Source: an uncultured Candidatus Saccharibacteria bacterium | GTDB lineage: Bacteria > Patescibacteriota > Minisyncoccia > Phycocordibacterales > CAIZLB01 | DNA: 64,000 nucleotides | Assembly: GCA_964550955.1 (NCBI GenBank) | Contig: CAZKAF010000001.1 | Coordinates: forward strand, 174,728-238,727 | Direction: 5' to 3' | Part shown: positions 1-64,000 of the stretch, in pieces | How the letters are laid out: every line of letters starts with the position of its first letter | Numbering within the stretch: the first letter of the stretch is position 1 | Translations under genes and position numbers: made by a program | The notes under the pieces: generated by a model | Told to the model about the DNA's origin: nothing | The model's database searches: none | What the model saw: the letters and a program-made list of their open reading frames with translations, nothing else

Positions 1-234
1 TCCAAGCAGGCGCCCGAAAGCGTGCTTGAGGAGGATGTTGCCCGGGACGAACGGGCGGCCTTACGGCATCTGACGCGCCTTGCTGCTGCGCTTGGGTTGA
101 TGGGCACAGACGAGTATGCGTTCATGATTGAAAGCGGAGGAGACGATACTCGGACCAATATACGGGCGCGCATCCTGTACAGGGAATTGTTCAAGGAAGC
201 TCAGCGGACAGAGTCTGATGCGGTTGCTGCGTAA
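1..234 (+). CDS. 3' end of an unidentified gene entering the window (C-terminal ~77 aa)
   Basis: Frame 1 is open from the window edge to TAA at 232-234 (…SKQAPESVLEEDVARDERAALRHL…). No motif I can recognise. Confidence 0.3.
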   Translation, partial: SKQAPESVLEEDVARDERAALRHLTRLAAALGLMGTDEYAFMIESGGDDTRTNIRARILYRELFKEAQRTESDAVAA

Positions 235-311
235 AAGCAACTATGCTACTGGGAAGCATGGAGCAAGTAAGATCAAGACAAACAAAACCACCGACCCAGC
301 GGTGGCTTTTT

Positions 312-725
312 TTATTTTCCTTTAATTGCGCACTTCGGGCATCTGCAGCCAGCCGGCTTCAAGTGCGCGTCGAAGTATTCTTTGCCGTAGTCATAGCAAA
401 TTTCTTCGCCGGAGGAAATCTTCCTCGTCGCAAAAATGAAAGCCCTGGAATTATGTATGACTATTTCCGCATTGGGCCTGCATGAATGGTTGATGTACCT
501 CGCCGTGTTCGATCTGTCCCGGCCGTCAATCGTCTTTCGGGAATTTATCTCAAAAAGATATTTGCTTCGGCTCGTGTACTCTTCCTCGCCCTTGATGACC
601 CTTCCGACATATTCGATGATGCATGCTCCTTTCGGAATGTCCGCGCTTGCGAAGAGGCCGAGGCCGGCCGATGATTTCTTGACCGAATAGGCCGTCTTGT
701 CGAGCGTCGCGTAGTTTCTTCTCAT
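312..725 (-). CDS. SET-domain protein (putative protein-lysine N-methyltransferase)
   Basis: 137 aa carrying the SET hallmark motifs GLGLFA, RYINHSCRPN, EEICYDYG and a post-SET Cys cluster CRCPKC. Confidence 0.8.
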   Translation of the reverse strand: MRRNYATLDKTAYSVKKSSAGLGLFASADIPKGACIIEYVGRVIKGEEEYTSRSKYLFEINSRKTIDGRDRSNTARYINHSCRPNAEIVIHNSRAFIFATRKISSGEEICYDYGKEYFDAHLKPAGCRCPKCAIKGK

Positions 726-897
726 GGCTGGATTTCTTAGTTTGTTTGCGGTTATGTTGAGAGCATATTATATGCGCACTTCGGATAATAGCAAAGCGCG
801 CGGCAAAACGTCCGGCCGCGCCTGCCGGCGAAGCCTGGTCAGGCGCTTCATGAATTCGAGGGTGGTCATCGCCGGCATTCTTTTATATGATTAGAAC

Positions 898-1521
898 ATG
901 CTTGGTCTCAATCGCGATGAACTGAAAATACTCAAGAGGCTGTCCACCCCGATTAAGATACAAAATTTCCTGGACACCCTGGCCATCAATTGGGAAAAGG
1001 GCGGAGAGACGAACATGTCGCCTCGCCGCGTTCTGCGCGAACGGAAGGCGCACTGCCTTGAAGCGGGTCTTTTGGCCGCCGCGGCCCTCTGGCTTCAGGG
1101 CGAGAAGCCGCTGATCATCGAGCTCAAGACTCCCGGCGAGGCCGGGCACATAGTCGCGCTTTATAAGAGAAACGGATATTGGGGCGCCATGAGCAAGACG
1201 AATCATAACGCGCTCCGTTTCCGCGATCCGGTTTACAAGACGGTTCGCGAGCTGGTGATGTCGTATTTCCATGAATGCACGAATGACAGAACGGGAAGGA
1301 AGGTCTTGAGGGGATATTCCGGCCCGTTCAGTGCCAAGAAGTGGGGGACCTCTTGGATTACCAGCGAGGAAGACCTCTATCATATTGCCGAAGAGATTTT
1401 CGATGCTCCGGTCAAGGAACTGTTCCCGAGAAAAAATGAGGCGCTCATACGCAATGCGGACGCGTTTGAGCTCAGGGTGGGAAGAATCATAGAATGGGAC
1501 AAGGAGGATACGGGAACTTGA
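898..1521 (+). CDS. hypothetical protein, possible transglutaminase-like (Cys-His-Asp) fold
   Basis: 207-aa ORF with good coding look. The spacing AHCLEAG … GHIVALYKRNGYWGAMS … RFRDP resembles the C/H/D pattern of transglutaminase-like cysteine peptidase domains. This is a weak, by-eye call. Confidence 0.5.
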   Translation: MLGLNRDELKILKRLSTPIKIQNFLDTLAINWEKGGETNMSPRRVLRERKAHCLEAGLLAAAALWLQGEKPLIIELKTPGEAGHIVALYKRNGYWGAMSKTNHNALRFRDPVYKTVRELVMSYFHECTNDRTGRKVLRGYSGPFSAKKWGTSWITSEEDLYHIAEEIFDAPVKELFPRKNEALIRNADAFELRVGRIIEWDKEDTGT

Positions 1522-1602
1522 CCCGCCCTGCCCCGGCCATCTGCTGCAAAAGGGTTGCAATTAGCCCGAAGTATTATATAGTCATGTCATAGCATCAAAG
1601 AC

Positions 1603-2418
1603 ATGACATACGTATACGTACTTTCGCTGATCATTGCCTCCACCGCGCTCGTCGGCCTCCTGTTCGGCAGGAGGGTAGAGGGCTTTCTTGCAAAATACTC
1701 GTCTCCGGTTCTCGGGGTTTCGGTCGGCATCCTTTCCATCACGGTCTTTCATCTGGGATATGAGGCGATAGAGGAATCGGCTCTCTTCTGGCATGCGGGA
1801 CTTGCCATCTTGGCAGGATTCGTATTCGCCGACATGCTTCACCGGTTTTCGCACGAGACGCATTGCCATCATGGCCATGACGAGCATGAGCATCATGACG
1901 AGGGCCAGCTTGCTCGGCGAGATCTCGTCGGCGGTCCGGTCCAGAATCAGGATTCGAGCGGGGTCCTCAGAAAGGTCGTCGTGGGCGACTCGATTCACAA
2001 CCTGATAGACGGCTTCACGCTGGCAGCCGTATCCGTCTCTCTGCCGTTGGCGACCTTGCCTCTTGCATTCAGCATGTTCTTGCACGAATCCATTCAGGAG
2101 GTGGCCGAGTTCCTGGTCTTGAAGGAAGCCGGCATTCCGAAGAAAAAAATAATCCTGTACAATCTCCTGAGCGGCCTTTCCATCGTTCTTGGCGTTTTTC
2201 TAGGCCTTTCTCTCTCGTTCGTGCATGAGCTGGTGCCGTATCTTGCCGGGTTCTCGGCCGGAATCTTGGCGCATTTCATGACTTATGACGGAGTGAACAT
2301 CGTATTCAAGCCGGCAAAAGGCAAGTCAGTCGCGATTCATGCCTTCAGCGCGCTCTACGTGCTTGGGGGAATCGCCCTGGGATTCGCGCTGCTTGAGATG
2401 TTTTCAACGCATGCTTAG
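1603..2418 (+). CDS. zupT: ZIP-family divalent metal (Zn) transporter
   Basis: 271-aa polytopic membrane protein. It has a His-rich cytoplasmic loop (HETHCHHGHDEHEHHDEG) and the conserved ZIP motifs HNLIDGFTLAAVS and HESIQEVAEF. Confidence 0.75.
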   Translation: MTYVYVLSLIIASTALVGLLFGRRVEGFLAKYSSPVLGVSVGILSITVFHLGYEAIEESALFWHAGLAILAGFVFADMLHRFSHETHCHHGHDEHEHHDEGQLARRDLVGGPVQNQDSSGVLRKVVVGDSIHNLIDGFTLAAVSVSLPLATLPLAFSMFLHESIQEVAEFLVLKEAGIPKKKIILYNLLSGLSIVLGVFLGLSLSFVHELVPYLAGFSAGILAHFMTYDGVNIVFKPAKGKSVAIHAFSALYVLGGIALGFALLEMFSTHA

Positions 2419-2440
2419 CGTCCTTCAATTCTCGGGCGCC

Positions 2441-3196
2441 CTATTTGACGTATTCAAAGCAGCCTAGATACTCCTTGTTGCCCGAACCGCCTTCAATTGG
2501 GCTTTCGATTACGGATATAAAATTAAAATTATGCTCCTTGAAAATGGCGCTTATTTTTCCGATAATTTCTTCAGACAATTCCTGGTCTTTGACGATTCCG
2601 TTTTTATTCAGGTTTTCTTTTGTAACTTCAAACTGCGGCTTGATGAGAGCTATGACCTTGACGCCTGCCGGCCTGCCGACATCGGCATCGGCACCTATGA
2701 ATCTCTCAAGGTGCGGAATTATGTACGAAAGCGAGATGAAAGAAACATCAATTACGATTAAAGAAACGGGCTCGGGCAGGCTTCGCAGGGTGCGGATATC
2801 CGTCTCTTCGAGCGAAACGACTCGGGAATCATTTCGCAAGCTCGGTGCAAGCTGGTCCTTGCCTACATCCACCGCATAAACTTTGCGAGCGCCGTGCTTC
2901 AGGAGCACTTCCGTAAATCCTCCTGTAGAAGAGCCGATATCCAATGCAATTTTCCCCTCTGCCTGGATGTCGAATTCCTGGATAGCCTTTTCGAGCTTGT
3001 ATGCGCCTCGTCCGACATATTGCTCCGCGCGTATCTCCACGTCTTCTGGATTCAAGGGCTCCTCATATTCTTTTGATGCCTTCTTCACCTGCACTGATTT
3101 AACATATACATACCCGCGATTAATCATGTCCTGGGCTTCCGACCGGCTTCGGGTCAGGTTCATTTTTGTCAGCAGGGCATCTATTCTTGTTTTCAT
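2441..3196 (-). CDS. tlyA: TlyA-family rRNA 2'-O-methyltransferase (S4 domain + FtsJ-like MTase; 'hemolysin A')
   Basis: N-terminal S4-like RIDALL…RSEAQDMI, SAM-binding LDIGSSTGGFTEVLL, and TlyA-typical length of 251 aa. Confidence 0.85.
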   Translation of the reverse strand: MKTRIDALLTKMNLTRSRSEAQDMINRGYVYVKSVQVKKASKEYEEPLNPEDVEIRAEQYVGRGAYKLEKAIQEFDIQAEGKIALDIGSSTGGFTEVLLKHGARKVYAVDVGKDQLAPSLRNDSRVVSLEETDIRTLRSLPEPVSLIVIDVSFISLSYIIPHLERFIGADADVGRPAGVKVIALIKPQFEVTKENLNKNGIVKDQELSEEIIGKISAIFKEHNFNFISVIESPIEGGSGNKEYLGCFEYVK

Positions 3197-3657
3197 GGAT
3201 GGTTTTTAGTAGAGAGAGGTCTTTTTTTGGACGGCTTATGGCGTTGTCGTTTTCGGCAATCGGATTTTTTAATTCCCTGCGCGATGCGTATGCTACTATT
3301 CTCTATATGTTAATCCATGTCAAGGTGCATGCCGATTCCAAGTCCGAGAAAATAGAGCTTATCCGCCAGAATTCATACTCCGTTCATGTGCGCGAGAAAG
3401 CTGAAAACAATGCCGCGAACAGGCGGGTCGTTGAAGTGCTGTCGCTCCACCTTTCTGTCATCTCCTCCAAGATGCGCATCGTCACGGGACATCATTCGCC
3501 TTCAAAAATCATCGAGATTCAGGACTGATTCTTTGCCAAATGGCCTCAAGCGGCCTTGATGCCGCACGGCACTTTTCTTCACATTCCAATTTGTTGCTTC
3601 CGATGAGTCGGAGTACAATATAGGAGTAGGGTAGATTATAAGTTCACAAAAAATATC

Positions 3658-4026
3658 ATGAATATCATCATCAAGGGGGTACATATGGAAATGACAGAAG
3701 CCATTCGGTCTTACGTACAAAAAAAGCTTGAACCGGTCAAGAAATTCGTTGATGAGGGTTCAAAAATAGAAGTGGATCTGGGCAAGACTACCAATCATCA
3801 TAGGAACGGGGACATTTTCAGGGCGGAATACAACATCGTGACCGACGGAAAGCTTACTCGGATCGAAGCGGTGGCGGAAGATCTTTATACCGCCATAGAC
3901 GTCGCGCAGACGGACCTGCTCAACGCGCTCGCGAACCAGAAAGGCAAGAAGCAGACTCTCTGGAAGAAGGGTTCCCAGCGGATCAAAGACTTTGCTCGCG
4001 GACTTGCCAAGCGAAAGAGGAAATAG
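3658..4026 (+). CDS. hpf: ribosome hibernation promoting factor / RaiA (YfiA) family
   Basis: 122 aa. MNIIIKGVHMEMTEAIRSYVQKKL… is the typical HPF N-terminus, and the C-terminus is basic. Confidence 0.85.
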   Translation: MNIIIKGVHMEMTEAIRSYVQKKLEPVKKFVDEGSKIEVDLGKTTNHHRNGDIFRAEYNIVTDGKLTRIEAVAEDLYTAIDVAQTDLLNALANQKGKKQTLWKKGSQRIKDFARGLAKRKRK

Positions 4027-4107
4027 AATAGAGCACGAAAAAAGCGAAGGGTTGCTGGCGGTGAGGGCTTGCCGCGGCGGCACGCGTGACATCCGCTCGG
4101 CCGCGCG

Positions 4108-5019
4108 CTAATTCTTCAAAAAGTTCTGGAAATCTTTCCAAGTCATATCGCCCCTGCCTTCAGGGGTGATTTTGATTATTTCCAGGCTTCCGGCATCTTC
4201 GTTCCAAAGTACCTCTTTGACTTTAACTCGCATGTCTTTGTCTTTGTGCGATACAAAAAAGTAAAGTCCCGGCCATGCGGACAGCGCCTGAAACTTCAGG
4301 TAAATTTTATATCCGATTGAGCTGTCAAAAATCCCGGTATCGCTATCAAGCTTTAAGATTTCTTCAGCGGCCACGAACCCGTCCTCCTTCGTGATTTTCC
4401 TGGTGAACGTGGCCTGATCGTGATTCTGGACAAGAAGTTCCGCTTTTCCTGCAATGTAGTCAGGGAGGGATTCAAGAAGGATGTCCGCGCCTTTCTCGGC
4501 AAGCAGCTTCTCGAGGTCGAGGATGTTCATCGGCCAAGGCGTCAGCTTCTTGCTCCATTGGGCAAGTATCGGCCCGTGATCCATTTCCTTGTCCATCTGT
4601 ATGATGGTCACGCCCGTCTGCTGCATGTCCTCGAGAATGGAGGTCTGAAGCGGCGTCGCCCCGCGAAGCTTCGGCAAAAGGGACGGGTGGACGTTCAGCG
4701 AGCCGTGTTCGGGTATGTCGAGCACGGCCTGGGGGATTATTTTCCCGTATGAAGCCACTATAAAGATATTGTGAGCGGATTCGGGCAAGCTCGCGGTTAT
4801 TTCGGCAAGCGTCTCGACTGCGGCCTGATTCAGCTTTTCAAACTGAATGCAGTGCACGCCGTTCTGCTCGGCCCAGACTTTGACAGGGGGAGGGGTCATG
4901 AGCATCTTTCTGCCTGCCGGCCTGTCAGGGACGGTCACTATGACTTCGGGTCTGATTCCTTTTTCCAGGAATCGATTCAGGACATGTATGGAGAATGCGG
5001 AGGTGCCGAAAAAGATCAT
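4108..5019 (-). CDS. fmt: methionyl-tRNA formyltransferase
   Basis: IFFGTSAFS N-terminus and the NVHPSLLPKLRGATP catalytic motif. It lies immediately downstream of def, the classic def-fmt operon. Confidence 0.9.
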   Translation of the reverse strand: MIFFGTSAFSIHVLNRFLEKGIRPEVIVTVPDRPAGRKMLMTPPPVKVWAEQNGVHCIQFEKLNQAAVETLAEITASLPESAHNIFIVASYGKIIPQAVLDIPEHGSLNVHPSLLPKLRGATPLQTSILEDMQQTGVTIIQMDKEMDHGPILAQWSKKLTPWPMNILDLEKLLAEKGADILLESLPDYIAGKAELLVQNHDQATFTRKITKEDGFVAAEEILKLDSDTGIFDSSIGYKIYLKFQALSAWPGLYFFVSHKDKDMRVKVKEVLWNEDAGSLEIIKITPEGRGDMTWKDFQNFLKN

Positions 5020-5020
5020 C

Positions 5021-5734
5021 TCATTGTTTCTTTAATTTTTTAATCTTGGTCGCGGCCTCCGTCCGCTGATTGTCCTCTGCGGTCGTTTCTTCCGCTTCTG
5101 CCTGCCGGCTTCGGGCAGAAAGGGCGTCTTGGCCTGACCTTTCCATTATTTCCTTGTGCTGGGATTGGCTCGTGACGGGGTTCACTTCCTTCGGGTCCAC
5201 GTGCTCGAGGTCCTTTGCCCGGTCGATGAACAAGATGCCGTTGAGGTGATCCACTTCATGCTGGAAGATATGCGCGAGGAGACCCCCCGCTCCTCGTTCC
5301 ACGATCTCGCCCTTTTCGTTGAGTGCCCGGATTGAAACCTTGGTCGATCTCTTCACCTTGCCGTATACCCATCGCACCGAAAGGCATCCTTCGCCTTCCA
5401 TCCATTTCTTTTCCTTGGACTCCTTGGTTATGACCGGGTTTATGAAAACTGCATCCTGGCCGTTTTCTCCGAAAACTTTCTTGGAAACTACGAAGATCCT
5501 TCTTGAAACGCCTATTTGCGGAGCCGCCAGTCCGATGCCGTCATGCTGCGAATCCAGGACGGCCTTCATGCGCGAGATGAGTTCCTGGACTTCGGGACTT
5601 TGTATCTGGTCCGCAGGAACCTCTTTGGCCATTTCGCGAAGCGCCGGATGACCTTCGCTTACGATTTGCGAAGCCAGGGCCGAAGCGCCTTTTGAGGTTG
5701 TTTTCTTGGATTTTGCCATTGGTTTTCTATACAA
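5021..5734 (-). CDS. def: peptide deformylase with ~65-aa low-complexity C-terminal extension
   Basis: PDF motifs GIGLAAPQIG, EGCLS and HEVDHLNG. Its stop overlaps the fmt start. Confidence 0.9.
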   Translation of the reverse strand: MYRKPMAKSKKTTSKGASALASQIVSEGHPALREMAKEVPADQIQSPEVQELISRMKAVLDSQHDGIGLAAPQIGVSRRIFVVSKKVFGENGQDAVFINPVITKESKEKKWMEGEGCLSVRWVYGKVKRSTKVSIRALNEKGEIVERGAGGLLAHIFQHEVDHLNGILFIDRAKDLEHVDPKEVNPVTSQSQHKEIMERSGQDALSARSRQAEAEETTAEDNQRTEAATKIKKLKKQ

Positions 5735-5886
5735 TACGTATTATATCAAAAGGTTGCAAGACGCGCTTAGCGCCGGACGCCAAGCAAGTCCGACGTCTTC
5801 GCATTCGGCTTGAGGAGAAGCCGGGGCGTTCCGTCGCCACCCGGTCACGGATTCTTGAACGCCTTAAAGCAGGCCCTCTGGGCGTC

Positions 5887-7893
5887 TTAGAGCAAGCTCT
5901 CGGGATTCACCCTGACCTGATATTCGGGCGGAAGGCTTTTGAGCAGGTTCGCCAGTTCAGGATACGGCCAGCGCTCGGGCTTCAGGGTTATGAGCATGTG
6001 CAGCATGGCCCTTCCTTTTTGAGTCGGCACGAAGGCGGGAAATACGAGGTACGTGAAAATGCTTTCGTGTTCCGGAATCTTTCTGCCCTTGTAGGCGTGC
6101 TCGATTGTCTCGAGCTTGTCCTTGAGAAGCTTCATGAGCTGCGTCGCGCGCTCCTTGGTCTCTTCGATTGTAATCTTGATGTGCGTGCTGAACGGCGGAT
6201 ATTGGATTTCCTCCCGCATCTCCAGCTCGTCCTTGTAAAACTGCGACAGGTTTCCGGAAGTGAAATGGCTCAGGACTTCCGCGTTGTCGGACCGGGTCTG
6301 AATGAGCATGTATGCCGTCGTCCGGTCGAGCATGCGAAGAAGCAATTGCATGATTCGCTCATGGATCCTGAAATCGGGAATCGAGAAAAGGGAATCGAGC
6401 GAAGCGACTGCCGAATATTTGAGTTCCGGCAGGAATGCCAGCGCCGTTTCGGTGCCGATGAGAACCGCGCCTTTTGCGTCCGAGAATTCCTTGATGACGT
6501 CCCGGGCCTGCTTGTCCGTCGTCACCGTGTCCCTGTCGATGGTGAATATCTTCTTGTTCGGAAATAATTTCCTGACTTCGCTCGACACGGTGTCTATTCC
6601 TATGCCGAGGGTTGTCAGCTTCCAGCTTCCGCATTTCTTGCACGTTTCGAGCGCGCCTCTTTGGGCGCCGCAATGATGGCACAGGAAGTACCGGCTCTCC
6701 TGAAGCTCTTTTTCGGTCTGCTTGGCTTTCTTGTTCTCGTGCAAAACTACCGGCGCGTCGCAAACATGGCACTGAACGGTCAGGCCGCAGTCTCCGCATA
6801 CGGTTTGGGGGGAGAGGCCGCGCCGGACGCTGAAGATGAACATGTTGTCTTCCTTCTTGTCGGCGTATTCGATCATCGAGACAAGCTCTTCGCTCAAGAC
6901 CCGGAACGGCTTCTTTTCGCCCGGATCAGGATTGTCGGCATCCGCGGCGGCCTTCTTCGGCTTCATGCTGACCGCGAGGACGTCGGCCGTCTTTTCGATG
7001 CGGTATGAGACGGGGAAGAAGTCCGCGAGCTCTCCCGACTCCCTCCTGTACAGCGTGTCGATGCGAAGCATGCTGTCGCCGAGTATCAGCCGGACTCCGA
7101 GCTGCCTTGCATAGGCCTCAAGATAGTCGCGATAGTCTATGTACGGCGCTCGCATGGTCGAGTATCCGCGCGAGGATTCTTTTTCGATGATGATGGTGCT
7201 GATATCGTTTCTCGGCACGCAGGCGAAGAGCGGCGTGGCGACGATGAGCAGCGAATGGTCTTCCTTGACGGTCTTGCTCCATGCGTCGAGCTGCTTCTTC
7301 TTTGAAAATTTTCCATGCATCAGGACCGCATGCTCGTCGATGCCCTTCTTGAGCGCGCCGAACAGCTCTTCCGCGCTTGCGACCGTCGGAGCGACAAGTA
7401 TGACAGATTTTTTTCGGGCGAACTCTTCCCGCACGATGCTTTTGTAGGTGCTGAGCCTGTCATTGTAATTTGTCTGATACACGACGACATCCGCGACGGT
7501 CTTCAGCGACTCCTCCTTGGCGATTTCTTCCGGAGTCTTCTGTATCTTGACGCTTGCCTTCGACTCGAATGCAATGTCGGGAATGCATGCCTTGAGAGCG
7601 GTGCCGAGAGGCGACACGTATTTTTCAGAAACCTGAATGCATGCCTTGACGCATTCCGGCCGGATAGCCTGGGTTTCGGCTTTCTTTTCTATCTTCTTCG
7701 TGACAAAAGATGCCTGCTTGATGTTCGCTTTCGCATGGCTGGCCGGAGTGACCGCGCCGACGAGCGCCGGAATGCTCTTGTTTCGAAGCGGCACCTCGAT
7801 GATCGAGCCAGGAAGAAAAGAATGGGAGCTCCAGTAGGTGAGTTCTTCCTTGAATGCCCGGCGCATGATCGGATATACGGTTACGATGTTCAT
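5887..7893 (-). CDS. priA: primosomal protein N' (replication restart helicase PriA)
   Basis: 668 aa. It has a DEAD-like helicase core (VILVAPTVASAEELF) and the PriA Cys-rich zinc fingers CGDCGLTVQCHVCD…CHHCG…CKKCG. Confidence 0.9.
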   Translation of the reverse strand: MNIVTVYPIMRRAFKEELTYWSSHSFLPGSIIEVPLRNKSIPALVGAVTPASHAKANIKQASFVTKKIEKKAETQAIRPECVKACIQVSEKYVSPLGTALKACIPDIAFESKASVKIQKTPEEIAKEESLKTVADVVVYQTNYNDRLSTYKSIVREEFARKKSVILVAPTVASAEELFGALKKGIDEHAVLMHGKFSKKKQLDAWSKTVKEDHSLLIVATPLFACVPRNDISTIIIEKESSRGYSTMRAPYIDYRDYLEAYARQLGVRLILGDSMLRIDTLYRRESGELADFFPVSYRIEKTADVLAVSMKPKKAAADADNPDPGEKKPFRVLSEELVSMIEYADKKEDNMFIFSVRRGLSPQTVCGDCGLTVQCHVCDAPVVLHENKKAKQTEKELQESRYFLCHHCGAQRGALETCKKCGSWKLTTLGIGIDTVSSEVRKLFPNKKIFTIDRDTVTTDKQARDVIKEFSDAKGAVLIGTETALAFLPELKYSAVASLDSLFSIPDFRIHERIMQLLLRMLDRTTAYMLIQTRSDNAEVLSHFTSGNLSQFYKDELEMREEIQYPPFSTHIKITIEETKERATQLMKLLKDKLETIEHAYKGRKIPEHESIFTYLVFPAFVPTQKGRAMLHMLITLKPERWPYPELANLLKSLPPEYQVRVNPESLL

Positions 7894-8017
7894 AAATGTA
7901 TGTGTCTATCTTATAGCATTATTCTCGCAGATATGGAGGGCCGCGGTGTATTGACTTGATTGCTTATTTGGTGTGATATTTTTTTATCTTTTGTTCATTC
8001 TGTAGTACTATATCGGC

Positions 8018-9031
8018 ATGGGATTTTTCTCCAAAAAGCTGGGAATAGATTTAGGGACTGCCAATACGCTTGTTTTCGTTCCCGGGCGCGGCCTCATCCT
8101 GAATGAGCCTTCAGTAGTGGCCGTTTCCGAGCAGGATAACCGCATTCTGGCGGTAGGAAACGAGGCCAAGGACATGATCGGCAAGACTCCCGACAGCATC
8201 ATCGCGTACCGGCCGATGAAAGACGGCGTTATCGCGGACTATCGAGTTACCGAAGCCATGCTTCGATACTTCATAAACAAGGCGCTGGGGAAATGGAATA
8301 TCTGGAAGCCTGAAGTGATGGTTTCCGTTCCGGCCGGCGTGAGCTCGACTGAGCGGCGGGCGGTCATCGAGGCTGCCATCAAGGCGGGCGCGAAAAATGC
8401 ATACGTCGTCAAGGAGCCTATTCTTGCCGCTATCGGCGCGGGCATTTCCATTCAGGAAGCGGTAGGGCACATGATCGTGGACATCGGCGGCGGCACGACG
8501 GACGTCGCGGTGATTTCGCTCGGAGGCATCGTGGCCTGCACTTCCGTAAAATGCGCGGGCAACAGGATTGATGCGGCCATCACGGATTACATCAAGAAGA
8601 CATATAACTTGGCCATCGGAGACAAGACGGCTGAGGAAATCAAGATACAGGTGGGGTCCGCAGTTCCAGTTGAGGAAGAGCTCACCATGACTATCAAGGG
8701 GCGGGACTTCCTTACGGGGCTTCCTCGGGCGGTGGACATCAAGACAAACGAAATCGTCAAGGCAATTTCCAAGGAGCTTCGGGACATGATCAAGGCGATC
8801 AAGGACGTGCTTCAGGAGACTCCGCCGGAGCTCGCATCCGACATCATCGACAACGGCATCACCATGACGGGCGGATCGTCGCAGCTTCGGAACTTGCCCG
8901 AGCTTGTCTTCAGGAGAACTGGCGTGAAGGCGGTCCTTGCGGACGATGCGCTGTACTGCGTGGCGAAGGGGACCGGCATCGCCTTGAATCATCTCGATAC
9001 CTACAAGAAGACCATTATCGCGAAGCGGTAA
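8018..9031 (+). CDS. mreB: rod shape-determining actin homolog MreB (paralog 1)
   Basis: GIDLGTANTLVFV phosphate-1 motif, DIGGGTTDVAV, and MreB length of 337 aa. Confidence 0.9.
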   Translation: MGFFSKKLGIDLGTANTLVFVPGRGLILNEPSVVAVSEQDNRILAVGNEAKDMIGKTPDSIIAYRPMKDGVIADYRVTEAMLRYFINKALGKWNIWKPEVMVSVPAGVSSTERRAVIEAAIKAGAKNAYVVKEPILAAIGAGISIQEAVGHMIVDIGGGTTDVAVISLGGIVACTSVKCAGNRIDAAITDYIKKTYNLAIGDKTAEEIKIQVGSAVPVEEELTMTIKGRDFLTGLPRAVDIKTNEIVKAISKELRDMIKAIKDVLQETPPELASDIIDNGITMTGGSSQLRNLPELVFRRTGVKAVLADDALYCVAKGTGIALNHLDTYKKTIIAKR

Positions 9032-9088
9032 GCTTCTCGGCGTTCTGATGCCGGTCTCGGTTCTAATGCATCAACAATCACGGCACGC

Positions 9089-9817
9089 ATGAAAATCTTT
9101 CCAATAAAAAATAAAGAAGACCTGCATCATGCATACATTCTTGAGGGCTCCGTCGAAACGGCGCGCCCCGCGCTTTCTGATTTCCTCAAGGATGCCTTCG
9201 GTGTTCAGATGAGCGGCAATCCGGACGTGTTCATTCATGACACGCTTGCGTTCGGCGTCGACGACGCGACATTCGTCATCGACAAAAATAGCAGAAAATC
9301 ATCATCCGGGCAGAATAAATTCATCATAATTTCACTGAACACCATTTCGCATCAGGCGCAGAACAGCCTTCTCAAGACGCTCGAGGAGCCGACGCCCGGC
9401 ACGCACATATTCATAATTGCTCCGACTGCCTCGTCGTTTCTTCCGACCATCAAGTCGCGCGTGCATGTCGTCTCGCTTAAGGACGATCCGAGCGACGCGA
9501 CCGTCGAGCAATACGCCGATACTTTCTTAAGATCAAATCATCCTGAACGGCTGGAAATCATCAAGGCCATATTGTCGGACAAGGAGAAGGAAAAGATAAA
9601 CGATTCGCACATCGCCGTTTTTGTTCGGTCGCTCGAGAAGAAGAGCCGCGAACTGCTCGGGCGTGAGCATGGCTTGTCCGACGCTGCCGGAGCGGCACGG
9701 AGAAAGGATATGCTGAAAGCTTTCGTAACCGTCAGCGAGTATCTGTATGACACGTCTTCTTCGAAGAAGATGTTGCTGGAGTATATTGCTTTGAGGTTGC
9801 CGGTATTCAGAACCTAA
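9089..9817 (+). CDS. holB: DNA polymerase III delta' subunit-like (clamp loader)
   Basis: HHAYILEG, NSLLKTLEEP and the TIKSR sensor motif. There is no intact Walker A, as is usual for delta'. Confidence 0.7.
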   Translation: MKIFPIKNKEDLHHAYILEGSVETARPALSDFLKDAFGVQMSGNPDVFIHDTLAFGVDDATFVIDKNSRKSSSGQNKFIIISLNTISHQAQNSLLKTLEEPTPGTHIFIIAPTASSFLPTIKSRVHVVSLKDDPSDATVEQYADTFLRSNHPERLEIIKAILSDKEKEKINDSHIAVFVRSLEKKSRELLGREHGLSDAAGAARRKDMLKAFVTVSEYLYDTSSSKKMLLEYIALRLPVFRT

Positions 9818-9920
9818 GGGCTTGGACGGGGAGGGCAGCGTCAAGTCGCCGCCTTGCTCGGACTTGCTCATGGGTCGCAGGGCTTTGTATGCCGCATTCA
9901 TATGCTACAATGTTCGCCAT

Positions 9921-10472
9921 ATGGCATACAATTTTTCAAAATTTCAGCAAAAAATAAAGGAGACCCAGGAATGGTACTCCAAGGAATTATCAGCGATCCG
10001 GACGGGAAGGGCCTCGACGTCTTTCCTGGACCCTGTCCGAGTGGAGTCTTACGGCTCTGAAATGCCGATTACCTCGCTCGCGACGGTTTCCGCCGAGGAT
10101 GCGAAGACGGTGCGAATCTCGCCGTGGGATAACAGCCAGACGCAAGCTATCGAAAAGGCAATCAACGTTTCAAACTTAGGAGTGAGCGTCGTCGTCGACG
10201 GATCGGGGCTGCGGGTCATTTTCCCCGAACTTACCGGCGAGCGAAGGCTTCAGCTCGTGAAAGTGGCGAAGGAAAAGCTTGAAGACGCGCGAGTGGCGCT
10301 TCGAAGGGAGCGAAACGAGGTATCGGATGACCTTAACTCGATGAAAAAGAGCGGCGAGATGGGCGAGGACGACGTCATGCGGGCGAAGAGCGAGATGGAG
10401 AAAATTTTCCAAGAAGGCTCGGTCAAGCTTGAAGAGCTCTTCGACAAGAAAGAGAAGGAGATTGCCGGCTAG
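9921..10472 (+). CDS. frr: ribosome recycling factor
   Basis: Frr motifs RTGRASTSFLD, NLGVSV and ELTGERRLQLVK. The ATG at 9921 is preferred over the upstream in-frame extension because TACAAT lies 9 nt upstream of it. Confidence 0.9.
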   Translation: MAYNFSKFQQKIKETQEWYSKELSAIRTGRASTSFLDPVRVESYGSEMPITSLATVSAEDAKTVRISPWDNSQTQAIEKAINVSNLGVSVVVDGSGLRVIFPELTGERRLQLVKVAKEKLEDARVALRRERNEVSDDLNSMKKSGEMGEDDVMRAKSEMEKIFQEGSVKLEELFDKKEKEIAG

Positions 10473-10587
10473 CCAGCTGGCATGTCAGCCCGACTGTCGG
10501 GCTGCGCCACCTACATTAATCGAGCATTGCGATGCGGGCATCGCAATGCAAAATCGCGCAAACGCGCATCAGCTAACAAACTAAAAC

Positions 10588-11691
10588 ATGTCCACCGCTA
10601 TTATTTTCCTGCTTGTCCTGACCGTGCTTGTCTTCGTGCACGAGCTCGGGCATTTTCTTGCCGCCCGGCTGTTCAAGATTCGGGTCGACGAGTTTGCGAT
10701 CGGCTTTCCGCCGAGAGTTTTCAGCTGGATGTGGGGCAAGACCCGATACGCCATAAACCTTCTCCCTCTTGGGGGATACGTGAAGATATACGGCGAGAAT
10801 CCCGACGATGAGCGCACTTCGGACAGCATTCTTGCAAAACCGAGATGGCAGCAGGCCGTCGTTCTCGTGGCCGGCGTCACGTTCAATATCATATTGGCCT
10901 GGATACTTCTTTCGGGCGCGCTCATGCTCGGAACAAAGGCCTCGGTCGCTTCCATGCCTGCCGAACTGGTAAAGGACCCCGTTCTTACCGTAGTCATGCT
11001 GGCGCCGGGAAGTCCGGCTGAAAAGGCGGGGCTTCGCGCCGGCGCCGAGATTCTTTCCATAACGGACGGCAGCGACATGGTCGCGACGACTTCGCTTTCA
11101 GTTGAAAGCGTTCAGCGGGTCATTGCAACCGCCGAAACGGACGTGACGCTGGAAGTCATGCAGAAGGGAACTTCGACGGATGGGATTGCGGCGGCGACTG
11201 TCGTCATTACGCCCGTTGAAGGAATCGCTCCCGGCAAAAAAGCCATCGGCATCTCGATGGATTATCTTGGCGAGGCAAGAGCTCCGTTCTTCAGCGCATT
11301 TTATTACGGAGCTCAGCAGACATATCATCTCACCATAAATGTCGCGCTCGGCCTGGCCGATTTCTTGAAAAATATTTTCATAGGAAACGCCAGCTTGAGC
11401 CAAGTCAGCGGCCCTGTCGGCATTGCGGGCGTGGTTGGAGAATCTGCCCAAGTCGGCTTTGCGAGCCTGCTCGTGATAGCGGCGGTCATATCAGCCAACC
11501 TTGCGGTACTTAACCTCGCTCCATTCCCGGCGCTCGACGGCGGACGGCTTGTGGTCGTTCTCGTCGAAAGCGTCATCCGAAGGGACGTGAGCCCGAAGAT
11601 TCTCATGTGGGTCAACGGCATAGGATTCCTGCTCCTGATTTCGCTGATGATTCTTGTTACGGTCAAGGACGTGTTCGTCTTGGTAAATTAA
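10588..11691 (+). CDS. rseP: RIP site-2 metalloprotease RseP (M50 family, with PDZ domain)
   Basis: HELGHF HExxH motif in TM1, a PDZ segment (LAPGSPAEKAGLRAGAEILSI), and a C-terminal LDGG motif. Confidence 0.85.
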   Translation: MSTAIIFLLVLTVLVFVHELGHFLAARLFKIRVDEFAIGFPPRVFSWMWGKTRYAINLLPLGGYVKIYGENPDDERTSDSILAKPRWQQAVVLVAGVTFNIILAWILLSGALMLGTKASVASMPAELVKDPVLTVVMLAPGSPAEKAGLRAGAEILSITDGSDMVATTSLSVESVQRVIATAETDVTLEVMQKGTSTDGIAAATVVITPVEGIAPGKKAIGISMDYLGEARAPFFSAFYYGAQQTYHLTINVALGLADFLKNIFIGNASLSQVSGPVGIAGVVGESAQVGFASLLVIAAVISANLAVLNLAPFPALDGGRLVVVLVESVIRRDVSPKILMWVNGIGFLLLISLMILVTVKDVFVLVN

Positions 11692-11743
11692 ATTGCAGGA
11701 TTTCATCCGCAAGGACTTGTTCCGATTGCATTAAAATTGTATT

Positions 11744-11779
11744 AAAAAACCGCGGAGAGCCTTGAGGGGCTGTCCGCGG
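11744..11779 (-). terminator. rho-independent terminator for the 11818-12378 membrane-protein gene
   Basis: On the minus strand the hairpin CCGCGGA…TCCGCGG is followed by TTTTTT. Confidence 0.55.
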
Positions 11780-11817
11780 CTGTCGTTCTCGCTGTTGCCG
11801 GAACGTGGCGCCGATTG

Positions 11818-12378
11818 TCAGTCGGTGCCGTTGCTCCACTTTTCGAGAATCAATTCTGCATCGTCTCCGAAGAGCCTGAGCACTTTCTTTCGCCTTGATG
11901 CCTGCGCCGCGTAATTGAGAATCAGGCTGAAAGCCATCAGTCCCGCCGAGATGCCGAGCGAACGGAAATCAAACGGTCCTGACGGCTCTCCGGCGGAATG
12001 ATGCTCCATGTCCGCGATCATGTAATCGGCCAGCGTCTCCAGGAGCAGGACTGCTCCGATGAATCCGACAATGGTGCTGTACGTGACCAGGAGCGTCTCG
12101 TGATAGGCGTATCTGTATTCGCTGTCCACCTCCTCGGAGCCGCAATCCATGCGGTCCTTGGCGCGCTTCAGATAGAAATCGGACGTGTAATAGACGAAGC
12201 AGCCGGCAAAGAATGCCGTCAGCTTCGTCCAGCCGGAAACGATGTTTATTTCCGGAACCGCCGGCGCCGCGTACCACAAAAAGATGACGGCGACGGCTGC
12301 CCATGCGGCAACGAATCCTGCGGCCCTTGAAACGTGCAGGATTCGGAGAACGGTCTTCAGTTCAGCTTGCGTTTTCAT
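11818..12378 (-). CDS. hypothetical membrane protein
   Basis: 186-aa ORF with several hydrophobic segments. No recognisable motif. Confidence 0.5.
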   Translation of the reverse strand: MKTQAELKTVLRILHVSRAAGFVAAWAAVAVIFLWYAAPAVPEINIVSGWTKLTAFFAGCFVYYTSDFYLKRAKDRMDCGSEEVDSEYRYAYHETLLVTYSTIVGFIGAVLLLETLADYMIADMEHHSAGEPSGPFDFRSLGISAGLMAFSLILNYAAQASRRKKVLRLFGDDAELILEKWSNGTD

Positions 12379-12398
12379 TGTTTGCTGGTTTCAACTTT

Positions 12399-13025
12399 CT
12401 ATTTTGGCTGCTTCTCTTTCTTCGGCACCGCCGGCAAAGGCGCTGCCTGCTCTGAATTCCCCGGCCACATGAGCAGCAAGGGGGCGTACGTTCTGCCTGT
12501 CAGGAATTCGACTCGCTGCAGGTAGAATTTCCTGTTCTTTCGCCCGTAATGCCACATGAGCATGCCGGCTATCAGGATTATCCATTCGGTTCCGGCATGC
12601 TCGTCGGGATTGAACATGAAGCCGAGCTTCTTGTTCACGATCGAGTGCAGTCCGGCGAATGAAATTCCCGCAAATTCGGCAACGACGCTGAGATTGAATA
12701 GCAGGTTCTCGACATGCGAAGAGCTGAGCTTCGGGTCGAGATTCCTGCCTTTCCTGAAAGCGTCGGCGATGTTCGCATGGTGCTTGCCGGTAAATATCAA
12801 GGCGATTCCGAAAATCGGAATCAGGCTGAATAGCGTCGTGAGCCTGCTGTCAAAATACAGCGCGGCCACGCCCGCAATCAGCATGGACCAGCCCGATATC
12901 TGGGCGATTCGAAACAGCCAGACGTTTGCCGCGACTGCCAGGGGAGAGGATTCCGTGTTCATTTGATTTGCTGAATGTGCTTGTTTGGATGTCGGATGCA
13001 TGGGAGCCGAAGTGCCCCGATGCAT
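12399..13025 (-). CDS. hypothetical membrane protein (start possibly at internal Met, ~12962)
   Basis: 208-aa ORF with 4-5 hydrophobic helices. It is co-directional with, and 20 nt upstream of, the previous gene. Confidence 0.5.
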   Translation of the reverse strand: MHRGTSAPMHPTSKQAHSANQMNTESSPLAVAANVWLFRIAQISGWSMLIAGVAALYFDSRLTTLFSLIPIFGIALIFTGKHHANIADAFRKGRNLDPKLSSSHVENLLFNLSVVAEFAGISFAGLHSIVNKKLGFMFNPDEHAGTEWIILIAGMLMWHYGRKNRKFYLQRVEFLTGRTYAPLLLMWPGNSEQAAPLPAVPKKEKQPK

Positions 13026-13178
13026 CTTGCTGAAATGAGCAATCTGTTGCCTGGTAGGGATACTATCATAAATATGAAAAAAGTTAACTAAAACGCATGT
13101 TTTGGTGTAGAATGTTGACCATGACGCTCGCCGGCACGATATGTTGCGGGCGGGCGGTATGAGCTATTTATAAAGACC

Positions 13179-14435
13179 ATGAGACAATCAAAACTTTTTA
13201 CGAAAACGCGCCGGGAAGCGCCAAAAGACGAAGTCGCGAAAAACGCGCAGCTGCTTATCAGGGCGGGATATGTCGAGAAGACCCTTGCCGGGGTGTATTC
13301 GTTTCTGCCTCTCGGCCTCAGGACCATCGAGAAAATCAAGGCCATTATCCGGGAGGAGATGAACGCCATGGGCGGGCAGGAGCTTTCGCTCGCGTCCTTG
13401 CAGGACAAAAATGTATGGGAAAAAACTGATCGATGGGATGATGCGAAAGTGGACAATTGGTTCAAGACGGAACTTGCGAACGGCGCCGAAGTCGGGCTCG
13501 GGTTCACGCATGAAGAGCCGCTTACTGAATTGATGAAAAATCACATTCATTCTTTCAGGGATCTTCCGCAGTACGTGTATCAGTTTCAGACCAAATTCAG
13601 GAATGAAAAGCGCGCAAAGAGCGGAATCATGCGAGGCAGGGAGTTCCTGATGAAAGACCTGTATTCGTTCTCAAGAGACGAGGCGCAGCACGCTGACTTT
13701 TATGAAAAAATGAAGGTCGCGTACAAGTCAGTTTTTGACAGGGCCGGAGTAGGGCATCTCACATATCTGACGTTCGCGGGCGGGGGGACTTTCTCGAAAT
13801 TCTCGCATGAGTTCCAGATGGTTACGGAGGCCGGCGAGGATACTATTTACATCGACGAAGAGAAGGGCATCGCGCTGAACGAGGAGGTAAACAATGACGA
13901 GGTGCACAAGATGCTCGATTTGGACCCCAAGAAGTTCAAGGAAGCGAAGGCGGTAGAGGTCGGAAACATATTCAGTCTCGGAACCAAGTTTTCTGACGCG
14001 CTGGAACTCGGCTACGCTGATGAGTCGGGAAAGAAGGCGGCGGTTGTCATGGGCTGTTATGGCATCGGCGTTCCTCGCCTGATGGGCGCGATCGTCGAAG
14101 TCTTGTCAGACGACAAGGGCATCGTTTGGCCGAAGTCGGTCGCGCCGTTCGCGGTTCACCTGGTACTGGTCAACGGTTCGGAGGAAACGAGCCAAAGGGC
14201 CGAGCAGCTGTACAAGACGCTTACGGATGAAGGCATCGAGGTGCTGTTCGATGACAGGGACGCCCGAGCCGGCGAAAAGTTCGGCGATGCGGACCTCATG
14301 GGCATGCCGATTCGGGCGGTTGTCAGCGACAAGAACCAGAAGAACGATGCCGGGGAATTTCTCATAGAAGCAAAGGATAGAAAGACGGGCGAGGTTCAGA
14401 ATGTCACGGCTGAAGAATTGATAAAATTATGCTAA
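13179..14435 (+). CDS. proS: prolyl-tRNA synthetase, compact form lacking the INS editing domain
   Basis: Class II motifs YSFLPLGLR and RGREFLMKDLYSF and a ProRS-type anticodon-binding C-terminus. At 418 aa it is much shorter than the ~570-aa bacterial form. Confidence 0.85.
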   Translation: MRQSKLFTKTRREAPKDEVAKNAQLLIRAGYVEKTLAGVYSFLPLGLRTIEKIKAIIREEMNAMGGQELSLASLQDKNVWEKTDRWDDAKVDNWFKTELANGAEVGLGFTHEEPLTELMKNHIHSFRDLPQYVYQFQTKFRNEKRAKSGIMRGREFLMKDLYSFSRDEAQHADFYEKMKVAYKSVFDRAGVGHLTYLTFAGGGTFSKFSHEFQMVTEAGEDTIYIDEEKGIALNEEVNNDEVHKMLDLDPKKFKEAKAVEVGNIFSLGTKFSDALELGYADESGKKAAVVMGCYGIGVPRLMGAIVEVLSDDKGIVWPKSVAPFAVHLVLVNGSEETSQRAEQLYKTLTDEGIEVLFDDRDARAGEKFGDADLMGMPIRAVVSDKNQKNDAGEFLIEAKDRKTGEVQNVTAEELIKLC

Positions 14436-15493
14436 AAAAACTCAGAAACAGATTTCTAAAATTCGCGTCAAATGACATCGGCATCGATCTCGGCACTGCC
14501 AACACGCTCGTGTACGTGTCCGGAAAGGGCGTGGTCATAAACGAGCCTTCGGTAGTTGCCGTGAACCAGAAGACGGGACGGGTCGTGGCTGTCGGCGCGC
14601 AAGCCAAAGCGATGCTTGGCAGGACGCCGGGACATATCATCGCGGTTCGGCCGCTCGTTGACGGCGTTATTTCGGATTTTGAGATAACGGAGGAAATGCT
14701 TTCGTATCTGATCAAGAAAGCCGAAGGTCTTTCGAAGAAAATGCTCGGTCCGAAAGTTGTCATCGGCGTTCCGTACGGCGTCACGAACGTCGAGCGGCGA
14801 GCGGTTCGCGACGCGGCTAAAAACGCCGGCGCCAGGGAAGTGCATATCGTGGAAGAGCCCATGTCGGCAGCCATCGGCATCAGGCTTCCGGTTCGAGAAG
14901 CGACGGGCAGCATGATCATCGACGTCGGAGGAGGGACGACCGACATTGCGGTCATCTCGCTTGGGGGCATCGTGCGGGCCAAGAATCTCAAGGTCGCGGG
15001 CGACAAGCTCAATGCCGACATCATGTCGTATATCCGGAACGAGTTCAAGATTCTCATCGGCGAGAAGACTGCCGAAGACGTGAAAGTGGCCATCGCCAGC
15101 GTGCTTCCGTGCAACCCTTCGCTCGAGACGACTATCCGAGGACGAGACTTGGTCACGGGCCTTCCGCGAGAGGTGATCATCACCGATTCGGACATTCGCG
15201 AGGCCATAGGAGCGTCCATCGACACGCTTCTTGACTCGGTCAAGGAAGTTCTTGAAACCACTCCGCCTGAAATCCTCGCCGACGTCATGCGAAACGGGAT
15301 ACACCTTACAGGCGGCGGAGCGCTGATCAGAAGCCTTCCCGAAGTGCTTTCCGAGTACGTCGGCATTCCGGTATATGTTGCGGAAGATCCGCTCACAGCG
15401 GTCGCCCGAGGCGCCGGAATCATCCTCGAAGAGATAGATTATTTCGAAGACATGCTAATCCAAAACGAAAATGAGCTACCTGCTACGCGATAA
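14429..15493 (+). CDS. mreB: rod shape-determining protein MreB (paralog 2, head of mreBCD-pbp2 operon)
   Basis: IGIDLGTANTLVYV and DVGGGTTDIAV. It overlaps the proS stop and is followed by mreC. Confidence 0.9.
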   Translation: MLKKLRNRFLKFASNDIGIDLGTANTLVYVSGKGVVINEPSVVAVNQKTGRVVAVGAQAKAMLGRTPGHIIAVRPLVDGVISDFEITEEMLSYLIKKAEGLSKKMLGPKVVIGVPYGVTNVERRAVRDAAKNAGAREVHIVEEPMSAAIGIRLPVREATGSMIIDVGGGTTDIAVISLGGIVRAKNLKVAGDKLNADIMSYIRNEFKILIGEKTAEDVKVAIASVLPCNPSLETTIRGRDLVTGLPREVIITDSDIREAIGASIDTLLDSVKEVLETTPPEILADVMRNGIHLTGGGALIRSLPEVLSEYVGIPVYVAEDPLTAVARGAGIILEEIDYFEDMLIQNENELPATR

Positions 15494-16199
15494 GAAAAAA
15501 TCATCCTCGAAGCTTGTCCTGAAGATTGTCGGGGCGGCTATTATCATTTTGGCCCTGACCGCAGTTTTCAGCGGTCCGCTTGACGCGGGGATAAGCAGCC
15601 TGCAGCGTTCGGTCGGATACGCGTTCGGATACTATAATGAGCCCGTAAGGCCCATTTCTGAAAATTCGCTCATAGAATCCTTGAGATCGGAAAATGAAGA
15701 ATTAAAGCTGCTGCTTGGGCGGAAAATCGACGCGGATCAGAAAATATTTTCCGTGGTGCTCATGAGGCCTCCCAAGACCCCATATGATTCGCTGGTCATC
15801 GACATCGGCGAGAATCAGGGGCTTCTTCCGGGCGACCTGGTATACGGCGGAATGGATTATCTGATCGGGCAAATCGAGGAAGTCGCGCCCGCCACGTCGG
15901 TGGTGAAGCTGTTCTCGACTCCGGGCGAGCGGATTGACGCGTTTCTCGGCACCGGATCCTCGACGTCCGCCGTGGTCGTCGAGGGACGCGGCGGAGGAAA
16001 TTTCTATATCAAGATTCCGAGGAACATCGTCGTGAACGAGGGCGATCCCATCGTCGTTCCCGGAATAAACTCGTACGTGCTCGGCACCGCTGAAAATATT
16101 GATTCAGGCGAAGGGGAGGCGTACGCGCACGTGTACTTCAAGCTTCCGGTCAAGCTAAATTCATTACAGTATGTTCAAGTCAAAAAGGCTATTCGCTAA
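15471..16199 (+). CDS. mreC: rod shape-determining protein MreC
   Basis: N-terminal TM, a coiled coil (ENEELKLLLG), and a beta-rich C-terminus. Its position after mreB supports the call. Confidence 0.8.
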   Translation: MSYLLRDKKKSSSKLVLKIVGAAIIILALTAVFSGPLDAGISSLQRSVGYAFGYYNEPVRPISENSLIESLRSENEELKLLLGRKIDADQKIFSVVLMRPPKTPYDSLVIDIGENQGLLPGDLVYGGMDYLIGQIEEVAPATSVVKLFSTPGERIDAFLGTGSSTSAVVVEGRGGGNFYIKIPRNIVVNEGDPIVVPGINSYVLGTAENIDSGEGEAYAHVYFKLPVKLNSLQYVQVKKAIR

Positions 16200-16455
16200 C
16201 GTCGTCGTGTTCGGGACGCTGTTCCTGCTGCCGATGATTCCCTGGTACGTTCCGCTTGTCATCGCCGTTTGGGCGTCATGGCATTTCATGTATTACGAAA
16301 TCCTGATTCTCGGGGCATTGATGGACATCCTGTTCAAAAGCGACCTGTTCTTCGCCGTTCACGGCATCGCGTTTCCGTATCCGTTCCTGGCCGCTGCTGC
16401 GGCATCGCTGGCAATCCTGCAGGTAATCAAGAGAAAAGTCCGCTTCTATTCATGA
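16171..16455 (+). CDS. small membrane protein, possible truncated MreD
   Basis: 94-aa hydrophobic ORF sitting between mreC and the PBP2 gene. Only the position supports the call. Confidence 0.4.
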   Translation: MFKSKRLFANVVVFGTLFLLPMIPWYVPLVIAVWASWHFMYYEILILGALMDILFKSDLFFAVHGIAFPYPFLAAAAASLAILQVIKRKVRFYS

Positions 16456-16561
16456 TTGCCCCAGGCCGGCGTTCGAAGCCTCGCGAAGAGAAGATGAGGC
16501 CGCCGCGTTCTTCATGATTGTTTCGCGGAATGCTGTATAATGCGTATCAAGCCGCGCCGAT

Positions 16562-18340
16562 ATGATTTTAAGAAAATCCCGAAAAATAAAGAGAAATCAT
16601 GAAATAGCTCCGGATGAAATTTTCCTCGATTCGTCGAACTTGCCCAAATTCGACCGGGACCAATTCGAAGGGCAGATAGAGCGGCCCATTTCATACGGCT
16701 CGCTCATGTTCACTGCGGGCTTCTTCGCGCTCGTGGCCCTCGTCTTCCTGTTCAGGATAGGATCCCTGCAGGTGGCCGAAGGCGCGAAGTACAAGGACAT
16801 ATCCGAAAATAACCGCCTTCACCGCAGCCTCATCTTCGCGGAGCGCGGCGCCCTGACCGACAGGGAGGGCAAGCTGCTTGCCTGGAATACTATCGATCAG
16901 AACCAGAATGAGTTCTCGCTGAGAGCATATTCCGCCGAACCGGGACTGCACGGCTTCCTGGGCTATATCAAGTATCCGAGAAAGGACAAGTTCGGATTTT
17001 ATTACAATACCAAGTACGAAGGAGCTGACGGAGTCGAAAAATATTTTGATTCGATTCTGTCCGGCCAGAACGGCCTGAAGATCACGGAAACGAGCGCGAC
17101 CGGCGAATTGCTGTCCCAGAGCACGGTTCGTCCCGCTCTCAAGGGCGAAAACGTCGAGCTCTCGATTCACGAGGGCATACAGAAAGCCCTGTACGGATCC
17201 ATAGAGGAGATGACCCGGCGCTCGGGCTTCGAAGGCGGCGCGGGAATCATGATGGACATCGAGACGGGCGAAGTCATCTCGAGCGTCTCATATCCCGAAT
17301 ACGATTCGAACGTCATGACGGACGGCAGCGATTCTGCGGCCATCAAGGGATATCTTACCGACAGCAAGAAGCCTTTCCTGAACAGGGTTTCCAGCGGGCT
17401 GTACACTCCCGGCTCGATACTCAAGCCGATGTTCGGCCTGGCGGCGATCGCCGAGGGAGTCATCAGCCCTGACAAGAAGATAGAAAGCACCGGCGAGCTG
17501 AGGGTCCCGAATCCGTACCAGCCCGGCGAATTCACGGTCTTCAAGGACTGGAAAGCTCACGGCTTTACGGACGTGAGGCAGGCCATCGCGGTGTCGTCCG
17601 ACGTTTACTTTTATCAGGTCGGAGGCGGGTTTCCGGGACAGAAAGGCCTCGGCATCCTGCGAATGGACGAGTACGCGAAGATGTTCGGCCTCGGCGATTC
17701 GCTTGAGGGCACGTTCTTCAGCGGAAGGAAAGGAGTCATCCCGACTCCCGAATGGAAGAAGGAAAATTTCAAGGGGGACATCTGGAGGGTAGGAGACACG
17801 TATAACACGGTCATCGGCCAGTACGGATTCCAGATAACTCCCGTGCAGGCGGTTCGAAATATCGCGGCGATGGCGAATGATGGAAAATTGATAACGCCAA
17901 CGATCCTTTCCAAGGCTTCGGAACGCGATTTGGCAGACAAGGGATTATACAGCTCCGGAGTTCCGAAAGCCGTGACCGTGGAAAATGTGGGCGGGGTGTC
18001 GCCTGAAAGCGGAAAGAAGCCGGACGCCGCGGCCTTGAGCCGGTATTATCAGATCATAAGGGAGGGCATGCGCATGACGGTGACGGAAGGGACGATGCAG
18101 GCCTTGAACGTCCCGTACGTGAAAGTGGCGGGGAAGTCGGGAACGGCGCAGCTCGGCGTCTCGAAGAAGTTCATCAACTCCTGGGCAGTCGGATTCTTCC
18201 CGTATGACAAGCCGAAATACGCCTTTGCCGTGCTTCTCGAAAGGGGTCCCCATACCTCGACTGTCGGCGCCACGGCTGCCGTGGCGGCATGGCTGGACTG
18301 GATGAACCTGTATGCTCCGGACTACCTTAAGAACGAGTAG
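16562..18340 (+). CDS. mrdA: penicillin-binding protein 2 (elongasome transpeptidase)
   Basis: N-terminal TM plus a dimerisation domain, and transpeptidase motifs SILKP (SxxK), SSD (SxD/N) and KSGT. Confidence 0.85.
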   Translation: MILRKSRKIKRNHEIAPDEIFLDSSNLPKFDRDQFEGQIERPISYGSLMFTAGFFALVALVFLFRIGSLQVAEGAKYKDISENNRLHRSLIFAERGALTDREGKLLAWNTIDQNQNEFSLRAYSAEPGLHGFLGYIKYPRKDKFGFYYNTKYEGADGVEKYFDSILSGQNGLKITETSATGELLSQSTVRPALKGENVELSIHEGIQKALYGSIEEMTRRSGFEGGAGIMMDIETGEVISSVSYPEYDSNVMTDGSDSAAIKGYLTDSKKPFLNRVSSGLYTPGSILKPMFGLAAIAEGVISPDKKIESTGELRVPNPYQPGEFTVFKDWKAHGFTDVRQAIAVSSDVYFYQVGGGFPGQKGLGILRMDEYAKMFGLGDSLEGTFFSGRKGVIPTPEWKKENFKGDIWRVGDTYNTVIGQYGFQITPVQAVRNIAAMANDGKLITPTILSKASERDLADKGLYSSGVPKAVTVENVGGVSPESGKKPDAAALSRYYQIIREGMRMTVTEGTMQALNVPYVKVAGKSGTAQLGVSKKFINSWAVGFFPYDKPKYAFAVLLERGPHTSTVGATAAVAAWLDWMNLYAPDYLKNE

Positions 18341-18360
18341 GAGGGGCTCCCGAACCTTGT

Positions 18361-18389
18361 TTGACCTTATCAGCCAAACCTAGTATACT
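18361..18389 (+). promoter_or_regulatory. sigma70-like promoter of greA (TTGACC-17 nt-TATACT), -10 only 9 nt from the ATG
   Basis: The -35 and -10 hexamers are near-consensus with 17-nt spacing, and there is no Shine-Dalgarno before the ATG at 18399. Confidence 0.5.
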
Positions 18390-18398
18390 TCCCGTCTA

Positions 18399-18869
18399 AT
18401 GGCAAACATGAACAAAGAATACCTATCAAAGGAGAAGTTTACCGAGCTCAAGAAGGAGCTCGAAGAGCTCAAGACGAACAAGCGAAAGCAGATTGCCGAC
18501 GAGCTGGAATTTGCCAAGTCTCTCGGCGACCTTTCCGAGAACGCGGAATACCACGAAGCGAGGGAAGCTCAGGCCGCGCTCGAGGATCGCATCTCGCAGC
18601 TTGAGTCAGTCCTGACTCATGCCGAAATCGTCTCGACTCATCATAGCGACAAGGTCGAAGTGGGATCTGTCGTTCATATCAAGAAATCCGGCGACAAGAA
18701 GGAGCGGGTTTACAACATCGTGGGTTCCGAAGAGGCCGACACGTCCGCGGGCAAAATCTCATTCAAGTCTCCTCTGGGGCAGGCTCTTCTCGGAAAGAAG
18801 AAGGGCGAGAGCTTCGCGTTCAGCACTCCCGCAGGCGAGGCGAAGTACACCGTGGTCACTATCGACTAA
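18399..18869 (+). CDS. greA: transcription elongation factor GreA
   Basis: LTKEKFTELKKELEELKT…IADELEFAKSLGDLSENAEY coiled-coil N-terminus and an FKBP-like C-terminus. Confidence 0.9.
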   Translation: MANMNKEYLSKEKFTELKKELEELKTNKRKQIADELEFAKSLGDLSENAEYHEAREAQAALEDRISQLESVLTHAEIVSTHHSDKVEVGSVVHIKKSGDKKERVYNIVGSEEADTSAGKISFKSPLGQALLGKKKGESFAFSTPAGEAKYTVVTID

Positions 18870-18960
18870 GGTTCCGGCAGTTTTTTCGGCAAATCGAGTA
18901 TTGGTGTATAATTGCTAGGCAATATTAGCAATATTCTTGGGTAATACTTCAGCAATAATC

Positions 18961-20988
18961 ATGGCATCACAAGAGGAAATAAAAGAGGTGCGCCTCGAAA
19001 AGCTAAAAAAGCTCGAGTCGCTCGGCATCGAAGCGTATCCTGTTTCTGTCCGCAAGGATTATGACATGGAAAGCTTGAGGGAGAAGTTCGACTCCCTTGC
19101 GCAGGAGCAGGGCAGCGAAGGGCAGCAAGACGGGCGAAAACAGGAGATTGCCGTTGTCGGCAGGATCATGTCCATGCGTGGCCAGGGCGCCCTGATTTTC
19201 TCCGATCTTTTTGACGGCACGGGCACGTTTCAGATAATTCTCAAGAAGGACCAGGCTCCCGCGTATATTCGAAGTTCCCAAAAAGGGGAATCCGTTTCGG
19301 GCATCGAGGAGACCGTCCCTCATCCTCAAGTCGATGACGCGTTCGAGCTGTTCAAGGAAACGGCTGACATCGGGGACTTTGTCGAAGCGAGGGGAAGCCT
19401 CATGAGAACCGCGAGAGGGGAAATGAGCCTCCTTGTTTCGTCCTGGAGAATTATCGCGAAATCGCTTCGGCCCCTTCCGGAAAAATGGCACGGCCTTCAG
19501 GACGTCGAGGAGCGATACAGGAAAAGATATCTCGACGTGCTCACCAATCAGCCTGTCCGGGATTCGTTTGTCCTCCGAACCAGGCTGCTTTCAGCGGTAC
19601 GCGAATTTTACGATTCCCATGGATATCTCGAGGTCGAGCTTCCCATTCTCCAGGCGCTCGCCGGCGGCGCCACGGCCGCAGTTTTCAATACGCATCACAA
19701 CGCCCTCGGCCTCGATTTCAACCTTACCATCGCTCAGGAGCTATACTTGAAAAAGCTCATAGTCGGAGGGTTCAACAAGGTCTATGAAGTGGGTAGGAGG
19801 TTCAGGAACGAGGGGATCGACACGACTCATAATCCTGAATTTACCATGCTCGAATCCCAGGAAGCATATGCCGATGCCAAGTCGCAGCGGCAGTTCATAC
19901 AGGACCTCATGCAGTCTCTGGTGCGAAAGCTGTTCGGCAAGGACTCTTTCGAATACGAGGGGCAGGTCATAGACACCTCGAAGCCTTTCGAGGTCCGGGA
20001 ATACCTGGACGTCATTGCGGAATCGGCGGGCATAGCTGACGTTCGGTCCAAGTCCCGCGACGAGCTCGTGGCCGTGGCTCATGGATTCGGAGCTGAGATA
20101 GAGCCTTCGGACGAATTTGAGAAGATTATAGACAAGATTTACAAAAAAGCAGTCCGGCCGAAGCTCATCCAGCCGATTTTTCTCATAAACTATCCCGTAG
20201 AATTCAATCCTTTCGCCAAAAGAAGGGAAGACGACAGGACGCTTATCGACCGGTTCCAGCTCGTGGCAGGCGGGCTTGAAGTGACGAATTGCTTCTCCGA
20301 ATTGAACAATCCAGTCGATCAGAAAGAGCGGTACGAAGAGCAGGACCGAAAGAAGAGGCAGGGCGACGGGGAGATTTCCCCGAGCGATCAGGATTACCTG
20401 GAAGCCATGGAATACGGCATGCCCCCGAACGGCGGCATCGGCATCGGCATCGACCGCCTCGCCATGCTTTTCATGAATTCCGGCAATATCAAGGATGCCA
20501 TCCTGTTTCCTACGATGAAGCCGGAAAATCCGGCAGGTGGCAGCGGAGCAGGTTCTCAAAGGAAAAAGGAGGGCGAAGTGGCGGTCATCGTCTTGAATGA
20601 ATCCGCGAATCTGCTCGGGTGGCAAAAAATGAACACGGTCGCGCATCTGAGCGCCTCATTTGCCGGATCGGCCGGAAGGAAGCTCTTCATGCAGGAGAAG
20701 ATTCAGACTGCCGACGCCAAGGACATAAAGCTCAATATTCAGCACGCCATCATGATAAAGGAGCTTGGCACGAGCGCAGCGCTGAAAGAGGTCAGGGAAC
20801 GGGCCGAAGCGGCCGATCTTTCCATTGCGGAATTTACCAGAGAGATGATCGAGACTACGAACGACAAGAAAGTCATCGCCCAGACAAAGGAAAAAGACTT
20901 TGATGAAATAGAGTATCTCGGCATATTGGTATTCGGTCCAAAAAGCGCCGTCGAGAAAATCACGGAAGGCGCCGTTCTGGCCGGATAA
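18961..20988 (+). CDS. lysS: lysyl-tRNA synthetase (class II) with ~150-aa C-terminal extension of unknown function
   Basis: OB-fold N-terminus, motif 2 FRNEGIDTTHNPEFTMLE, and motif 3 GGIGIGIDRLAML. The ATG at 18961 (MASQEE…) is preferred; the ORF-track start at 18937 is a TTG. The core ends at about 20530, and the extension starts EVAVIVLNESANLLGWQKMNTVAHL. Confidence 0.85.
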   Translation: MASQEEIKEVRLEKLKKLESLGIEAYPVSVRKDYDMESLREKFDSLAQEQGSEGQQDGRKQEIAVVGRIMSMRGQGALIFSDLFDGTGTFQIILKKDQAPAYIRSSQKGESVSGIEETVPHPQVDDAFELFKETADIGDFVEARGSLMRTARGEMSLLVSSWRIIAKSLRPLPEKWHGLQDVEERYRKRYLDVLTNQPVRDSFVLRTRLLSAVREFYDSHGYLEVELPILQALAGGATAAVFNTHHNALGLDFNLTIAQELYLKKLIVGGFNKVYEVGRRFRNEGIDTTHNPEFTMLESQEAYADAKSQRQFIQDLMQSLVRKLFGKDSFEYEGQVIDTSKPFEVREYLDVIAESAGIADVRSKSRDELVAVAHGFGAEIEPSDEFEKIIDKIYKKAVRPKLIQPIFLINYPVEFNPFAKRREDDRTLIDRFQLVAGGLEVTNCFSELNNPVDQKERYEEQDRKKRQGDGEISPSDQDYLEAMEYGMPPNGGIGIGIDRLAMLFMNSGNIKDAILFPTMKPENPAGGSGAGSQRKKEGEVAVIVLNESANLLGWQKMNTVAHLSASFAGSAGRKLFMQEKIQTADAKDIKLNIQHAIMIKELGTSAALKEVRERAEAADLSIAEFTREMIETTNDKKVIAQTKEKDFDEIEYLGILVFGPKSAVEKITEGAVLAG

Positions 20989-21063
20989 CGGGCTTAGGCG
21001 AGGCTCTGGCAAAAAAGCTCAAGAGAGTTCCTGCCGGTTAGGCCAACGCTCGAGATTTTATAT

Positions 21064-21106
21064 GAAAAAAAGCCACCCCGCGAGAGGTGGCCTTTGCTTG
21101 AGTTTT
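21064..21106. terminator. bidirectional intrinsic terminator between convergent lysS (+) and lipoprotein gene (-)
   Basis: AAAAAAA-GCCACC-ccgcgaga-GGTGGC-CTTTGCTTGAGTTTT, with A/T runs on both sides of the hairpin. Confidence 0.6.
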
Positions 21107-21174
21107 GCAGCCGGGGCTGCGGAAGGGGGATCCTCCAGGTTTTCCTGGTCGGAAATCCGAACAGGCTTTCGGAA

Positions 21175-21552
21175 CTAGTCCTGCCACCTGAATACCTTGG
21201 CTCGGGGAACCGGCTCGAAGATGCGCGCTCCGGGTACCGGATGCCTGATAATCTGGACGATCGCGCCTCTCTTGACGGTAACATCGTCGCCCTTTTGAAG
21301 GAACGGCGAATAGTTGCCGAGAACTTTCACCTCGGTCGTCGTTGCGGGGAAAGGCCCTGCGTGGCTTATCAGGTGAATGCGCGTGATCCAGAAGGGAAGG
21401 AACGTGTGCGTCTCCGGCCTTGACTCGACCGTGTACGTTACCGGGAAGGTGCTGTACGGGAAGAAAAGATGCAGGCGACCGTAATCGATGCATCCGACGA
21501 TGAGGAGGACGATCAGGGCGAGCTTAACAAGCTTGAGAAAGAATTTCTTCAT
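21175..21552 (-). CDS. hypothetical lipoprotein
   Basis: 125 aa. N-terminus MKKFFLKLVKLALIVLLIVGC carries a lipobox (IVGC). Confidence 0.5.
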   Translation of the reverse strand: MKKFFLKLVKLALIVLLIVGCIDYGRLHLFFPYSTFPVTYTVESRPETHTFLPFWITRIHLISHAGPFPATTTEVKVLGNYSPFLQKGDDVTVKRGAIVQIIRHPVPGARIFEPVPRAKVFRWQD

Positions 21553-21598
21553 GGCATGATTCGAATCTATTGGTCTGGGTTTCTGATTTTCTGACTTC

Positions 21599-21631
21599 CG
21601 CGCGACATGGTGCCGCGCGCACGGTTTTTTG
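21599..21631 (+). terminator. terminator-like hairpin (CGCGCG…CGCGCG + TTTTTT) upstream of the mraZ control region
   Basis: 6-bp GC stem followed by a T6 run. No obvious upstream gene on the + strand, so the function is uncertain. Confidence 0.3.
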
Positions 21632-21744
21632 ACTGAATGAACTTTGACGAGCTCCGTAGCTGTCTATCTTTAGCTTTGGCCGGTGACAATGTACGCCAAC
21701 GGCCGATTTTCGTCAACAAAATTCATCAAAGTTATCCACCTTGG

Positions 21745-21811
21745 AGTGGATATTTATGTTTGCAAATGTACATGAAGTGGAATAGAATGGTATCTAAGTG
21801 GGATGAAGTGG
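21745..21811 (+). promoter_or_regulatory. putative MraZ operator: direct (A/G)AGTGG-type repeats with 10-bp periodicity
   Basis: AGTGG occurs at 21745, 21776, 21797 and 21807, and AATGG at 21786 (GAAGTGGAAT AGAATGGTAT CTAAGTGGGAT GAAGTGGTAT). This lies about 220 nt upstream of mraZ. Confidence 0.45.
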
Positions 21812-22030
21812 TATATCTGACAACTTGCCGAAGATTCTAAAAAAGCTTGTAAAATAAGCATAAAATAGAAATCAAGGTTCTCCTCGTCAGGTATCCAAGG
21901 AAAGTGAGTTTAAGAACCGAAGCCCGCTGCCAATCTGGCTTCGGTTCCCATACGGACGAAAGTCACCCGATTCAAATCAAAGCTTCTGAAAAACCCACTG
22001 CTTTGGATCGGAGAAAAAAGAGACACTCAT

Positions 22031-22471
22031 ATGCTAATAGGCGAATATACACATACACAGGACGACAAGAAGAGAATCTCCCTTCCTTCCAAGTTTCGAA
22101 AGGAAATGGGGAAGAAGATCGTTCTTACGCATGGATTGGACAACTGTCTCTTCATGTACACCGTCAAAGAATGGGTAAAAATCGCTGAAAAGCTCGGAGG
22201 GCTTTCAATGGGTCAGTCCGACAGCCGAGGATTCAATCGAATCATGCTGGCTGGCGCGGTGGAGCTCGATATCGACTCCATCGGAAGGATACTGATTCCC
22301 GATTTCCTCCAAGAATATGCAGGTCTCTCGAGCAAAACGAAGGTGGTGTTCGCGGGCGTTCACAGCCGAGTCGAAGTATGGGATGAAGGCCGATGGAAGG
22401 AATATAAAGCTCGGGTTCTCAAGCAGGCTGACCAGCTCGCTGAAAAGCTCGGAGAAATCGGCGTCATCTAA
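22031..22471 (+). CDS. mraZ: transcriptional regulator MraZ
   Basis: 146 aa with duplicated DxxxR-type halves (DDKKRISLPSKFR, DSIGRILIPDFL). It is the first gene of the dcw cluster. Confidence 0.9.
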   Translation: MLIGEYTHTQDDKKRISLPSKFRKEMGKKIVLTHGLDNCLFMYTVKEWVKIAEKLGGLSMGQSDSRGFNRIMLAGAVELDIDSIGRILIPDFLQEYAGLSSKTKVVFAGVHSRVEVWDEGRWKEYKARVLKQADQLAEKLGEIGVI

Positions 22472-22473
22472 AT

Positions 22474-23493
22474 ATGAAAAACTCACCAGAAACGCCGGGC
22501 ATGCAGAAAAAGATGCGACACGTGCCAGTTCTTTTACAAAACATTCTTGATGGTCTGAATATCGACTCATGCAAAGGGTCGGCTGAAGGCGCGTCTCCCA
22601 AGCTTCCAATCATCGTGGACTGCAATCTCGGCGACGGCGGGCATTCGGAAGAGATAATCGTTCGGCTCAAGGGCCGCGTGCATGTCATAGGTTTCGACCT
22701 CGACGGCGACGCGATCCGGCGGGCGACGGAGCATATTGAAAAGCGGGTGGCGGAAGAGCGGAAGAAGGATTCCTCTTTCATGGCTCCGAAGCTGACGCTC
22801 ATCAATAAAAATTTCAGAACATTCAAGGATTCAATAATCGATCTTCAGGCTCTGCCTGAAGGAGAGGGTGGCGGAAAAGTGGACGCGGTCCTCTTTGACC
22901 TCGGCATCAGCTCGTACGAGCTTGAGGCGTCCGGAAGGGGCTTCAGCTTTCAGAAAGACGAGCCGCTCAGCATGACCTTCGGCGATCCGGCGACGTATGC
23001 ATTCACCGCATCCGACATCGTGAACACGTGGGACGAGGAAAACATTGCCGACATCATTTACGCCTACGGCGAGGATACCTATTCAAGGAGAATAGCAAAG
23101 GCCATCGTCGCGGCAAGAGAAGGCAAGCCGATTCTTACGACTAAGGAATTGGCGGAGCTCATCAAGCTGTCTTATCCGAGCTTCGCCCGGTTCGGGCGAA
23201 CTCATCCTGCCACCAAGACGTTTCAGGCTCTCAGGATAGCGGTAAACGAGGAACTTCAGTCCATCAAGGATGCCTTGCCCCAGGCGGTTCAGATGCTTAA
23301 GGAAGGCGGAAGGATAGCCGTCATCTCGTTCCATAGCCTCGAAGATCGAATTATTAAGAATTTTTTTAAGGAAATGTCGGATGAGGGGACGCTGAGGATA
23401 CTTACGAAGAAGCCTTTGGTCCCGTCCGACGCGGAGATAGAAGAAAATCCGAGATCGCGGAGCTCGAAGCTCCGAATCGCGGAAAAGATATAA
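22474..23493 (+). CDS. rsmH: 16S rRNA (cytosine1402-N4)-methyltransferase RsmH (MraW)
   Basis: HVPVLLQNILDGL, FDLGISSYEL and SFHSLEDRI motifs. Confidence 0.9.
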   Translation: MKNSPETPGMQKKMRHVPVLLQNILDGLNIDSCKGSAEGASPKLPIIVDCNLGDGGHSEEIIVRLKGRVHVIGFDLDGDAIRRATEHIEKRVAEERKKDSSFMAPKLTLINKNFRTFKDSIIDLQALPEGEGGGKVDAVLFDLGISSYELEASGRGFSFQKDEPLSMTFGDPATYAFTASDIVNTWDEENIADIIYAYGEDTYSRRIAKAIVAAREGKPILTTKELAELIKLSYPSFARFGRTHPATKTFQALRIAVNEELQSIKDALPQAVQMLKEGGRIAVISFHSLEDRIIKNFFKEMSDEGTLRILTKKPLVPSDAEIEENPRSRSSKLRIAEKI

Positions 23494-23548
23494 GGAAGGG
23501 GAAAAAGATGGATTAAAAGAAAGACGCATTACAAGTAACTTCACAAAA

Positions 23549-23875
23549 ATGAAACAGGCGACAGCTACAATAAAGAATATCGACAGGGTTTCCCATATCG
23601 CGTTTTGGTTTTTGGCGATGTCGCTCGTGCTCATGAGCTTCGTGTACGCGTTCTTCATCCAGAAAGCCATCAGGAACGTGGTCGCGCGAGACGAAATCAG
23701 CGCTGAAATCGCGTCGCTCAACTCGAAGCTGTCAATGACTGAATTTAAATACATAAACGGACTAGAGTCCGTAACGCTGGACAGGGCTTCCGTGCTCGGA
23801 TTCGTTTCAGCGGTCGAGGGCCAGACAACGTTTATCACGCGAGAAACGATTGGCAAGAACGTGGCGGTACGATAA
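23549..23875 (+). CDS. FtsL/FtsB-like cell-division membrane protein
   Basis: 108 aa with a single N-terminal TM followed by a coiled coil. It sits between rsmH and ftsI. Confidence 0.5.
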   Translation: MKQATATIKNIDRVSHIAFWFLAMSLVLMSFVYAFFIQKAIRNVVARDEISAEIASLNSKLSMTEFKYINGLESVTLDRASVLGFVSAVEGQTTFITRETIGKNVAVR

Positions 23876-23887
23876 GCTTAGCTGCAT

Positions 23888-25603
23888 ATGAACAGCATCA
23901 GGGCAAGAATTAGGTTCATCTCGATTTGCGTCCTGCTTTTCGCCTGCATGCTTTTCGCGAAGCTTTATACGGTGCAGGTGGTGAACGCGAACGAATTCGC
24001 CGAGCGGGCGGACAGGCAATACCAGCGGCCGGCAAACGCGTTCAACAGGGGAACCGTCTATTTTTCGGACAGGGAGAACAATATCATCTCCGCGGCGACC
24101 CTGAAGACCGGATTCATTCTCATCATCAATCCGAAGACGCTCCAGGCGAACAAGTCCGTCGAGGACTCATACAAGCGCCTGATGGAGGTTCTTCCTGCCG
24201 GCGCGCTGAACTATGACGACTACCTCGCGAAGGCATCGAAGCCCAACGATACGTACGAGGAAATCAAGAAGCAGCTTGACGAGGAGCTTGGCGCGAAGAT
24301 ATCCGAGCTCAAGATTCCGGGCGTGAGCCTGTACCGGGACAAGTGGCGATATTATCCGGGAGGGAGCCTTGCCTCGCACGTGCTCGGCTTCATGGCATTC
24401 AAGGAGAACGACTTGGCCGGACGCTACGGAGTCGAGAGGTTCTATGAAAATACGCTCAAGCGAGAAAGCGACAACGTCTACGTGAACTTTTTCGCGGAGC
24501 TGTTCTCGAATCTGAAAAAGACGGTCACGGTCGGCGAATCGCTGGAAGGGGACATCATTACCACCATCGAGCCGAGGACCCAGGCATACCTCGAAACCGC
24601 CCTCGAGACCATCTCCAGGCAATATTCGTCCGAGAGGACCGGAGGCATCATCATGAATCCGAAGACCGGCGACATCCTGGCCATGGCCATGAACCCGACT
24701 TTCGATCCGAACAATCTCAGGCAGCAGGGCAGCCTGGACATTTTCAGGAATGACATCGTCGAGAGCGTGTATGAGATGGGATCGATCATCAAGCCGCTGA
24801 CCCTTGCGGTCGGCATCGATCTCGGCAAGGTTACCGCCAGCACCACGTACAATGACACCGGTTCGGCTTCGTATGACGGGCATACGATTTACAATTTCGA
24901 CAAGAAGGGGAGAGGGACCATAACGATGCAGTACGCGCTTTCGAAGTCGCTCAATACCGCCTTCGCGTTCATAGTCGACACGGTCGGAACCAAGGCCGTT
25001 GGCGAATACTTCACGAAGTTCGGCTTCGGCGAGAAGACGGGCATCGATCTTCCGAGCGAGGGAACGGGCCTCATATCGAACCTCAAGAGTCCCCGCAAGA
25101 TTGAATACGTGACGGCGTCGTTCGGCCAGGGCATCGCCATGACGCCCATAGAAGTCGTGCGCGCATTTTCAGCTATCGCGAACAAGGGGGAAATGGTCAC
25201 TCCGAGAGTGGCCAAAAGGATTCAGTATCGGGTCGGCCTCGGCAAGGATCAGGGGCTGGGGCCGAAAGTCAGGGTCATAAAGGAAAGCACCGCCCGCCAT
25301 GTCTCGGACATGATGGTCTACAACGTGGATGAGTCGCTCCTGGATGGCAAGGCGAAAAATCCCCGATACACCATTGCGGCCAAGACCGGCACCGCGCAGA
25401 TTGCCGAGAACGGAAAGTACGCCGAAAACCGATACCTGCACTCGTTTGTCGGCTTCCTGCCGGCTTCCGACCCGAAATTCCTGGTGTTCCTGTTCACGGT
25501 GAATCCCCGAGGCGTAAGCTATGCCTCGGAGACGCTTGCAAAGCCGTACATGGAGATGACCAAGTTCCTCATCAATTACTATCAGGTCGCCCCGGACAGG
25601 TAG
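23888..25603 (+). CDS. ftsI: penicillin-binding protein FtsI-like (divisome transpeptidase)
   Basis: N-terminal TM anchor and transpeptidase motifs SIIKP, SKS and KTGT. Confidence 0.85.
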   Translation: MNSIRARIRFISICVLLFACMLFAKLYTVQVVNANEFAERADRQYQRPANAFNRGTVYFSDRENNIISAATLKTGFILIINPKTLQANKSVEDSYKRLMEVLPAGALNYDDYLAKASKPNDTYEEIKKQLDEELGAKISELKIPGVSLYRDKWRYYPGGSLASHVLGFMAFKENDLAGRYGVERFYENTLKRESDNVYVNFFAELFSNLKKTVTVGESLEGDIITTIEPRTQAYLETALETISRQYSSERTGGIIMNPKTGDILAMAMNPTFDPNNLRQQGSLDIFRNDIVESVYEMGSIIKPLTLAVGIDLGKVTASTTYNDTGSASYDGHTIYNFDKKGRGTITMQYALSKSLNTAFAFIVDTVGTKAVGEYFTKFGFGEKTGIDLPSEGTGLISNLKSPRKIEYVTASFGQGIAMTPIEVVRAFSAIANKGEMVTPRVAKRIQYRVGLGKDQGLGPKVRVIKESTARHVSDMMVYNVDESLLDGKAKNPRYTIAAKTGTAQIAENGKYAENRYLHSFVGFLPASDPKFLVFLFTVNPRGVSYASETLAKPYMEMTKFLINYYQVAPDR

Positions 25604-26106
25604 CCGCTGTGTTTTTGAGCCGCGCGATGCGTTTTTGAAATAAAAAAGCGACCAGGCAGGAAATCCTGCGAGGTCGCCGGGAAGGATAAGCATTCTTATC
25701 CAGCGTAAGGAAGCGTCGCCCGCGAAGCGGGCTTCGCCATTCCTCCTCGTTCTTGCCAGGCAAGGTCGAGTGCCTCATTCAGCGGATCGATGGGCTCGAC
25801 CGGACCGGCTGGTCCATCCGGAACTTTCTCGTCGGAGTCCGTACCCGGTGCGATTGTCGTTGCTCGGTACATAGGCTTGGTTCTGTTTCCCGGCAGAGCT
25901 TTGGCGTTATGCCTGGCTCCTCAGCTGACATTTGTATAATGCCATTAAGATGTCCGTTTGTCACTTTTTTGCGGAGGGCATGATGGCGCGGGCATCAGAG
26001 AACCCGGTGTCGCTCCGGACCCAGCATGAGCCCCTGTATTTTTTACGAAAAATGTGTAAAATGCCTATACGCGGACGCCGAACGGCTCGGATGCCGCGAA
26101 CAAGAT

Positions 26107-26165
26107 GGCCCTATCGTCTAGCGCAAAATGTGCATAGCGGCGAAGCCTTCTCAGGAAGGCTGGGC
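26107..26165 (+). pseudogene. tRNA fragment (5' part of tRNA-Glu with a ~13-nt insertion and no T-arm)
   Basis: GGCCCTATCGTCTA…CGAAGCCTTCTCA is identical to the start of the intact tRNA 92 nt downstream. The D-stem is broken and the anticodon loop deformed. Confidence 0.45.
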
Positions 26166-26198
26166 AATAAGATGATATGTGGAAGTAAAGCAAAACAT

Positions 26199-26270
26199 GG
26201 CCCTATCGTCTAACGGTTAGGACGAAGCCTTCTCAAGGCTTAAATCGGAGTTCGATTCTCCGTAGGGTCA
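26199..26270 (+). tRNA. tRNA-Glu (anticodon CTC)
   Basis: Hand-folded cloverleaf. Acceptor GGCCCTA/TAGGGTC; D-stem GTCT/GGAC; anticodon stem AAGCC/GGCTT with loop TTCTCAA; T-arm CGGAG-TTCGATT-CTCCG; discriminator A. CCA is not encoded. Confidence 0.8.
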
Positions 26271-26365
26271 CAAATAGCAAGAAAGATAAAAGTGGAGATT
26301 GGCAATGAGAAAGTACACGTAAAATCTGTCGTTGAATTTTATCCGAAAATAGATATAGTTATATA

Positions 26366-27466
26366 ATGAATTTACGTACGCGTGCCATCTATCTCTTGAT
26401 TATTGAAGTAGGATTAGTTCTCGTTCTGGTTGGTATATATCCACTAATGAGCAAAGAGATATTTGATAGTGGCGGCGACCCTCTTTTTGGCTTCGGCATT
26501 CTCATGTGTCTGGCTTTAGGGATTGCGTGGTGTATGATTGATTTGTATAAAATCTCAAAAGGTACTGCAAAACCGTTTGCACGTGTTAATAATGGACAAA
26601 CAGAATTTACTGTCATCAAGTTAATCAAAAGGCAACCAACCTTTGTTCTGTCTGTATTATTTACAATTATTTTTCCGCTACTCTTTCTGACTATAATAGC
26701 TGTGGGTTTTTCGACAGGATGGACGCTTATATTTTTAGAAGATTTTGATAGAATAACAGAGGTCTACGTTGGTTGGACTGCTGTTTTCCTGCCTTTCTTC
26801 GGTGTAGCTTTTGTGATTTTTTTCTTACAAACAGTCGGGTTCTTGATCACAGGAGAGAGTTTACAACAACATCTTACTGAAGGTCATGATAATTTCTTTT
26901 TGCATATAATAAAGGGTGTGATTATTGCACTGCCATACGTGGTTCTTTACAGCTTCGTGTTCATAATAATGATGTTCTTGCATGGAAAGAATTCAAAAGA
27001 GAGAACGGCGGGTTTAAGAACAACAATCGGAAGCCTGTCGATCTTCTTTGGCTTACAAGCCTTAAAATACTTCATATACGCAAATCTATCCTCGATAGCA
27101 TTTGAAGACAAATACTCATACACCACGCTCAAAGACTCTGCACAATACATGAAAGGTAATGCGGCCAGTTTGCCTTCAGTGTTTACTAACTCAGCGTGGC
27201 TGTCTATGGTGGCTTTTCTCTACCTGCTTGTCCTAATAGTTTGGGCTAGCAAAACTTCTTTTTTAAGTGAGGGTGAGATAGTCATGTTTTCTCTTGCTTT
27301 TACTGCCGTTATTGTTGCATGGATGACATTTGTGGAACAAGTCCTCTTTCTTCTTAACTACGTTCGAGTACAACACCCGGAGTGTGACATGTCTAGCTTG
27401 CTTGAAGACAAGTCATCCAATCAGGACTCACAGATTTTAATGAGCGAAGTGAGCATGAAATCGTGA
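26366..27466 (+). CDS. hypothetical polytopic membrane protein (AT-rich island gene 1)
   Basis: 366 aa with 8 or more hydrophobic helices. AT-rich codon usage unlike the flanking genes. Confidence 0.55.
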   Translation: MNLRTRAIYLLIIEVGLVLVLVGIYPLMSKEIFDSGGDPLFGFGILMCLALGIAWCMIDLYKISKGTAKPFARVNNGQTEFTVIKLIKRQPTFVLSVLFTIIFPLLFLTIIAVGFSTGWTLIFLEDFDRITEVYVGWTAVFLPFFGVAFVIFFLQTVGFLITGESLQQHLTEGHDNFFLHIIKGVIIALPYVVLYSFVFIIMMFLHGKNSKERTAGLRTTIGSLSIFFGLQALKYFIYANLSSIAFEDKYSYTTLKDSAQYMKGNAASLPSVFTNSAWLSMVAFLYLLVLIVWASKTSFLSEGEIVMFSLAFTAVIVAWMTFVEQVLFLLNYVRVQHPECDMSSLLEDKSSNQDSQILMSEVSMKS

Positions 27467-27565
27467 TGTCGCGACACTCAGGATTTGCGAAGCAAAGACG
27501 CTTGTGTCGGCGACGCACACCTTCAACGGCTAGCACGAGCGGCGTCAGGACAACAGTTCAGAAAG

Positions 27566-27603
27566 TTTGCATGGCTACGCAATTTGAGGAAAAGCGATAT
27601 AAT
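27566..27603 (+). promoter_or_regulatory. 38-nt repeated promoter-like element, copy A (…TTTGAGGAAAAGCGATATAATT)
   Basis: A near-identical copy lies at 28750-28787. It ends in TATAAT 8 nt before the Nudix ATG. Confidence 0.5.
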
Positions 27604-27611
27604 TAAAGTAT

Positions 27612-28118
27612 ATGGAACCAGTTCTAAAATTAAATCCGGATAATATTACGGATGAAGCTGCCGCCAGGTTAAGGACCAGATTTGCTGCCAGAGGCGTCGT
27701 CTTTGACGAAAACAAAAACGTAGCGCTTCTCCCGGTCACTGCTCACCACTATTACAAGCTTCCAGGCGGCGGAATCGAAGAAGGCGAAGATAGGGTTGAA
27801 GCTTTTCGCAGGGAATGCTTGGAAGAAATCGGTTCAGACGTGGAAGTGGTGCAAGAGTTAGGGTCGGTGGTCGAGTACAGGGCAGAATTTTCTCTTGCTC
27901 AGACTTCGTATTGCTTTGTGGGCAAAGCAATAGGGGAAAGGACAAAAGCGACTTTTACCCAGCATGAATTGGACAATGGCTTTCAAGAAGCATTGTGGGT
28001 TCCTTTAGATAAGGCCATTGAACTCATGGAAAGTCAGGCGGACAATTATGAGGGCAAATTTATTGTAGAGAGGGACACATTTCTTTTAAAAAAGGTGAGA
28101 TCGTCGGGAATCCTCTAA
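27612..28118 (+). CDS. Nudix hydrolase
   Basis: Nudix box LPGGGIEEGEDRVEAFRRECLEEIGS (Gx5Ex7REUxEExGU). Confidence 0.8.
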   Translation: MEPVLKLNPDNITDEAAARLRTRFAARGVVFDENKNVALLPVTAHHYYKLPGGGIEEGEDRVEAFRRECLEEIGSDVEVVQELGSVVEYRAEFSLAQTSYCFVGKAIGERTKATFTQHELDNGFQEALWVPLDKAIELMESQADNYEGKFIVERDTFLLKKVRSSGIL

Positions 28119-28160
28119 AGTACCGGGCAGGATTATCCGACCCATGCTACAATTTATCTC

Positions 28161-28703
28161 ATGAAAAAACTGATTGCGCTTCTCATATTCTTAATAATCG
28201 CTCTTGTTGCTTATAATACGCGAGATAATTTTTGGGCTAAAGATCAGGACGAGCGCGTGCAGGCGACCGATGCCATGAATTATGTGTTCCTTTCGGGCAA
28301 AAAAGGCAGTCCGATACTTCCGATAAAAACAGCCTATACTTCAAAGGCGGACATGAGCATCATTTCGTCTACTTACATAGAGCAAACCAATCTTGATCTC
28401 AGCAAGATTGAAACCGGAGATGAGGTGTCGATAGTGTCATGGGATGGAAGGGCAATTGAGGGCAGAGTTGATTTATTCGAGAGCGGAAACATGATGACGG
28501 GCGGACGTCTGGAAGAATTTAAAAGAGTGGCTGGACAGCTGAAAGAGGGAGGGGCATATTCGTTAACATTGGATAAGGACTTTAAAGTAACCGCCGGGAC
28601 TATCTTCGGATTCACCGGAAAATACTTTTTTACTATCAAGAAAGATTCTGATGGCAAGTTGGTGATGGATGAAAGGCCGCGAGAGGCGGTGGTGTCTGAA
28701 TAG
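28161..28703 (+). CDS. hypothetical secreted/membrane-anchored protein
   Basis: 180 aa with an N-terminal hydrophobic anchor (LIALLIFLIIALVAY). No motif. Confidence 0.5.
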   Translation: MKKLIALLIFLIIALVAYNTRDNFWAKDQDERVQATDAMNYVFLSGKKGSPILPIKTAYTSKADMSIISSTYIEQTNLDLSKIETGDEVSIVSWDGRAIEGRVDLFESGNMMTGGRLEEFKRVAGQLKEGGAYSLTLDKDFKVTAGTIFGFTGKYFFTIKKDSDGKLVMDERPREAVVSE

Positions 28704-28749
28704 GTAGAAATTATCCGCTCGGGCAGCATCAGGGCAATAATCCAGCGAT

Positions 28750-28787
28750 TTTGCATGGCTACGCAATTTGAGGAAAAGAGATATAAT
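28750..28787 (+). promoter_or_regulatory. 38-nt repeated promoter-like element, copy B
   Basis: One mismatch to copy A. TATAAT lies 7 nt before the ATG at 28795. Confidence 0.5.
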
Positions 28788-28794
28788 TCAAGGC

Positions 28795-29823
28795 ATGGAA
28801 AAACAATCCCGCATACGCTTCCTCAATCAGCCCAAGCCTCTTGCTGAACGCGCTTCAGGGTACGAGAAGGATGAATATGAACGAAAGATGGCCCTCATTC
28901 CTTGCGTGGAACACTTTCTTTCATCTAATGACAGCTTTAAAGGCAAGGACGTTTCCGTTACCTTTCCCCATACGGGGGTATCTTCGCTTGTATGCATATT
29001 GGAAGCTGACGGTGAAAAAACCGTACTCAAAATCCCCGTTAGCATCAACCTTCCCGAAGGCGAATCCGATTGCCTGAAAAGCTGGGAGCTGGTCGGCGTC
29101 AGCGTGCCGCATGTTATCCAAGAGGGGATGATCGAAGGCCGACCGTACATTCTCATGTCCCATATTGATGCCGTGCGCTTGATGGATGTTCCTGCCGAGA
29201 AAGCGGACAAGGAAATATACATGAAGCTCGGCAGGACGCTTCGCCAAATGCATCAGTCCAAAGCTTGCGGTTACGGGCGCATTAAAAATCACAAAGCCGA
29301 GCATGTTCAATTCAGGGATTGGCTTAATAGTGAATATGAACAAAGGATGATCAATCACGTGCGCGCTCGAAATATCATAGATGACGAGAAGCACGGATCC
29401 TTGTCGAAGGCTTTGGAAATATTAACCATGTACGTCGAATCGAATCCGCAGAGCGCGTACTGCCATCATGATTTCAGTACGGGCAGCACATTCGCCACCG
29501 ATCCGATTGCCGTCTTTGATCCCAACCCTTTGATCAATCATCCGATCATTGATATTGCCCGCAGCGTTGTCTTGATTGCCGGAAGCGGACCGAATGAAAA
29601 TGTCAGGCAATTCATTGATCAAATGATGGAAGGATACTTTGGCGAAGAAGCGCACGACAAGCAGGCTTTCCAGGCGGCCATACTATTGAATGCGCATTCA
29701 AAAATCTTTAACTGGCGTAATTCCGGACGAACTCAAAATATTGAGAACATGCTCGCGTATTTATCTGAAACTAAGCATTTGTTGTCCTGGCAAGGACCGA
29801 TGAAAGGCAGGGTTATCGAATGA
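28795..29823 (+). CDS. phosphotransferase-family kinase (APH / choline-kinase-like fold)
   Basis: CHHDFSTGSTF (HxD catalytic loop), a downstream DPNP (DFG-like) motif, and DIA. The ATG at 28795 is preferred; the ORF-track start at 28768 is a TTG inside the repeat. Confidence 0.7.
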   Translation: MEKQSRIRFLNQPKPLAERASGYEKDEYERKMALIPCVEHFLSSNDSFKGKDVSVTFPHTGVSSLVCILEADGEKTVLKIPVSINLPEGESDCLKSWELVGVSVPHVIQEGMIEGRPYILMSHIDAVRLMDVPAEKADKEIYMKLGRTLRQMHQSKACGYGRIKNHKAEHVQFRDWLNSEYEQRMINHVRARNIIDDEKHGSLSKALEILTMYVESNPQSAYCHHDFSTGSTFATDPIAVFDPNPLINHPIIDIARSVVLIAGSGPNENVRQFIDQMMEGYFGEEAHDKQAFQAAILLNAHSKIFNWRNSGRTQNIENMLAYLSETKHLLSWQGPMKGRVIE

Positions 29824-29924
29824 TCTGCATCCTGATTGCCTGATTCCGCGGAAGATAGTACTATCTTGGCAGATCGCACCCAAGCAACAATCAACCTTAA
29901 CAGCGATCCTGGAAAGATACCGCC

Positions 29925-30059
29925 ATGGCAAGACAAGCGCACGATCGTGGCCTGCAGAAGCAGACCAAGAATTACCCAAGCTTCACGGCGGCACGCCGGA
30001 GAAGAAGGGCTCATAAGGCGAATCGTCGCCGACTCCAACAGGGAGGGAGGTCATTCTGA
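29925..30059 (+). CDS. possible small arginine-rich protein (44 aa, MARQAHDRGLQKQTKNYPSFTAARRRRRAHKANRRRLQQGGRSF)
   Basis: An ATG preceded by GGAAAG, with a strong intrinsic terminator 45 nt downstream. There is no homology I can assign. Confidence 0.3.
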   Translation: MARQAHDRGLQKQTKNYPSFTAARRRRRAHKANRRRLQQGGRSF

Positions 30060-30102
30060 TTATCGGTGACGGGTTCGGCTGCCCTTACGGGGCTTCAACG
30101 AG

Positions 30103-30155
30103 GCCGCCGACTTCATGCGCATTCGCGCGAAGTCGGCGGCTTTTGTCTTTTGATT
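30103..30155 (+). terminator. strong rho-independent terminator
   Basis: 12-bp stem GCCGCCGACTTC…GAAGTCGGCGGC followed by TTTTGTCTTTTGATT. Confidence 0.6.
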
Positions 30156-30596
30156 CGCCTGCGCGAGAGCCTGCTTGAGCCTTCGGGCTGGCAGCTTCCC
30201 GGGTCTTGGGCCGGAGCATCTCGGGCATGCCAGCTGAGCTTCGCGTCATTGAATAATGCCCGCGGGCGTAGTAGCATTATTGCAGACATTCGATTGTTCC
30301 TTGCTGCTTAACGCGGCATTTTCATGCAAAAAAACCAGGCAAGATAGAAAGAACCGAACCATGCCCCAAGCACATGACCCCGGCAGAATCAAAAGAGTCA
30401 AGCAGATGCTGAGAAAGCGGCAAAAAGCCGAAACGAAAGCGCACTTCGACCATTCGTTCCATTCGCGAGACATGACAGTTCTCGGAGATATCTGGGAAGG
30501 CCGATTTCGCCGCGAGAATCGAGCTGCGGCTCATGCGCACGACTCTCGCCGGTCGGACTTCTGACCCTCGCTCAGCCGGCAGATTTTCTGCCAACC

Positions 30597-30637
30597 AAAA
30601 ACCCCTTTCCGCACAAAGCGTGGATAGGGGTTTGTTT
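30597..30637 (-). terminator. intrinsic terminator downstream of the yqeY-like gene
   Basis: On the minus strand the stem AAACCCCT…AGGGGTTT is followed by TTTGGTTGG. Confidence 0.5.
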
Positions 30638-30677
30638 AATGCAAACGGGCCATGCCCGAGATTGTCGAGCCCTAAAT

Positions 30678-31130
30678 CTAAAACAAGCTTTCAAGCACTT
30701 CTTTCACGTCCGTTCCGTCGGCCTTTCCTTTGAGATCCTTCATCAGGGCGCTCATGAGCATGCCTTGCTTTGACTTGTCATCAATGCCGAGCTCAGCTTT
30801 CTTTGCTTCGGCGATAGTCTTGATTTCATCTTTTGACATCATCTGGGGAAGGTATACTTCAAGAAGCGCAAGTTCTGCCTGCTCGGACTCGGCAAGTTCC
30901 GGCCGTCCGGCATTCGTGAACTGCTCGATGGCGTCCTTTCGCTGCTTGACCGCTCTTCGGATGACGGCAGTCGTCTCTTCGTCCGAAAGGGCGTCCTGCG
31001 GAGTTCGGCCGAGCGAGACAAGCTCGTTGGTAAAAGAGCTCATGAGGCCCCGGATAACCGTCAGTCGAACGGCGTCCTTTGCCATCATGGCTTCCTTTAA
31101 GCTCGCCTTTATCGTTTCTTGAAGTGACAT
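30678..31130 (-). CDS. yqeY: GatB/YqeY-domain protein
   Basis: 150 aa. LKEAMMAKD…LSDEE…VKQRKDAIEQF…AGRPELAE…YLP matches the YqeY family pattern. Confidence 0.8.
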   Translation of the reverse strand: MSLQETIKASLKEAMMAKDAVRLTVIRGLMSSFTNELVSLGRTPQDALSDEETTAVIRRAVKQRKDAIEQFTNAGRPELAESEQAELALLEVYLPQMMSKDEIKTIAEAKKAELGIDDKSKQGMLMSALMKDLKGKADGTDVKEVLESLF

Positions 31131-31153
31131 ATGTGTTATAATCTCAATTAAAT

Positions 31154-32371
31154 ATGAATAATTCTTTGGTGCTTATTGTAGCCTTAATCCTTGTCATTAT
31201 CAATCTTGCGGCCGTCATCTATTTCTTCAGAAGGCAATCTCAAAATGCCGGCGCGCCTCAGGACATTTTCGGATTCGGCACGGGAACGGGCGCGGGAGCG
31301 AACGGCCAAGCCGGAGGAGGGGAGAATCATCCGGCGCTCCAGCTGCTGCTTCAGCAAATCAATGAGCTCGGCAGGACCGTCGATGCGCGGGTAAGCGACG
31401 TGACCAAGACCATCGACTCGAAGATGCACGACATGGGACGGAACGTGGACTCGAAGCTCGGCGAGTCGCACAAGCAGATGCAGGACACGGTTCGATATCA
31501 GACGGGGGAATCGTTCAAGCTGCTCAAGGACGTGACGGAGCGCCTGACAAAGCTCGACGAGACGAACAAGCAGGTTGTCTCTTTCGCCGATCAGCTCCAA
31601 AGCCTTCAGGACATCCTGAAGAATCCCAAGCAGCGAGGCATTCTCGGCGAATATTATCTTGAGACGCTCCTGAAGAACGTCATGCCCACGGGCAGCTTTC
31701 AGATGCAGTACGCATTCAAGGACGGGACCATCGTGGACGCCGCGGTTTTCGTGAAAGACAAGGTCATTCCGATCGACTCGAAGTTCAGCCTCGAGAATTA
31801 CAATCGGCTGGCAGAGGAACGCGACCCTGTCGAGCGGGAGCGGCTGGAGAAAGTCTTCAAGAACGACCTCAAGAACCGCATAGACGAAACGTCCAAGTAC
31901 ATCAAGCCGGAAGAAAACACCATGGAGTTCGCGTTCATGTTCATTCCGCATGAAGCCATTTACTACGACCTGCTCGTGGCGCAAGTCGGCTCGGTGAAAA
32001 TCAACACGAGGGATCTCATCGAATACGCGTTCAAGGACAAGCGGGTAATCATCGTGTCGCCGACTTCGTTCCTGGCTTACCTTCAGACCGTGCTTCAGGG
32101 CTTGAAGGCGATGCAGATAGAAGAATCGGCCAAGGAGATCCGCAAGCGGGTAGAGGAGCTCGGCACGCACATAAAGAGCTACGATCAGTACATGTCTTCA
32201 TTGGGCAAGTCGCTCGGAACCACGGTGAATCATTACAACAAGGCTCACAATGAGCTCAAGAAAATAGACAAGGATGTCATGCGCATCACGGCCGAAGGCG
32301 GAGCGGCGCTTGCGGCGACCATAGAGCCGCTTGTCATCGAGCGTCCGGACATGGATGGCGCGGAGGAATAA
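31154..32371 (+). CDS. rmuC: DNA recombination protein RmuC
   Basis: N-terminal TM, a long coiled coil, and the RmuC C-terminal region (YYLETLLKNVMP, FMFIPHEAIYYDLL). Confidence 0.85.
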   Translation: MNNSLVLIVALILVIINLAAVIYFFRRQSQNAGAPQDIFGFGTGTGAGANGQAGGGENHPALQLLLQQINELGRTVDARVSDVTKTIDSKMHDMGRNVDSKLGESHKQMQDTVRYQTGESFKLLKDVTERLTKLDETNKQVVSFADQLQSLQDILKNPKQRGILGEYYLETLLKNVMPTGSFQMQYAFKDGTIVDAAVFVKDKVIPIDSKFSLENYNRLAEERDPVERERLEKVFKNDLKNRIDETSKYIKPEENTMEFAFMFIPHEAIYYDLLVAQVGSVKINTRDLIEYAFKDKRVIIVSPTSFLAYLQTVLQGLKAMQIEESAKEIRKRVEELGTHIKSYDQYMSSLGKSLGTTVNHYNKAHNELKKIDKDVMRITAEGGAALAATIEPLVIERPDMDGAEE

Positions 32372-32441
32372 AAGGAGTAAGATATATATAATAAATGAGG
32401 CCCTGACTCTGCGCAGTGCACGCAACATGCATACATAACAT

Positions 32442-33230
32442 ATGAAAAAATTCATCATCTTCCTCGTATTCGTAATAGTCCTCTCAATCATCGTCCTCCC
32501 TTTGATCCTGGTCGGCCTCGGAAGACTTAAGAATCCCGTTGATCAGTTCGCGCAGAACTCCGCGCCCGGCCGCGTTCAAGGAGGCGGCGGGGCTCAAACC
32601 ATAAACTACATACCTCAGTCAGGCACGTTTGCCGGACCAAGCAGCGCATCGCTTCAAAGGCAGGAAACATTAAAGCAGGTGGCCGCCTGCTTTTCCGGCA
32701 GTACTCATGAGGTTGAGGCGCGTTATGCGGTAACCGAGAATGAGGAGAAGAAAAATTTGCTCAAAATATCAGGCGCGGCGGAATGGACTTTGAATGGATA
32801 CGAGCTTAAGCAGGTTCCGATGACGGGCTCGCTCGGCTCGCAGGGATTCACGCTCGATGTTTTCCAAATGAACCCGGCATGCGAACTTTCCGATGCGCAG
32901 CTGCTTGCCGAGCTTCATGATAGCGGAGAGTTCAGCAGGCTTGTCGATACGGACGGATTCACGCTCACCAATCAGGGCGCGTCAAGAATTAGCGGCCTTG
33001 AATATCGGTGGAAGCTGTATGAATTGAACACCCAGCTCGACCTTAGAAGCGCGAAGAAGGATAATTCTTTCAGCGCGATTTATCATGCATTTTATGGCAA
33101 GAGGCTGATTTCGTTCCAGTTTCATGGGACGACCAAGGTGTTTGCCAATGAGCGCGATTTTCTCAGGCAGACGCAGGCTTGGCTTACCGGGGTAAGGTAC
33201 CTGCCCATGGTTCCAGAAGCCAGGATTTAG
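32442..33230 (+). CDS. hypothetical secreted protein
   Basis: 262 aa with an N-terminal signal/anchor. No motif. Confidence 0.5.
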   Translation: MKKFIIFLVFVIVLSIIVLPLILVGLGRLKNPVDQFAQNSAPGRVQGGGGAQTINYIPQSGTFAGPSSASLQRQETLKQVAACFSGSTHEVEARYAVTENEEKKNLLKISGAAEWTLNGYELKQVPMTGSLGSQGFTLDVFQMNPACELSDAQLLAELHDSGEFSRLVDTDGFTLTNQGASRISGLEYRWKLYELNTQLDLRSAKKDNSFSAIYHAFYGKRLISFQFHGTTKVFANERDFLRQTQAWLTGVRYLPMVPEARI

Positions 33231-33244
33231 GCGCATAACAGCCT

Positions 33245-33274
33245 ATTGCAAGCCTTTGCGAGATGAGGTATACT
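33245..33274 (+). promoter_or_regulatory. sigma70-like promoter of rplU (TTGCAA-17 nt-TATACT), -10 about 8-9 nt from the ATG
   Basis: Near-consensus hexamers with optimal spacing, and no Shine-Dalgarno before the ATG. Confidence 0.45.
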
Positions 33275-33282
33275 GGCAACCT

Positions 33283-33657
33283 ATGGCAACAGCTACAACA
33301 AAAACAGCTCCAAAATCTACTGAAAAAGCTTCATCCGAAGGCTTTGCGGTTATTAAAACGGGAGGCAAGCAGTACCGAGTTTCTGCTGGCGACATTATCA
33401 AGATTGAGAAAATGGAAGGCGAGTTCAGCGTAGGGGACAAGGTGACATTCGGCGAAGTTCTCCTTACCGACTCCGGTTCGGACACGGTAGTCGGCGCTCC
33501 TTTCGTCGCAGGCGCAAAAGTGACAGGCGAGATCACGAAGATCGACCGAAACCCGAAGCTTATCGTCGCCCGATACATCCAGAAGAACCGGTCAGGCTTC
33601 AAGAAAAACGGTCACCGACAGCCATACTTCATGGTCAAGATCAACGCTATCGCGTAA
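33283..33657 (+). CDS. rplU: 50S ribosomal protein bL21 with short Ala/Thr/Lys-rich N-terminal extension
   Basis: FAVIKTGGKQYRVSAGD…IEK core. The ATG at 33283 is preferred; the ORF-track start at 33256 is a TTG inside the -10 region. Confidence 0.85.
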   Translation: MATATTKTAPKSTEKASSEGFAVIKTGGKQYRVSAGDIIKIEKMEGEFSVGDKVTFGEVLLTDSGSDTVVGAPFVAGAKVTGEITKIDRNPKLIVARYIQKNRSGFKKNGHRQPYFMVKINAIA

Positions 33658-33817
33658 TCTCGCATCATAAAGAAATAAAATCTCCTCTTTGAAACAGGCC
33701 GCCCCGATCGGGCGGTTTTTTTCTTGCTCGACACCCCTGAATTTCCTGCAAATGGCCTAAGATATGTGGAAAACAAAAGCGAAAAGCGCCATTTTTCATA
33801 TATAATTAAGCATAGCA

Positions 33818-36800
33818 ATGAAAGCCTTTTTCTCGTATCCGGTAAGAAACTTCGCGGCTCTCTGTCTGACGCTCGGTCTCATTCTCGCCCCCAACGCATC
33901 TCTTCTTGCTCAGGTAGGCGACAGCAGTCTCACGTTCCTTCAGCGCCTCAGATGCGCATTCAACCCCGTGCTTCTGGTGGTTCCTTTGCCCGGCTATTGT
34001 TACCGGGTTGATATTGCGGATGACACTTCGGCTGCCGCTTCGACGTCGGAGTCGGAAACGTCGGCTCTTGCAAGCATCCTGCAACCAAGGGGCATGGCGG
34101 CGCCTGCGGCTCATGTTCCCTCCAGCGCGGAAATTCCTGCTGCGACGACGCGAGCTGAAGGCATTTCCTCTTCAGGGCAGCGGCCTGTATACGTCACGAA
34201 TACTCTGTATCGAACCGATCCGGACGCGGTAACTCGCCAGCAATTGGAGCAAAGGCTCCAGCTGTTCAAGAATACGCTTCCCGTGACGGTTACGGCTACA
34301 GGCTATTCAGCCCCGACTTACGCTTCTTATTCATGGACCAATCCGCCGCCAAACATGGCATCCGCGGAGTATGTCAATTCAAGGGTGTCCGAGAGTTTCT
34401 CTTCCCTGGCGCTTCGCATCGATGACATTGAGCAGAATCAGCAGGGCACATCCAGCCCTTCGCAGTGGGCTGACGGAATCGCGGGCATTTCATATACGGG
34501 AGGGAATGTCGGAATCGGCACTACCACCCCTCCGTTCACCCTGACCGTAGCAATGCCGAGCGGGGAGCAGGCGTTCTTTGTCACTTCGAGCGGAGCTGCG
34601 GGAAATAGCACCGCAAATCCTCTTGATGCTACCGGCGTCGGCCTTACGCCGAGGAGGTTTTCATGGGAGGTTCCTGGGGCGGGATCTGGCTGGGGTGCAC
34701 GTTTCTCGAATGCCGGCACAGGAAATTTTAAGAACGTTCTCTTCCTTTCTGCCGCATCAACTTCTACATTCAGTTATATCCTGAGTGCTGAAAGCGGCGG
34801 CGTCAGCAGGTTCATCGTGAAGGCAAACGGCAGAGTCGGCATCAATACGGCCGCCCCGTCGAGCATGCTCGATATCAGGGCGATGAATGGGGATACTGAC
34901 CTTTTTTCTGTCACATCTTTTAATAATAATCCGTCTCTCGTTGTAAGGAATACCGGCTTGGTCGGAATCGGAACCGGCAATCCAGACGCAAGGCTTCATG
35001 TTTTGTCTGCAGCCACGAACGCTGCCACGCTTGTTGCCCAGGCCACTACTTCCCAGGCAGCATCCGTCCTTGATGTTCGGGATTCCACGGGAATCTCACT
35101 TCTCAACGTGCTGCCGGGAGGTAATGTCGGCATGGGCACCGCTTCGCCGAACCATCTCTTGGAGGTTTCCCATGCGGGCACGGCCGACTTCCTGGGCGTA
35201 GGGGCTTTCTTTGCGCCGAACAACACTACGGCCGGATACGCGACGCAGCTTAAGTTTGGCGTGAGCAATACGATGGGCAACAGCGCGGAATGGCGATACG
35301 TTCATCAGGGAAGCGACAACAACGCAAACCGGATTGACTTTGGATTCAACGGATACGCATCTCCTGTGCTTTCGTATAACAAGGCCGGCAATGTAGGTAT
35401 CGGCACCACAACACCAGCACAAAAACTTTCAGTCGCTGGCGGTATGCGACTCACTGGAGCGTTCTTCGACGGTGCAAATACGAGCGGCACAGCGGGCATG
35501 GTTTTGCAAACTACAGGCACTGGCACGCAATGGGTGGCCACTTCGTCATTGGGCATCTCCGGCGGCGAGTCGTCGCAATGGACAACCTCCGGATCTGACA
35601 TTTATTATGATGCAGGAAAGGTGGCGGTAGGGACGACTACGGCCTGGGATGACTTTACCGTCAGCTTGAATGGCGGAAAGAGAATGTCCATGGGTGCCGA
35701 CTCGAACAATTATCTCGCATGGGGGTTCACGAGCGGCGGCTACAGTTCAGTTCCAAGTTATGCCAATGCGGGCGGTACTGGCAATAGGACATCGCTCATT
35801 ACGGTATCCGGAACACTTACTCTTGCGGTTGGAGCACCTTCACGATTGGTAAACGGAGATATTTCGGCAAACGCTGCTTATTTTACAAACAATGAATCTG
35901 TGGCAGGCAAGTATCTTGTGTTCGACTTCGGCGTGGATGCGTCGAAAGTTATCACTGAAGCAAGATTTTACCAGAACCCTGCCATTTCTCAAGGAACGTT
36001 CAATTGGCAAGGGTCGAATGACGGCAACACCTGGACAGATATTGGCTCAAGCTTTGTTCTTGGTGGAAATACGGTGCAAACCATTACGACTCTTTCGGAA
36101 AATACTACAGGCTATCGATATTATCGAATCCTTGGATTGTCCGGGACGACGAATTGGAATTCCTACATACATCAGTTTGAGTTTCAGATTGATGATTTTC
36201 AAACAGCAACCTATGCCTCTGGGCAAACATATTCAATTGATGGTGTTTCGGCTGCCGGTACTGTTGCGCTTCAGTCGTCTGGCGGCAGCGTGGGAATTGG
36301 TACCGTGTCCGCATTGTCCAAGCTCGATGTTAACGGAAATGTATCCATCGGATCATATGCTGGAACAATAGCGGCGCCAGTAAACGGCTTGATTGTGAGC
36401 GGCAACGTGGGTATTGGCACTACGACTCCTGCCAGCAAGCTTTCGGTTGCCGGAAGCGCATTTATCGGCGGCGATTTGGTCGCAACAGGCAGCATCACCT
36501 TCGGCAATTTTAATATGAATGCTGTGGCAACGTGCGGTCAGCAATACCATACCTTTATCGGCTCCATCGGAGACGTCGGCGGCGATCAGTGCGCGGCCCT
36601 GAACGTGACTCAGCAGGATACGAACGGAAATGTTATTTACCGCTTCGGCGGAGTCGGCCAAGCATGGGCTGGTGAATTTTATGCCAACAGCTCTCTGGTT
36701 GGAATGAACACTAAGGGTGGCATCCCCCTCAGCTTTCAGATCGGCCAGACTGAGGCGATGAGGGTTGCGACAAACGGCAACGTGGGCATAGGAACGACGA

Positions 36801-38194
36801 CTCCAGCCTACAAGCTTGATGTCAACGGCGACATCGGCCGTTCCGGCGGCGACTTGGTGATGTACGCCGGCGTGAAAGACAATTCAAGCCTTTGGTTTAG
36901 AACTGGAACGAGCGCGAACTATACGGACGAATTTGTCATAAATGGAGCTGCAAATACCATTTCCCTTGGCGGCAATGATTTGCTGCTTTCTTCAGGAAGG
37001 ATAGGCATTGGCACCACCACGCCAGCGAGCAAACTCCACGTCTTCTCTGGCGAGGCTGGTCCGGTTGTCGCGACCACTACGGCAAGCCTGGTACTCGAGA
37101 GCGCTTCGAGCAATTTCCTTCAGTTCATGAATCCTGGAGCCGCCGCCTCCGGTGTGTTCTTCGGCCACGGCAATAGCGGCGGCACGTACCGCGACGGCGC
37201 AATCCTCTATAACTACGTCGGCCCCTCGAACAGCTTGGCCTTTTACGCGGACGGCGTCGATCCGCGCATGATTATCACGGGCACGGGCAACGTGGGAATC
37301 GGCACCACGACTCCTACCGAAAAGCTCGATGTGGTTGGAGGCATACGAGCATCGAGTCCTTCAGGGAACATCGGCGTATCCGTGCATTATTCCGGGTCTG
37401 GAGGAAGGGAATATCAGTTCTTGTCATGTTCGAATTGCGGCACTGCCAGCCTCGGCGGCCTTGAGGTGTATGACCGCAATGCCAGTGCGGGACGCGCATA
37501 TATCGCGGCGGGAGTGAACGGCTGGCAGACGCCATCCGACCGACGCCTCAAGAAAGATATCGAGACGCTGAGCGTTCTCGACAGGCTTGGCGAAGTTCGG
37601 GGCGCAACGTATGTCTTGCGCGATTCGGACATCAAGCAAATCGGCGTCATCGCTCAGGAAATCAGGGACGCGTTCCCTGAAGCGGTGTCAGGAGAGGAAA
37701 TAGAAGGGCGCTTCCTCGGAGTTTCATATGATGCCATCGCGACTATTGCGCTTCAGGGCGTCAAGGAAATCGCCGATCTTTCAAGCGCCTTCAAGAATCG
37801 TCTGATCGGTTGGTTTGCTGACGCCTCAAACGGAATTGGCAAATTGTTTGTCGGCGAAGTTCGTACCGAAAAGCTATGCGTAGGCGATACGTGCGTCACT
37901 GAAGCCCAGCTCCAGGCGCTCCTTCTCAATGCGAGCCTTTCTCAGGCTCAAGCGTCAGGAGGATCAAGCGCGCCAGCTGCTGAATCAGGCGCTCAAAATG
38001 ACAAGAACGACGCGGGCAAGGAAAAGCCGAAAGATGCGGCCGACAATGCGCCGGCAGCCGGCGGGAAGCCGGATGATTCAGCGCCCGCTGACAAAATTAA
38101 AGATGCCGCCGTCATTTCTCCGCCGGCTGATCCCGTGATTTCAGAAGCCGGGCTCTCGTTGCCGACGACGCCCGAAGCTCCAGTTGAAAATTAG
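33818..38194 (+). CDS. giant secreted fibre/adhesin-like protein (1458 aa) with tail-fibre-type repeats, discoidin-like segment and C-proximal intramolecular-chaperone (peptidase S74-like) domain
   Basis: Signal peptide MKAFFS…LLAQ. At least 10 copies of G(N)VGIGTTTPxxKLxV. Segment KYLVFDFG…FNWQGSNDGNTWTDI…YRYYRILG resembles F5/8 type C. PSDRRLKKDIETLS…GVIAQEIRDAFPEAV…VSYDAIATIALQGVKEI matches the tail-fibre/endosialidase chaperone domain. An Ala/Pro/Asp/Lys-rich tail follows. Confidence 0.8.
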   Translation: MKAFFSYPVRNFAALCLTLGLILAPNASLLAQVGDSSLTFLQRLRCAFNPVLLVVPLPGYCYRVDIADDTSAAASTSESETSALASILQPRGMAAPAAHVPSSAEIPAATTRAEGISSSGQRPVYVTNTLYRTDPDAVTRQQLEQRLQLFKNTLPVTVTATGYSAPTYASYSWTNPPPNMASAEYVNSRVSESFSSLALRIDDIEQNQQGTSSPSQWADGIAGISYTGGNVGIGTTTPPFTLTVAMPSGEQAFFVTSSGAAGNSTANPLDATGVGLTPRRFSWEVPGAGSGWGARFSNAGTGNFKNVLFLSAASTSTFSYILSAESGGVSRFIVKANGRVGINTAAPSSMLDIRAMNGDTDLFSVTSFNNNPSLVVRNTGLVGIGTGNPDARLHVLSAATNAATLVAQATTSQAASVLDVRDSTGISLLNVLPGGNVGMGTASPNHLLEVSHAGTADFLGVGAFFAPNNTTAGYATQLKFGVSNTMGNSAEWRYVHQGSDNNANRIDFGFNGYASPVLSYNKAGNVGIGTTTPAQKLSVAGGMRLTGAFFDGANTSGTAGMVLQTTGTGTQWVATSSLGISGGESSQWTTSGSDIYYDAGKVAVGTTTAWDDFTVSLNGGKRMSMGADSNNYLAWGFTSGGYSSVPSYANAGGTGNRTSLITVSGTLTLAVGAPSRLVNGDISANAAYFTNNESVAGKYLVFDFGVDASKVITEARFYQNPAISQGTFNWQGSNDGNTWTDIGSSFVLGGNTVQTITTLSENTTGYRYYRILGLSGTTNWNSYIHQFEFQIDDFQTATYASGQTYSIDGVSAAGTVALQSSGGSVGIGTVSALSKLDVNGNVSIGSYAGTIAAPVNGLIVSGNVGIGTTTPASKLSVAGSAFIGGDLVATGSITFGNFNMNAVATCGQQYHTFIGSIGDVGGDQCAALNVTQQDTNGNVIYRFGGVGQAWAGEFYANSSLVGMNTKGGIPLSFQIGQTEAMRVATNGNVGIGTTTPAYKLDVNGDIGRSGGDLVMYAGVKDNSSLWFRTGTSANYTDEFVINGAANTISLGGNDLLLSSGRIGIGTTTPASKLHVFSGEAGPVVATTTASLVLESASSNFLQFMNPGAAASGVFFGHGNSGGTYRDGAILYNYVGPSNSLAFYADGVDPRMIITGTGNVGIGTTTPTEKLDVVGGIRASSPSGNIGVSVHYSGSGGREYQFLSCSNCGTASLGGLEVYDRNASAGRAYIAAGVNGWQTPSDRRLKKDIETLSVLDRLGEVRGATYVLRDSDIKQIGVIAQEIRDAFPEAVSGEEIEGRFLGVSYDAIATIALQGVKEIADLSSAFKNRLIGWFADASNGIGKLFVGEVRTEKLCVGDTCVTEAQLQALLLNASLSQAQASGGSSAPAAESGAQNDKNDAGKEKPKDAADNAPAAGGKPDDSAPADKIKDAAVISPPADPVISEAGLSLPTTPEAPVEN

Positions 38195-38308
38195 CCCCCC
38201 TTTTTGTTCATCTTTTTAAATGTTCCCGACAAAAAACGCCTCTCTGTACATGGCGTTTTTTTCTTGCGTATCGATTCGGACAGCTTCAGCCTTAGCCGCC
38301 GGCTTGGC

Positions 38309-38965
38309 TTATCTGGAAAGCCTTCTGTTTTCAAGCGCGCTTCTGAGCGTGTCGCTGTCCGAATACTCGAGCTCCGTTCCAGTTGAAAGTCCGCGCCCAA
38401 GGGTGGTAACTCGCAGTTTCTTTTCTTGAGCAATAGGGTAGAGAAGCGAACTAATGTACTGTGCCGTATGCTCGCCTTCAGGGTTGATACTCGTTGCTAG
38501 AATTATTTCAGACAAACTGTCTTTCTCAGCAAGATTCGCGACTCTTTGCAGGAGTTCCTTCTGCCGGATTTTCTGATCGGGCATGTCGTCCAGGATGGGA
38601 ATGTTGCCGCCGAGGACGAAGTAGACGCCGTTGAATGCCCGGCTCTTTTCAAGCGCCAGCAGGTCTATGTCCTTCGAGACCACCATGAGCACGCTTCGGT
38701 CGCGGTTCTGGTCCTTGCAGATAGAGCATGCGGGCTGAGTTTGGGAAACAAGCTGGGTCTGCCGCTCGTTTTCCGAGACGGCGAAGAACCTGCCGCATTC
38801 GGAGCAGACGCTGGTATGGGCATGAAGATCGGACAAGCTTTTTGTGAATTCCTGAATGTCATTCTTGCTCTGCGTCAGGAGATGATATACGAAGCGCTTG
38901 GCCTGCCGCGGGCCAATTCCTGGAAAATGCCTGAATATTTCTTCTAGTTTGTTGAAAGCGTCCAT
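38309..38965 (-). CDS. recR: recombination protein RecR
   Basis: HhH motif HFPGIGPRQAKRFVYHLL, the C4 zinc finger CSECGRF…CSIC, and a Toprim region. Confidence 0.9.
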   Translation of the reverse strand: MDAFNKLEEIFRHFPGIGPRQAKRFVYHLLTQSKNDIQEFTKSLSDLHAHTSVCSECGRFFAVSENERQTQLVSQTQPACSICKDQNRDRSVLMVVSKDIDLLALEKSRAFNGVYFVLGGNIPILDDMPDQKIRQKELLQRVANLAEKDSLSEIILATSINPEGEHTAQYISSLLYPIAQEKKLRVTTLGRGLSTGTELEYSDSDTLRSALENRRLSR

Positions 38966-39073
38966 GTCGGGTGATTGTCGGGTGTCGAATGATTGTATGA
39001 AAGCGAGGCTTGAAAAGGGGAATGGGGAAATGGCGCAGGGGTGGCGGCGCGAAATGCGCTTGCCGGCCCTGCG

Positions 39074-40498
39074 CTACATGAATGCGTCTCCGAGGTCTCC
39101 GAAGTCGCTCTTGTCCATGGTAAGGAACGTCGTTCGTTCCGGGATGAACTTGAGCTGCACGACGCCCGTAGGCCCGTTTCGGTGCTTTTCGATGAGGATT
39201 TCGGCGATGCCGTCTCTCTGGTCATGCTCCTTGTACCGGTCTTCGCGATGAATGAACATCACCACGTCAGCATCCTGCTCGATGGAGCCCGAATCTCGAA
39301 GGTCGGAGAGCCGGGGCTTTCCTCCTCGCTGCTCGACGGCTCGCGAGAGCTGCGACAGGGCCAGTACCGGCACGTCCATTTCCCTGGCAAGGTGCTTGAG
39401 TCCTCGGGATATCTCCGTGATCTGCTGCACGACGTTGTCGCCCTTGGTCTGAGTCGGAGTAATGAGCTGGAGATAGTCGATGATGATGAGGCCGAGGCCT
39501 TTCTCGGACTTGAGGCGCCTGCACGTGCTTCTGATCTTGATGAGGTTCGTTCCCGCCTGGTCGTCGATGTAGATGGGAGCCTGGCTGAGCTTGTCGATTC
39601 CGTCGCGGAGCTTCACGAAGTCGTCATCCTGAAGCTTTGCAGTTCGAATCTTCCATGAGTCCACATACGATGCCGCGGAGAGCATTCTGGTAGTGAGCTG
39701 ATGCGCGCTCATTTCGAGCGAGAAGATGGCAACCGGCGTCTTGCCGTCGATGGCGGCGTTTCGAGCGAGGTCGAGGGCGAAAGAGGTCTTTCCGACTGAC
39801 GGCCGGGCGGCGAGAATGATGAGGTCGGATTTTTGCAGGCCCGAAAGCTTCGCGTCCAGGTCCCTGAATCCTGTCGGAACTCCTCTCATGGCATCTCCCG
39901 CATGGTGAAGCGTGTCGATCGCTTCCCATGCCTCGTTGAGGGCATCCTTCATCTCGATGAATTTTCGGGTGCTGCCCTTGTTTGCCAGCTCGTATACGTG
40001 CTGTTCGGCCTTGTCGAGGATGTCTTCGAGGTCTCCGGTTTCTTCGAAGCCGAGCTCTGAAAGCTTTTCGGATGCCGAGATGAGCCGTCTCATCATGTAT
40101 TTCTTCTGAACGATTTCCGCGTAATGGACCACGCTCGACGCTGACGGCACGGTATGCACGAGCTCGGCAAGATACGCGGCCCCTCCGGCCTGCTCAAGCA
40201 TGTGCTGCTCTTCGAGCTTCGTCTTGATGGATACGATGTCGATAGGGTCGTTCTTGGTGGCAAGCGCGAGCATTATGTTATAGATGAGCTTGTGCTTCTC
40301 GCTGTAAAAGGACTCAGGGGTGATGATGTCGTTGATGTCGTAGAGCGCGTCCTTTCGAAGCATGACGGAACCGAGCACGGCTTTTTCGGCGTCCAGGCTG
40401 TGCGGCGGCACGCGGAGCTCCTTTTTGAGATTGTAAGGTGATGCGATGATCTGTGCCATGTGTGTACCCATTGTACCCCTCTCCGTATCCGAAGCCAA
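39074..40498 (-). CDS. dnaB: replicative DNA helicase DnaB
   Basis: N-terminal SLDAEKAVLGSVM, Walker A ARPSVGKTSFAL, and the RecA-like C-terminus. Confidence 0.9.
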   Translation of the reverse strand: MASDTERGTMGTHMAQIIASPYNLKKELRVPPHSLDAEKAVLGSVMLRKDALYDINDIITPESFYSEKHKLIYNIMLALATKNDPIDIVSIKTKLEEQHMLEQAGGAAYLAELVHTVPSASSVVHYAEIVQKKYMMRRLISASEKLSELGFEETGDLEDILDKAEQHVYELANKGSTRKFIEMKDALNEAWEAIDTLHHAGDAMRGVPTGFRDLDAKLSGLQKSDLIILAARPSVGKTSFALDLARNAAIDGKTPVAIFSLEMSAHQLTTRMLSAASYVDSWKIRTAKLQDDDFVKLRDGIDKLSQAPIYIDDQAGTNLIKIRSTCRRLKSEKGLGLIIIDYLQLITPTQTKGDNVVQQITEISRGLKHLAREMDVPVLALSQLSRAVEQRGGKPRLSDLRDSGSIEQDADVVMFIHREDRYKEHDQRDGIAEILIEKHRNGPTGVVQLKFIPERTTFLTMDKSDFGDLGDAFM

Positions 40499-40533
40499 GA
40501 TAAAAAAGCTCTAAAACGTTGTACAAGCTGTGC

Positions 40534-41109
40534 CTAAGTTGTGGATAACAAGACGTTCTTTATATATATGCTTATTTTTGAGGCGATATAGCTGAGGACG
40601 ATGAACGAGAGGCTGAAAACGAGAATATTTTCCGAGATAAGCGTCAAGAGCCTTCCTTGCTCCTGATTTGCTGAACTCAGGATGATGATGAAAATCCAGG
40701 CCATGCTGGAATACGACGCCGTCGATGCGAGGGAGTTCTGATGAAAGGCGAAATGAGGGGACAGGTGGCTGTATTCGTACTGATGCCTGACAAGCGAGGG
40801 GATATGAATCTTTCTCAAGGTAAGTCCCGTCACGAGCGCGAGGAAGTACAGCGCGAGCTCGAGGCCCGTTATGGCCAAATTGGGAACTATCTGCTGCTCG
40901 AGCGACAGCCCGACCATTAATATGAACGAGACCAGGCTCAAGATGGTCGCGCTCAGGGAAAGAAGGCTTATTCGCGAGAGGGCGAGGATCTCATGCTTCT
41001 TGAGCTGGTGGTCTTTCAGGCAGAGCAGGAAGAAGGAATTGAATATGAACGCGCCTCCTGCGCCCACGCATAGACCGACGATTTCAAATACTTTCAAAAG
41101 AAGCTCCAT
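40534..41109 (-). CDS. hypothetical membrane protein
   Basis: 191 aa with 5-6 hydrophobic helices. Confidence 0.5.
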   Translation of the reverse strand: MELLLKVFEIVGLCVGAGGAFIFNSFFLLCLKDHQLKKHEILALSRISLLSLSATILSLVSFILMVGLSLEQQIVPNLAITGLELALYFLALVTGLTLRKIHIPSLVRHQYEYSHLSPHFAFHQNSLASTASYSSMAWIFIIILSSANQEQGRLLTLISENILVFSLSFIVLSYIASKISIYIKNVLLSTT

Positions 41110-41120
41110 GTCGCATCTAA

Positions 41121-42647
41121 TTATACCTTAAATATCCGCTGGTCATCGGAGTTATCGACAACCTCGTATCCGAGCGCCTTGAGCTGGTCCCGGAGATCAT
41201 CGGATCTTTTCCAATCTTTCCGTTCCCGGGCGCTTTTTCTTTCTTCGACGAGCTGCCGAATGTCCGACGGAAGATCGCCGTCGGCAAGGGCTGCCTTGGC
41301 GGCCGCATTCTCCTCGATCCATTCTTTCAATCTTAATCCGAAGACCCGGTCGAAATCGATGATCGTCGCAAGCTTGGACTCGTCTGAAACGCTCTTGTCT
41401 TTCAGGAGATTCCAGGCGAGGGCGAGCGCTTTTGAAACGTTCAGGTCGTCGTAAAGCGATTTTTCGAATTCGGATTTGCATGCGAGGTCAATCGTTCCGC
41501 CAAAAGAACCTGCCTTGATCCAAAGTTCCCGCAGCGATTCCCGAAGCCTGCTTAAGGCTGTCTCGGCTCCGGAGAGCGATTCCTCGGTGAAATTGATCTG
41601 CGTTCGGTAATGGGCTGTCAGGAGCCAGTATCGGTAGGCGAGCGGCTGTATGTTCTTTTCCTTGAGCACCGGAAGGGTAAAGAAGTTGCCGGCGGATTTG
41701 GCCATCTTCTTGCTGTCCACGTTCAGGAATCCTGCATGAAGCCAGGCGTTGACGAACGTCTTTCCCGTCACGCCTTCTGACTGCGCGATTTCGTTCGTAT
41801 GATGGGGGAATATGAGGTCGCTTGCGCCGGTGTGAATGTCTATGGTCGGTCCGAGGGCTTTCATGGCCATGGCCGAGCATTCGATGTGCCAGCCCGGCCG
41901 GCCTTTTCCGAAGGGCGTATCCCAGGACACGTCGCCGTCTTCTTCGGCATGAAATTTCCATAAAGCAAAATCCTGGGCATTTTCTTTGTCGTATTCGTCA
42001 ACTTTTATGCGGTGGCCTTTTTCGCCGGCATTGTCAGCGTCTTCAGGGCAATCCTGGCACGAGCTCATGTCCAAGCGGGCGAGAGTTCCGTATCCGGGAG
42101 ATTTTTTGATGGAAAAATAAATGCCGTCCGCAGTCTTGTACGCGATTTCCTTCTTCAGCAAGTCTTCGATGAGCAGTATCATGTCCGGAACGCTTTCCGT
42201 CGCTCGCGGCATTCCCGTAGGCTTTTTAATATTCAACTCATCCAGCTCCGACTTGAATATCTCCTCGTATTTTCTGGTGAATTCCGAAAGGCTCATTCCG
42301 CTCTGCCTGCTTCCTCGTATCGTCTTGTCGTCCACGTCCGTTATGTTCATGACCTGATGCACCGAGTAGCCCGCATACTCGAAAACTCTCCGAAGAACGT
42401 CGCCGAAAACGTATGTGCGGAAATTTCCTATGTGAGCGTAGTTATAGACAGTCGGTCCGCAGTTATAAATGGAGACTTTGCCCGCCTGGAGAGGCTTGAA
42501 AAGCTCCTTCTCGCCGGTCAGGGTATTGTGAAGAAATATGCTTGGCGGGACAGCGTCTCCGGATTCGTTCGTGTGAGTCATATGCATTAGAGTATATCGC
42601 ATATTTTTATTTGACCCAATTGGGGTTCTTTGAGATACTTGATGCAT
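41121..42647 (-). CDS. cysS: cysteinyl-tRNA synthetase
   Basis: HIGH motif CGPTVYNYAHIGN and KMSKS-type KMAKSAGN. The true start may be an internal Met. Confidence 0.9.
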   Translation of the reverse strand: MHQVSQRTPIGSNKNMRYTLMHMTHTNESGDAVPPSIFLHNTLTGEKELFKPLQAGKVSIYNCGPTVYNYAHIGNFRTYVFGDVLRRVFEYAGYSVHQVMNITDVDDKTIRGSRQSGMSLSEFTRKYEEIFKSELDELNIKKPTGMPRATESVPDMILLIEDLLKKEIAYKTADGIYFSIKKSPGYGTLARLDMSSCQDCPEDADNAGEKGHRIKVDEYDKENAQDFALWKFHAEEDGDVSWDTPFGKGRPGWHIECSAMAMKALGPTIDIHTGASDLIFPHHTNEIAQSEGVTGKTFVNAWLHAGFLNVDSKKMAKSAGNFFTLPVLKEKNIQPLAYRYWLLTAHYRTQINFTEESLSGAETALSRLRESLRELWIKAGSFGGTIDLACKSEFEKSLYDDLNVSKALALAWNLLKDKSVSDESKLATIIDFDRVFGLRLKEWIEENAAAKAALADGDLPSDIRQLVEERKSARERKDWKRSDDLRDQLKALGYEVVDNSDDQRIFKV

Positions 42648-42652
42648 ATATT

Positions 42653-43894
42653 ATGGAACAACCTCAATCAAATAAAGCATTATTATCGCTCGGCCTCATC
42701 CTCGTCCTTCTCGGCACGTTTTACTTCGGATTCGTGTCCGGACAGTCCCAAACGGTGGAGGCGAGCAAGTTCCTTCAGGTGGCTCCCGGCATAACGGCGG
42801 AGGGCGCGGCTTCGACTGACGCCGATTTCGCGCTGTTCTGGAAAGTATGGAATCTGGTAGATGAAAAATTTGCCCAGACCAAGGTCGCAAGCACGACGAC
42901 TGACAAGGAGCGGGTATACGGCGCCATCAAGGGCATGGTAGATTCGATGGGCGATCCGTACACGACATTTTTCCCTCCGCAGGAAGCCACGGCATTCGAA
43001 ACTGAAATTGACGGGAATTTCGAGGGCGTGGGCATGGAAATGGGCATCAAGGACGAGGTCCTGACCGTCGTCACTCCGCTCAAGAACTCTCCGGCGGAAC
43101 GGGCCGGCATCAAGAGCGGCGACAAGGTCATTCAGATCAACGGCCAGGTAACTCAGGGCATGTCAATCGAGCAGTCCGTGAAGCTTATCCGGGGCAAAAA
43201 AGGCACTCCGGTGAGCCTTACCGTTGCCAGGGAAGGCGAGTCGGCGCCAATCGAGCTCACGATCGTTCGGGATGTCATCAATATTCCGACCATCGACACG
43301 AAGTTCAATCAGCAGAACGGCATTTTCACCATCAGCCTGTACAACTTCTCGGCGCAGTCGGCATCGCTTTTCAGGAGCGCTCTCCGCGACTTCGTCAATT
43401 CAAAATCAAACAAGCTCATCCTTGATTTGCGAGGCAATCCGGGCGGTTTCCTTGAGGCCGCGGTAGACATGGCGAGCTGGTTCTTGCCGACGGGGAAGGT
43501 CATCGTGAGCGAGAACTACAGCAACGGGGCGGGCGAGGTAGTCGAGCGAAGCAGGGGATACAACATATTCAACAGCAATCTCAAGATGGTCATCCTCGTG
43601 GATGGCGGGTCTGCCTCGGCTTCTGAAATCCTAGCCGGAGCCCTGAGCGAGTACGGCGTGGCGCAGCTGGTCGGCACGAAGACGTTCGGCAAAGGATCCG
43701 TTCAGGAATACATCAAGGTCAATAACGAAACGGCGCTCAAGGTCACTGTCGCGCGATGGCTCACTCCTCAGGGTCGGTCCATCTCGGAAGGCGGCCTCAC
43801 GCCTGACGTGGAGGTCAAATTGACGGCGGAAGACGTGAAGGCAGGAAAAGACCTTCAAATGGAGAAGGCTATCGAAATCCTGTTGAATCAATAG
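42653..43894 (+). CDS. ctpA: C-terminal processing (tail-specific) peptidase, S41 family, with PDZ domain
   Basis: S41 motifs LDLRGNPGGFL and TFGKGSVQ plus a PDZ domain. The ATG at 42653 avoids overlap with cysS. Confidence 0.85.
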   Translation: MEQPQSNKALLSLGLILVLLGTFYFGFVSGQSQTVEASKFLQVAPGITAEGAASTDADFALFWKVWNLVDEKFAQTKVASTTTDKERVYGAIKGMVDSMGDPYTTFFPPQEATAFETEIDGNFEGVGMEMGIKDEVLTVVTPLKNSPAERAGIKSGDKVIQINGQVTQGMSIEQSVKLIRGKKGTPVSLTVAREGESAPIELTIVRDVINIPTIDTKFNQQNGIFTISLYNFSAQSASLFRSALRDFVNSKSNKLILDLRGNPGGFLEAAVDMASWFLPTGKVIVSENYSNGAGEVVERSRGYNIFNSNLKMVILVDGGSASASEILAGALSEYGVAQLVGTKTFGKGSVQEYIKVNNETALKVTVARWLTPQGRSISEGGLTPDVEVKLTAEDVKAGKDLQMEKAIEILLNQ

Positions 43895-43980
43895 CTTTTC
43901 TGTGATAGAGTGCCTAGTACACGTTTTGGAGAGACCCAAACCCCTTTATAACGTTATTATCCAATATTTTATAAAATCTC

Positions 43981-44427
43981 ATGAAAGTAATCCTTCTAAA
44001 ATCAGTGCAGAAAGTCGGCAAGAAGTATGACGTCGTCGAAGTGGCCCCTGGCTACGCGATGAACGCGCTTTTCCCGAAGAATCTCGCTGAAAATGCCACT
44101 CCCAAGGCTATCGCTCGCGTCGCGGTTCTCAAAGAGGCCGAAGAAGCTGAGCGAAAGGTCCGGGAAGACCTCCTTCTCAAGAACTTCAGCGAAATCGGCG
44201 CGGCGAAGATCGAAGTTTCCGGCAAGGCAAACGACAAGGGTCATTTGTTCGCGGGCCTTCACAAGGAAGAGCTCATCTCCGCTCTCAAGGAGCAGGCTCG
44301 ACTCGACATTACTCCTGAATACATCGTTCTTGAAAAGCCAATCAAGGAAATTGGCGAGCACAAGGTGGAAGTCAGGGTTCAAGATAAGACCGCAGAATTT
44401 ACAGTGGTCGTATCCGCAACTGAATAA
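43981..44427 (+). CDS. rplI: 50S ribosomal protein bL9
   Basis: MKVILLKSVQKVGKKYDVVEVAPGYAMN N-terminus, 148 aa. Confidence 0.9.
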   Translation: MKVILLKSVQKVGKKYDVVEVAPGYAMNALFPKNLAENATPKAIARVAVLKEAEEAERKVREDLLLKNFSEIGAAKIEVSGKANDKGHLFAGLHKEELISALKEQARLDITPEYIVLEKPIKEIGEHKVEVRVQDKTAEFTVVVSATE

Positions 44428-44650
44428 TCTCTCGTTTTCCAAGAATAAGACGCTTCGGTAAGGGTCCGCAAAATGCCGTTCAGATAATGCTGGGCGGCAT
44501 TTTGTTTATGCAAAGACGGATGGCATCTCGGGCATGCCGGAGTTTGGAAAATCAAGCCCGGCTTTCATATAGAGCGGACAGCTTGCACGAAAAAACCACC
44601 GTTTCGGGTGGTTTTTTCGTTAGAACCTTAGTTAGATTGAGTGTCGGATC

Positions 44651-44923
44651 TTATTCAACGTGAGCCACTTTCTTCTGATTAACCTTGTTATCAAAAGCTG
44701 TTACTCGCTTTGAACCGTATTTGACCTTTCCTTCCTTGAGAGCAAAGAGGGTATGGTCTTTTCCGAGCCCTACGTTCTTTCCTGGAAGAATCCGAGTGCC
44801 TCGCTGTCGCACGATGATAGCTCCTGCAGAAGCTTTTTCACCGGCATAGAGCTTGATGCCCAGATACTGAGGATTTGAATCTCTGAGGTTTTTTGCTGAA
44901 CCTGCTGCTTTTTTTGTTGCCAT
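44651..44923 (-). CDS. rpmA: 50S ribosomal protein bL27
   Basis: Contains the bL27 motif [11 protein letters not shown]; 90 aa. Confidence 0.9.
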
Positions 44924-45050
44924 GGCTTTTTATATTTGTTTTAAGCTTTCTTCAGGTAACCTAATGTATTCTTGATACATTATGAGTAACAGGATATACC
45001 AAAATGGAGCGAGTTAGAGTATAGCGCATCTTTCGAACAATTTCAACCGT

Positions 45051-45266
45051 ATGAATCGATTTAAGCTATATTTTAAACACTTGGCAGGGCAGGGAATCCA
45101 GTTCTGGATATCGCCGCTTTTGGTCTTCCTGTCTCTCTTGCTCATTTTCATGACAGTTTTGGCCCTTGAAATGATTCATGAGCCTTCGAAAATCGAGATT
45201 TTATGCCCTGAAAACTTCAATCAGGAGATAGAAAGGGTGAGGGAGATGATAGAGAATCTGAACTAG
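45051..45266 (+). CDS. possible small membrane protein
   Basis: 71-aa ORF with one hydrophobic helix. Weak call. Confidence 0.3.
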   Translation: MNRFKLYFKHLAGQGIQFWISPLLVFLSLLLIFMTVLALEMIHEPSKIEILCPENFNQEIERVREMIENLN

Positions 45267-45521
45267 CTGTATTATATATTATCATTGCATATATGTCAAT
45301 GTATATTGTCTAATTATATCCTTATTTAAAGCCATATTATTAGGTTCAGGTACTTAGTTTTTGGTCAAAAATCATTGACAAATAGGGGGTAGGGTGCTAT
45401 CCTTATAGGCAAGAAAACACATAACCTGTGTTTTTTAAATTTGTGCAAGCGCATCGCAATCCAGCAATAGACATGCGCATTACCAGTTTAGAAAAAGCTT
45501 ATTTTACAACTCACAATCGGC

Positions 45522-46031
45522 TTGGCAATGCTTGTTTCGGGCATGATGGCGTCAGACACGGCGGCATCGTACCTAAAAGAAGAGTCCATTACCACGCCAG
45601 CAGTTACGGCAACTAGCACGCAGGCAGCGGTAGGCCAGTTGACGGTAGCTGCAACGACTACCAAGCAGTCGGTCAATCCGAATGCCGACATCGAGAGCCA
45701 GGTGCGGGAATATTTCAAAGATATCCCTCTCATGGCCGAAATCGCGTATTGCGAGTCACGATTCAGGCAGTTCGACAAGGACGGCTCGATTTTCCGAGGG
45801 AAGGTAAACAGCAAGGACGTTGGAGCACTCCAGGTCAATGAATATTACCACCTTGAACGATCGAAAAAGCTTGGGTATGACATTCATACTTTGGAAGGGA
45901 ACATGAAGTACTCTCGAATCCTTTATAAGGAAAGCGGAGCGCAGCCATGGAACCCGTCCTCTCCTTGCTGGATGAAGTCCGAAGTGGCGCAAGCCATGTT
46001 CGGGACAAAAGTCCTCGCCGAGAACAAGTAA
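45522..46031 (+). CDS. small lysozyme-like / lytic-transglycosylase (SLT)-like protein
   Basis: IAYCESRFRQF…GALQVN resembles the SLT catalytic region (AESGFN…GLMQI). Hydrophobic N-terminus. Confidence 0.5.
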   Translation: MAMLVSGMMASDTAASYLKEESITTPAVTATSTQAAVGQLTVAATTTKQSVNPNADIESQVREYFKDIPLMAEIAYCESRFRQFDKDGSIFRGKVNSKDVGALQVNEYYHLERSKKLGYDIHTLEGNMKYSRILYKESGAQPWNPSSPCWMKSEVAQAMFGTKVLAENK

Positions 46032-46193
46032 GAAGGTCATGTCAGCGGCCCTTCGGCCCATCTCCAGAAAAAACGCCCTTCATGCTATCCGGCATCCGGG
46101 CGTTTTTTTGTCGGTTTATATATCCTGAGTTTTGTGAGAGAATATTGACGCAAGGCCCGCATCGGCTCAAGCCGTGCCTGGCCGCATATCACC

Positions 46194-46955
46194 ATGAAAG
46201 AATCACTCAACAGTCATGATCCTCTCGAGAGCTTGGGCGCTCATTTGTCCGAAGGCGAAAAGCCCATCGTGGCGTGCATCGGAATCGAATCGGAACATGA
46301 GGAATCGCTGCCTCAGGACATGAGTGTCATCTGGCAAAACGGCAAGCCTGAAAATGCGGTCAATGTCGATTACTACGATTCTGTTTCTGAAAAAATGGCG
46401 AAAGGCATGGTTAGCGGCGGACGGTACGAATATGTCATCTCCGGAATCGACGCCCGGGACAAATATTCTTCCGACCTTTACTCATGCCTGGGCCTGGTCG
46501 TCGTGGGGCGCGATATCGGGACGGGAAAAGATGTCTCGCTCATGCTTCATGCTCCCTTGTATAAGAAGGATGAATTGGAAGCGGAGTCGGGCCAAGTTCA
46601 GGCGTATGCCGAAGATTTGGATTTGGTAATCGGCGAAATGAAGGAGCAGTGCGAGCCGGGCAGCATCGATGCCGTCCTGTTCGGCGGATCGGTCAGCGCC
46701 TTGAATTACGACGAGGACGCGGAGCTGTACCATCAATCCGCGGAGTTTATCGACAGGCACGTCGCATCCGTCCTCGGATTCAAGCCGGTGCATGTCGGCG
46801 GCCCGAAAACTCCCATGATCGATTCCTTGCATCTGGATGAATCCGTCGCAGGAAGGGGAGACATCGCATATTTTGATACGGATGAAAGAAAGTTTTATGC
46901 CATCAGGCCTGATTACATGGAAGGTACCCAGCAGTTGCCCAAGCAAGGCAAATAA
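46194..46955 (+). CDS. hypothetical protein
   Basis: 253-aa acidic ORF with no recognisable motif. Confidence 0.45.
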   Translation: MKESLNSHDPLESLGAHLSEGEKPIVACIGIESEHEESLPQDMSVIWQNGKPENAVNVDYYDSVSEKMAKGMVSGGRYEYVISGIDARDKYSSDLYSCLGLVVVGRDIGTGKDVSLMLHAPLYKKDELEAESGQVQAYAEDLDLVIGEMKEQCEPGSIDAVLFGGSVSALNYDEDAELYHQSAEFIDRHVASVLGFKPVHVGGPKTPMIDSLHLDESVAGRGDIAYFDTDERKFYAIRPDYMEGTQQLPKQGK

Positions 46956-47291
46956 GAAAGGGGAGCGGGAAGTGGGTACACAAGGGCCGCCCTGTCGAAC
47001 ATGGGGCCTCTCGGCAAAGCATCGTCGCGCTACCGGGGCTACTGCCCTATCGGGAATCAAGGTTCCCTCATCATCGTTAAGAGAAATATTCCTCGCATTT
47101 CATAAGTTTGCAAGCTGCAATTTTCTTAAATAAAAATTTAAAACCAACCTGAAGGGGAAGAGAACGAATTTAAAATTCAGGCACTTGCATGCCGGCCTTT
47201 ACAGTCTGGCGGGGTGCCGGTAGCTTCGATTATATACATGTCGCACAATATGCCTTTTGCGACATACATATGTGAGAATAGCCCGTATTCT

Positions 47292-47337
47292 ATATAAAAA
47301 GGCCCGGATGCCGCACGCTGGGTGCATTGGCATCCGG
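47292..47337 (-). terminator. orphan intrinsic terminator (minus strand) inside a ~1-kb non-coding gap
   Basis: Perfect 9-bp stem CCGGATGCC…GGCATCCGG. On the minus strand it is followed by GCCTTTTTATATA. Confidence 0.45.
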
Positions 47338-47965
47338 ACCGAGCTCTTGATTTGGGCTCTTCCTCATCCCGATAATTTGGAATCATGCTCATCGGCTAAC
47401 ACTAAGCCAATTTGTTGCTGATTTTTTGCAGATTTCGGAAGCTGCGCGTTTGTGCAATCGTCGGCTAGTCATGCCGGACCTGATTATCGGAATTTGTTTT
47501 CTTGGTCAACCAGAGGTATCGGTCGAGACCTGGGTTCGTCAGCTGGTTGCGTATCAAAGTCTATACTAATTACCTTCCGTGTCAATTTCGAGCCTCCAGA
47601 ATCGATTTTAAGGCATCTGAAATTTTCTTCATGATACTTCGTCCATGCATGTGAATGGCAGGCCGCACCCGCACGCATTCTTGGGTCGCGTTCGGCCGAT
47701 TCTTCGGCTCGAACCTGAACTAAGTCCTTTCGAGCTCACGGGGTTTCACGCATCTGAGAATATAAATATAAGAAGAATCCCGCGAAAAAATGCAGGCAAG
47801 TCTATTGCAACTGATTTGCAATAATATGATATGAAGGGTACAGGATATGGCCCCGCTTACCGGTCAGGCTTTGCCGGTGCGTCGCATGACTACGTGCTGC
47901 ATTTATGAAATACACGGACTCGGGCTTTCTTCCGTCATTCTTCCTCACGTCTCTTCCCTCTCTCC

Positions 47966-48385
47966 TTATTCAGTCGTTTCCCCGTCAAAATCCTCGTCGT
48001 TTGCAGGATCTTCAGCCTCAGCTTTGGTGGCTCGGACTATCCCGTCTTTATGATGCGCCGGACTGTAGATTGTATAAAATTTGAGGTCTTCAGTTTCAGA
48101 CGTATTCAATACATTGTGCGCCGCTCCATGAGGAACGATGATTCCATCCCCGTCCTTCACCTCATACATCGCGTGGTTGATGATGACCCTGCCCTGCCCC
48201 GCATCGAATCTGAAAAATTGGTCATTGTCAGGATGCGTCTCGAGCCCTATTTCTTCGCCCGGCTTGAGCGACATGAGCACGAGCTGGATATGATCGTTCG
48301 TGTAAAGAACTCTTCTGAAATCGGTATTCGCGACAGTCTCTTCTTCCAATGCGACTTTGAAGCCGTGCTTAAGTTCTGGATCCAT
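47966..48385 (-). CDS. cupin-domain protein
   Basis: 139 aa. G(x)5HxH-like ETHPDNDQFFRFDAGQG and PHGAAHNVLN cupin motifs. Confidence 0.65.
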   Translation of the reverse strand: MDPELKHGFKVALEEETVANTDFRRVLYTNDHIQLVLMSLKPGEEIGLETHPDNDQFFRFDAGQGRVIINHAMYEVKDGDGIIVPHGAAHNVLNTSETEDLKFYTIYSPAHHKDGIVRATKAEAEDPANDEDFDGETTE

Positions 48386-48405
48386 GTTTTTATTTAGCTA
48401 ATTTA

Positions 48406-48645
48406 TTAAAATAATCCTTTGATAAAGGCGACAATTTCGAGAATGTCAGCCCATACGAGCTTCAGGAGGCTGATCATGTATGCGCCGAAGTCCTGAACCC
48501 AAGGCTTGGCGAGGACTTCTGAAATGTCGATGCCGAACACCCTCAGAAGCACCAGCGCGATGATGACGACGACTATCAGCTCGAGAAAGCCTCTTTGCCC
48601 GTGCTTATAATGATTTTTCCTATTTTCTCTGCTTGGCGATTCCAT
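48406..48645 (-). CDS. small membrane protein
   Basis: 79-aa ORF with two hydrophobic segments, immediately downstream of asnB. Confidence 0.35.
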   Translation of the reverse strand: MESPSRENRKNHYKHGQRGFLELIVVVIIALVLLRVFGIDISEVLAKPWVQDFGAYMISLLKLVWADILEIVAFIKGLF

Positions 48646-50500
48646 GATTTTTTATGAATGCATTATACCACATCGCGAGCATGAGAAGCGCGTAAATCTT
48701 CCGCGCATTGTCCTTCCGGCCGTCGATGTGGTCCTGAATCAGGGAGTCCACGTAGTCCTCGTCGAACTTTTCCTTGACGTAGTCGTTCTCCTTGATGATT
48801 CGCTCTATCTCGTCCGGCCGGTCTTTTATCCACTGCTTGATGGGCGTCGGAAATCCGAGCTTCTTTCTTTGGGCCGTTTCCTTCGGCAGGACGCCCTCGA
48901 AGGCTTTCCTCAGGATGTGCTTCGTGGCGCCGTCCTTGTACTTGAGCGAATCCGGAATTCTGGCCGAGATCTTCGAAACTTCGATGTCCAGGAACGGGAC
49001 TCGGAGCTCGAGCGAATGGGCCATCGTCATCTTGTCCGCCTTGGCGAGAATGTCTCCGGGCAGCCAGAAGTTGATGTCGATGTACTGCATCTTTCTCGAG
49101 TCGCTCTCGTTTCTCGCGACGTCGAAGTACGGCTTCATGTCTATCATTTTCGGAGGCATTCCCTTGTACATTTTCTGAACTTCATGCAGCTTGAAGATGT
49201 AGGCGTTGCCGATGTATCGCTCCTCGACCGTCTTGAGCGCCCGCTTGATGTAGTTCAGGCCGTAAAGCTCGAATGGAAGCTTGCTCAGCGGCTTCAGGAA
49301 AATTTTCAAGAAAGAAGGAAGCTTTTGGATGCGGGCGATGTCGAAAGGCTCCCTGTAAATATTGTATCCGCCGAACAGCTCGTCCGCCCCTTCGCCCGAG
49401 AGGACCACCTTGACTTTCTTCCGCGCCTCGCGTGCCAGAAAGTACAAGGCCACGGCCGAAGGATCCGCGACGGGCTCGTCAAAGTGCCAGGTGATGTCTT
49501 CAAGCGCGCTGAAGTATTCGTCAAACTTGACGTGAACCTCGGTGTGGTCCGTATGAATCGAATCTGAAACCTGCCTCGCCTCGTCGTGCTCGCTCACGTG
49601 GTCGAAGCCTATGGTGAACGTCGAAACCGGCTTCTGGCCGCCCTTCTTTCGCAGGTTCTGGACCGTGCTGACGATGATTCCGCTGTCCACTCCGCCCGAA
49701 AGGAATGAACCTACGGGCACGTCGCTTATGAGATGGTGCTTGACGGAATCCTCGACCACTTTCTTGATTTCCTTCGCCAGGCTTTCCTCGTCCTGCTCGG
49801 TCTCGGACGGCCATTCGTTCTTGTTGAAATGGTAATGCCAATACGGCTCGATCTTGAAGTCGCCGGTATCCAGGTCGACGGTCATGTAGTGGCCCGGAGG
49901 GAGCTTGAAGATGTCCTTGAACATCGTTTCCTCAAGCGGGTTGTATTGGAACGAAAGATAGTTTCGCACTGCCTCGTCGTTCACTTTCGGGACGAAGCTC
50001 CTGTCTTCGAGGATCGACTTTATTTCGGATCCGAAGCTGGCGAACTTCCTGTCCTTGACCCTGTAATACATCGGCTTGATGCCGAAAAAGTCCCGGGCTA
50101 TGAAGAGCTGATTTTTCTTCTCGTCAAAAATGCAGAAGCCGAACATGCCGCGCAGCTTCTTGACCATATCCTTCCCGTATTGCTCGTAGAGGTGAACCAG
50201 GCCCTCGGTGTCGCTCTCGGTCTTGAAGGCATGCCCGAAAGAGATGAGCTCCGGCCGAAGCTCCCTGTGATTGTAGATTTCGCCGTTGAATACGACCGTG
50301 ACGGTGCCGTCTTCGTTCGAGATGGGCTGATGCCCTCCGCCGAGATCGATAATGGAGAGCCTCCGCATTCCGAATGCGAATTTCTTGTCTATGTGCACTC
50401 CTCTGTCGTCCGGTCCTCTATGCGCAATAACGTCAACCATCTTGTCGATGATTTTTTTTGTCTGTTCCGGCTTTCCGATTGTTCCTGTAATTCCGCACAT
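48620..50500 (-). CDS. asnB: asparagine synthetase B (glutamine-hydrolysing)
   Basis: MCGITG catalytic N-terminal Cys, and SGGVDSG in the PP-loop synthetase domain. The start is set at the Met preceding Cys2, not the upstream ORF-track start. Confidence 0.9.
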   Translation of the reverse strand: MCGITGTIGKPEQTKKIIDKMVDVIAHRGPDDRGVHIDKKFAFGMRRLSIIDLGGGHQPISNEDGTVTVVFNGEIYNHRELRPELISFGHAFKTESDTEGLVHLYEQYGKDMVKKLRGMFGFCIFDEKKNQLFIARDFFGIKPMYYRVKDRKFASFGSEIKSILEDRSFVPKVNDEAVRNYLSFQYNPLEETMFKDIFKLPPGHYMTVDLDTGDFKIEPYWHYHFNKNEWPSETEQDEESLAKEIKKVVEDSVKHHLISDVPVGSFLSGGVDSGIIVSTVQNLRKKGGQKPVSTFTIGFDHVSEHDEARQVSDSIHTDHTEVHVKFDEYFSALEDITWHFDEPVADPSAVALYFLAREARKKVKVVLSGEGADELFGGYNIYREPFDIARIQKLPSFLKIFLKPLSKLPFELYGLNYIKRALKTVEERYIGNAYIFKLHEVQKMYKGMPPKMIDMKPYFDVARNESDSRKMQYIDINFWLPGDILAKADKMTMAHSLELRVPFLDIEVSKISARIPDSLKYKDGATKHILRKAFEGVLPKETAQRKKLGFPTPIKQWIKDRPDEIERIIKENDYVKEKFDEDYVDSLIQDHIDGRKDNARKIYALLMLAMWYNAFIKNHGIAKQRK

Positions 50501-50519
50501 GCTGCTGATGATTATATTT

Positions 50520-51806
50520 TTATTTCTTCGGAAGGTAAAGGGCCGGGTCCAGATATGCCTCAATCGGCGCGATCGGCATGGTGTATACCCTGCCTCCGCA
50601 GCTTATGCTCGGCCTGTCCTGAACCTGCACCGCGTCTGCCGCATAGATGCCGAGGTGAAGGTGCGGGCCGGTCGAATAGCCCGTATTTCCTGAAAGCCCG
50701 ATGACTTCGCCTGCCGCCACCTGCTGCCCCGCCTTGACGTTTATGACGGACAGGTGGGCATAGAGGGATGAGAGGCCGTTATTGTGCCTGACGAGTATCC
50801 AGCGGCCAAATGAGGCCCCTTTGCAGGCGATGTCGGTGTCGCCCTGTCCCATGACGACCCCTGACTGCACGGACTTGACCGGCGTGCCGATTTTGGCGCC
50901 GAAGTCCATGCCGTTATGCGATCCTGAAACGTAGAGCCGCTGAGCCGCCACCGTCCGGCCGAACTGCTGGGTAATCCTGACGTCGTCGAGGGGCCACTGA
51001 AGCGGGCCGGATCCCGCCTGAGGAATGCTCGTCGGATCAAGGGTGTACTTGAGCTTGGATTCGAAATCGAAGAGCTCCTTTTCGGTCGCCGCCCTGAGCG
51101 CTACCTTGTCCTTGAGTATCCTTTGGTATTCCTGCTCCTGATTTTTCGTTTCCTTCAGGATCTTGTCCTGCTCGCTCTTCGTGTAGTCGACCGCCTTTCT
51201 TTGCCCTGACAGGTCTTCCTGGAGCTTGACCAGCTCCTGCTTCTTCTCTTCCTGCGAAAGCTTGCTGTTGCTCAATATTGCCTGCTCCCTTCTTGATTCC
51301 TCAATGAGCCTCTGGAGCGCGGCGCTGAAGTTCATTTGGGAGTTTATTTCCTCGAGGGTCGTCGAGAGGTTCTGATTATTCAAAAGTATCTCGACCAGGT
51401 TCGTCTGGTCGGACATGTACATGTTCCTGATCGATTCGGCGATGCTCTTTCGGCTCATGTCCACCTTGCTTTCCGACTCGTCGATGTTCAGGTCGAGCCT
51501 CCGGATGTCCAAGTTCGCCGCTTCTATCTTCTCGCGAATTTTCCGTATCTCGAGGTCGATGGATTTCGCGTTGTTTTCCAGCTGCTTGATTCGGGCCTGA
51601 AGCGTCTTGGCTTCCTGCCCCGTCTTGTCCGCCAGCGCCTCGAATTCCTTGATTTCCCTGTTCAGCTGCTCGATGTTCGCGTTCTTCTCCTGAATGGCCC
51701 TTTGAAGCTGCTCCGCCTCGGTCTGGGCGTTCAGGCTCGCTCCCGCGAACGATGCGAGGATGATTCCTATGATGATGAGTATGTGTTTTATTTTTTGAGC
51801 GGGCAT
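50520..51806 (-). CDS. M23-family murein endopeptidase with N-terminal coiled coil (EnvC-like)
   Basis: Signal/TM, about 250 aa of heptad-rich coiled coil, and M23 motifs HNGMDFG and GYSTGPHLHLGIY. Confidence 0.8.
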   Translation of the reverse strand: MPAQKIKHILIIIGIILASFAGASLNAQTEAEQLQRAIQEKNANIEQLNREIKEFEALADKTGQEAKTLQARIKQLENNAKSIDLEIRKIREKIEAANLDIRRLDLNIDESESKVDMSRKSIAESIRNMYMSDQTNLVEILLNNQNLSTTLEEINSQMNFSAALQRLIEESRREQAILSNSKLSQEEKKQELVKLQEDLSGQRKAVDYTKSEQDKILKETKNQEQEYQRILKDKVALRAATEKELFDFESKLKYTLDPTSIPQAGSGPLQWPLDDVRITQQFGRTVAAQRLYVSGSHNGMDFGAKIGTPVKSVQSGVVMGQGDTDIACKGASFGRWILVRHNNGLSSLYAHLSVINVKAGQQVAAGEVIGLSGNTGYSTGPHLHLGIYAADAVQVQDRPSISCGGRVYTMPIAPIEAYLDPALYLPKK

Positions 51807-51822
51807 TGCGTGGTATCTCTGA

Positions 51823-53325
51823 TTAGCGTATCTTTTCCCGGGCAGCTTTTAATCTTTGGATCGTCTCGTCCTGGCCGAGTATCGAGCACATGGCGAACGG
51901 GTCGGGCGACTTTTCCTTGCCGGTCAAGGCCGTTCGCACCGCCCATAGCACTATTCCTCTTCCTTCCTGATCCGCATAGTCCCAGAGAATGCTTCTGTAA
52001 TCTTCAGGCGAAGCGTCTGCGCTCGGATTTGCGGAACGTATGAGATTTTCAGCGTGCTCAAGAACCTTTTTAATATCTATTAGTCCCGCCTCTTTGCCTT
52101 TTCGAAGCTTTTCCGGACATAATAATAACTCAACAGTATATTCAGGTTGCATGAAGAAATAATGAAGGTCGCCTGAATCAAGCATTTGGTGGATTTCCCC
52201 GAAGACGGAGATTCGCTCCTGAAGAATTGGCAGGATGCCTTTCATTTTTCTTTCGTATGCCGGATCGTTTTTGAACTGGTCAGGCAGTATTTTTTCCACT
52301 TCGGCTTGGAATTCTGCGGTTGCAAGCTTTCGCAGATGCTCCTTGTTGAACCAGAGGAGCTTCTCCTCGTTGAGCTGCCCTCCGGCCTTCTGGATGCCGG
52401 GAAGATCGAAAGCTTCTATGAATTCGCTTGGTGTAAATACTTCCCGGTCATCGCCAGGATTCCATCCGATAAAGGCGAGAAAATTGACCATTGCATCAGG
52501 AAGAAAACCTTCCTCCTTATACGCAAGAATGTCCTTCGCGCCGTCTCTCTTGCCGAGCTTCTTCTTTCCGTCCGGACCCATGATCGGCGGCAGCGTTATG
52601 AACTTCGGCGGAGTGATTTCAAGCGCTTCATACAGCGCCAGGAATTTTGGAGTTGATGAAATGAACTCGTCTGCCCTGAAAATATGCGTCGCGCCCATGT
52701 ACAGGTCGTCTATGATATGCGCGAAGTTATATGTCGGGTATCCGTCGCTTTTCATCAGTATAAAATCGTCGAGAGCTTCGGGTCCTGCTTCAAGGTCTCC
52801 CCGGACCTCGTCATGCCATTTGCTCGTCCTTATGTCCTGGATTTTCAGCCTAAGAGGCTTCGTTCCGTCCCATGCAGGAGGATTTTCAGGCCGATAATTT
52901 CTATATAAGAAAGGTTTCTTGTCCGCTTCAGCCTGCTTTCTGAAAGCGTCTAATTCTTCAGGCGTGTACGGGTCTGCGTACGCCAAGCCCTTGTCGGCGA
53001 GCATTTGCGCGTATTTTTTGTACGTGCCGAGCCGTTCTGACTGGATATACGGCGCATTCGGGCCGCCGATGTCCGGCCCCTCGTTCCAGTCTATGCCAAG
53101 CCATCTGAGCGACTGCATTATCTGCTCGATGGACCCTTCGACTTCCCGCGCCTTGTCAGTGTCTTCTATGCGAAGTATGAAAGTGCCGTCATGCTTTTTA
53201 GCAAAGGCCCACGCATAAAGGGCCGTTCGGACGCCTCCGACGTGCATGAATCCTGTCGGCGAAGGAGCGAATCTCGTTACTATCTTTTCTGGTGCTTGTG
53301 CTGGTTGCGTCATTTTATTTTTCAT
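51823..53325 (-). CDS. gltX: glutamyl-tRNA synthetase
   Basis: RFAPSPTGFMHVGGVRTALYAW (HIGH region) and a KMSKS-like KLGKRDG. Confidence 0.9.
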   Translation of the reverse strand: MKNKMTQPAQAPEKIVTRFAPSPTGFMHVGGVRTALYAWAFAKKHDGTFILRIEDTDKAREVEGSIEQIMQSLRWLGIDWNEGPDIGGPNAPYIQSERLGTYKKYAQMLADKGLAYADPYTPEELDAFRKQAEADKKPFLYRNYRPENPPAWDGTKPLRLKIQDIRTSKWHDEVRGDLEAGPEALDDFILMKSDGYPTYNFAHIIDDLYMGATHIFRADEFISSTPKFLALYEALEITPPKFITLPPIMGPDGKKKLGKRDGAKDILAYKEEGFLPDAMVNFLAFIGWNPGDDREVFTPSEFIEAFDLPGIQKAGGQLNEEKLLWFNKEHLRKLATAEFQAEVEKILPDQFKNDPAYERKMKGILPILQERISVFGEIHQMLDSGDLHYFFMQPEYTVELLLCPEKLRKGKEAGLIDIKKVLEHAENLIRSANPSADASPEDYRSILWDYADQEGRGIVLWAVRTALTGKEKSPDPFAMCSILGQDETIQRLKAAREKIR

Positions 53326-54454
53326 GTCGAAGCGCGATTTTTAAAATTTCCTGCGCGATGAGTCCGGCCGAATCAACCCGGGCGAAATTCCGCGAGCTGT
53401 TCCTCATTCGTTCCGCGAGCTTTCCGTCAGTCATCACCCGATCGATCTCGTTAAGGATGATCTCGGGGCTCAAGTTGGATTCTTCTATGACGATGGAACC
53501 GGTATCCCGGGCGAAGTTGTAGGAGTTCTTTCTCTGGTGGTCGCCGTTCGAGTTCGTGATCGGAATGAGGATGCTCGGAATTCCCCAAAGGGCTATCTCG
53601 AAGATGGTCGATCCTCCTCTCGAGATGATGAGCGACGCTACCCCTGCCGACATTCGCATGGCGAGATTGTTCATGTAATCGATCGGATGATACCGTTCCT
53701 TGCGCTGGCTGTCCCTGAGGATCACGTCCGCGGTTCTTGAAACTTCCGCGAAGTTCGCCTTGCCGGTCTGATGGATGACCTGATATTTTTCGACCAGCTT
53801 CGGAAGGGCTGTCAGCACGGCGTCGTTGATGACGCGCGCTCCCTGCGATCCTCCGAGGATGAGGATGACCGGAGCGTCCGTCTCGAGGTTCAGGTATTCC
53901 ATCGCGCCCGTGGTAAGCGGCTCGCGGATTTCCTTCCGAACGGGATTTCCCGTGTAGGCCGTCTTGTCCTTCGGGAAAAAATGCGCCGCCTCCTTGTATG
54001 AAAGGGCTACCCTCTGCGCGAATTTTCCGGCCCATGCGTTGACTCTTCCCGGGACGCTGTCCGACTCATGGATCACGACCGGGATGCCGAGCACGCGGGC
54101 GGCCATGAGCGCGGGAAAGCTCGTGTATCCGCCTTTGGCAAAGACGACATCCGGAAAAATGAAGAAGAGCTTGATCGTTGCTGAAATCACCCCGAGGCCC
54201 ATCTTGAACGCGTCTATGAGGTTGAGAATCTTCGAAAAGCCTGAAGGCTTGATTCGCTTTTTTCCTGCCATGACCGGCACGAACTCGATATCCCTGTCAA
54301 AGAGCGCTTTCGGATTGTAGGGATCCGGGGCCATGAAGTAGAGCTTCGGCTCGAGAATCTTCTCCCTTTTGCAGATTTCCTGTATTTCCTCCGCGACGGC
54401 GATCAAAGGGTAAAAGTGCCCGCCCGATCCTCCTCCGGTCATGAGTATTTTCAT
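53315..54454 (-). CDS. murG: undecaprenyldiphospho-muramoylpentapeptide beta-N-acetylglucosaminyltransferase MurG
   Basis: MKILMTGGGSGGHFYPLIAV N-terminus and GT-B fold length. Confidence 0.9.
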   Translation of the reverse strand: MKILMTGGGSGGHFYPLIAVAEEIQEICKREKILEPKLYFMAPDPYNPKALFDRDIEFVPVMAGKKRIKPSGFSKILNLIDAFKMGLGVISATIKLFFIFPDVVFAKGGYTSFPALMAARVLGIPVVIHESDSVPGRVNAWAGKFAQRVALSYKEAAHFFPKDKTAYTGNPVRKEIREPLTTGAMEYLNLETDAPVILILGGSQGARVINDAVLTALPKLVEKYQVIHQTGKANFAEVSRTADVILRDSQRKERYHPIDYMNNLAMRMSAGVASLIISRGGSTIFEIALWGIPSILIPITNSNGDHQRKNSYNFARDTGSIVIEESNLSPEIILNEIDRVMTDGKLAERMRNSSRNFARVDSAGLIAQEILKIALRHEK

Positions 54455-54565
54455 ATGCCATTCAGTATATCACGGCTTAATTGCAAGGGAAAATGGCGTA
54501 TTGCACATGTTTTCGAGTGAGAATCCGGGTTTCTGCCCAATCATTGCATGCATGAGGAGATTCTT

Positions 54566-55732
54566 TCAGGAAGAGCCCTTCTTCTGATATTTTGAAACGT
54601 TCAGGATGATGCCGACCGAAGCCAGCGCGAAGAAAAGGGCCGTCCCTCCGTGAGATATGAAAAGCAGCGGCGTGCCGGCCAGCGGAATGATGGCGAGCAT
54701 GGCGGCAATGTTGAGGAATGACTGGATGATGATGAGCGACACGATGCCGATGACCAGGAACGTCCCGAACAGGTCCGGCGAGCGGAGCGCGATCTTGAAT
54801 CCCCTGAAGGCGAATACGACATAGAGCAGGATGATTGAGACCGATCCGACGAATCCGAACTCCTCGCTCGCGACCGCGAATATCGAGTCCCCGATCGGTT
54901 CCGGCAGGAAATTGAATTTCTGGATGCTCTGGCCGAAGCCTCTTCCGAACATTCCGCCCGATCCTATGGCGATGAGCGATTGCTGAATCTGGTATCCGCT
55001 TCCCGTCGGGTCCCTCGAAGGGTCGACGAATGTCATTACTCGCTGCTTCAGGTACGGCCTTTGCGATACGAGCAATGCCAGGGCCAAGGCTCCGACAAGC
55101 CCCATCAGGAACATGTCCCTCCAGCTTCCTCCGGCCGTGAGGAAGATGCAAAGTCCCGCAAGCGCGATGACCATGAAGGTGTCCGTGTCCGGCTGGGTGA
55201 GAACGATCGCGCCCGTGACGGCGACGAGTATGAGAAACGGCACCGTGCCGAGCCTGAACGTGGAGGCCTTGCCCTTTACCGACGCGAGCCATGCGGACAA
55301 GTACATGACGAAGGCTATCTTGTATATTTCGGCAGGCTGAAATGTCGTGAATCCGATGTCTATCCAGCGGCACGCGCCCTTCGCGCAAAACTGCACTCCC
55401 GGTATGAATACGCCGAGCATGATGATTACCGACGCGATGAAGATGGCGAACGCGTATTTTCTCCAGAACGTGTAATTGATCCGGGACGTTATGAAGCAGG
55501 CTACGCTTCCTCCTATCAGCCCGAAGACGACTTGGCTGAACGCTGCCGCCTCGAATCGCGCCGCTCCCCTTGTCAGGAGCCCGAGCGAGGCGGAAATGAA
55601 TATGAAAAAGCCTGCCACGACCAGGATGACCGACGTGGCGAGAAATATTTTGTCTGATTTTTTTGCTTTCAATGGTGCCATTTTGTTTTGAATGCTTCCT
55701 GCTGCATGATTCCCCGCCCCATGGCGGTTCAT
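54566..55732 (-). CDS. ftsW: SEDS-family peptidoglycan glycosyltransferase, FtsW by position
   Basis: 388 aa with about 10 TM helices. It sits between mraY and murG. Confidence 0.8.
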   Translation of the reverse strand: MNRHGAGNHAAGSIQNKMAPLKAKKSDKIFLATSVILVVAGFFIFISASLGLLTRGAARFEAAAFSQVVFGLIGGSVACFITSRINYTFWRKYAFAIFIASVIIMLGVFIPGVQFCAKGACRWIDIGFTTFQPAEIYKIAFVMYLSAWLASVKGKASTFRLGTVPFLILVAVTGAIVLTQPDTDTFMVIALAGLCIFLTAGGSWRDMFLMGLVGALALALLVSQRPYLKQRVMTFVDPSRDPTGSGYQIQQSLIAIGSGGMFGRGFGQSIQKFNFLPEPIGDSIFAVASEEFGFVGSVSIILLYVVFAFRGFKIALRSPDLFGTFLVIGIVSLIIIQSFLNIAAMLAIIPLAGTPLLFISHGGTALFFALASVGIILNVSKYQKKGSS

Positions 55733-55775
55733 GCCCTCAGCTCCCCTCCCTGTCCTTGCCTTCCCCGGCCTTTCG

Positions 55776-56840
55776 CTATCCCAAGATGGCTATGATCGTG
55801 CCGAGAATGGCCATGACCGCCGATATGACCCAGTATCGCATCGTGACCTTGTATGACGGCCATCCGACGGCTTCGAAGTGATGATGGAGCGGCGCTATCT
55901 TGAAGATTTTCTTCTTGAAATATCTCTTCGAAAGCATCTGGGCGCTCGACGAGATTGACGTGATGAACAGCGGGAACGCGATGATCGGCAGCAGAAGGAC
56001 TTCCTTGGTCAGGAATGCCACTATCGCCAGCGCGACGGTCAGCCCCAGCATTCCCGTTTCCCCCAGATAAAACCTGGCCGGAGGAATGTTGAACCAGAGG
56101 AACGCCAGGAGCCCTCCGATTACCACCGCGCAGAATGCCGCCAGGTCTATCTGATTCTGCGACAGGGCGATCATCATGTAGCCGCCGTACGCGGATATCA
56201 TCACGCCGGCCGCGAGCCCGTCGATGCCGTCGATGACCGATCCCGAGAATACGCCGAGCACTACGAGGATGAAGAACGGGATGAACAGGAGCCCGAGCTC
56301 TATTTCTCCGTAAAACGGAACGTCCACGCCGAGCGTCTGCAGCTTGAAGTAAAACCACCAGGCGCAAATCGATCCGATGAGCGTCACCACCAGCACGCGC
56401 AGATTTCTGGAAATACCGTCGCTTGTCTGCTTCTCGGTTCCGAAAATCTGCAGGAGATCGTCAAGCAGGCCGACGACTGAGCCAAAAAGAAGAACGGCGA
56501 GCGGCAGCAATGTCTGGTTCCTGCTCAGGAAGCTGAGCTTTTCCGTCGCCTCGTTCGGGAAAATGAGGGCTATCGCGTAAAGGAGCGCGATCGTGATCAC
56601 GATCGAGAACCAGACGAGAACCCCTCCGACTCTCGGCGTGCTGTTCTCCCCTTTCTCGTTGTGAATTTTCTGAAAATCGGCTGACATCTCGGCCGTGTTC
56701 ACCTTGCTTCTGGATACCCTTCTCCAGAGGCGATGCTTGTACATGATGTCCGAGAGCATCGGCGTGATTCCTATCCCTATCAGGAACGAAAGAAGCGCGG
56801 GAAGCAGGATCTTGATTACGTCGAACGTGGCTGATGTCAT
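55776..56840 (-). CDS. mraY: phospho-N-acetylmuramoyl-pentapeptide transferase MraY
   Basis: APLHHHFEAVGW motif, DGIDGLA, and a polytopic membrane topology. Confidence 0.9.
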   Translation of the reverse strand: MTSATFDVIKILLPALLSFLIGIGITPMLSDIMYKHRLWRRVSRSKVNTAEMSADFQKIHNEKGENSTPRVGGVLVWFSIVITIALLYAIALIFPNEATEKLSFLSRNQTLLPLAVLLFGSVVGLLDDLLQIFGTEKQTSDGISRNLRVLVVTLIGSICAWWFYFKLQTLGVDVPFYGEIELGLLFIPFFILVVLGVFSGSVIDGIDGLAAGVMISAYGGYMMIALSQNQIDLAAFCAVVIGGLLAFLWFNIPPARFYLGETGMLGLTVALAIVAFLTKEVLLLPIIAFPLFITSISSSAQMLSKRYFKKKIFKIAPLHHHFEAVGWPSYKVTMRYWVISAVMAILGTIIAILG

Positions 56841-56870
56841 GTGATCTTGGTTGGGTTAGGATTAACGCGA

Positions 56871-57812
56871 TTATTTGTAATTTGCCAAAGTCGTCGATGC
56901 CAGCTTTGCCATGTCCGAAAACCGCTCCTCCTCGGTCGATCCGAGCACTACTATGATGTACGGATGGCTCGTCTCGTCCCTTTGGAGCACTACCGCCAGG
57001 TTCCCGCCGGCAAACTCCGTGAAGCCCGTCTTGCCGAACTTGATTGGAAAATCATGCAGTATCCTGTTCGTGTTCTTGATTTCCACAAGGGTCTTTCCCC
57101 TTGAAAATTCAGCCTTTTCACGCGCGGTAATGTCGAGGAGTCCCGGATGCTGGCTGATGACCGCCCAGAACAGCGTTGCCATTTCCTTTGCCGTAGTCAC
57201 GCCCGCCGGACTTTCCTTCTTGGTTTTGGAATCAGGAAGCGAGAGCCCTGACTCGTTGTAGAACGTGGTGCTTGCCAGCCCGTATTGCTTCGCCAGGAAA
57301 TTCATGTATGAAATGAAAGAGGTTCGGGGAATGATATTTGCCGCAAGCGATTCGGCTGCCTTGTTCGACGACCCGATAAGCATGTAGTTCACCAGTTCCT
57401 CCGGATACCATGACGAGTCGTTGACGAGCGCCCTGTCGGCCGCGTTCTGCTCGGTCCTTGAAGTTATCTTCACCTGCTTTTCAGCCAGCTTGGGATTCAT
57501 GTTCAGGAATTCGTTCACCACGGCCGCGGTCATGACTTTCACCAAGGAAGCCATGCCGTGCTTTTCATGCGGATTCTTCTGGTAAATCAGCTCGTTTCCG
57601 ACAGGGTCATATACGATGGCCGATGGCGCCTTTATGCTCGGCCATATGATTGCGGGAGCGGCTCCTTCCATCGGCGTCGCCAAATCTGCCGCGATTTGGT
57701 TCTTTGCCTGAGCCGGCGCAATCTGAGCCTCAATCCTGAAAAATGGCGCCGTCGACAGGCAGAGTGCGGCGATAAGCGCTGTCAGGATGTATATTTCGGT
57801 CTTAATCTTCAT
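56871..57812 (-). CDS. D-alanyl-D-alanine carboxypeptidase (S11, PBP5-like)
   Basis: Signal peptide, SLVK (SxxK), SSN (SxN) and KTGFT (KTG). Confidence 0.75.
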   Translation of the reverse strand: MKIKTEIYILTALIAALCLSTAPFFRIEAQIAPAQAKNQIAADLATPMEGAAPAIIWPSIKAPSAIVYDPVGNELIYQKNPHEKHGMASLVKVMTAAVVNEFLNMNPKLAEKQVKITSRTEQNAADRALVNDSSWYPEELVNYMLIGSSNKAAESLAANIIPRTSFISYMNFLAKQYGLASTTFYNESGLSLPDSKTKKESPAGVTTAKEMATLFWAVISQHPGLLDITAREKAEFSRGKTLVEIKNTNRILHDFPIKFGKTGFTEFAGGNLAVVLQRDETSHPYIIVVLGSTEEERFSDMAKLASTTLANYK

Positions 57813-58473
57813 GTTGTTGATTCTTATTTAAAAATTCCGGATCACCCTCGGCAATCGTCCCGGCTTCCGGACTTGCATTTTCCGACTGCTCTTTTTCGCC
57901 ACCTTCGACGGAGGCTCTGAACTGCCGAAGCTCTTCCTGCACGAGCTCGAAGTTCGGCAATTTCGCGACGTCGGTTATGCCGAGAAACGAAAGGAGCTCG
58001 AAAGAGGCCTGGTAGACGGAGGCTCGCGCGTCGTCAGGAGACTGCTTCTTCTCTATGAGGCCGCGTATGAGCAAATTTCTGAGTATGAAATTCGAATTGA
58101 CTCCCCTGACATAGTCGATCTCGCTTCTTTTGACCGGACCCTTGTAGAGGATGATTGAAAGCGTCTCCAAAGATGCTTTTCCAAGGTCTTTCGAAAGTTC
58201 TTCTTTAGTGATGGCCTCGATGCGCGCGCTGGCTTCCGGGTACGTGCCGAGCGAATACTCTGTTTCTTTGTTTTCCTTGCTTTCTCTGCCGCTGCTTTTT
58301 GTCATGAGAACCACTCCCCTTGTTTTGAGATTTTCTTCAAGAGTTCCCAATGCTTTTTTGATAGATTCTTCATCTGACTTGATTATTTTCACCAGTTCTT
58401 TCACTGACAAGGGCTCGCCTTTCCAAAAAAGAATCGCTTCAACAATATTCTCGAGCTTCGCGTCAGAGTTCAT
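57802..58473 (-). CDS. scpB: segregation and condensation protein B
   Basis: Winged-helix repeats (VEAILFWKGEPLSVKEL…). Paired with scpA upstream. Confidence 0.85.
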   Translation of the reverse strand: MNSDAKLENIVEAILFWKGEPLSVKELVKIIKSDEESIKKALGTLEENLKTRGVVLMTKSSGRESKENKETEYSLGTYPEASARIEAITKEELSKDLGKASLETLSIILYKGPVKRSEIDYVRGVNSNFILRNLLIRGLIEKKQSPDDARASVYQASFELLSFLGITDVAKLPNFELVQEELRQFRASVEGGEKEQSENASPEAGTIAEGDPEFLNKNQQHED

Positions 58474-58709
58474 GCCATACAGTATACGTTTTCTCGCCTT
58501 TTTTGGCTAATATGAAGTGTGGAATCCTGAAGGCCGCGAAAAGAAGGAGTCGTGCGTGGCCATATTCGCGGGTACGCAGCGAAAAGCTGGGTAAATGTAA
58601 ATATTGGACATGCCGCGTGTCGCGGGTTATTTTCGCAAGCTCGCATGATGCATGTAGATGCATATAGCATTTTTGCTATATCGCCGCGGCAAATTTGAAA
58701 ATCTGCCTG

Positions 58710-59510
58710 TTAATATCTCGGCACGCCAATGCTCTGGCTTTCCATGTGTATCTCGTCGAACAGGCTTTCCTGGTGCGCGTCGATGGTTCCCTGCTTCACC
58801 AGTTCGAGCATGGCCAGGAAGCTGACGATGACATGCACGCGCTCTCCCCGGTCAAGCGCGCTTTTGCCGCCGCTGAACTCCTTGAAGCTCATTCGCACCG
58901 CCGATTTTATCCTGTCTGTCAGCCTGCCGATCATTTCCTCAAGGCTCACTGTCTTTTTCACCAGCACTTTAGGCTCGTTCTTGGGCTTCGGAAGCGATGT
59001 CAGCACGCGGCCCATTGCTTCAAGAATGTTAGAAAGCGTCGTGTCCTTGCTCGGCACGAACAGCTCTGCCATTTCGCTCTTGAAGTTTCCGTCAAATCCG
59101 CCTCGCGGGAAGAGAATGCTTTTGCCGAACAGCTTCTGAATCGTCTCGCTGGCACGCCGCATGATTTCAAGCTCCTTCAGCCGCTTCTCGAGGTCGGCAA
59201 TGTCCGTCTTCTCTTCCTCGGTCAGGCTGAGGGTCGGCAAAAGCGATTTCGCCTTGATGAGGAGGAGCGTCGATGCGATATAAATGAACTGAGTCCTGTC
59301 GCCGAGCGAATAATCTCCCAGCCTGTTTATGTATTGGATGTATTCGTCAGTAACTTTCGAGAGCGAAATGTCATTGATAAAAAGCTTCCGCTTTTCGATG
59401 AGCGTGAGCAGAAGGTCGAGCGGGCCTTCAAAGACCTCCGTCTTTATGACGAATACTCCGTTGGTTCCCTGCCGTGCTTCAGCTACAATTGCTTGCTCAT
59501 TGTTCTGCAT
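58710..59510 (-). CDS. scpA: segregation and condensation protein A (kleisin)
   Basis: FEGPLDLLLTLIEKRKLFINDISLSKVTDEY N-terminal kleisin motif. Confidence 0.85.
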   Translation of the reverse strand: MQNNEQAIVAEARQGTNGVFVIKTEVFEGPLDLLLTLIEKRKLFINDISLSKVTDEYIQYINRLGDYSLGDRTQFIYIASTLLLIKAKSLLPTLSLTEEEKTDIADLEKRLKELEIMRRASETIQKLFGKSILFPRGGFDGNFKSEMAELFVPSKDTTLSNILEAMGRVLTSLPKPKNEPKVLVKKTVSLEEMIGRLTDRIKSAVRMSFKEFSGGKSALDRGERVHVIVSFLAMLELVKQGTIDAHQESLFDEIHMESQSIGVPRY

Positions 59511-59637
59511 ACCCTTAGTGTACTATAAAGTTGATAGAATCTCACTTGCCTCTACCTGAGTCTCCAAGTATCAGTATTTTTTACAATTTTTTTATTTGCA
59601 TCCTGTTCACGTGGTGTGATTATTGCAATACTGCATC

Positions 59638-61092
59638 TTATTTCTTATTCACCAATAACCCCAACTCTCGTAGTTGCGCAGCTGAAACTTCGCTCGGCGA
59701 ATCCATCATCGGATCCCTTCCTTCTCCTGTCTTGGGGAATGCGATTACCTCTCGGATATTCGGCTCGTTTTCGAGGATCATCATCAGTCGGTCAAATCCC
59801 CATGCGATGCCGCCGTGCGGAGGAGTTCCGCTTCTAAGCGCATGAAGCATGTGTGAGAAGTTTTTCTCGATTGTCTCAGTCGGATATCCCATTATCTCGA
59901 ATACTTTTACAAGCGCGTCAGCCTGATGGTTTCGCATGCTTCCTCCGCCTATTTCATATCCGTTAAGCACGATGTCGTATTGTGCGGCGACAATCGTATT
60001 CAAGTCATTGTCAGCGGCCTTTGCTCCCATGAGTCGTTCGAAGTGTTCCGGCTTAGTTCCTGAAAACGGATTGTGCGTAAATGTCCACTGGCTCGTTCCT
60101 CCTCCTTCGCCGTTTTGACCGACACCTCCCGTACCCTTTTCGTTCTTTTCAAAGAATGGGAAATCCACTACCCAACAAAATGCGAGCAGGTTCGGATCCT
60201 CTTTGTCCTCTCGAATGTCCGGTCGGTCGATACTGTACTTGGCCATCGCTTCAGCGTATGGAATCCGCGGAAACGGAACCTGCTGGATTCGCTTATGAGG
60301 ATAGAGTTTCTCGACGATTTCGATGAGAAGTCTTTCAGTGATAGACATAATCTCTTCTTCGTCTGCGAAGCTGAGCTCCATGTCCAGTTGCGTAAACTCA
60401 GGCTGTCGGTCTCCGCGCGTGTCTTCGTCTCGCATGCATTTTGCAAATTGGAAATAGCGTTCAATGCCTGCAGACATAAGAAGCTGTTTATACTGCTGAG
60501 GCGACTGCGGAAGCGCGTAAAAGTGTCCCGGTGCAAGTCTTGATGGAACAATATAGTCTCTCGCCCCTTCCGGAGTAGACTTCGTCAAAATAGGAGTTTC
60601 AACTTCAGTGAAGTCGATGTGTGTGAGGAAATTTCGAACATGCTGGAGAATCTTCGCTCTGTTTCGGATATTCTTCTGAAGTCGTTCGCCTCTAAGGTCT
60701 ACGTATCGGTACTTAAGTCGTACTTCTTCAGTGACCTCTCGCGTGTCGGCGTGAATGTCGAAAGGCGGAGTCTCCGCTTCGTTCAGGACTTTCACTTCAA
60801 GAACCTCAAGCTCGATGTCGCCGTTCTGTTTGTCTGCCTGAACGTTTCGCTCCGGTCGAGGGTTTACTTTTCCTCGTACTTCCACAACCCATTCAGGCCG
60901 CACTGTAGAACCGACTGCGTGTGCCTCAGTTGCGTTAGGAAGGATTACTCCTTGGACTTTTCCGGTCATGTCCCGGAAGTCGAAAAAGATGAGCTTTCCT
61001 TGGTCTCTTCGGACATCAATCCAGCATTTGATGGTAACTTCCTGTCCCGAATGTTCTTTTAAATCTTTAATATATACGCGGTTTGAGGTCAT
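59638..61092 (-). CDS. aspS: aspartyl-tRNA synthetase, compact form without the bacterial GAD insertion
   Basis: OB-fold N-terminus, class II motifs FRDEDTRGDRQPEFTQLDME and GGGSMRNH. At 484 aa it is about 100 aa shorter than typical bacterial AspRS. Confidence 0.9.
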   Translation of the reverse strand: MTSNRVYIKDLKEHSGQEVTIKCWIDVRRDQGKLIFFDFRDMTGKVQGVILPNATEAHAVGSTVRPEWVVEVRGKVNPRPERNVQADKQNGDIELEVLEVKVLNEAETPPFDIHADTREVTEEVRLKYRYVDLRGERLQKNIRNRAKILQHVRNFLTHIDFTEVETPILTKSTPEGARDYIVPSRLAPGHFYALPQSPQQYKQLLMSAGIERYFQFAKCMRDEDTRGDRQPEFTQLDMELSFADEEEIMSITERLLIEIVEKLYPHKRIQQVPFPRIPYAEAMAKYSIDRPDIREDKEDPNLLAFCWVVDFPFFEKNEKGTGGVGQNGEGGGTSQWTFTHNPFSGTKPEHFERLMGAKAADNDLNTIVAAQYDIVLNGYEIGGGSMRNHQADALVKVFEIMGYPTETIEKNFSHMLHALRSGTPPHGGIAWGFDRLMMILENEPNIREVIAFPKTGEGRDPMMDSPSEVSAAQLRELGLLVNKK

Positions 61093-61225
61093 GTTTTTAT
61101 ATGTAATTTACTTCTGCAGTGTAGCAGAAAAGGCCGTTCTTAGCCATTAGACAGGTCGGTTCAGAGGGTTCGTTAAAAATCTTCCGCGCCTCCCTGATCT
61201 GATCCGTCCCTCCATTCTTGAGTTG

Positions 61226-61507
61226 CTAAATATTCACGCTGACGAGGTTTTGCGAGAAAACAACCACCGTGTCCAAATTCTTTCCCATCCATTTCGCAGT
61301 TTGCTTTATGTCTTCGGGAGTTAGGCGTTCTATTCGTCTGACGCGATCTTCCGAAGAGCTGGAGCTCATATTCTTGCATATAAGATGTCCAACTTCTTTG
61401 ATTGCTTGTACATTTCGCATGACTTCGTGCTGTATGTTGTATAATTTGCGTTTCAGGCGTTTTATACTGATTAGTTTCATTTGAGCCAGTATTGCAGATA
61501 CAAGCAA
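61226..61507 (-). CDS. hypothetical small protein
   Basis: 93-aa ORF in the aspS-ABC intergenic region. No motif. Confidence 0.3.
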   Translation of the reverse strand: MLVSAILAQMKLISIKRLKRKLYNIQHEVMRNVQAIKEVGHLICKNMSSSSSEDRVRRIERLTPEDIKQTAKWMGKNLDTVVVFSQNLVSVNI

Positions 61508-61612
61508 GTTGTCTGGATCAGTGAAGTTTAATTAAAATTACTAATCCTCGCAAAAATAAAAACACCGCCAGCATATTTCAGCTGACGGCGACGCGATATC
61601 GCGATTTTCTTC

Positions 61613-63448
61613 TCACTTACCATCCTGTTCAAGTTGTCTGAGTCTGCCGAGCAGGGTATCCATTTGGGACTTGTAGGCTCGACTGTATTCGTTGTCGGAC
61701 TTCAGGAGTTCCTCATGGGTACCGAAGGCTACTATTTCGCCTTTTTCCAGAACGATAACTGTCTTTGCCAGCCTGAGCGTTGCGATGTTGTGCGAGACGT
61801 AGACGGCAAGGACCTTATCCGGCAGCTCACGAAGCTGACCGAAGAAGACGTCGCAGGCATGACTGCTCAGCTCCTTCTCGGGCTCGTCGAGGATCAGCAC
61901 ATGCTTCTCGTTGGCTACCCTGATCATTCTTCGCAATATTGCGAGTCTTTTTTCCTGACCACCAGAGAGTTCGATGCCGTCGAATTCCGTTCCGAGCTGG
62001 GTGTCCAGCCCGCCTTTCTCCTGTATCACCGTCATGGCATCAGCGAACCTTGCGTGATTCAGCAAGTCTTCGTCGGTCAGAATCCTTTCGGAACATGCCA
62101 CTCGAAGTGAATCGCCTATCTTCATGGAGTACGTGTTGTTCTTCTGCATCAGGACAGACAGGTGTTCTTGCCAATCGTCCGGACTGATTTCGCAGAGGTC
62201 AATTCCGTCAACCGTAATCCTGCCTTCAGTAGGGTCATGGATTCGGCAAAGCAGCGAAAGGAAAGAGGACTTTCCTGCCCCGTTTTCGCCGAAGATTCCA
62301 ACCCTGTCTCCAGCCTTGAGCTCGAAGTTCACGCCTTTCAGCGCAAATTCCTCGGTGTTAGGGTACTTGAACCAAACGTTCTCGAACCGGATAACCGGTG
62401 CTTCATTCTTTCTTACCTGCTTTGAGCTTGTCCTCGGCGCGATTACGAGCAGGGATTCCAGCTCGAAGAAGCTGAAGATTCTCTGCACATTTTTCGCAAT
62501 TTCGAATTGACTCGCCAGCGTCGAAAGTAATGCCGAGCATGATTGCCTCATGTTATAGATATTACTGATGACGAATCCCATGGTTCCAAGCTGCACCTGC
62601 CCGTTTTGAGCGGACAGGACAATCTGGTGCATGGCGTAGATGAGGCCGATGATGCTCAGCAATGCTGTCGCAAGTGATGAAATGGCACGCTGGTTTTCAA
62701 ATCTGCATATCTTGCTGACCCGACCGGCCCAGACATGGTCAAGTTTGCCCAGGAGCATGTTCTGGCTTTTGAAGAGCTTTGTCTCCGTTACCGGAATGAC
62801 GCCCTGGAAGTGGCTTTTGAATTCGTCCATGCTTTTTCCGTCCGCTGCTATGAGCTCGATAATCCTCCAGTACTTTCTTGCGAAATATATGTCGGACACG
62901 AACTCAGGTATGACGAAGAGGAACAGCATCATTCCCAGTTTCCAGTCGAACGTGCAGATGACATACGTCGCGATGGCGAAGCTGACAAACCTGCTCATCA
63001 TCTGGAAATTGATTGAGACTGACTCGTTCATCGCCCTCCAGCCGAATGGGCTTTCGATGATTTGCTGGACCAGATTCTTGAATTCGGCGCTGCGTATGGT
63101 GCCGATGTCGAGTTCAAGGCGCTTCTGGTCGCGCATTCTTCCGAAGCGGTAATTAGTATGGATGTTCCACCTTGTCTTAATTGCCCGGTCTAGGGTGGAC
63201 CAGGTCTTGTCGGCAATCAGGCAGATGCAGATGATTACCAGCAGGACCAGAACCGACCTTGAGGGGTCTATCTGAATCGAATTGGTAATTTCCGCCGTGG
63301 CCTTCCCGACTATGAATCCGAATACTGGCGATACCAGTCCGAATGCAAGAATCGACAGGGTCAGTTTCGGACAGAGTCCGAAGATGAATTTCACAGCTTT
63401 GAAGCCCTGAATCATCAAGTTAAAGAACGCCTTTGTAGCTGTTTTCAC
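61613..63448 (-). CDS. ABC exporter, fused permease-ATPase (MsbA/lipid-A-exporter-like)
   Basis: 6-TM N-terminal domain, Walker A GENGAGKSS, signature LSGGQEKR, and Walker B ILDEP. Confidence 0.85.
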   Translation of the reverse strand: MKTATKAFFNLMIQGFKAVKFIFGLCPKLTLSILAFGLVSPVFGFIVGKATAEITNSIQIDPSRSVLVLLVIICICLIADKTWSTLDRAIKTRWNIHTNYRFGRMRDQKRLELDIGTIRSAEFKNLVQQIIESPFGWRAMNESVSINFQMMSRFVSFAIATYVICTFDWKLGMMLFLFVIPEFVSDIYFARKYWRIIELIAADGKSMDEFKSHFQGVIPVTETKLFKSQNMLLGKLDHVWAGRVSKICRFENQRAISSLATALLSIIGLIYAMHQIVLSAQNGQVQLGTMGFVISNIYNMRQSCSALLSTLASQFEIAKNVQRIFSFFELESLLVIAPRTSSKQVRKNEAPVIRFENVWFKYPNTEEFALKGVNFELKAGDRVGIFGENGAGKSSFLSLLCRIHDPTEGRITVDGIDLCEISPDDWQEHLSVLMQKNNTYSMKIGDSLRVACSERILTDEDLLNHARFADAMTVIQEKGGLDTQLGTEFDGIELSGGQEKRLAILRRMIRVANEKHVLILDEPEKELSSHACDVFFGQLRELPDKVLAVYVSHNIATLRLAKTVIVLEKGEIVAFGTHEELLKSDNEYSRAYKSQMDTLLGRLRQLEQDGK

Positions 63449-63706
63449 GCTAATTTCCTCCTTGTATTTGTTGTTGTGTTGTTTTGAAAGTGCAAAATCC
63501 TCAGCGCCCGCCTTCTTGGAAGAAGGCGCCGAGGTTTCCTATTCAAATGAGCCGCATGGGCGTCGTTCAAATGGGGCTAAAATATATCACATAATGAATA
63601 TGTAAACAAGTCAATAGCTTTTGATATGACGGATGTAATCGATGTTTATTACAAATGTGCCCTGCTGATGGTTCAAAAATTACCTTCCATGGCAATTATC
63701 AAGCCT

Positions 63707-64000
63707 CTATTCACTAAATCCTTTCGCCTGTCCCTCGAACATCGAGGCGTATACGCCCTTCTTTTTCATCAGTTCGGCGTGGGTGCCTTGCTCGGCAAGG
63801 CTGTGCCCGTCGAGCACCAGGATCTTGTCCACGTTCCTGACGCTGTTGAAGCGATGCGTGATGAGTATGAGCGTCTTGTCCTTCGTGGCCTGTTCCATCT
63901 TCTCGAATATCTCGAGTTCCGCCAGCGGGTCTATGGCCGCCGTCGGCTCGTCGAGAATGAGTATCTGCGCGGCCTGCATTCGGTAGAGGGCCCGGGCAAG
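63707..64000 (-). CDS. C-terminal part of a second ABC exporter ATPase (gene continues beyond window end)
   Basis: …ARALYRMQAAQILILDEPTAAID… Walker B and H-loop (LITHRF). The frame stays open to the window edge. Confidence 0.75.
   Translation of the reverse strand, partial: LARALYRMQAAQILILDEPTAAIDPLAELEIFEKMEQATKDKTLILITHRFNSVRNVDKILVLDGHSLAEQGTHAELMKKKGVYASMFEGQAKGFSE

Follow-up and report, generated by a model that had tools for sequence, protein, structure and literature searches.

Near the left end of the window, by which the whole 64-kb stretch of DNA analysed is meant, a small gene for a SET-domain protein is separated by a divergent intergenic region from the gene of a CPR-C4-family cysteine protease (Table 1). 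NCBI lists a protein identical to the 137-aa SET protein, encoded on a contig of 696,200 bp. Since a promoter-like site lies upstream and a hairpin follows the stop codon, the SET gene looks like a transcription unit of its own. The hairpin is a predicted bidirectional terminator, common to the SET gene and to the convergent gene ending at position 234. The latter encodes 244 aa (locus L001, 10492-11226, minus strand), with its C-terminal end at 22..234 of the window. This gene and a further one of 153 aa (L001, 11412-11873, minus strand), both reaching or lying beyond window position 1, had no Pfam match; the 153-aa gene was found again near SET in L003 and L007. Long antisense ORFs cover the SET gene (436..690 and 486..674, plus strand) and the C4 gene (883..1560, minus strand), and they look conserved across loci because the genes that they shadow are conserved.

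Table 1. Features of the SET locus and of related loci. Positions are those of the window unless a locus (L) is named; res, residues of the SET protein.
Feature	Position	Strand	Remarks
SET-domain protein gene, 137 aa	312..725	minus	ATG start; SET core and short post-SET region
SET motif I, GLGLFA (GxG, AdoMet pocket)	648..665 (res 21-26)	minus	G21, G23 invariant
SET motif II, IEYVG (YxG)	603..617 (res 37-41)	minus	Y39 invariant
SET motif III, ARYINHSCRPN	471..503 (res 75-85)	minus	N79, H80, S81, C82, N85 invariant
SET motif GEEICYDYG	384..410 (res 106-114)	minus	E108, Y111, Y113 invariant
Post-SET Cys cluster, CRCPKC (CxCx2C)	330..347 (res 127-132)	minus	C127, C129, C132 invariant
Promoter-like site, TTGCTA-16 nt-TATAAT	767..794	minus	10/12 consensus matches only; about 40 nt upstream of the SET ATG
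G+C-rich hairpin, T-runs on both strands	284..309		Directly after the SET stop codon
SET/CPR-C4 divergent intergenic region, 172 bp	726..897		One promoter-like site per gene
CPR-C4-family vasohibin-like cysteine protease gene, 207 aa	898..1521	plus	Divergent from SET
C4 adjacent to SET	L002, L003, L004, L007, L010, L011, L035, L068	divergent	Gaps of 62-165 bp
C4 co-directional with SET	L028, L066, L017	same	Gaps of 31 bp, 150 bp and 1.2 kb
C4 further from SET	L078, L009	divergent	0.6 kb and 2.9 kb
SWIB/MDM2 protein gene	L010 6949-7203; L011 7073-7318; L026 3226-3480; L048 995-1246		
Csp gene near SET	L017 6409-6618; also L027, L028, L045, L035	minus (L017)	
HPF-fmt-def group near SET	L003, L004, L007, L031, L032, L078		

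Domain, motifs and fold of the SET protein

The earlier note had read the 137-aa ORF as a SET protein from the strings NHSCRPN and EEICYDYG and a post-SET Cys cluster, and had proposed a profile search, in which the absence of a match would count against it. The Pfam SET profile (PF00856) matched over positions 1-105 of 105 with E = 2.9e-25 and 89.2 bits, where the gathering score is 22.4, the domain beginning at about residue 15. All four SET motifs and the Cys cluster were recovered on the minus strand, which bears out the assignment. Invariance was scored in an alignment of 40 family members, in which 33 positions were invariant. In sequence searches of the PDB, the best matches were the SET domains of KMT2C, KMT2D and KMT2A (E ~1e-20, aligned through the post-SET region), which reached 1e-24 with the family profile; G9a/GLP, SET1, ASH1L, NSD and SETD2 followed, and no bacterial or archaeal SET protein was among the 60 best solved structures. 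An AlphaFold2 model built with 40 homologues had a pLDDT of 78.9 and a pTM of 0.71, the SET-I region being its least confident part (pLDDT 56-65). When this model was compared with the PDB by Foldseek, the SET domains of MLL1, MLL3 and G9a were returned (E = 4e-9 to 1e-7, TM 0.6-0.69), those of MLL1 and MLL3 ranking first (E = 4e-9, TM 0.62-0.69). The match is far beyond chance, and on this basis the protein is judged to be a genuine, complete and intact SET domain.

The roles of the motif residues were taken from the Set1/MLL1 literature (PMC3585878). On its map, Y39 corresponds to yeast Set1 Y967 and N79/H80 to N1016/H1017; the Phe/Tyr-switch Y1052 has its counterpart in Y111, and the catalytic Y1054 in Y113. 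Lys115 (nt 381-383) takes the position of F1056, an aromatic residue of the lysine channel whose Ala mutant is null in yeast Set1 (PMC3585878), so the channel may be differently built in this protein. The nearly invariant Y117, which comes two residues later, is aligned with a second Phe of KMT2C; it may supply the channel aromatic in place of Lys115. Four Cys are invariant (C82, C127, C129 and C132), with the spacing CxCx2C as against the canonical CxCx4C. C82 is the expected fourth Zn ligand, a role that we take from what is known of post-SET domains.

The CxCx2C cluster was present in 120 of 120 close relatives, and 99 of the best 150 representatives of the family had it as well. CxCx4C, which KMT2 also has, was found in 8 of these 150, including the more distant bacterial P0242, P0323 and P0331. 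The isoelectric point is 9.4 (9.0-10.0 in the family), and no signal-peptide-like hydrophobic segment was found on inspection of the sequences. Among the 99 CxCx2C representatives, 52 carry C-terminal tails of at least 20 aa, many of them rich in Lys, Arg and Ala and histone-H1-like (e.g., P0263, P0275, P0294, P0256 and P0270; the P0256 cluster has a member labelled Xanthobacteraceae). Tandem SET-SET relatives (P0241, P0242, P0323 and P0331) exist and thereby suggest a dimeric working unit. From its sequence features, we assign the protein, so far uncharacterised, to a mini-SET subfamily of bacteria that has CxCx2C as its mark.

The enzymes of the KMT2/MLL-SET1 family (PDB 5f59, MLL3; 2w5z, MLL1), which are the best matches (E = 1e-20 to 1e-24, ~34-37% identity, TM ~0.6-0.69), carry their SET domain within a large protein with N-SET/Win regions and are activated by WDR5-RbBP5-ASH2L. 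In the window, by contrast, the SET domain is the whole 137-aa protein. It is without the N-flanking, Win and WRAD-partner regions and therefore stands outside the KMT2 family. It further differs in a SET-I insert that is about 8 residues shorter than that of MLL3 in the alignment, in CxCx2C instead of CxCx4C, in Lys for the F1056-equivalent aromatic, and in a source organism without histone H3. Automatic annotation already names the family 'SET domain-containing protein'. One relative, KND50875.1 of Parcubacteria bacterium C7867-007 (146 aa, in the cluster of P0243), bears the NCBI name 'histone-lysine N-methyltransferase MLL3'; this name is over-specific and transferred by similarity, and it does not signify KMT2 membership.

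Distribution and conservation of the family

Relatives of the SET protein were abundant: 7997 of 8000 scored candidates had E <= 1e-5, and the best 120 shared 62-100% identity at lengths of 126-179 aa, with the labels, where named, of Candidatus Paceibacterota, Parcubacteria, Vogelbacteria and Taylorbacteria. Paceibacteria/Parcubacteria contributed thousands of relatives at 60-84% identity. By the labels of the nearest relatives, the window belongs to a CPR (Patescibacteria) bacterium whose genome is small. In a scan of GTDB with one genome per species, at least 581 species encoded a relative. The CPR lineages among the best 80 GTDB matches were Paceibacterota and Vogel-, Kaiser-, Nomura-, Moran-, Wolfe- and Adlerbacteria, and the matches outside the CPR included, at 47-65% identity, Methyloceanibacter and Microvirga isolates, Hyphomonadaceae, Terricaulis and Pseudorhodoplanes, besides Pyrinomonadaceae, Blastocatellia, Chloracidobacterium and a few Beta-, Gamma- and Deltaproteobacteria. 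In free-living Alphaproteobacteria isolates from soil and sea and in Acidobacteriota, the identity was 50-60%. An exhaustive HMM search of 1.84 billion representatives at 50% identity gave 21,475 proteins with E <= 1e-3 and 5,284 with E <= 1e-10; only 110 clusters reached E <= 1e-30, because the family is so uniform.

Between loci ranging from 35 to 71% G+C, the SET proteins remained 50-84% identical, and identity above 50% over so wide a range of base composition therefore indicates strong purifying selection. The conservation is about that of ribosomal proteins. From these comparisons the family emerges as a large and tightly conserved bacterial one, not a rarity, and the view that bacterial SET genes are sporadic, expressed in the earlier note, does not apply to it. 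The same note had found it unusual to meet such a gene among the core genes of a reduced genome. The housekeeping context and the small genome are as described there, but given the breadth of the family in the CPR its presence is not unusual.

A crude neighbour-joining tree (137 columns, no support values) showed coherent clades of Acidobacteriota, Rhizobiales and Hyphomonadaceae interleaved with CPR groups; this is suggestive of old transfers and too weak for a conclusion. A recent transfer of the window gene from a eukaryote was rejected in view of the wide bacterial distribution of the family and of the CxCx2C signature that is peculiar to it. An origin in defence systems, phages, plasmids or other mobile elements was likewise without support: PADLOC profiles gave zero matches and PHROG profiles a single marginal one (E = 0.008), and the relatives on viral contigs and on Burkholderia-group megaplasmids did not exceed 40 and 43% identity, respectively. 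SET genes in free-living and environmental bacteria have already been recognised (review PMC3980110), and among the open-access papers searched none was found that links SET domains to CPR, Parcubacteria or Patescibacteria.

Gene neighbourhood and the CPR-C4 gene

The genes around SET in the window are housekeeping genes, namely those for a ZIP transporter, a TlyA/FtsJ-type methyltransferase, DUF167, HPF, fmt, def and priA, and the window also holds MreB, the delta' subunit of DNA polymerase III, RRF and a division/cell-wall cluster. All-against-all ORF clustering of 81 loci revealed no gene that always stands beside SET. The largest clusters of apparently conserved neighbours (c1, part of c2, c4, c7 and c22) proved to be artefacts, made of antisense or frame-shadow ORFs over SET or Csp.

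The product of the divergent gene matched the crystal structures of CPR-C4 (PDB 7ob6, 7ob7 and 7pjo) over its full length, residues 4-206, with E = 1e-49. It had no Pfam match, and the databases call it 'hypothetical protein'. In an alignment of 11 SET-linked homologues, its catalytic Cys53 and His84 were invariant. The Lys of its SKTNH motif is likewise invariant. CPR-C4, a cysteine protease that is highly conserved in the CPR, has a remote structural similarity to human vasohibins, which are tubulin tyrosine carboxypeptidases (PMC9108980, Cornish et al. 2022). It has a Cys-His-Leu(carbonyl) triad, activity was shown on casein only, and its positively charged pocket implies an acidic substrate (PMC9108980). 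According to its authors, the gene neighbourhood, in which the published gene is flanked by ABC-transporter genes, gave no functional clue, and neither SET nor methyltransferases are mentioned in their paper (PMC9108980). In the window, by contrast, and in about one in five of the CPR loci sampled, the neighbour of C4 is SET.

Of 80 species-level loci anchored on SET, 13 had C4 upstream of SET at a distance of no more than 3 kb, in both orientations (Table 1). Eleven of the 13 are CPR-labelled and two are labelled 'bacterium' only, and in the crude tree they are spread over at least five separate CPR clades; among the loci labelled Proteobacteria or Acidobacteriota, C4 was near SET in 0 of 33. 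In the reciprocal analysis of metagenome loci anchored on C4 (C4 identity 44-63%), SET lay within 1.8 kb in 11 of 80 loci, or 11 of the 62 in which the sequence upstream of C4 extended for 600 bp or more; the two genes were divergent in six of the 11 and ordered C4->SET in the other five. As a synteny control, the retention of the other window neighbours was counted. Near SET, HPF was kept in 6 loci, fmt in 5, def in 4, DUF167 in 2, priA in 1, and ZIP and TlyA in 0; near C4, where the counts ran from 0 to 4, fmt was kept in 4, def and DUF167 in 3 each and HPF in 2. C4 is thus the neighbour most often kept beside SET, above every other one of the window. In many cases, a SET and a C4 database match lie on the same contig, some of these contigs being only 1.4-4 kb long; the matches tagged RJB39_393 and RJB39_394 are consecutive. 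By our estimate, a single-copy gene would lie within 3 kb of a given other gene in fewer than 1% of genomes of 0.7-1.2 Mb by chance.

The linkage is partial (~15-30% of CPR loci) and decays with divergence, from 7 of the 10 closest loci to about 6 among the further ~35 loci of CPR bacteria, a pattern as expected from decaying ancestral synteny. No SET-C4 fusion was found among the best 150 of the 1.84 billion representatives, and the longer matches, considered as possible Rosetta-stone fusions, were SET-SET tandems or tailed forms. The pairing was not found reported. Together with the degree of SET conservation in minimal genomes, it is what goes beyond routine annotation here.

Other neighbours recur in fewer loci (Table 1). 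An 84-aa SWIB/MDM2-domain protein (PF02201, E ~1e-31) is encoded near SET in four CPR loci, in one of which (L026) it lies 82 bp upstream on the same strand; none is encoded in the 64-kb window. This domain is chromatin-associated in eukaryotes. In one CPR clade, a gene for a 69-aa cold-shock-domain protein (PF00313) is convergent with SET and follows it by 49-64 bp (L017, L027, L028 and L045). The block C4 -> (SET) -> <-Csp occurs there both with and without SET (L105, L113, L117, L121, L125, L127 and others), and SET is therefore facultative at that position. TruB-type and RsuA/RluB-type pseudouridine synthases recur near SET in different CPR lineages, and the HPF-fmt-def group, at 3658..5734 in the window, lies within 6 kb of SET in 4-6 CPR loci. 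On account of these neighbours and of the basic tails, we lean towards a nucleic-acid- or translation-associated setting, each association being weak (3-7 loci) and CPR genomes being rich in translation genes anyway.

Possible roles of the SET protein and other features of the window

Based on the data above, the SET protein is rather likely to be an active, cytoplasmic, Zn-stabilised and AdoMet-dependent protein-lysine methyltransferase, probably a dimer, which would carry out low-order methylation of a conserved endogenous target. The gene would be transcribed alone, from a promoter in the divergent region to the hairpin terminator, to give a small basic cytoplasmic S-adenosylmethionine-dependent protein-lysine N-methyltransferase, in which a predicted Zn-binding post-SET region (C82 with C127-x-C129-x2-C132) would close a bare SET core whose SET-I is very short. 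That the enzyme is active is very probable. The domain matches a full-length SET profile and the fold of the MLL1, MLL3 and G9a SET domains, and the key residues of its four motifs do not vary across 40 members; the strong purifying selection extends over the CPR and the free-living Alphaproteobacteria and Acidobacteriota, with family-coherent clades. It is quite likely that the target is one of the bacterium's own conserved proteins and not a histone of a host, and an important endogenous substrate is probable because the gene is kept both in CPR genomes of ~0.7 Mb and in free-living soil bacteria. The basic protein without a signal-peptide-like segment, the Lys/Arg/Ala-rich tails, the SET-SET tandems, the promoter-like site and terminator that flank the gene, and the recurrence of HPF-fmt-def, pseudouridine synthase, SWIB and Csp neighbours all agree with such an endogenous enzyme. 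More tentatively, this context points to a nucleoid, RNA-binding or ribosome-associated class of substrate; by context the target would probably be a nucleic-acid-associated or translation-associated protein, and it is plausible that the enzyme methylates a nucleoid protein or some other protein associated with nucleic acids. Against this stand the Lys at the F1056-equivalent position, the low confidence with which SET-I is modelled, the small number of loci behind each nucleic-acid-binding neighbour, and the window itself, in which no HU or histone-like gene was found. The earlier note had suggested a search for histone-like or Lys-rich candidate substrates; in the 64-kb window, the Lys-rich proteins are only HPF and L27-like, L9-like and GreA-like proteins, which are not informative on the substrate.

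When SET proteins of bacteria are discussed, it is usually as effectors that pathogens have acquired and direct at their hosts, and the earlier note had pointed to host interaction. The protein could accordingly be a nucleomodulin-like histone methyltransferase that an epibiotic CPR cell delivers to host chromatin proteins. Its closest solved relatives are indeed eukaryotic H3K4 methyltransferases, CPR bacteria are thought to be host-dependent (PMC9108980), and the characterised bacterial SET proteins are mostly effectors (PMC3980110). The protein is nevertheless without a signal-peptide-like segment, effector domain or accessory targeting domain, and no secretion-system genes were found in its neighbourhood. 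The equivalog model of Legionella AnkI/LegAS4 (NF043024, 439 positions) matched the SET part only (model positions 31-141), with 45.2 bits against a cut-off of 550. The family occurs at 50-60% identity in free-living Alphaproteobacteria and Acidobacteriota, in which it differs from those acquired effectors, it is conserved about as tightly as ribosomal proteins, which is not typical for an effector, and it has no phage, defence or plasmid association. Moreover, the known hosts of CPR bacteria are mostly bacteria or archaea, which are not known to have histone H3. A role as a host effector is thus very improbable. The small or single-domain SET lysine methyltransferases known from prokaryotes, namely Go1-SET of Methanosarcina mazei, Chlamydia cpnSET/NUE and Legionella LegAS4/RomA, resemble the window protein in their make-up, and none is closely related to it, the LegAS4 model matching partially. 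Those of the pathogens are secreted effectors that carry additional domains or signals for secretion, in contrast to the present family of free-living bacteria and CPR. Go1-SET methylates MC1-alpha, and both Go1-SET and cpnSET act on chromatin-like proteins of their own cells (PMC3980110), which is the kind of role proposed here. The bare core is shared with a viral enzyme as well, and the tandem SET-SET relatives suggest a similar dimeric unit. This enzyme, PBCV-1 vSET, is a minimal viral SET core of ~120 aa that is dimeric and is not known to have a post-SET Zn cluster; the window family, by contrast, keeps the post-SET Cys cluster, and its relatives on viral contigs are distant.

The Lys115 substitution, the truncated SET-I and the non-canonical post-SET spacing would also fit a catalytically dead fold that is kept as a binding or structural module. 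The residues for AdoMet binding and methyl transfer (GxG, the Tyr of YxG, NH, the catalytic Tyr and the four Cys) are however all invariant, and the nearly invariant Y117 could provide the missing aromatic, which makes a pseudoenzyme exceedingly improbable. A further reading extends the endogenous methyltransferase and does not exclude it: SET and CPR-C4 may form a coupled two-enzyme module, in which lysine methylation and vasohibin-like trimming have one endogenous substrate in common, or each enzyme acts on the other. This is tentative at best. It accords with the recovery of the pair from both anchors, divergent and co-directional and in at least five CPR clades, with the lower retention of all other window neighbours, and with the shared short contigs and consecutive tags; the C4 paper, in which SET is absent from the text, had found no clue in its own neighbourhood (PMC9108980). 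The linkage, on the other hand, is partial and fades with divergence, one clade keeps C4 -> <-Csp with and without SET, no fusion was seen among the best 150 representatives, C4 is absent near SET in all 33 loci labelled Proteobacteria or Acidobacteriota, and most pairs are divergent and not one operon. That the two are halves of a conserved modification module working on one shared endogenous substrate, perhaps an acidic-tailed or nucleic-acid-associated protein, is doubtful. If true, it would be loosely analogous to the tubulin and histone 'codes' of eukaryotes and would give a first physiological context to CPR-C4 and to a widespread family of small bacterial SET proteins. In any case, the pairing offers a concrete and testable hypothesis on two orphan enzymes, as well as on protein methylation in bacteria of minimal make-up.

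Some features further along the window were recorded in passing. An ORF of 1458 aa at 33818..38194 (plus strand), with a signal-like N-terminus and 6% Lys/Arg, probably encodes a large surface protein. About 0.9 kb at ~46960..47960 is without an ORF of at least 100 aa, and an Rfam scan (E <= 0.1) gave no match there; a single RNA gene, tRNA-Glu at 26199..26271, was detected in the 64 kb. Two MreB-like actin homologues appear to be encoded less than 7 kb apart, at 8018..9031 and 14429..15493 (both plus strand), the former with a Pfam MreB_Mbl match in the Logan record and the latter judged from reading of the sequence.

Follow-up and report, generated by a model that had tools for sequence, protein, structure and literature searches.

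A C-terminal DUF2000 domain with a Pth2-like fold on lysyl-tRNA synthetase of CPR bacteria and DPANN archaea, a possible tRNA-Lys quality-control or recycling module

The established editing domains of aminoacyl-tRNA synthetases (AlaRS/AlaX tRNA_SAD, PheRS-beta B3/4, ProRS INS/YbaK, ThrRS N2 and DTD) follow a common logic, in which a hydrolase-fold domain is tethered to the synthetase that holds the tRNA. Class II lysyl-tRNA synthetase (LysRS) is described as a pre-transfer editor, and we know of no post-transfer editing domain on any LysRS. LysRS does serve as a platform for other modules: in LysX, the mycobacterial MprF-LysRS protein, it is joined to a module that makes use of tRNA-Lys or handles it, and some LysRSs of CPR bacteria (Microgenomates) bear an OB-fold add-on of the PheRS B2 type (PMC5370408). 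The DUF2000 family is represented by a single solved structure, that of Atu0240 from Agrobacterium tumefaciens (2GAX), a free-standing protein of 135 aa without an assigned function. Our literature searches returned nothing on a LysRS-DUF2000 fusion, no paper mentioning DUF2000 and nothing relevant on Atu0240/2GAX. Here we describe a LysRS from an ultra-small bacterium of the CPR that carries a DUF2000 domain at its C-terminus, and we propose that this fusion may be an undescribed quality-control or recycling module for tRNA-Lys.

The lysS-DUF2000 gene and its synthetase core

The window, by which we mean the whole 64-kb stretch of DNA that was analysed, contains a lysS-DUF2000 fusion gene on the + strand which is a single continuous open reading frame (18937/18961..20988), with neither a stop codon nor a frameshift between the synthetase core and the extension. 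Translation could begin at TTG 18937, giving 683 aa, or at ATG 18961, giving 675 aa; the ATG is favoured because it is the called start of the public record (P0037, 675 aa, 100% identical to the window protein) and because the NCBIfam alignment begins at residue 13-14. The features of the gene are as follows.

18961..20988, + strand: lysS-DUF2000 fusion gene (open reading frame; identity to P0037; NCBIfam lysine--tRNA ligase, 561 bits)
19150..19296, + strand: OB-fold anticodon-binding domain of LysRS (Pfam tRNA_anti-codon, PF01336, E 1.4e-10, 41 bits, in two stretches)
19504..20526, + strand: class II catalytic core of LysRS (PF00152, tRNA-synt_2, 258 bits, residues 190-527 in the 683-aa numbering)
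20527..20574, + strand: linker NPAGGSGAGSQRKKEG, 16 residues, rich in Gly, Ser and Lys (low pLDDT; variable among homologues)
20575..20985, + strand: DUF2000 domain of Pth2-like alpha/beta fold, aa 539-675, 137 aa (PF09391; AF2; Foldseek)
20986-20988, + strand: stop codon TAA

Both NCBIfam models of LysRS match residues 13-530 above their cutoffs (NF001756, PRK00484, 561.1 bits against 468; TIGR00499, 501.7 bits against 427.6), and the full-length structural model places beta strands at 63-113, in the OB-fold anticodon-binding domain. The core ends in ...AILFPTMKPE at aa 522 (675-aa numbering), nt 20526. Judged by its sequence it is a complete, bona fide class II LysRS core, and the best explanation is that the product of the gene works as a class II lysyl-tRNA synthetase. 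An earlier note on this DNA had described a LysRS with a C-terminal extension of about 150 aa beyond a Gly/Ser linker, with the core ending near residue 525 and the extension starting at 20530. The uninterrupted frame and the LysRS model scores bear out this architecture, the boundary was placed within a few residues, and the extension resolves into the 16-aa linker and the 137-aa domain. Among homologues the linker measures 10-27 aa, is variable in sequence and is again rich in Gly, Ser and Lys; in the full-length model residues 526-536 have pLDDT values below 50. It is thus predicted to be a flexible, disordered tether, of a kind that would suit a domain swinging to the end of a bound tRNA. 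The genes around it serve the cell envelope, their order being mreB-mreC-PBP2-greA-lysS-mraZ-rsmH-ftsL-ftsI. The nearest named relatives belong to Candidatus Paceibacterota/Pacebacteria.

Fold and conserved residues of the DUF2000 domain

The earlier note had suggested a resemblance of the extension to DUF2000, citing a VIVLN…W(Q)K(L)N(V)…AHL pattern; the corresponding motifs VIVLN and WQKMNTVAHL are both present. The family assignment proved correct by sequence and by fold: PF09391 matches the full protein with 73.2 bits (cutoff 25, E 2.4e-20; residues 550-681 in the 683-aa numbering, profile positions 4-131 of 133) and the isolated C-terminal tail with 76.3 bits, a profile search matches the domain to 2gax_A at E 8.7e-8, and the AF2 model of the domain (pLDDT 91.9) finds 2GAX as its top Foldseek match (E 8.6e-12, TM 0.77/0.80, 139 aligned columns). 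Besides 2GAX the only significant Foldseek matches are to archaeal or eukaryotic peptidyl-tRNA hydrolases of the Pth2 type, namely six proteins in twelve chains (3erj, 2zv3, 1wn2, 1q7s, 1xty and 1rlk; probability 1.00, E 3e-5 to 3e-4, target-normalised TM 0.63-0.73), and any other fold scores at E above 0.5. Alignment of the DUF2000 and Pth2 profiles by hhalign is weak but colinear across 107 columns (E 2e-4, probability 46%); the Pfam PTH2 model (PF01981) does not match the window protein, even at E up to 1. Membership of the domain in the Pth2 fold superfamily, as a divergent branch, is the best explanation of these results.

Residue conservation, computed over 74 fused domains, is concentrated in three motifs.

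20620..20649, + strand: motif 1, WQKMNTVAHL, at the N-terminus of helix 1 (W554, N558 and H562 invariant)
20731..20760, + strand: motif 2, LNIQHAIMIK (L591, N592 and A596 invariant)
20833..20874, + strand: motif 3, FTREMIETTNDKKV (F625, M629 and D635 invariant; R627, E628 and T632 at least 96% conserved)

About half of the positions in the domain are frozen, W554, N558, H562, E628 and D635 among them. Polar and aromatic side chains (W, N, H, D, N, E, D), and not Lys or Arg, make up the invariant set. Across the whole DUF2000 family the Asn of motif 1 is invariant and its His at least 90% conserved. In the hhalign alignment motif 1 lies over 'GK18xAAQ22xxH25' of Pth2, the invariant Pth2 His ('AAQVAHAA') falls on H562, and the C-terminal 'ITGxLKL' of Pth2 on 'LTKxxxL' of DUF2000; motif 2 sits where Pth2 has its 'GQxK' motif. 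Around Asp86/Thr90 of Pth2, which follow strand 3, the sequence alignment fails, with DUF2000 having two extra short helices there. E628 and T632, which show the same spacing as D86 and T90, may correspond to these two residues, at a point where hhalign has a gap. The position of the Pth2 Lys (K18 in the S. solfataricus numbering), invariant in five solved Pth2 sequences, is taken by Q555, and by Gln or Glu across the fused subfamily. Fromant and co-workers are said to have found in 2005 that K18 (S. solfataricus numbering) is catalytic in Pth2. The exchange of this Lys for Gln or Glu, together with the unalignable D86/T90 region and the unmatched PTH2 model, makes retained hydrolase chemistry less certain.

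Such an exchange would fit a non-catalytic accessory module, in which a Pth2-derived fold had lost its hydrolase activity and was kept for binding only, tuning the efficiency or localisation of LysRS; its partner could be the tRNA 3' end, EF-Tu or the ribosome (in channelling of Lys-tRNA), or the host cell of these episymbionts. Non-catalytic tRNA-binding add-ons are common on synthetases, the B2-type OB fold on some CPR LysRSs being one (PMC5370408), and six close relatives manage without the domain with no compensation in the core (see below). Nevertheless we consider this unlikely. The conserved residues are polar ones of a buried-pocket type (W, N, H, N, E, D) and have stayed invariant across very deep divergence. 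Add-ons for general RNA binding are basic and show poor conservation, in contrast to the acidic DUF2000 domain; moreover, pure binding leaves unexplained why the domain is repeatedly co-fused with hydrolytic editing domains.

The strength of the constraint can be seen by comparing the domain with the synthetase to which it is attached. While identity in the core declines from 64% to 34%, that in the domain levels off at about 53% at every core distance, a value biased upward by the choice of the underlying loci by their conserved motifs. A plateau at all core distances is indicative of frozen positions rather than of transfer, so that movement of the domain between LysRS lineages is not needed to account for its better conservation. 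These data show strong purifying selection on a polar constellation within the domain. Its charge is unlike that of the Pth2 enzymes: the pI is 5.13 for the window domain, with medians of 6.25 for fused and 6.06 for free-standing DUF2000 domains, against 8.8-9.5 in four of five Pth2 enzymes. A neutral-to-acidic domain argues against autonomous binding of tRNA and leaves room for a ligand other than tRNA.

Distribution, losses and fusion partners

The fusion is present in many phyla of CPR bacteria and in DPANN archaea, in at least 144 GTDB species, and LysRS and DUF2000 are in frame in all 80 of the loci fetched from GTDB species genomes. The statement of the earlier note that such an extension is not standard on bacterial LysRS therefore holds for cultured bacteria and fails for CPR and DPANN, where the fusion is common. 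The frame seems broken at four places, all in Gracilibacteria and Peribacteria; each is an in-frame UGA where a Gly is conserved, as fits genetic code 25. An assembly artefact, a frameshift or a separate open reading frame is ruled out by the continuous frame, the identical public product and the 80 fused loci; the extension is a real and selected part of the protein. The earlier note had reckoned with a separate reading frame, a lack of homologues or a lack of fold; what was found is a fused domain with homologues and a predicted fold. As CPR and DPANN are unrelated genome-reduced episymbionts, their common possession of the fusion implies either gene transfer between domains of life or strong convergence.

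Six close relatives lack the domain cleanly despite having the same synteny, and DNA homology to relatives without the domain ends at about 20525. Splitting of the domain into a downstream gene was rejected, since tblastn at E up to 50 detected no remnant (L001, L085, L086 and L087), and a search of the close relatives for compensating changes in the LysRS core upon domain loss found none. Clean loss with an uncompensated core shows that the role of the domain is dispensable in these close relatives.

The same comparison bears on the idea, drawn by analogy with LysX, of a Lys-tRNA-Lys-dependent transferase that would hand on its lysine, with a lipid, a cell-wall precursor or some other molecule as the acceptor. 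LysX provides the precedent of a LysRS fused to a consumer of its own product, the NCBIfam LysX model matches the core region, and the gene is located among cell-envelope genes. This neighbourhood is uninformative about the domain, since the domain-less relatives share it; the LysX model (NF002821), with a cutoff of 742 bits, scores 456.3 bits and matches by its LysRS part only (model positions 619-1101); neither a membrane segment nor an MprF domain is present in the protein; and we know of no transferase with a Pth2 fold. A transferase is thus highly improbable.

LysRS is the near-exclusive fusion partner of DUF2000; the only exceptions seen are one fatty-acid desaturase fusion (P0257) and an apparently chimeric fragment (P0032). 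In a number of relatives the LysRS-DUF2000 protein is itself extended. Some also bear an AlaXM aminoacyl-tRNA editing domain with its HxxxH and CxxxH motifs intact (L049, P0177 and P0424), and others a PheRS-beta B3/4 editing domain (P0203) or an HDIG domain (L025, L042, L060, P0157 and P0158). For the HD tail, the next-best match in NCBIfam is to an archaeal tRNA methyltransferase fusion, in its C-terminal part. That AlaX, B3/4 and HD domains have repeatedly been stacked on one and the same LysRS suggests a hotspot of such control at tRNA-Lys in these organisms. Free-standing homologues, for which the earlier note had suggested a search, do exist; their gene neighbourhoods show no conserved context and are unrelated to translation, and one of these genes (L082) overlaps the 3' end of dapF, a gene of the lysine pathway.

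Several of these observations would fit a small-molecule hydrolase or sensor tied to the chemistry of LysRS and not to tRNA, which might hydrolyse misactivated aminoacyl-adenylates or Ap4A, of which LysRS is a major source, or bind lysine or a metabolite of its pathway and so regulate the enzyme. Fused and free-standing DUF2000 domains are acidic or neutral, unlike tRNA-binding Pth2, and the desaturase fusion, the overlap with dapF and the HD phosphohydrolase domain downstream of DUF2000 in some fusions all point the same way. We nonetheless regard this as quite unlikely: the similar folds are tRNA-ester hydrolases only, the co-fused AlaXM and B3/4 domains target aminoacyl-tRNA and not nucleotides, the adjacency to dapF is a single case with other neighbourhoods differing, and the next-best match of the HD tail is again linked to tRNA.

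A candidate tethered hydrolase and its relation to known systems

The earlier note had left trans-editing, tRNA binding and regulation as options for the extension, which the Pth2 fold and the sister architectures with known aminoacyl-tRNA editing domains serve to narrow. The reading that we prefer, with a probability of roughly 45%, is that the domain is a tethered hydrolase acting at the acylated 3' end of tRNA-Lys; we infer that this 3' end would be its ligand and that it would be catalytically active. In such a scheme the body of the synthetase would hold tRNA-Lys through the OB anticodon domain and the catalytic core, while the tethered domain would capture the acylated CCA-3' end in a pocket made up of the beginning of helix 1 (W554, Q555, N558 and H562) together with the NIQH loop and the segment REM..T..D, and an unwanted ester would be hydrolysed there. 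The ester might be that of a non-cognate amino acid on tRNA-Lys, amounting to post-transfer proofreading, an activity which to our knowledge is without example in any LysRS. Alternatively it might be that of a peptidyl-Lys-tRNA-Lys or of one with a blocked N-terminus, and the domain would then free the tRNA for immediate recharging by the same protein; the substrate classically used for Pth is diacetyl-Lys-tRNA-Lys.

The hydrolase reading is supported by fold matches which beyond 2GAX are to Pth2 only and by the hhalign homology to Pth2, by the disordered tether, by LysRS as the near-exclusive fusion partner in CPR and DPANN alike, by the presence of AlaXM, B3/4 or HDIG domains on some LysRS-DUF2000 proteins, and by the enzyme-like conservation, with its polar and aromatic invariants and the plateau at about 53%. 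A precedent for a need specific to tRNA-Lys comes from E. coli, where, according to PMC9973355 (citing Heurgue-Hamard 1996), tRNA-Lys is made in excess by suppressors that rescue a temperature-sensitive Pth mutant. A search with an approximate E. coli Pth query found neither Pth1 nor Pth2 in the window or in the fetched loci, which says little, as the window covers 64 kb of a 696-kb contig. Besides the altered Pth2 residues and the charge of the domain, the desaturase fusion, the non-translation neighbourhoods of the free-standing members and the clean loss in six close relatives speak against the hydrolase reading. In addition, an AlaX or B3/4 domain on the same protein may already provide for classical editing, which points to a different role for the DUF2000 domain beside it.

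Put together, and only tentatively, DUF2000 could be an active and unrecognised class of tRNA-ester hydrolases with a Pth2 fold, which would give LysRS its first known domain for post-transfer quality control or tRNA rescue, acting in cis to clear tRNA-Lys that is mis-acylated or carries an N-blocked or peptidyl group. Its spread between CPR and DPANN would then reflect adaptation to life as an ultra-small symbiont, with the free-standing DUF2000 proteins of 140 aa as trans-acting counterparts. Should the domain indeed hydrolyse esters of tRNA-Lys, it would extend the few known modules for proofreading or recycling of aminoacyl-tRNA by a new fold, provide the first function for an orphan family whose structure was deposited in 2006 (2GAX), and expose a need in translation quality control specific to CPR bacteria and DPANN archaea. 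Were it non-catalytic, it would still be a widespread and strongly constrained add-on in need of explanation.

Compared with the systems introduced at the outset, the window protein resembles LysX in the use of LysRS as a platform, but the MprF part of LysX is N-terminal and membrane-bound whereas DUF2000 is C-terminal; the B2 add-on of Microgenomates LysRS, another case of LysRS as a platform, is an OB fold in a different position from DUF2000 (PMC5370408). With the editing domains of other synthetases it shares the logic of tethering, and in some relatives AlaXM or B3/4 adjoins DUF2000 on the same LysRS polypeptide, yet the DUF2000 fold is unrelated to that of every established editing domain. 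With Pth2/PTRH2 (Bit1; 1XTY, 1Q7S, 1WN2, 2ZV3, 1RLK and 3ERJ) it has in common the alpha/beta fold and, as far as the weak hhalign alignment shows, the His of helix 1 and the C-terminal Thr; it differs in having a beta-hairpin in place of helix 2 and two short helices inserted after strand 5, and whereas Pth2 is free and mostly basic, the window domain is acidic and fused to a synthetase. Atu0240 shares with the window domain its fold and the signature W-Q-x-x-N in helix 1, an 'EEM/REM' segment and a C-terminal 'LTK..L', but is free-standing where the window domain is fused to LysRS, has AFL in place of AHL, and hence no His, and lacks the NIQH motif. Both of these features are invariant in the LysRS-fused proteins, and the window domain belongs to a distinct and far more constrained subfamily of DUF2000.

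The lysS-DUF2000 gene and its product

The features of the window on which this part draws are as follows, with residues in the 675-aa numbering.

18937-20988, plus strand: lysS-DUF2000 open reading frame, a single uninterrupted frame
to 20526, plus strand: LysRS core, to residue 522, ending ...AILFPTMKPE
20527-20574, plus strand: linker NPAGGSGAGSQRKKEG, residues 523-538
20575-20985, plus strand: C-terminal domain, residues 539-675
20986-20988, plus strand: stop codon TAA
21175-21552, minus strand: 125-aa ORF between lysS and mraZ, with a hydrophobic lipobox-like N-terminus (MKKFFLKLVKLALIVLLIVGC...)
33818-38194, plus strand: 1458-aa protein, with Peptidase_S74 as sole Pfam match near residue 1240-1290

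The product measures 683 aa from TTG 18937 and 675 aa from ATG 18961, and a public protein (P0037, 675 aa, encoded on a 696-kb contig) is 100% identical to the ATG-initiated form. The ATG is favoured as the start because the NCBIfam alignment begins only at residue 13-14, and also because an extended -10-like TGTATAAT upstream of lysS (about 18905-18912; a consensus match only) would place the TTG very near the transcription start. The same upstream region (18870-18960) carries a T-run that follows GC-rich sequence, much as a greA terminator would. Residues 13-530 form a complete class II lysyl-tRNA synthetase according to NCBIfam (PRK00484, 561 bits, cutoff 468; TIGR00499, 502 bits, cutoff 428), and Pfam matched the OB anticodon domain and tRNA-synt_2 (258 bits). 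An insertion at residues ~96-125 (19220-19330) divides the OB-fold match into two stretches, and the N-terminal part contains an acidic/Gln-rich loop with pLDDT <50 at residues 53-59 (19100-19140).

The mapped boundaries agree to within a few bases with the extension proposed in the earlier note (20530-20988), and its suggestion of DUF2000 is borne out by Pfam: the tail matches PF09391 at 73 bits (gathering score 25) over model positions 4-131 of 133, while no NCBIfam model matches the tail. The sole solved relative found by sequence is Atu0240 (2GAX; E 0.001 with the single sequence, 8.7e-8 with a profile). Structure prediction, which the same note had suggested, gave a confident AlphaFold2 model of the domain from 42 aligned domains (pLDDT 91.9, pTM 0.83), with the topology strand, long helix, hairpin, strand, helix, strand, two short helices, strand, helix. 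In a search of the PDB, Foldseek ranked 2GAX first (E 8.6e-12, TM 0.77-0.80) and below it only peptidyl-tRNA hydrolase 2, Pth2, of archaea and human (3ERJ, 2ZV3, 1WN2, 1Q7S/Bit1, 1XTY, 1RLK; E 3e-5 to 3e-4, probability 1.00); all remaining matches had E >0.5. In the full-length model (pLDDT 88.1, pTM 0.72) confidence is high for each of the two bodies, and linker residues 526-536 fall below pLDDT 50; the linkers of homologues are 10-27 residues long, rich in Gly/Ser/Lys/Glu and unconserved.

Distribution, conservation and loss of the fusion

The fusion is not peculiar to this contig. Word-indexed searches returned dozens of LysRS-DUF2000 proteins labelled Patescibacteria, Pacebacteria, Taylorbacteria or Nanoarchaeia, named 'lysine--tRNA ligase' or 'DUF2000 family protein' by NCBI, and the architecture is thus already visible in databases. 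A scan of one genome per species found a close relative of the domain in at least 144 GTDB species. Among the best 80 of these matches, 76 loci carry the domain and a class II LysRS core in one ORF, and the other four (L031, L056, L067, L072; Gracilibacteria and Peribacteria) keep the same frame, with UGA in place of conserved Gly codons as the sole interruption. This pattern is consistent with genetic code 25, under which table-11 ORF calling splits these genes artificially, and the fusion is therefore present in 80/80 loci examined. Together with the uninterrupted frame of the window's gene this rules out a separate ORF or an assembly frameshift or stop, an outcome that the earlier note had named as refuting the fusion. 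The fusion occurs in numerous CPR groups and also in DPANN archaea (Woesearchaeota, Nanoarchaeota, Aenigmarchaeum); in three loci an archaeal origin is supported by the neighbouring genes, which encode a ProRS of archaeal type, a methyltransferase of the mainly archaeal Methyltrn_RNA_2 family (PF04013) and a Rad51/RadB-like protein.

The DUF2000 family is small: searched exhaustively with an HMM, 1.84 billion representative proteins yielded only 370 clusters at E <=1e-3. LysRS fusions scored best in this search and the weaker matches were free-standing proteins of 135-145 aa, so that free-standing homologues, about which the earlier note had asked, do exist. The nearest free-standing subfamily (P0187-like; Saccharimonadales, Colwellbacteria, Babeliales, Nitrosopolaris) retains the WQ..N...H and REMIETTDD motifs. 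One free-standing gene (P0305, L082 3094-4426) overlaps by 20 nt the 3' end of dapF, encoding the DAP-epimerase of the lysine pathway, a single case absent from the other neighbourhoods examined.

Across 74 fused proteins, whose loci were picked by conserved motifs in a way that biases domain identity upward, domain identity stays at ~53% while core identity drops from 64% to 34%, and reaches only 67% at 86% core identity, so that about half of its positions are frozen while the remainder can vary. Invariant in these domains are W554, N558, H562, L563, D585, L591, N592, A596, F625, M629, D635, G654 and G659, and T559, R627, E628, T632, T633 and K637 are conserved in at least 93%; across the whole family only the Asn and one C-terminal Thr are invariant, with the His at 90% or more.

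A neighbour-joining tree of cores contained six fused/unfused sister pairs in the window's clade, and three of the unfused lineages were inspected (L001, L085/L086, L087). L001, L085 and L086 retain greA-lysS-mraZ synteny; the short L087 contig ends just past lysS and shows greA-lysS only. No DUF2000 remnant was present in any of these four loci. DNA homology of the unfused relatives to the window ends at ~20525, the exact core/linker boundary, and picks up again only at ~21729 in L001, L085 and L086; fused and unfused clade members show no systematic difference at any core residue. The domain is therefore accessory and often lost.

Compared with close relatives, the stretch 20527-21728, which runs from the core end to ~300 nt short of mraZ, is an indel. 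Its equivalent in L001 is filled by a PemK-family toxin gene, and the lysS-mraZ spacer looks like a variable hotspot. The 125-aa ORF here found no match in Pfam, and GC falls to 0.43 at 21500-22000. Elsewhere, the 1458-aa protein may be a large fibre, either of the surface or of phage origin, encoded by a CPR genome; Peptidase_S74 is the intramolecular chaperone of endosialidase and tail-fibre type.

Partner domains and candidate function

Several sister architectures carry further modules, and these multi-domain CPR/DPANN proteins reach ~1000 aa: LysRS-DUF2000-AlaXM with intact HxxxH and CxxxH zinc site (L049, 2483-5125; P0177; the 1002-aa Gracilibacteria protein P0424; NCBIfam 149 bits for AlaXM), LysRS-B3/4-DUF2000 with PheRS-beta B3/4 inserted between core and DUF2000 (P0203, 906 aa), and LysRS-DUF2000-HD(HDIG) (L025, L042, L060, P0157, P0158). 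AlaX and B3/4 are folds with an established role in aminoacyl-tRNA editing. That they are co-fused repeatedly is, among the circumstantial evidence, the strongest sign that the DUF2000 module acts at the tRNA 3' end. The best-supported mechanism, to which we give a tentative probability of about 45%, is a tethered hydrolase: the synthetase would hold tRNA-Lys and the domain would hydrolyse at its acylated CCA end, either proofreading mis-acylated tRNA-Lys or rescuing N-blocked or peptidyl-tRNA-Lys. Suppression of an E. coli Pth defect by tRNA-Lys overproduction offers a precedent for rescue, although that interpretation has been questioned (PMC9973355). A LysX-like Lys-tRNA-dependent transferase is very improbable.

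The sole non-LysRS partner seen is the fatty-acid desaturase of P0257 (568 aa, classical DUF2000 at 110 bits), which fits poorly with a role of the family confined to tRNA. Beside it may be set a small-molecule hydrolase or sensor (for aminoacyl-adenylate, Ap4A or a lysine-pathway metabolite), a reading that we consider somewhat less likely than the binding module mentioned below. The chimeric-looking P0032 (238 aa, metagenomic fragment), left aside here, joins a MutL-like HATPase N-terminus, a 73%-identical DUF2000 piece and a DNA-ligase BRCT tail, and is probably an assembly chimera.

Pth2 sequences taken from the PDB search were aligned and compared with the DUF2000 alignment profile to profile; the similarity is weak, though colinear across 107 columns (E 2e-4). 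H562 of 'MNTVAHLSA' pairs with the Pth2 His of 'AAQVAHAA', each of them invariant, the C-terminal 'ITGxLKL' of Pth2 lies opposite 'LTKxxxL', and the invariant Pth2 Lys (K18 in S. solfataricus), reportedly catalytic (Fromant et al. 2005), faces Q555. Sequence alignment fails across the D86/T90 segment, yet E628 and T632 appear to come after the equivalent strand and to share the i/i+4 spacing. By sequence the domain is not a member of the Pth2 family; it belongs to DUF2000, its fold is Pth2-like, and its putative active site is remodelled. We consider it unlikely that the domain is a non-catalytic binding module. Fused domains are neutral-acidic (median pI 6.25; window 5.13), as are free-standing DUF2000 proteins, in contrast to 4/5 Pth2 enzymes, which are basic. 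Acidity is compatible with a cis-acting module borrowing the synthetase's tRNA affinity and harder to reconcile with a free-standing DUF2000 acting on tRNA.

DUF2000 is unmentioned in any paper of the searchable literature, which likewise contains nothing about LysRS with a Pth2-like domain. On structure and phylogeny the facts are solid and would surprise an aaRS specialist; the function is what we infer. The closest statement in print deals with another appendage, the B2 domain of PheRS, found on Microgenomates LysRS (PMC5370408). The fusion described here belongs among aaRSs to which a module of hydrolase fold has been appended.

Follow-up and report, generated by a model that had tools for sequence, protein, structure and literature searches.

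The 64,000-nt stretch of DNA analysed here (the window) comes from a Paceibacteria-like (CPR) genome of ~52% GC and contains a block of four genes, AT-rich by eye, that starts directly behind a tRNA gene. The question is whether this block is an acquired island and, if so, of what kind, by which route it entered and whether its genes form one system. An earlier note, made from the letters alone, had proposed a horizontally acquired island with a tRNA remnant at its border and a resistance-like or defence-like module as its content. What stands of that proposal is a lineage-specific, compositionally foreign insertion 3' of tRNA-Glu; the remnant as a boundary and the defence or resistance module find no support. 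The reading that we prefer, with a probability of roughly 0.72, is that the genes are accessory cargo specific to this lineage and occupy a variable slot bounded by tRNA-Glu(CTC) and yqeY-rmuC, of the 'additive flexible genomic island' type at a tRNA hotspot. The locus would then be an ordinary horizontally acquired islet of 3.5 kb, carrying four accessory genes in a host with a tiny genome.

The intact tRNA-Glu(CTC) lies at 26199-26271 on the forward strand (ARAGORN; Rfam 61 bits) and, as had been claimed, the AT-rich block follows it immediately, starting at the tRNA end (26271). Between 26280 and 29823 the GC content is 43.8% versus 52.6% in the rest of the window, a real difference that the by-eye estimate of ~40 versus 55% had made slightly too strong. 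The islet has the lowest GC of any 3.5-kb sliding window (the windows average 52.1%, sd 2.4%, which puts the islet at about -3.4 sd), and its tetranucleotide distance is the largest in the window (z 4.2; GC-normalised z 2.1). Codon usage is likewise non-uniform: in order from the tRNA, the GC3 values of the four genes are 0.40, 0.46, 0.49 and 0.54, compared with 0.654 +/- 0.070 in 47 other genes, and their synonymous-codon log-likelihood z values are -6.0, -2.7, -2.4 and -1.4, the first gene, for a membrane protein, being the most foreign and the bias becoming weaker the farther a gene lies from the tRNA. Low GC could also mark a native region, shaped by the amino-acid composition of the membrane protein or by local mutation bias, whose genes the relatives have lost or replaced. 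Such an origin would fit the low GC1 of the membrane protein gene (0.436, with a GC2 typical of the window), the near-host codon usage of the last gene, for a kinase, and a promoter style that islet and host genes have in common. It is contradicted by the amino-acid-independent statistics (GC3 and synonymous codons), in which the first gene is extreme and the second and third score low, by a composition break at exactly the tRNA 3' end and the kinase stop, and by the comparison with relatives described below, in which the slot contains an unrelated gene set in each of three related genomes and one of them (L004) has the same AT-rich pattern directly after its tRNA. A native origin of the whole region is thus already largely refuted and we regard it as very improbable. 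The kinase gene by itself could be old or even native, since its codon z of -1.4 falls within the host tail.

The flanks of the slot are conventional. On the left, just downstream of the mraZ-rsmH-ftsL-ftsI cluster, are ftsI (23888-25603, +; Pfam Transpeptidase E 2e-68) and, between it and the tRNA, a small conserved core gene of 58 aa (25696-25872, -; ...LNEALDLAW...YAG and stop; gene call in a Logan assembly), whose translation resembles by eye that of L003 6940-7140(-), with a common C-terminal YAG before the stop and a conserved terminator. On the right, an 854-nt gene-free stretch of host-like GC (29824-30677) completes the slot; it contains a strong intrinsic terminator (30103-30150; fold z -3.2 for 29824-30160), gave nothing in Pfam, Rfam, tblastx and blastn searches and is missing from both L003 and L004. 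Beyond it come yqeY (30678-31130, -; Pfam YqeY E 7e-38) and rmuC (31154-32371, +; Pfam RmuC E 2e-53). The order ftsI - tRNA-Glu - [cargo] - yqeY - rmuC is kept in the two closest genomes found, L003 and L004, with tRNA-Glu downstream of ftsI in each; as these are the only two reasonably close relatives available (FtsI 84% and 67% identical), any timing or direction of gain and loss is tentative. Identities to L003 are 89% for YqeY and 86% for RmuC; those to L004 are 71% and 74%. According to the blastn boundaries, homology stops at the tRNA 3' end (L003) or 4 nt beyond it (L004), and from 30697, within the yqeY 3' end, the L003 sequence is homologous again.

Between these conserved flanks the cargo is entirely different. 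None of the four islet genes is present at the slot in L003 or L004. With GC and codon usage uneven as well, neither of the two outcomes that the earlier note had named as refuting an acquired island was observed. L003 carries a DEDDh exonuclease, a secreted protein, a 754-aa beta-propeller/PG-binding protein and a SulP transporter, and L004 an ATPase-like protein, DUF4325, a 249-aa protein, TfoX_N, an MGMT domain and DsbB. Across nine genomes (the window, L003, L004 and six further relatives), no cargo is common to any two (blastp E 1e-4), and in more distant relatives tRNA-Glu(CTC) also borders variable genes near ftsI and yqeY. Kept flanks, the absence of all four genes from L003 and L004 and the unrelated cargo of the relatives are the grounds for reading the islet as lineage-specific cargo in a tRNA-flanked variable slot. 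Two near-identical copies (L001, L002) come from the same population, the next relative having an FtsI identity of 84%, and a metagenome scan found no relative closer than ~51%. An assembly chimera is ruled out because two independent Logan assemblies show the same arrangement and the islet proteins are also found on a 696-kb NCBI contig.

All four gene calls of the earlier note (membrane protein, Nudix hydrolase, anchored protein and APH-fold kinase) were confirmed. The first gene (26366-27466, +) has its own promoter-like site (26332-26359) and encodes a multi-helix, polytopic membrane protein of 366 aa from a small uncharacterised family, with ~30 representatives in an exhaustive HMMER search, a best homologue of 52% identity and no significant match in Pfam, NCBIfam or PADLOC. 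Its AF2 model (pLDDT 87.8) returns CTL1/Pns1 as its top three Foldseek matches (E 0.01-0.03, each with probability 1.0), the sole ones with E < 0.1, at TM 0.43-0.47 and large rmsd. The predicted structure may therefore resemble the CTL/SLC44 fold, of which yeast Pns1 is a member, a match that is specific but weak and has no sequence-level counterpart: neither the family profile nor any of 27 family members matches PF04515 (Choline_transpo) or PDB sequence profiles, and the islet protein differs from CTL/SLC44 proteins in lacking the large extracellular domain. Whether CTL proteins act in transport is under dispute, and their function is unsettled (PMC13160678).

The second gene (27612-28118, +) encodes a Nudix hydrolase of 168 aa with an intact Nudix box (PF00293 E 4e-15), which scores under the cutoff of every NCBIfam equivalog and whose nearest solved structure is 2azw (E 1e-8). 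The third (28161-28703, +) encodes a 180-aa protein with an N-terminal anchor helix; it has no Pfam, PADLOC or NCBIfam match, a word-based search of 5.8 billion clustered proteins returned itself alone, and its AF2 single-sequence model is poor except for helix 2-34. A 76-nt promoter/operator cassette, detected by repeat search, stands before two of the genes on the forward strand: the TATAAT of copy 1 (27533-27608) ends 8 nt ahead of the Nudix ATG, and that of copy 2 (28717-28792) 7 nt ahead of the kinase ATG at 28795. Overall identity between the copies is 83%, two of the differences falling within the 43 nt nearest the ATG, and their identical 29-nt core occurs exactly twice in the window versus zero expected occurrences; no stable RNA fold was found for the cassette. 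Because both carry this duplicated cassette, the Nudix and kinase genes are probably co-regulated. A -10-like hexamer precedes the ATG of every islet gene by 6-8 nt, and Shine-Dalgarno motifs are absent; many host genes show the same arrangement, and this host-like style fits a donor from a similar lineage.

The fourth gene (28795-29823, +) encodes an APH/FN3K-like small-molecule kinase of 342 aa when read from the ATG; the mechanical ORF starts at a TTG (28768) inside the promoter cassette. Its membership of the kinase superfamily follows from a Pfam APH score above the gathering score (PF01636 E 1e-7; 32 bits versus 23.2) and from the catalytic motifs K, E, HxD and FDP, conserved across 22 family members, although the window's copy has Ser instead of the usual Asn of HxDxxxxN. 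The family comprises at least 46 proteins of 38-57% identity, the best homologue of the islet kinase being 57% identical, and the three homologues with a named source are from Woesebacteria, Paceibacterota and an unclassified 'bacterium'. The best PDB profile match of the family is ribulosamine-3-kinase 6oid (E 0.003). The islet kinase shares the motifs and the APH score with fructosamine/ribulosamine-3-kinases and other APH-fold kinases, but differs from them in a family-specific N-terminal extension of ~55 aa, in the Ser for Asn and in its sub-cutoff scores against Fructosamin_kin (PF03881, 18.7 bits; cutoff 22.4) and the NCBIfam AMR models for APH(3') (20.4 bits, cutoff 205; 18.2 bits, cutoff 360). 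These last scores do not support an APH(3') aminoglycoside resistance gene.

Searches with Pfam, PADLOC and NCBIfam AMR models gave no defence or antibiotic-resistance match for the four proteins. In PADLOC-DB 2.0 the one hit was a generic Nudix-box match to the candidate PDC-S07 (31 bits), the other three proteins having none, and no known anti-phage defence system is recognisable; together with the kinase score (20 bits against 205) and the scattering of homologues, this leaves the resistance-like or defence-like module proposed earlier without support. Homologues of the membrane protein and the kinase sit elsewhere in unrelated neighbourhoods, each without the other three genes, and no two of the four co-occur in any of ~10 homologue contexts examined. 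Because these contexts differ, the four genes are not a conserved module, and they look like miscellaneous envelope or small-molecule-metabolism accessories and not like one co-evolved system. A promoter cassette common to two of the genes is a hint that the content is functionally more coherent than 'miscellaneous cargo' would imply, and a coherent module can be pictured in which the CTL-like membrane protein, kinase, Nudix hydrolase and exoprotein serve the uptake or handling of an envelope sugar or amino-alcohol, its phosphorylation and the control of a nucleotide-activated pool, or in which they form an undescribed defence or resistance system. Besides the cassette, CTL1/Pns1 as the only low-E fold match and a kinase family nearest to FN3K/APH/choline-kinase-type small-molecule kinases point this way, as does a GT2 glycosyltransferase that adjoins kinase homologues (L051-53, L059), the same GT2 type being found near a membrane-protein homologue (L057/58), while other membrane-protein homologues lie beside PG_binding_1 secreted proteins. 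The lack of co-occurrence and of PADLOC system or AMR-model matches, codon biases that differ widely between the four genes, a CTL match that is poor in TM and rmsd, and the Ser in place of the catalytic-loop Asn all weigh on the other side, and we consider such a module improbable.

Homologue contigs are mostly of 36-43% GC and the named kinase homologues come from CPR lineages; horizontal transfer would thus have brought in the four separately promoted genes from bacteria of lower GC, probably other CPR. No near-identical donor gene was found, the 57% (kinase) and 52% (membrane protein) homologues being the best. Because codon bias fades with distance from the tRNA, the sequence suggests stepwise accretion, with genes probably added in more than one step and the newest next to the tRNA; newer insertions have been described to push older ones away from the tRNA (bioRxiv 10.1101/2020.12.28.424599). 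Additive islands at tRNA hotspots are a concept described for Alteromonas and others (PMC4898812), and the islet shares with them its conserved tRNA-side position, differing cassettes, mixed functions and foreign composition. It differs in being tiny (3.5 kb, four genes) in a CPR host with a very small genome, in having neither a downstream partial tRNA repeat nor an integrase, and in that the one tRNA repeat here is a 5' piece, which lies on the upstream side of the tRNA gene.

A classical integrase-mediated tRNA genomic island combines deviant composition and codon usage and a place immediately 3' of the tRNA gene, both seen here, with an integrase at one end and a distal repeat of the tRNA 3' end, neither of which was detected, in agreement with the earlier note. 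Recombinase domains are absent from the four islet proteins and from the Pfam-scanned ORFs of the 854-nt tail, and the remaining stop-to-stop segments were read by eye; with up to 3 mismatches allowed, the 26 nt of the tRNA 3' end match nowhere else in the window, and no 11-mers are shared with the tRNA beyond the upstream 5' fragment and one chance site. Islet proteins tested gave no phage or IMG/VR matches, and no integrases were found in the slot cargo of relatives. We infer that the DNA most likely entered either by uptake and subsequent recombination, with the conserved flanks as anchors, or as an integrative element since stripped of its mobility genes and attR. More specifically, the islet might be a decayed tRNA-targeting integrative element (a prophage remnant, satellite or tycheposon-like element) that lost integrase, replication genes and attR by deletion and left the 854-nt stretch as its eroded distal part. 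Such decay has been described in streamlined genomes (bioRxiv 10.1101/2020.12.28.424599), and it would suit a foreign block directly 3' of a tRNA, a serine-recombinase-like ORF near tRNA-Glu in L007 (named from reading its N-terminal sequence) and the frequency of tRNA scars in the CPR loci fetched, which include, in L057, a classical repeat of 19 nt from the tRNA-Arg 3' end, 157 nt downstream of that gene (z 7.9), and two 5' scars (the window and L026). Prochlorococcus tycheposon islands resemble the islet in their streamlined genomes, particular tRNA anchors, partial-tRNA scars and cargo stacking with the newest nearest the tRNA, which the codon-bias gradient fits, but a tycheposon by definition has a site-specific integrase and hallmark replication genes, neither of which occurs in the islet or in relatives' slots (bioRxiv 10.1101/2020.12.28.424599). 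Set against the missing integrase, tRNA 3'-end copy and phage matches, this origin seems unlikely, if conceivable.

The upstream fragment has a different bearing. A degenerate 5' part of tRNA-Glu was recovered at 26107-26160 (+) by DNA and repeat searches and by reading the sequence, with a start-to-start spacing of 92 nt to the tRNA. Its first piece (26107-26123) is identical to tRNA positions 1-17 at 16/17 nt and its second (26141-26153) is the anticodon-arm 13-mer at 13/13, a 17-nt unrelated insert separating them; in shuffles neither match is expected, and the copy reported earlier is thus real. It has been remodelled into a perfect 7-bp hairpin. A tRNA promoter-like motif, GAAAAATGTGTAAAATGCC (extended -10 TGTGTAAAAT; 26047-26065, +), is kept upstream of tRNA-Glu in L003 and L004, and it lies 45 nt from the tRNA start in L003 and 44 nt from the fragment start in the window. 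Because this spacing matches, the fragment marks the ancestral tRNA position and, being upstream of the tRNA, does not flank the four genes. It would be a scar left by an independent event in the tRNA gene itself, a duplication or recombination after which the promoter-proximal copy decayed. The same layout of promoter, 5' scar, tRNA and kinase was also observed on an unrelated CPR contig.

The AT-rich block next to tRNA-Glu(CTC) is real: a small, ordinary genomic islet that a CPR bacterium carries in a hotspot beside a tRNA gene. Across 26280-29823 the GC content is 43.8%, against 52.6% in the rest of the window and 52.1% as the whole-window average, and this is the minimum among all 3.5-kb sliding windows (mean 52.1%, sd 2.4%), which bears out the AT-rich stretch that the earlier note had estimated by eye. 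At 300-nt resolution, GC drops from ~55% to 36-42% within ~150 nt of the tRNA and is back at 56-59% directly past the kinase stop codon at 29823. The tetranucleotide profile is also deviant: the raw distance of the islet is the window maximum (z 4.2), and it is still raised after base-composition normalisation (z 2.1). GC3 of the islet genes is 0.40, 0.46, 0.49 and 0.54, against 0.654 +/- 0.070 for the 47 other genes, and codon bias differs strongly among the four, with synonymous-codon likelihoods under the host model of z = -6.0, -2.7, -2.4 and -1.4 in gene order. An assembly chimera is ruled out, since the same arrangement is found in two independent Logan assemblies and the islet proteins are also present in the protein collection on a 696-kb NCBI contig. 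The intact tRNA gene does lie directly 5' of the block: ARAGORN and Rfam agree on tRNA-Glu(CTC) at 26199-26271, which is the one tRNA of the whole window and the sole RNA family match in Rfam at gathering and E-value thresholds.

The four products proposed from the sequence were all found, using Pfam, AF2-modelled helix and open reading frames. The first gene (26366-27466) encodes a polytopic, multi-helix membrane protein of 366 aa, for which there was no significant Pfam, NCBIfam or PADLOC match. It is followed by a Nudix hydrolase (27612-28118; PF00293, E 4e-15), whose Nudix box is intact by inspection and which falls under the cutoff for every NCBIfam equivalog. The third gene (28161-28703) encodes a protein of 180 aa that has an anchor helix at its N-terminus (sec180); a word-indexed search of 5.8 billion proteins returned zero homologues, and its single-sequence AF2 model was unusable. 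The last is an APH-fold kinase (28795-29823; PF01636, E 1e-7): the mechanical ORF starts at TTG 28768 and overlaps a promoter cassette, which favours ATG 28795 as the start, and the Logan gene calls likewise put the kinase at 342 aa.

Beyond the kinase lies a gene-free stretch of 854 nt (29824-30677), still within the slot between tRNA-Glu and yqeY, with host-like GC, no gene call and a strong intrinsic terminator (hairpin and T-run, 30103-30150). It was unmatched by Pfam, Rfam or the relatives' sequence, and its stop-to-stop translations are non-coding in appearance; candidate identities are older cargo that has eroded and an undescribed RNA. A pseudogene or integrase remnant was rejected here, as Pfam on the longer ORFs and blastn and tblastx against all loci came back empty. 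A conserved small ORF beside yqeY was also rejected, the by-eye likeness between window 30361-30564 and 13171-13389 of the related genome L003 being unsupported by BLASTP. Some 3 kb to the right of the slot, 33818-38194 encodes a 1458-aa protein with GNVGIGTTTP-type repeats, a C-terminal Peptidase_S74 (intramolecular chaperone) domain, and atypical codon usage (z -2.0) and tetranucleotide content.

Scanning the genome collection with FtsI yielded two reasonably close relatives and six more at 41-47%; a metagenome scan with FtsI gave no relative closer than ~51% identity. The two are L003, a Paceibacterota MAG (FtsI 84% identical), and L004, a MAG labelled Saccharibacteria (67%), and both share with the window the order mraZ - rsmH - ftsL - ftsI - tRNA-Glu(CTC) ... 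yqeY(-) - rmuC - L21. Nucleotide homology ends at the tRNA 3' end between the window and L003, and 4 nt beyond it between the window and L004, and restarts within the 3' end of yqeY. Between these kept flanks the four genes are absent: tblastn of the islet proteins gave zero matches in the L003 and L004 loci, and the cargo carried there is unrelated. The case that the earlier note named as refuting the island, all related genomes having these four genes at the site, was therefore not observed. L003 has 6 kb encoding a DEDDh exonuclease, a secreted protein, a 754-aa beta-propeller/Ig/PG-binding protein and a SulP transporter; L004 has 4.5 kb encoding an ATPase-like protein, DUF4325, a 249-aa protein, TfoX_N, an MGMT-type domain and DsbB, and its first 2.7 kb past the tRNA is also AT-rich (27-35% against ~40% GC for the locus). 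All-against-all blastp of the cargo of nine genomes found nothing shared except a Mur ligase after ftsI in distant relatives, and PADLOC on the relatives' cargo returned generic DEDDh, kinase or ATPase matches only. The slot thus behaves as a positionally conserved hotspot with cargo differing per genome, and in its fixed tRNA-side position and changing cargo it matches a type of island already described at tRNA genes, the additive flexible genomic island (PMC4898812). The first genes after tRNA-Glu in L004 (7329-8565; 27-29% GC) are an ATPase-like 327-aa protein and an overlapping DUF4325 (STAS-like) 88-aa protein, a pair with no firm PADLOC assignment.

On the left flank, the 600-nt interval between ftsI and tRNA-Glu contains a small conserved 58-aa ORF on the minus strand (25696-25872), convergent with ftsI. 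A similar-looking ORF is found in the same place in L003 (6940-7140), with ...LN[ED]ALD..W...YAG* in common by eye, and the terminator common to ftsI and the 58-aa ORF is conserved there. The 306 nt around the ORF has an unusually stable fold in the window (z -4.1), as against z -0.3 in L003.

That the four genes make up one module is mostly contradicted, as they have no conserved co-occurrence. The kinase family comprises at least 46 proteins at 38-57% identity, and the three homologues with an organism name belong to Woesebacteria, Paceibacterota and an unclassified 'bacterium'. Its contexts are varied: the homologue lies after tRNA-Ala and before an anchored protein in contig L026, among glyoxalase, DUF1801 and CYTH genes in L027, next to tuf in L028, and beside a GT2 glycosyltransferase, between tsf - tRNA-Thr and pheST, in L051-53 and L059. 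In none of these contigs was a Nudix gene or a membrane-protein homologue found nearby. The contigs with the nearest homologues (L051-L053 and L059) have a conserved order, rpsB - tsf - small ORF - tRNA-Thr(TGT) ... kinase - GT2 ... pheST, and because of this neighbourhood the kinase looks like a stable gene tied to a glycosyltransferase in some CPR lineages. The membrane protein, an orphan in the word-indexed search, has ~30 cluster representatives among 1.8 billion by exhaustive HMMER (best homologue 52% identical), whose neighbours are PG_binding_1 secreted proteins, HIT, PAP2, MFS and GT2; the other three islet genes were absent nearby. One homologue (L057:5862-7065) lies directly 3' of tRNA-Ser(TGA). 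The earlier note had also raised a resistance-like or defence-like module, but besides these varied contexts PADLOC gave a single match among the four proteins, to the Nudix box only, and the kinase scored 20 bits against NCBIfam AMR APH(3') models with a cutoff of 205, so that the defence or resistance idea is not supported. Phage origin was searched for with tblastn, in which three of the four proteins were compared with 50,697 phage records, and with an IMG/VR scan using the kinase alignment; neither gave a match.

The islet combines a positionally conserved slot and conserved flanks with foreign composition and lineage-specific cargo. Its genes were probably gained horizontally, as the named kinase homologues are CPR and the homologue contigs mostly have 36-43% GC. 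They were probably also gained in more than one step, since the gene beside the tRNA is the most foreign and the one at the far end, followed by the host-like non-coding tail, the most ameliorated; this codon gradient resembles the stacking of newcomers nearest the tRNA in Prochlorococcus islands, where newcomers push older cargo inward (bioRxiv 10.1101/2020.12.28.424599). No integrase or mobility gene was found in the slot and no attR or other 3' tRNA remnant in the window, in agreement with what had been read by eye. The DNA could have entered in one of two ways: through recombination following uptake, with the conserved flanks as anchors, or on an integrative element whose integrase and attR have since been lost. 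CPR bacteria have tiny genomes and, to our knowledge, little is known of the routes by which they gain accessory genes. The locus shows, cleanly and on a small scale, a tRNA-flanked slot with content turnover among Paceibacteria-like genomes and no visible mobility genes, and it adds a data point on islands of streamlined genomes that either form independently of an integrase or have fully decayed. A promoter cassette, a 5' tRNA scar and a CTL-like fold are of modest extra interest, as leads and not as results.

The degenerate tRNA 5' half noted upstream is genuine. Of tRNA positions 1-17, 16 are matched by 26107-26123, and 26141-26153 is an exact match to a 13-nt anticodon-arm segment, the two being split by an unrelated 17-nt insert, and neither match is expected in shuffled sequences. 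The intact gene begins 92 nt past the fragment start, the distance reported earlier. L003 and L004 share with the window a promoter-like motif ahead of tRNA-Glu, GAAAAATGTGTAAAATGCC (window 26047-26065), and from its TAAAAT hexamer there are 45 nt to the tRNA start in L003 and 44 nt to the fragment start in the window; this matching spacing places the fragment at the ancestral tRNA position. The remnant had been taken as an island signature, but it lies upstream, at that ancestral position, and does not bound the islet. The intact tRNA shows no sign of foreign origin, because the fragment has its anticodon-stem variant CGAAGCC (CGGAGCC in L003). In L004 a longer leader is collinear with the promoter, fragment, spacer and tRNA of the window, with a weak middle to the alignment, and is only suggestive. 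In every standard integration or Campbell-type model, inserted DNA sits between the 5' fragment and the restored tRNA; in the window no more than 40-75 nt lie there. Read most simply, the fragment is a decayed promoter-proximal copy after local duplication or recombination, in which deletions retaining the single promoter would naturally leave a 5' stub. A simple tandem duplication of promoter, leader and tRNA was rejected, the similarity of leader 1 and spacer being only marginal (z 2.2).

The same layout is found with a different tRNA on an unrelated CPR contig, L026 (GCA_052033735.1, JBPOJI010000008.1; 3625-3850). Here positions 1-22 of tRNA-Ala(TGC) recur as a 19/22 copy (3661-3682; z 7.2) downstream of a promoter-like TAATGTAAAAT, the intact tRNA-Ala (3733-3808) starts 72 nt past the start of this copy, and an APH-family kinase, 48% identical to that of the window, starts 42 nt past the tRNA. 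No 3' tRNA remnant was found downstream in L026; an 11-nt D-arm match at 5504 lies within a coding region, has no extension and was dismissed as chance. Window and L026 thus both have a promoter, a 5' scar, a 50-75 nt spacer, an intact tRNA and accessory genes that include a kinase of the same APH family. A classical att-like scar is seen in L057 (1044-1291), where a 19-nt copy of the tRNA-Arg(TCT) 3' end lies 157 nt downstream (z 7.9). Scars are thus common in these genomes, at 3 of the 17 distinct tRNAs examined, and fit tRNA genes being recombination hotspots, though so small a sample cannot carry a claim. A bolder reading, which we consider improbable, is that CPR tRNA genes are hit by insertion or replacement of unusual polarity, in which incoming DNA brings or regenerates an intact tRNA with accessory genes and the resident tRNA is truncated to a promoter-proximal 5' scar, leaving no integrase or 3' repeat; homology-facilitated illegitimate recombination after DNA uptake may be a candidate process. 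The recurrent 5' scar between promoter and tRNA is a testable lead.

Within the islet, a 76-nt direct repeat occurs just before the Nudix ATG (27533-27608) and the kinase ATG (28717-28792). Overall identity between the two copies is 83%, and the 43 nt nearest the ATG differ at two positions; both have the same 29-nt core, which includes the imperfect palindrome TTGCATGGCTACGCAA, and a TATAAT ending 7-8 nt before the ATG. The palindrome is found nowhere else in the window, and no further copy of the repeat was found in the window or the other loci, barring the same-organism assemblies L001 and L002. A structured RNA was rejected, the fold z-scores being positive with no stable fold. The repeat is probably a duplicated promoter/operator cassette, which would imply co-regulation of the Nudix and kinase genes. 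All four islet genes have a -10-like hexamer 6-8 nt ahead of the start codon and no Shine-Dalgarno, which suggests leaderless expression; many host genes in the window share this start style, suggesting a donor with the same expression style as the host. A Shine-Dalgarno-like motif is present in 5 of the 50 start regions listed for the window, and a TATAAT-like hexamer precedes the start codon of many first genes by 6-11 nt, a pattern that suggests leaderless or near-leaderless mRNAs may be widespread in the organism. The duplicated cassette, positioned as for leaderless transcripts, is a second testable lead.

As to function, the catalytic Lys, Glu, HxD and FDP motifs are conserved in the kinase family, and the Mg-binding Asn of most members is replaced by Ser in the window kinase; the best solved relative of the family profile is a plant ribulosamine-3-kinase, at E 0.003 only. 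Homologues recurrently lie beside GT2 glycosyltransferases and PG-binding exoproteins, and so point loosely to cell-envelope or nucleotide-sugar handling and not to defence. These functional leads, for the kinase, the membrane protein and the envelope theme, are all offered by inference. The membrane protein was modelled by AlphaFold2 with its family alignment, giving a confident model (pLDDT 87.8, pTM 0.85), for which the only Foldseek matches in the PDB at E < 0.1 were yeast Pns1 and human CTL1/SLC44A1 (E 0.01-0.03, probability 1.0, TM 0.43-0.47). Sequence profiles gave no support for the CTL likeness, and a 2026 paper argues that transport may not be what the CTL fold does (PMC13160678). 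The third testable lead is this small prokaryotic family of membrane proteins, with a predicted structure that resembles the enigmatic eukaryotic CTL/SLC44 fold; in one member, P0049 (675 aa), an extracellular domain is fused on.
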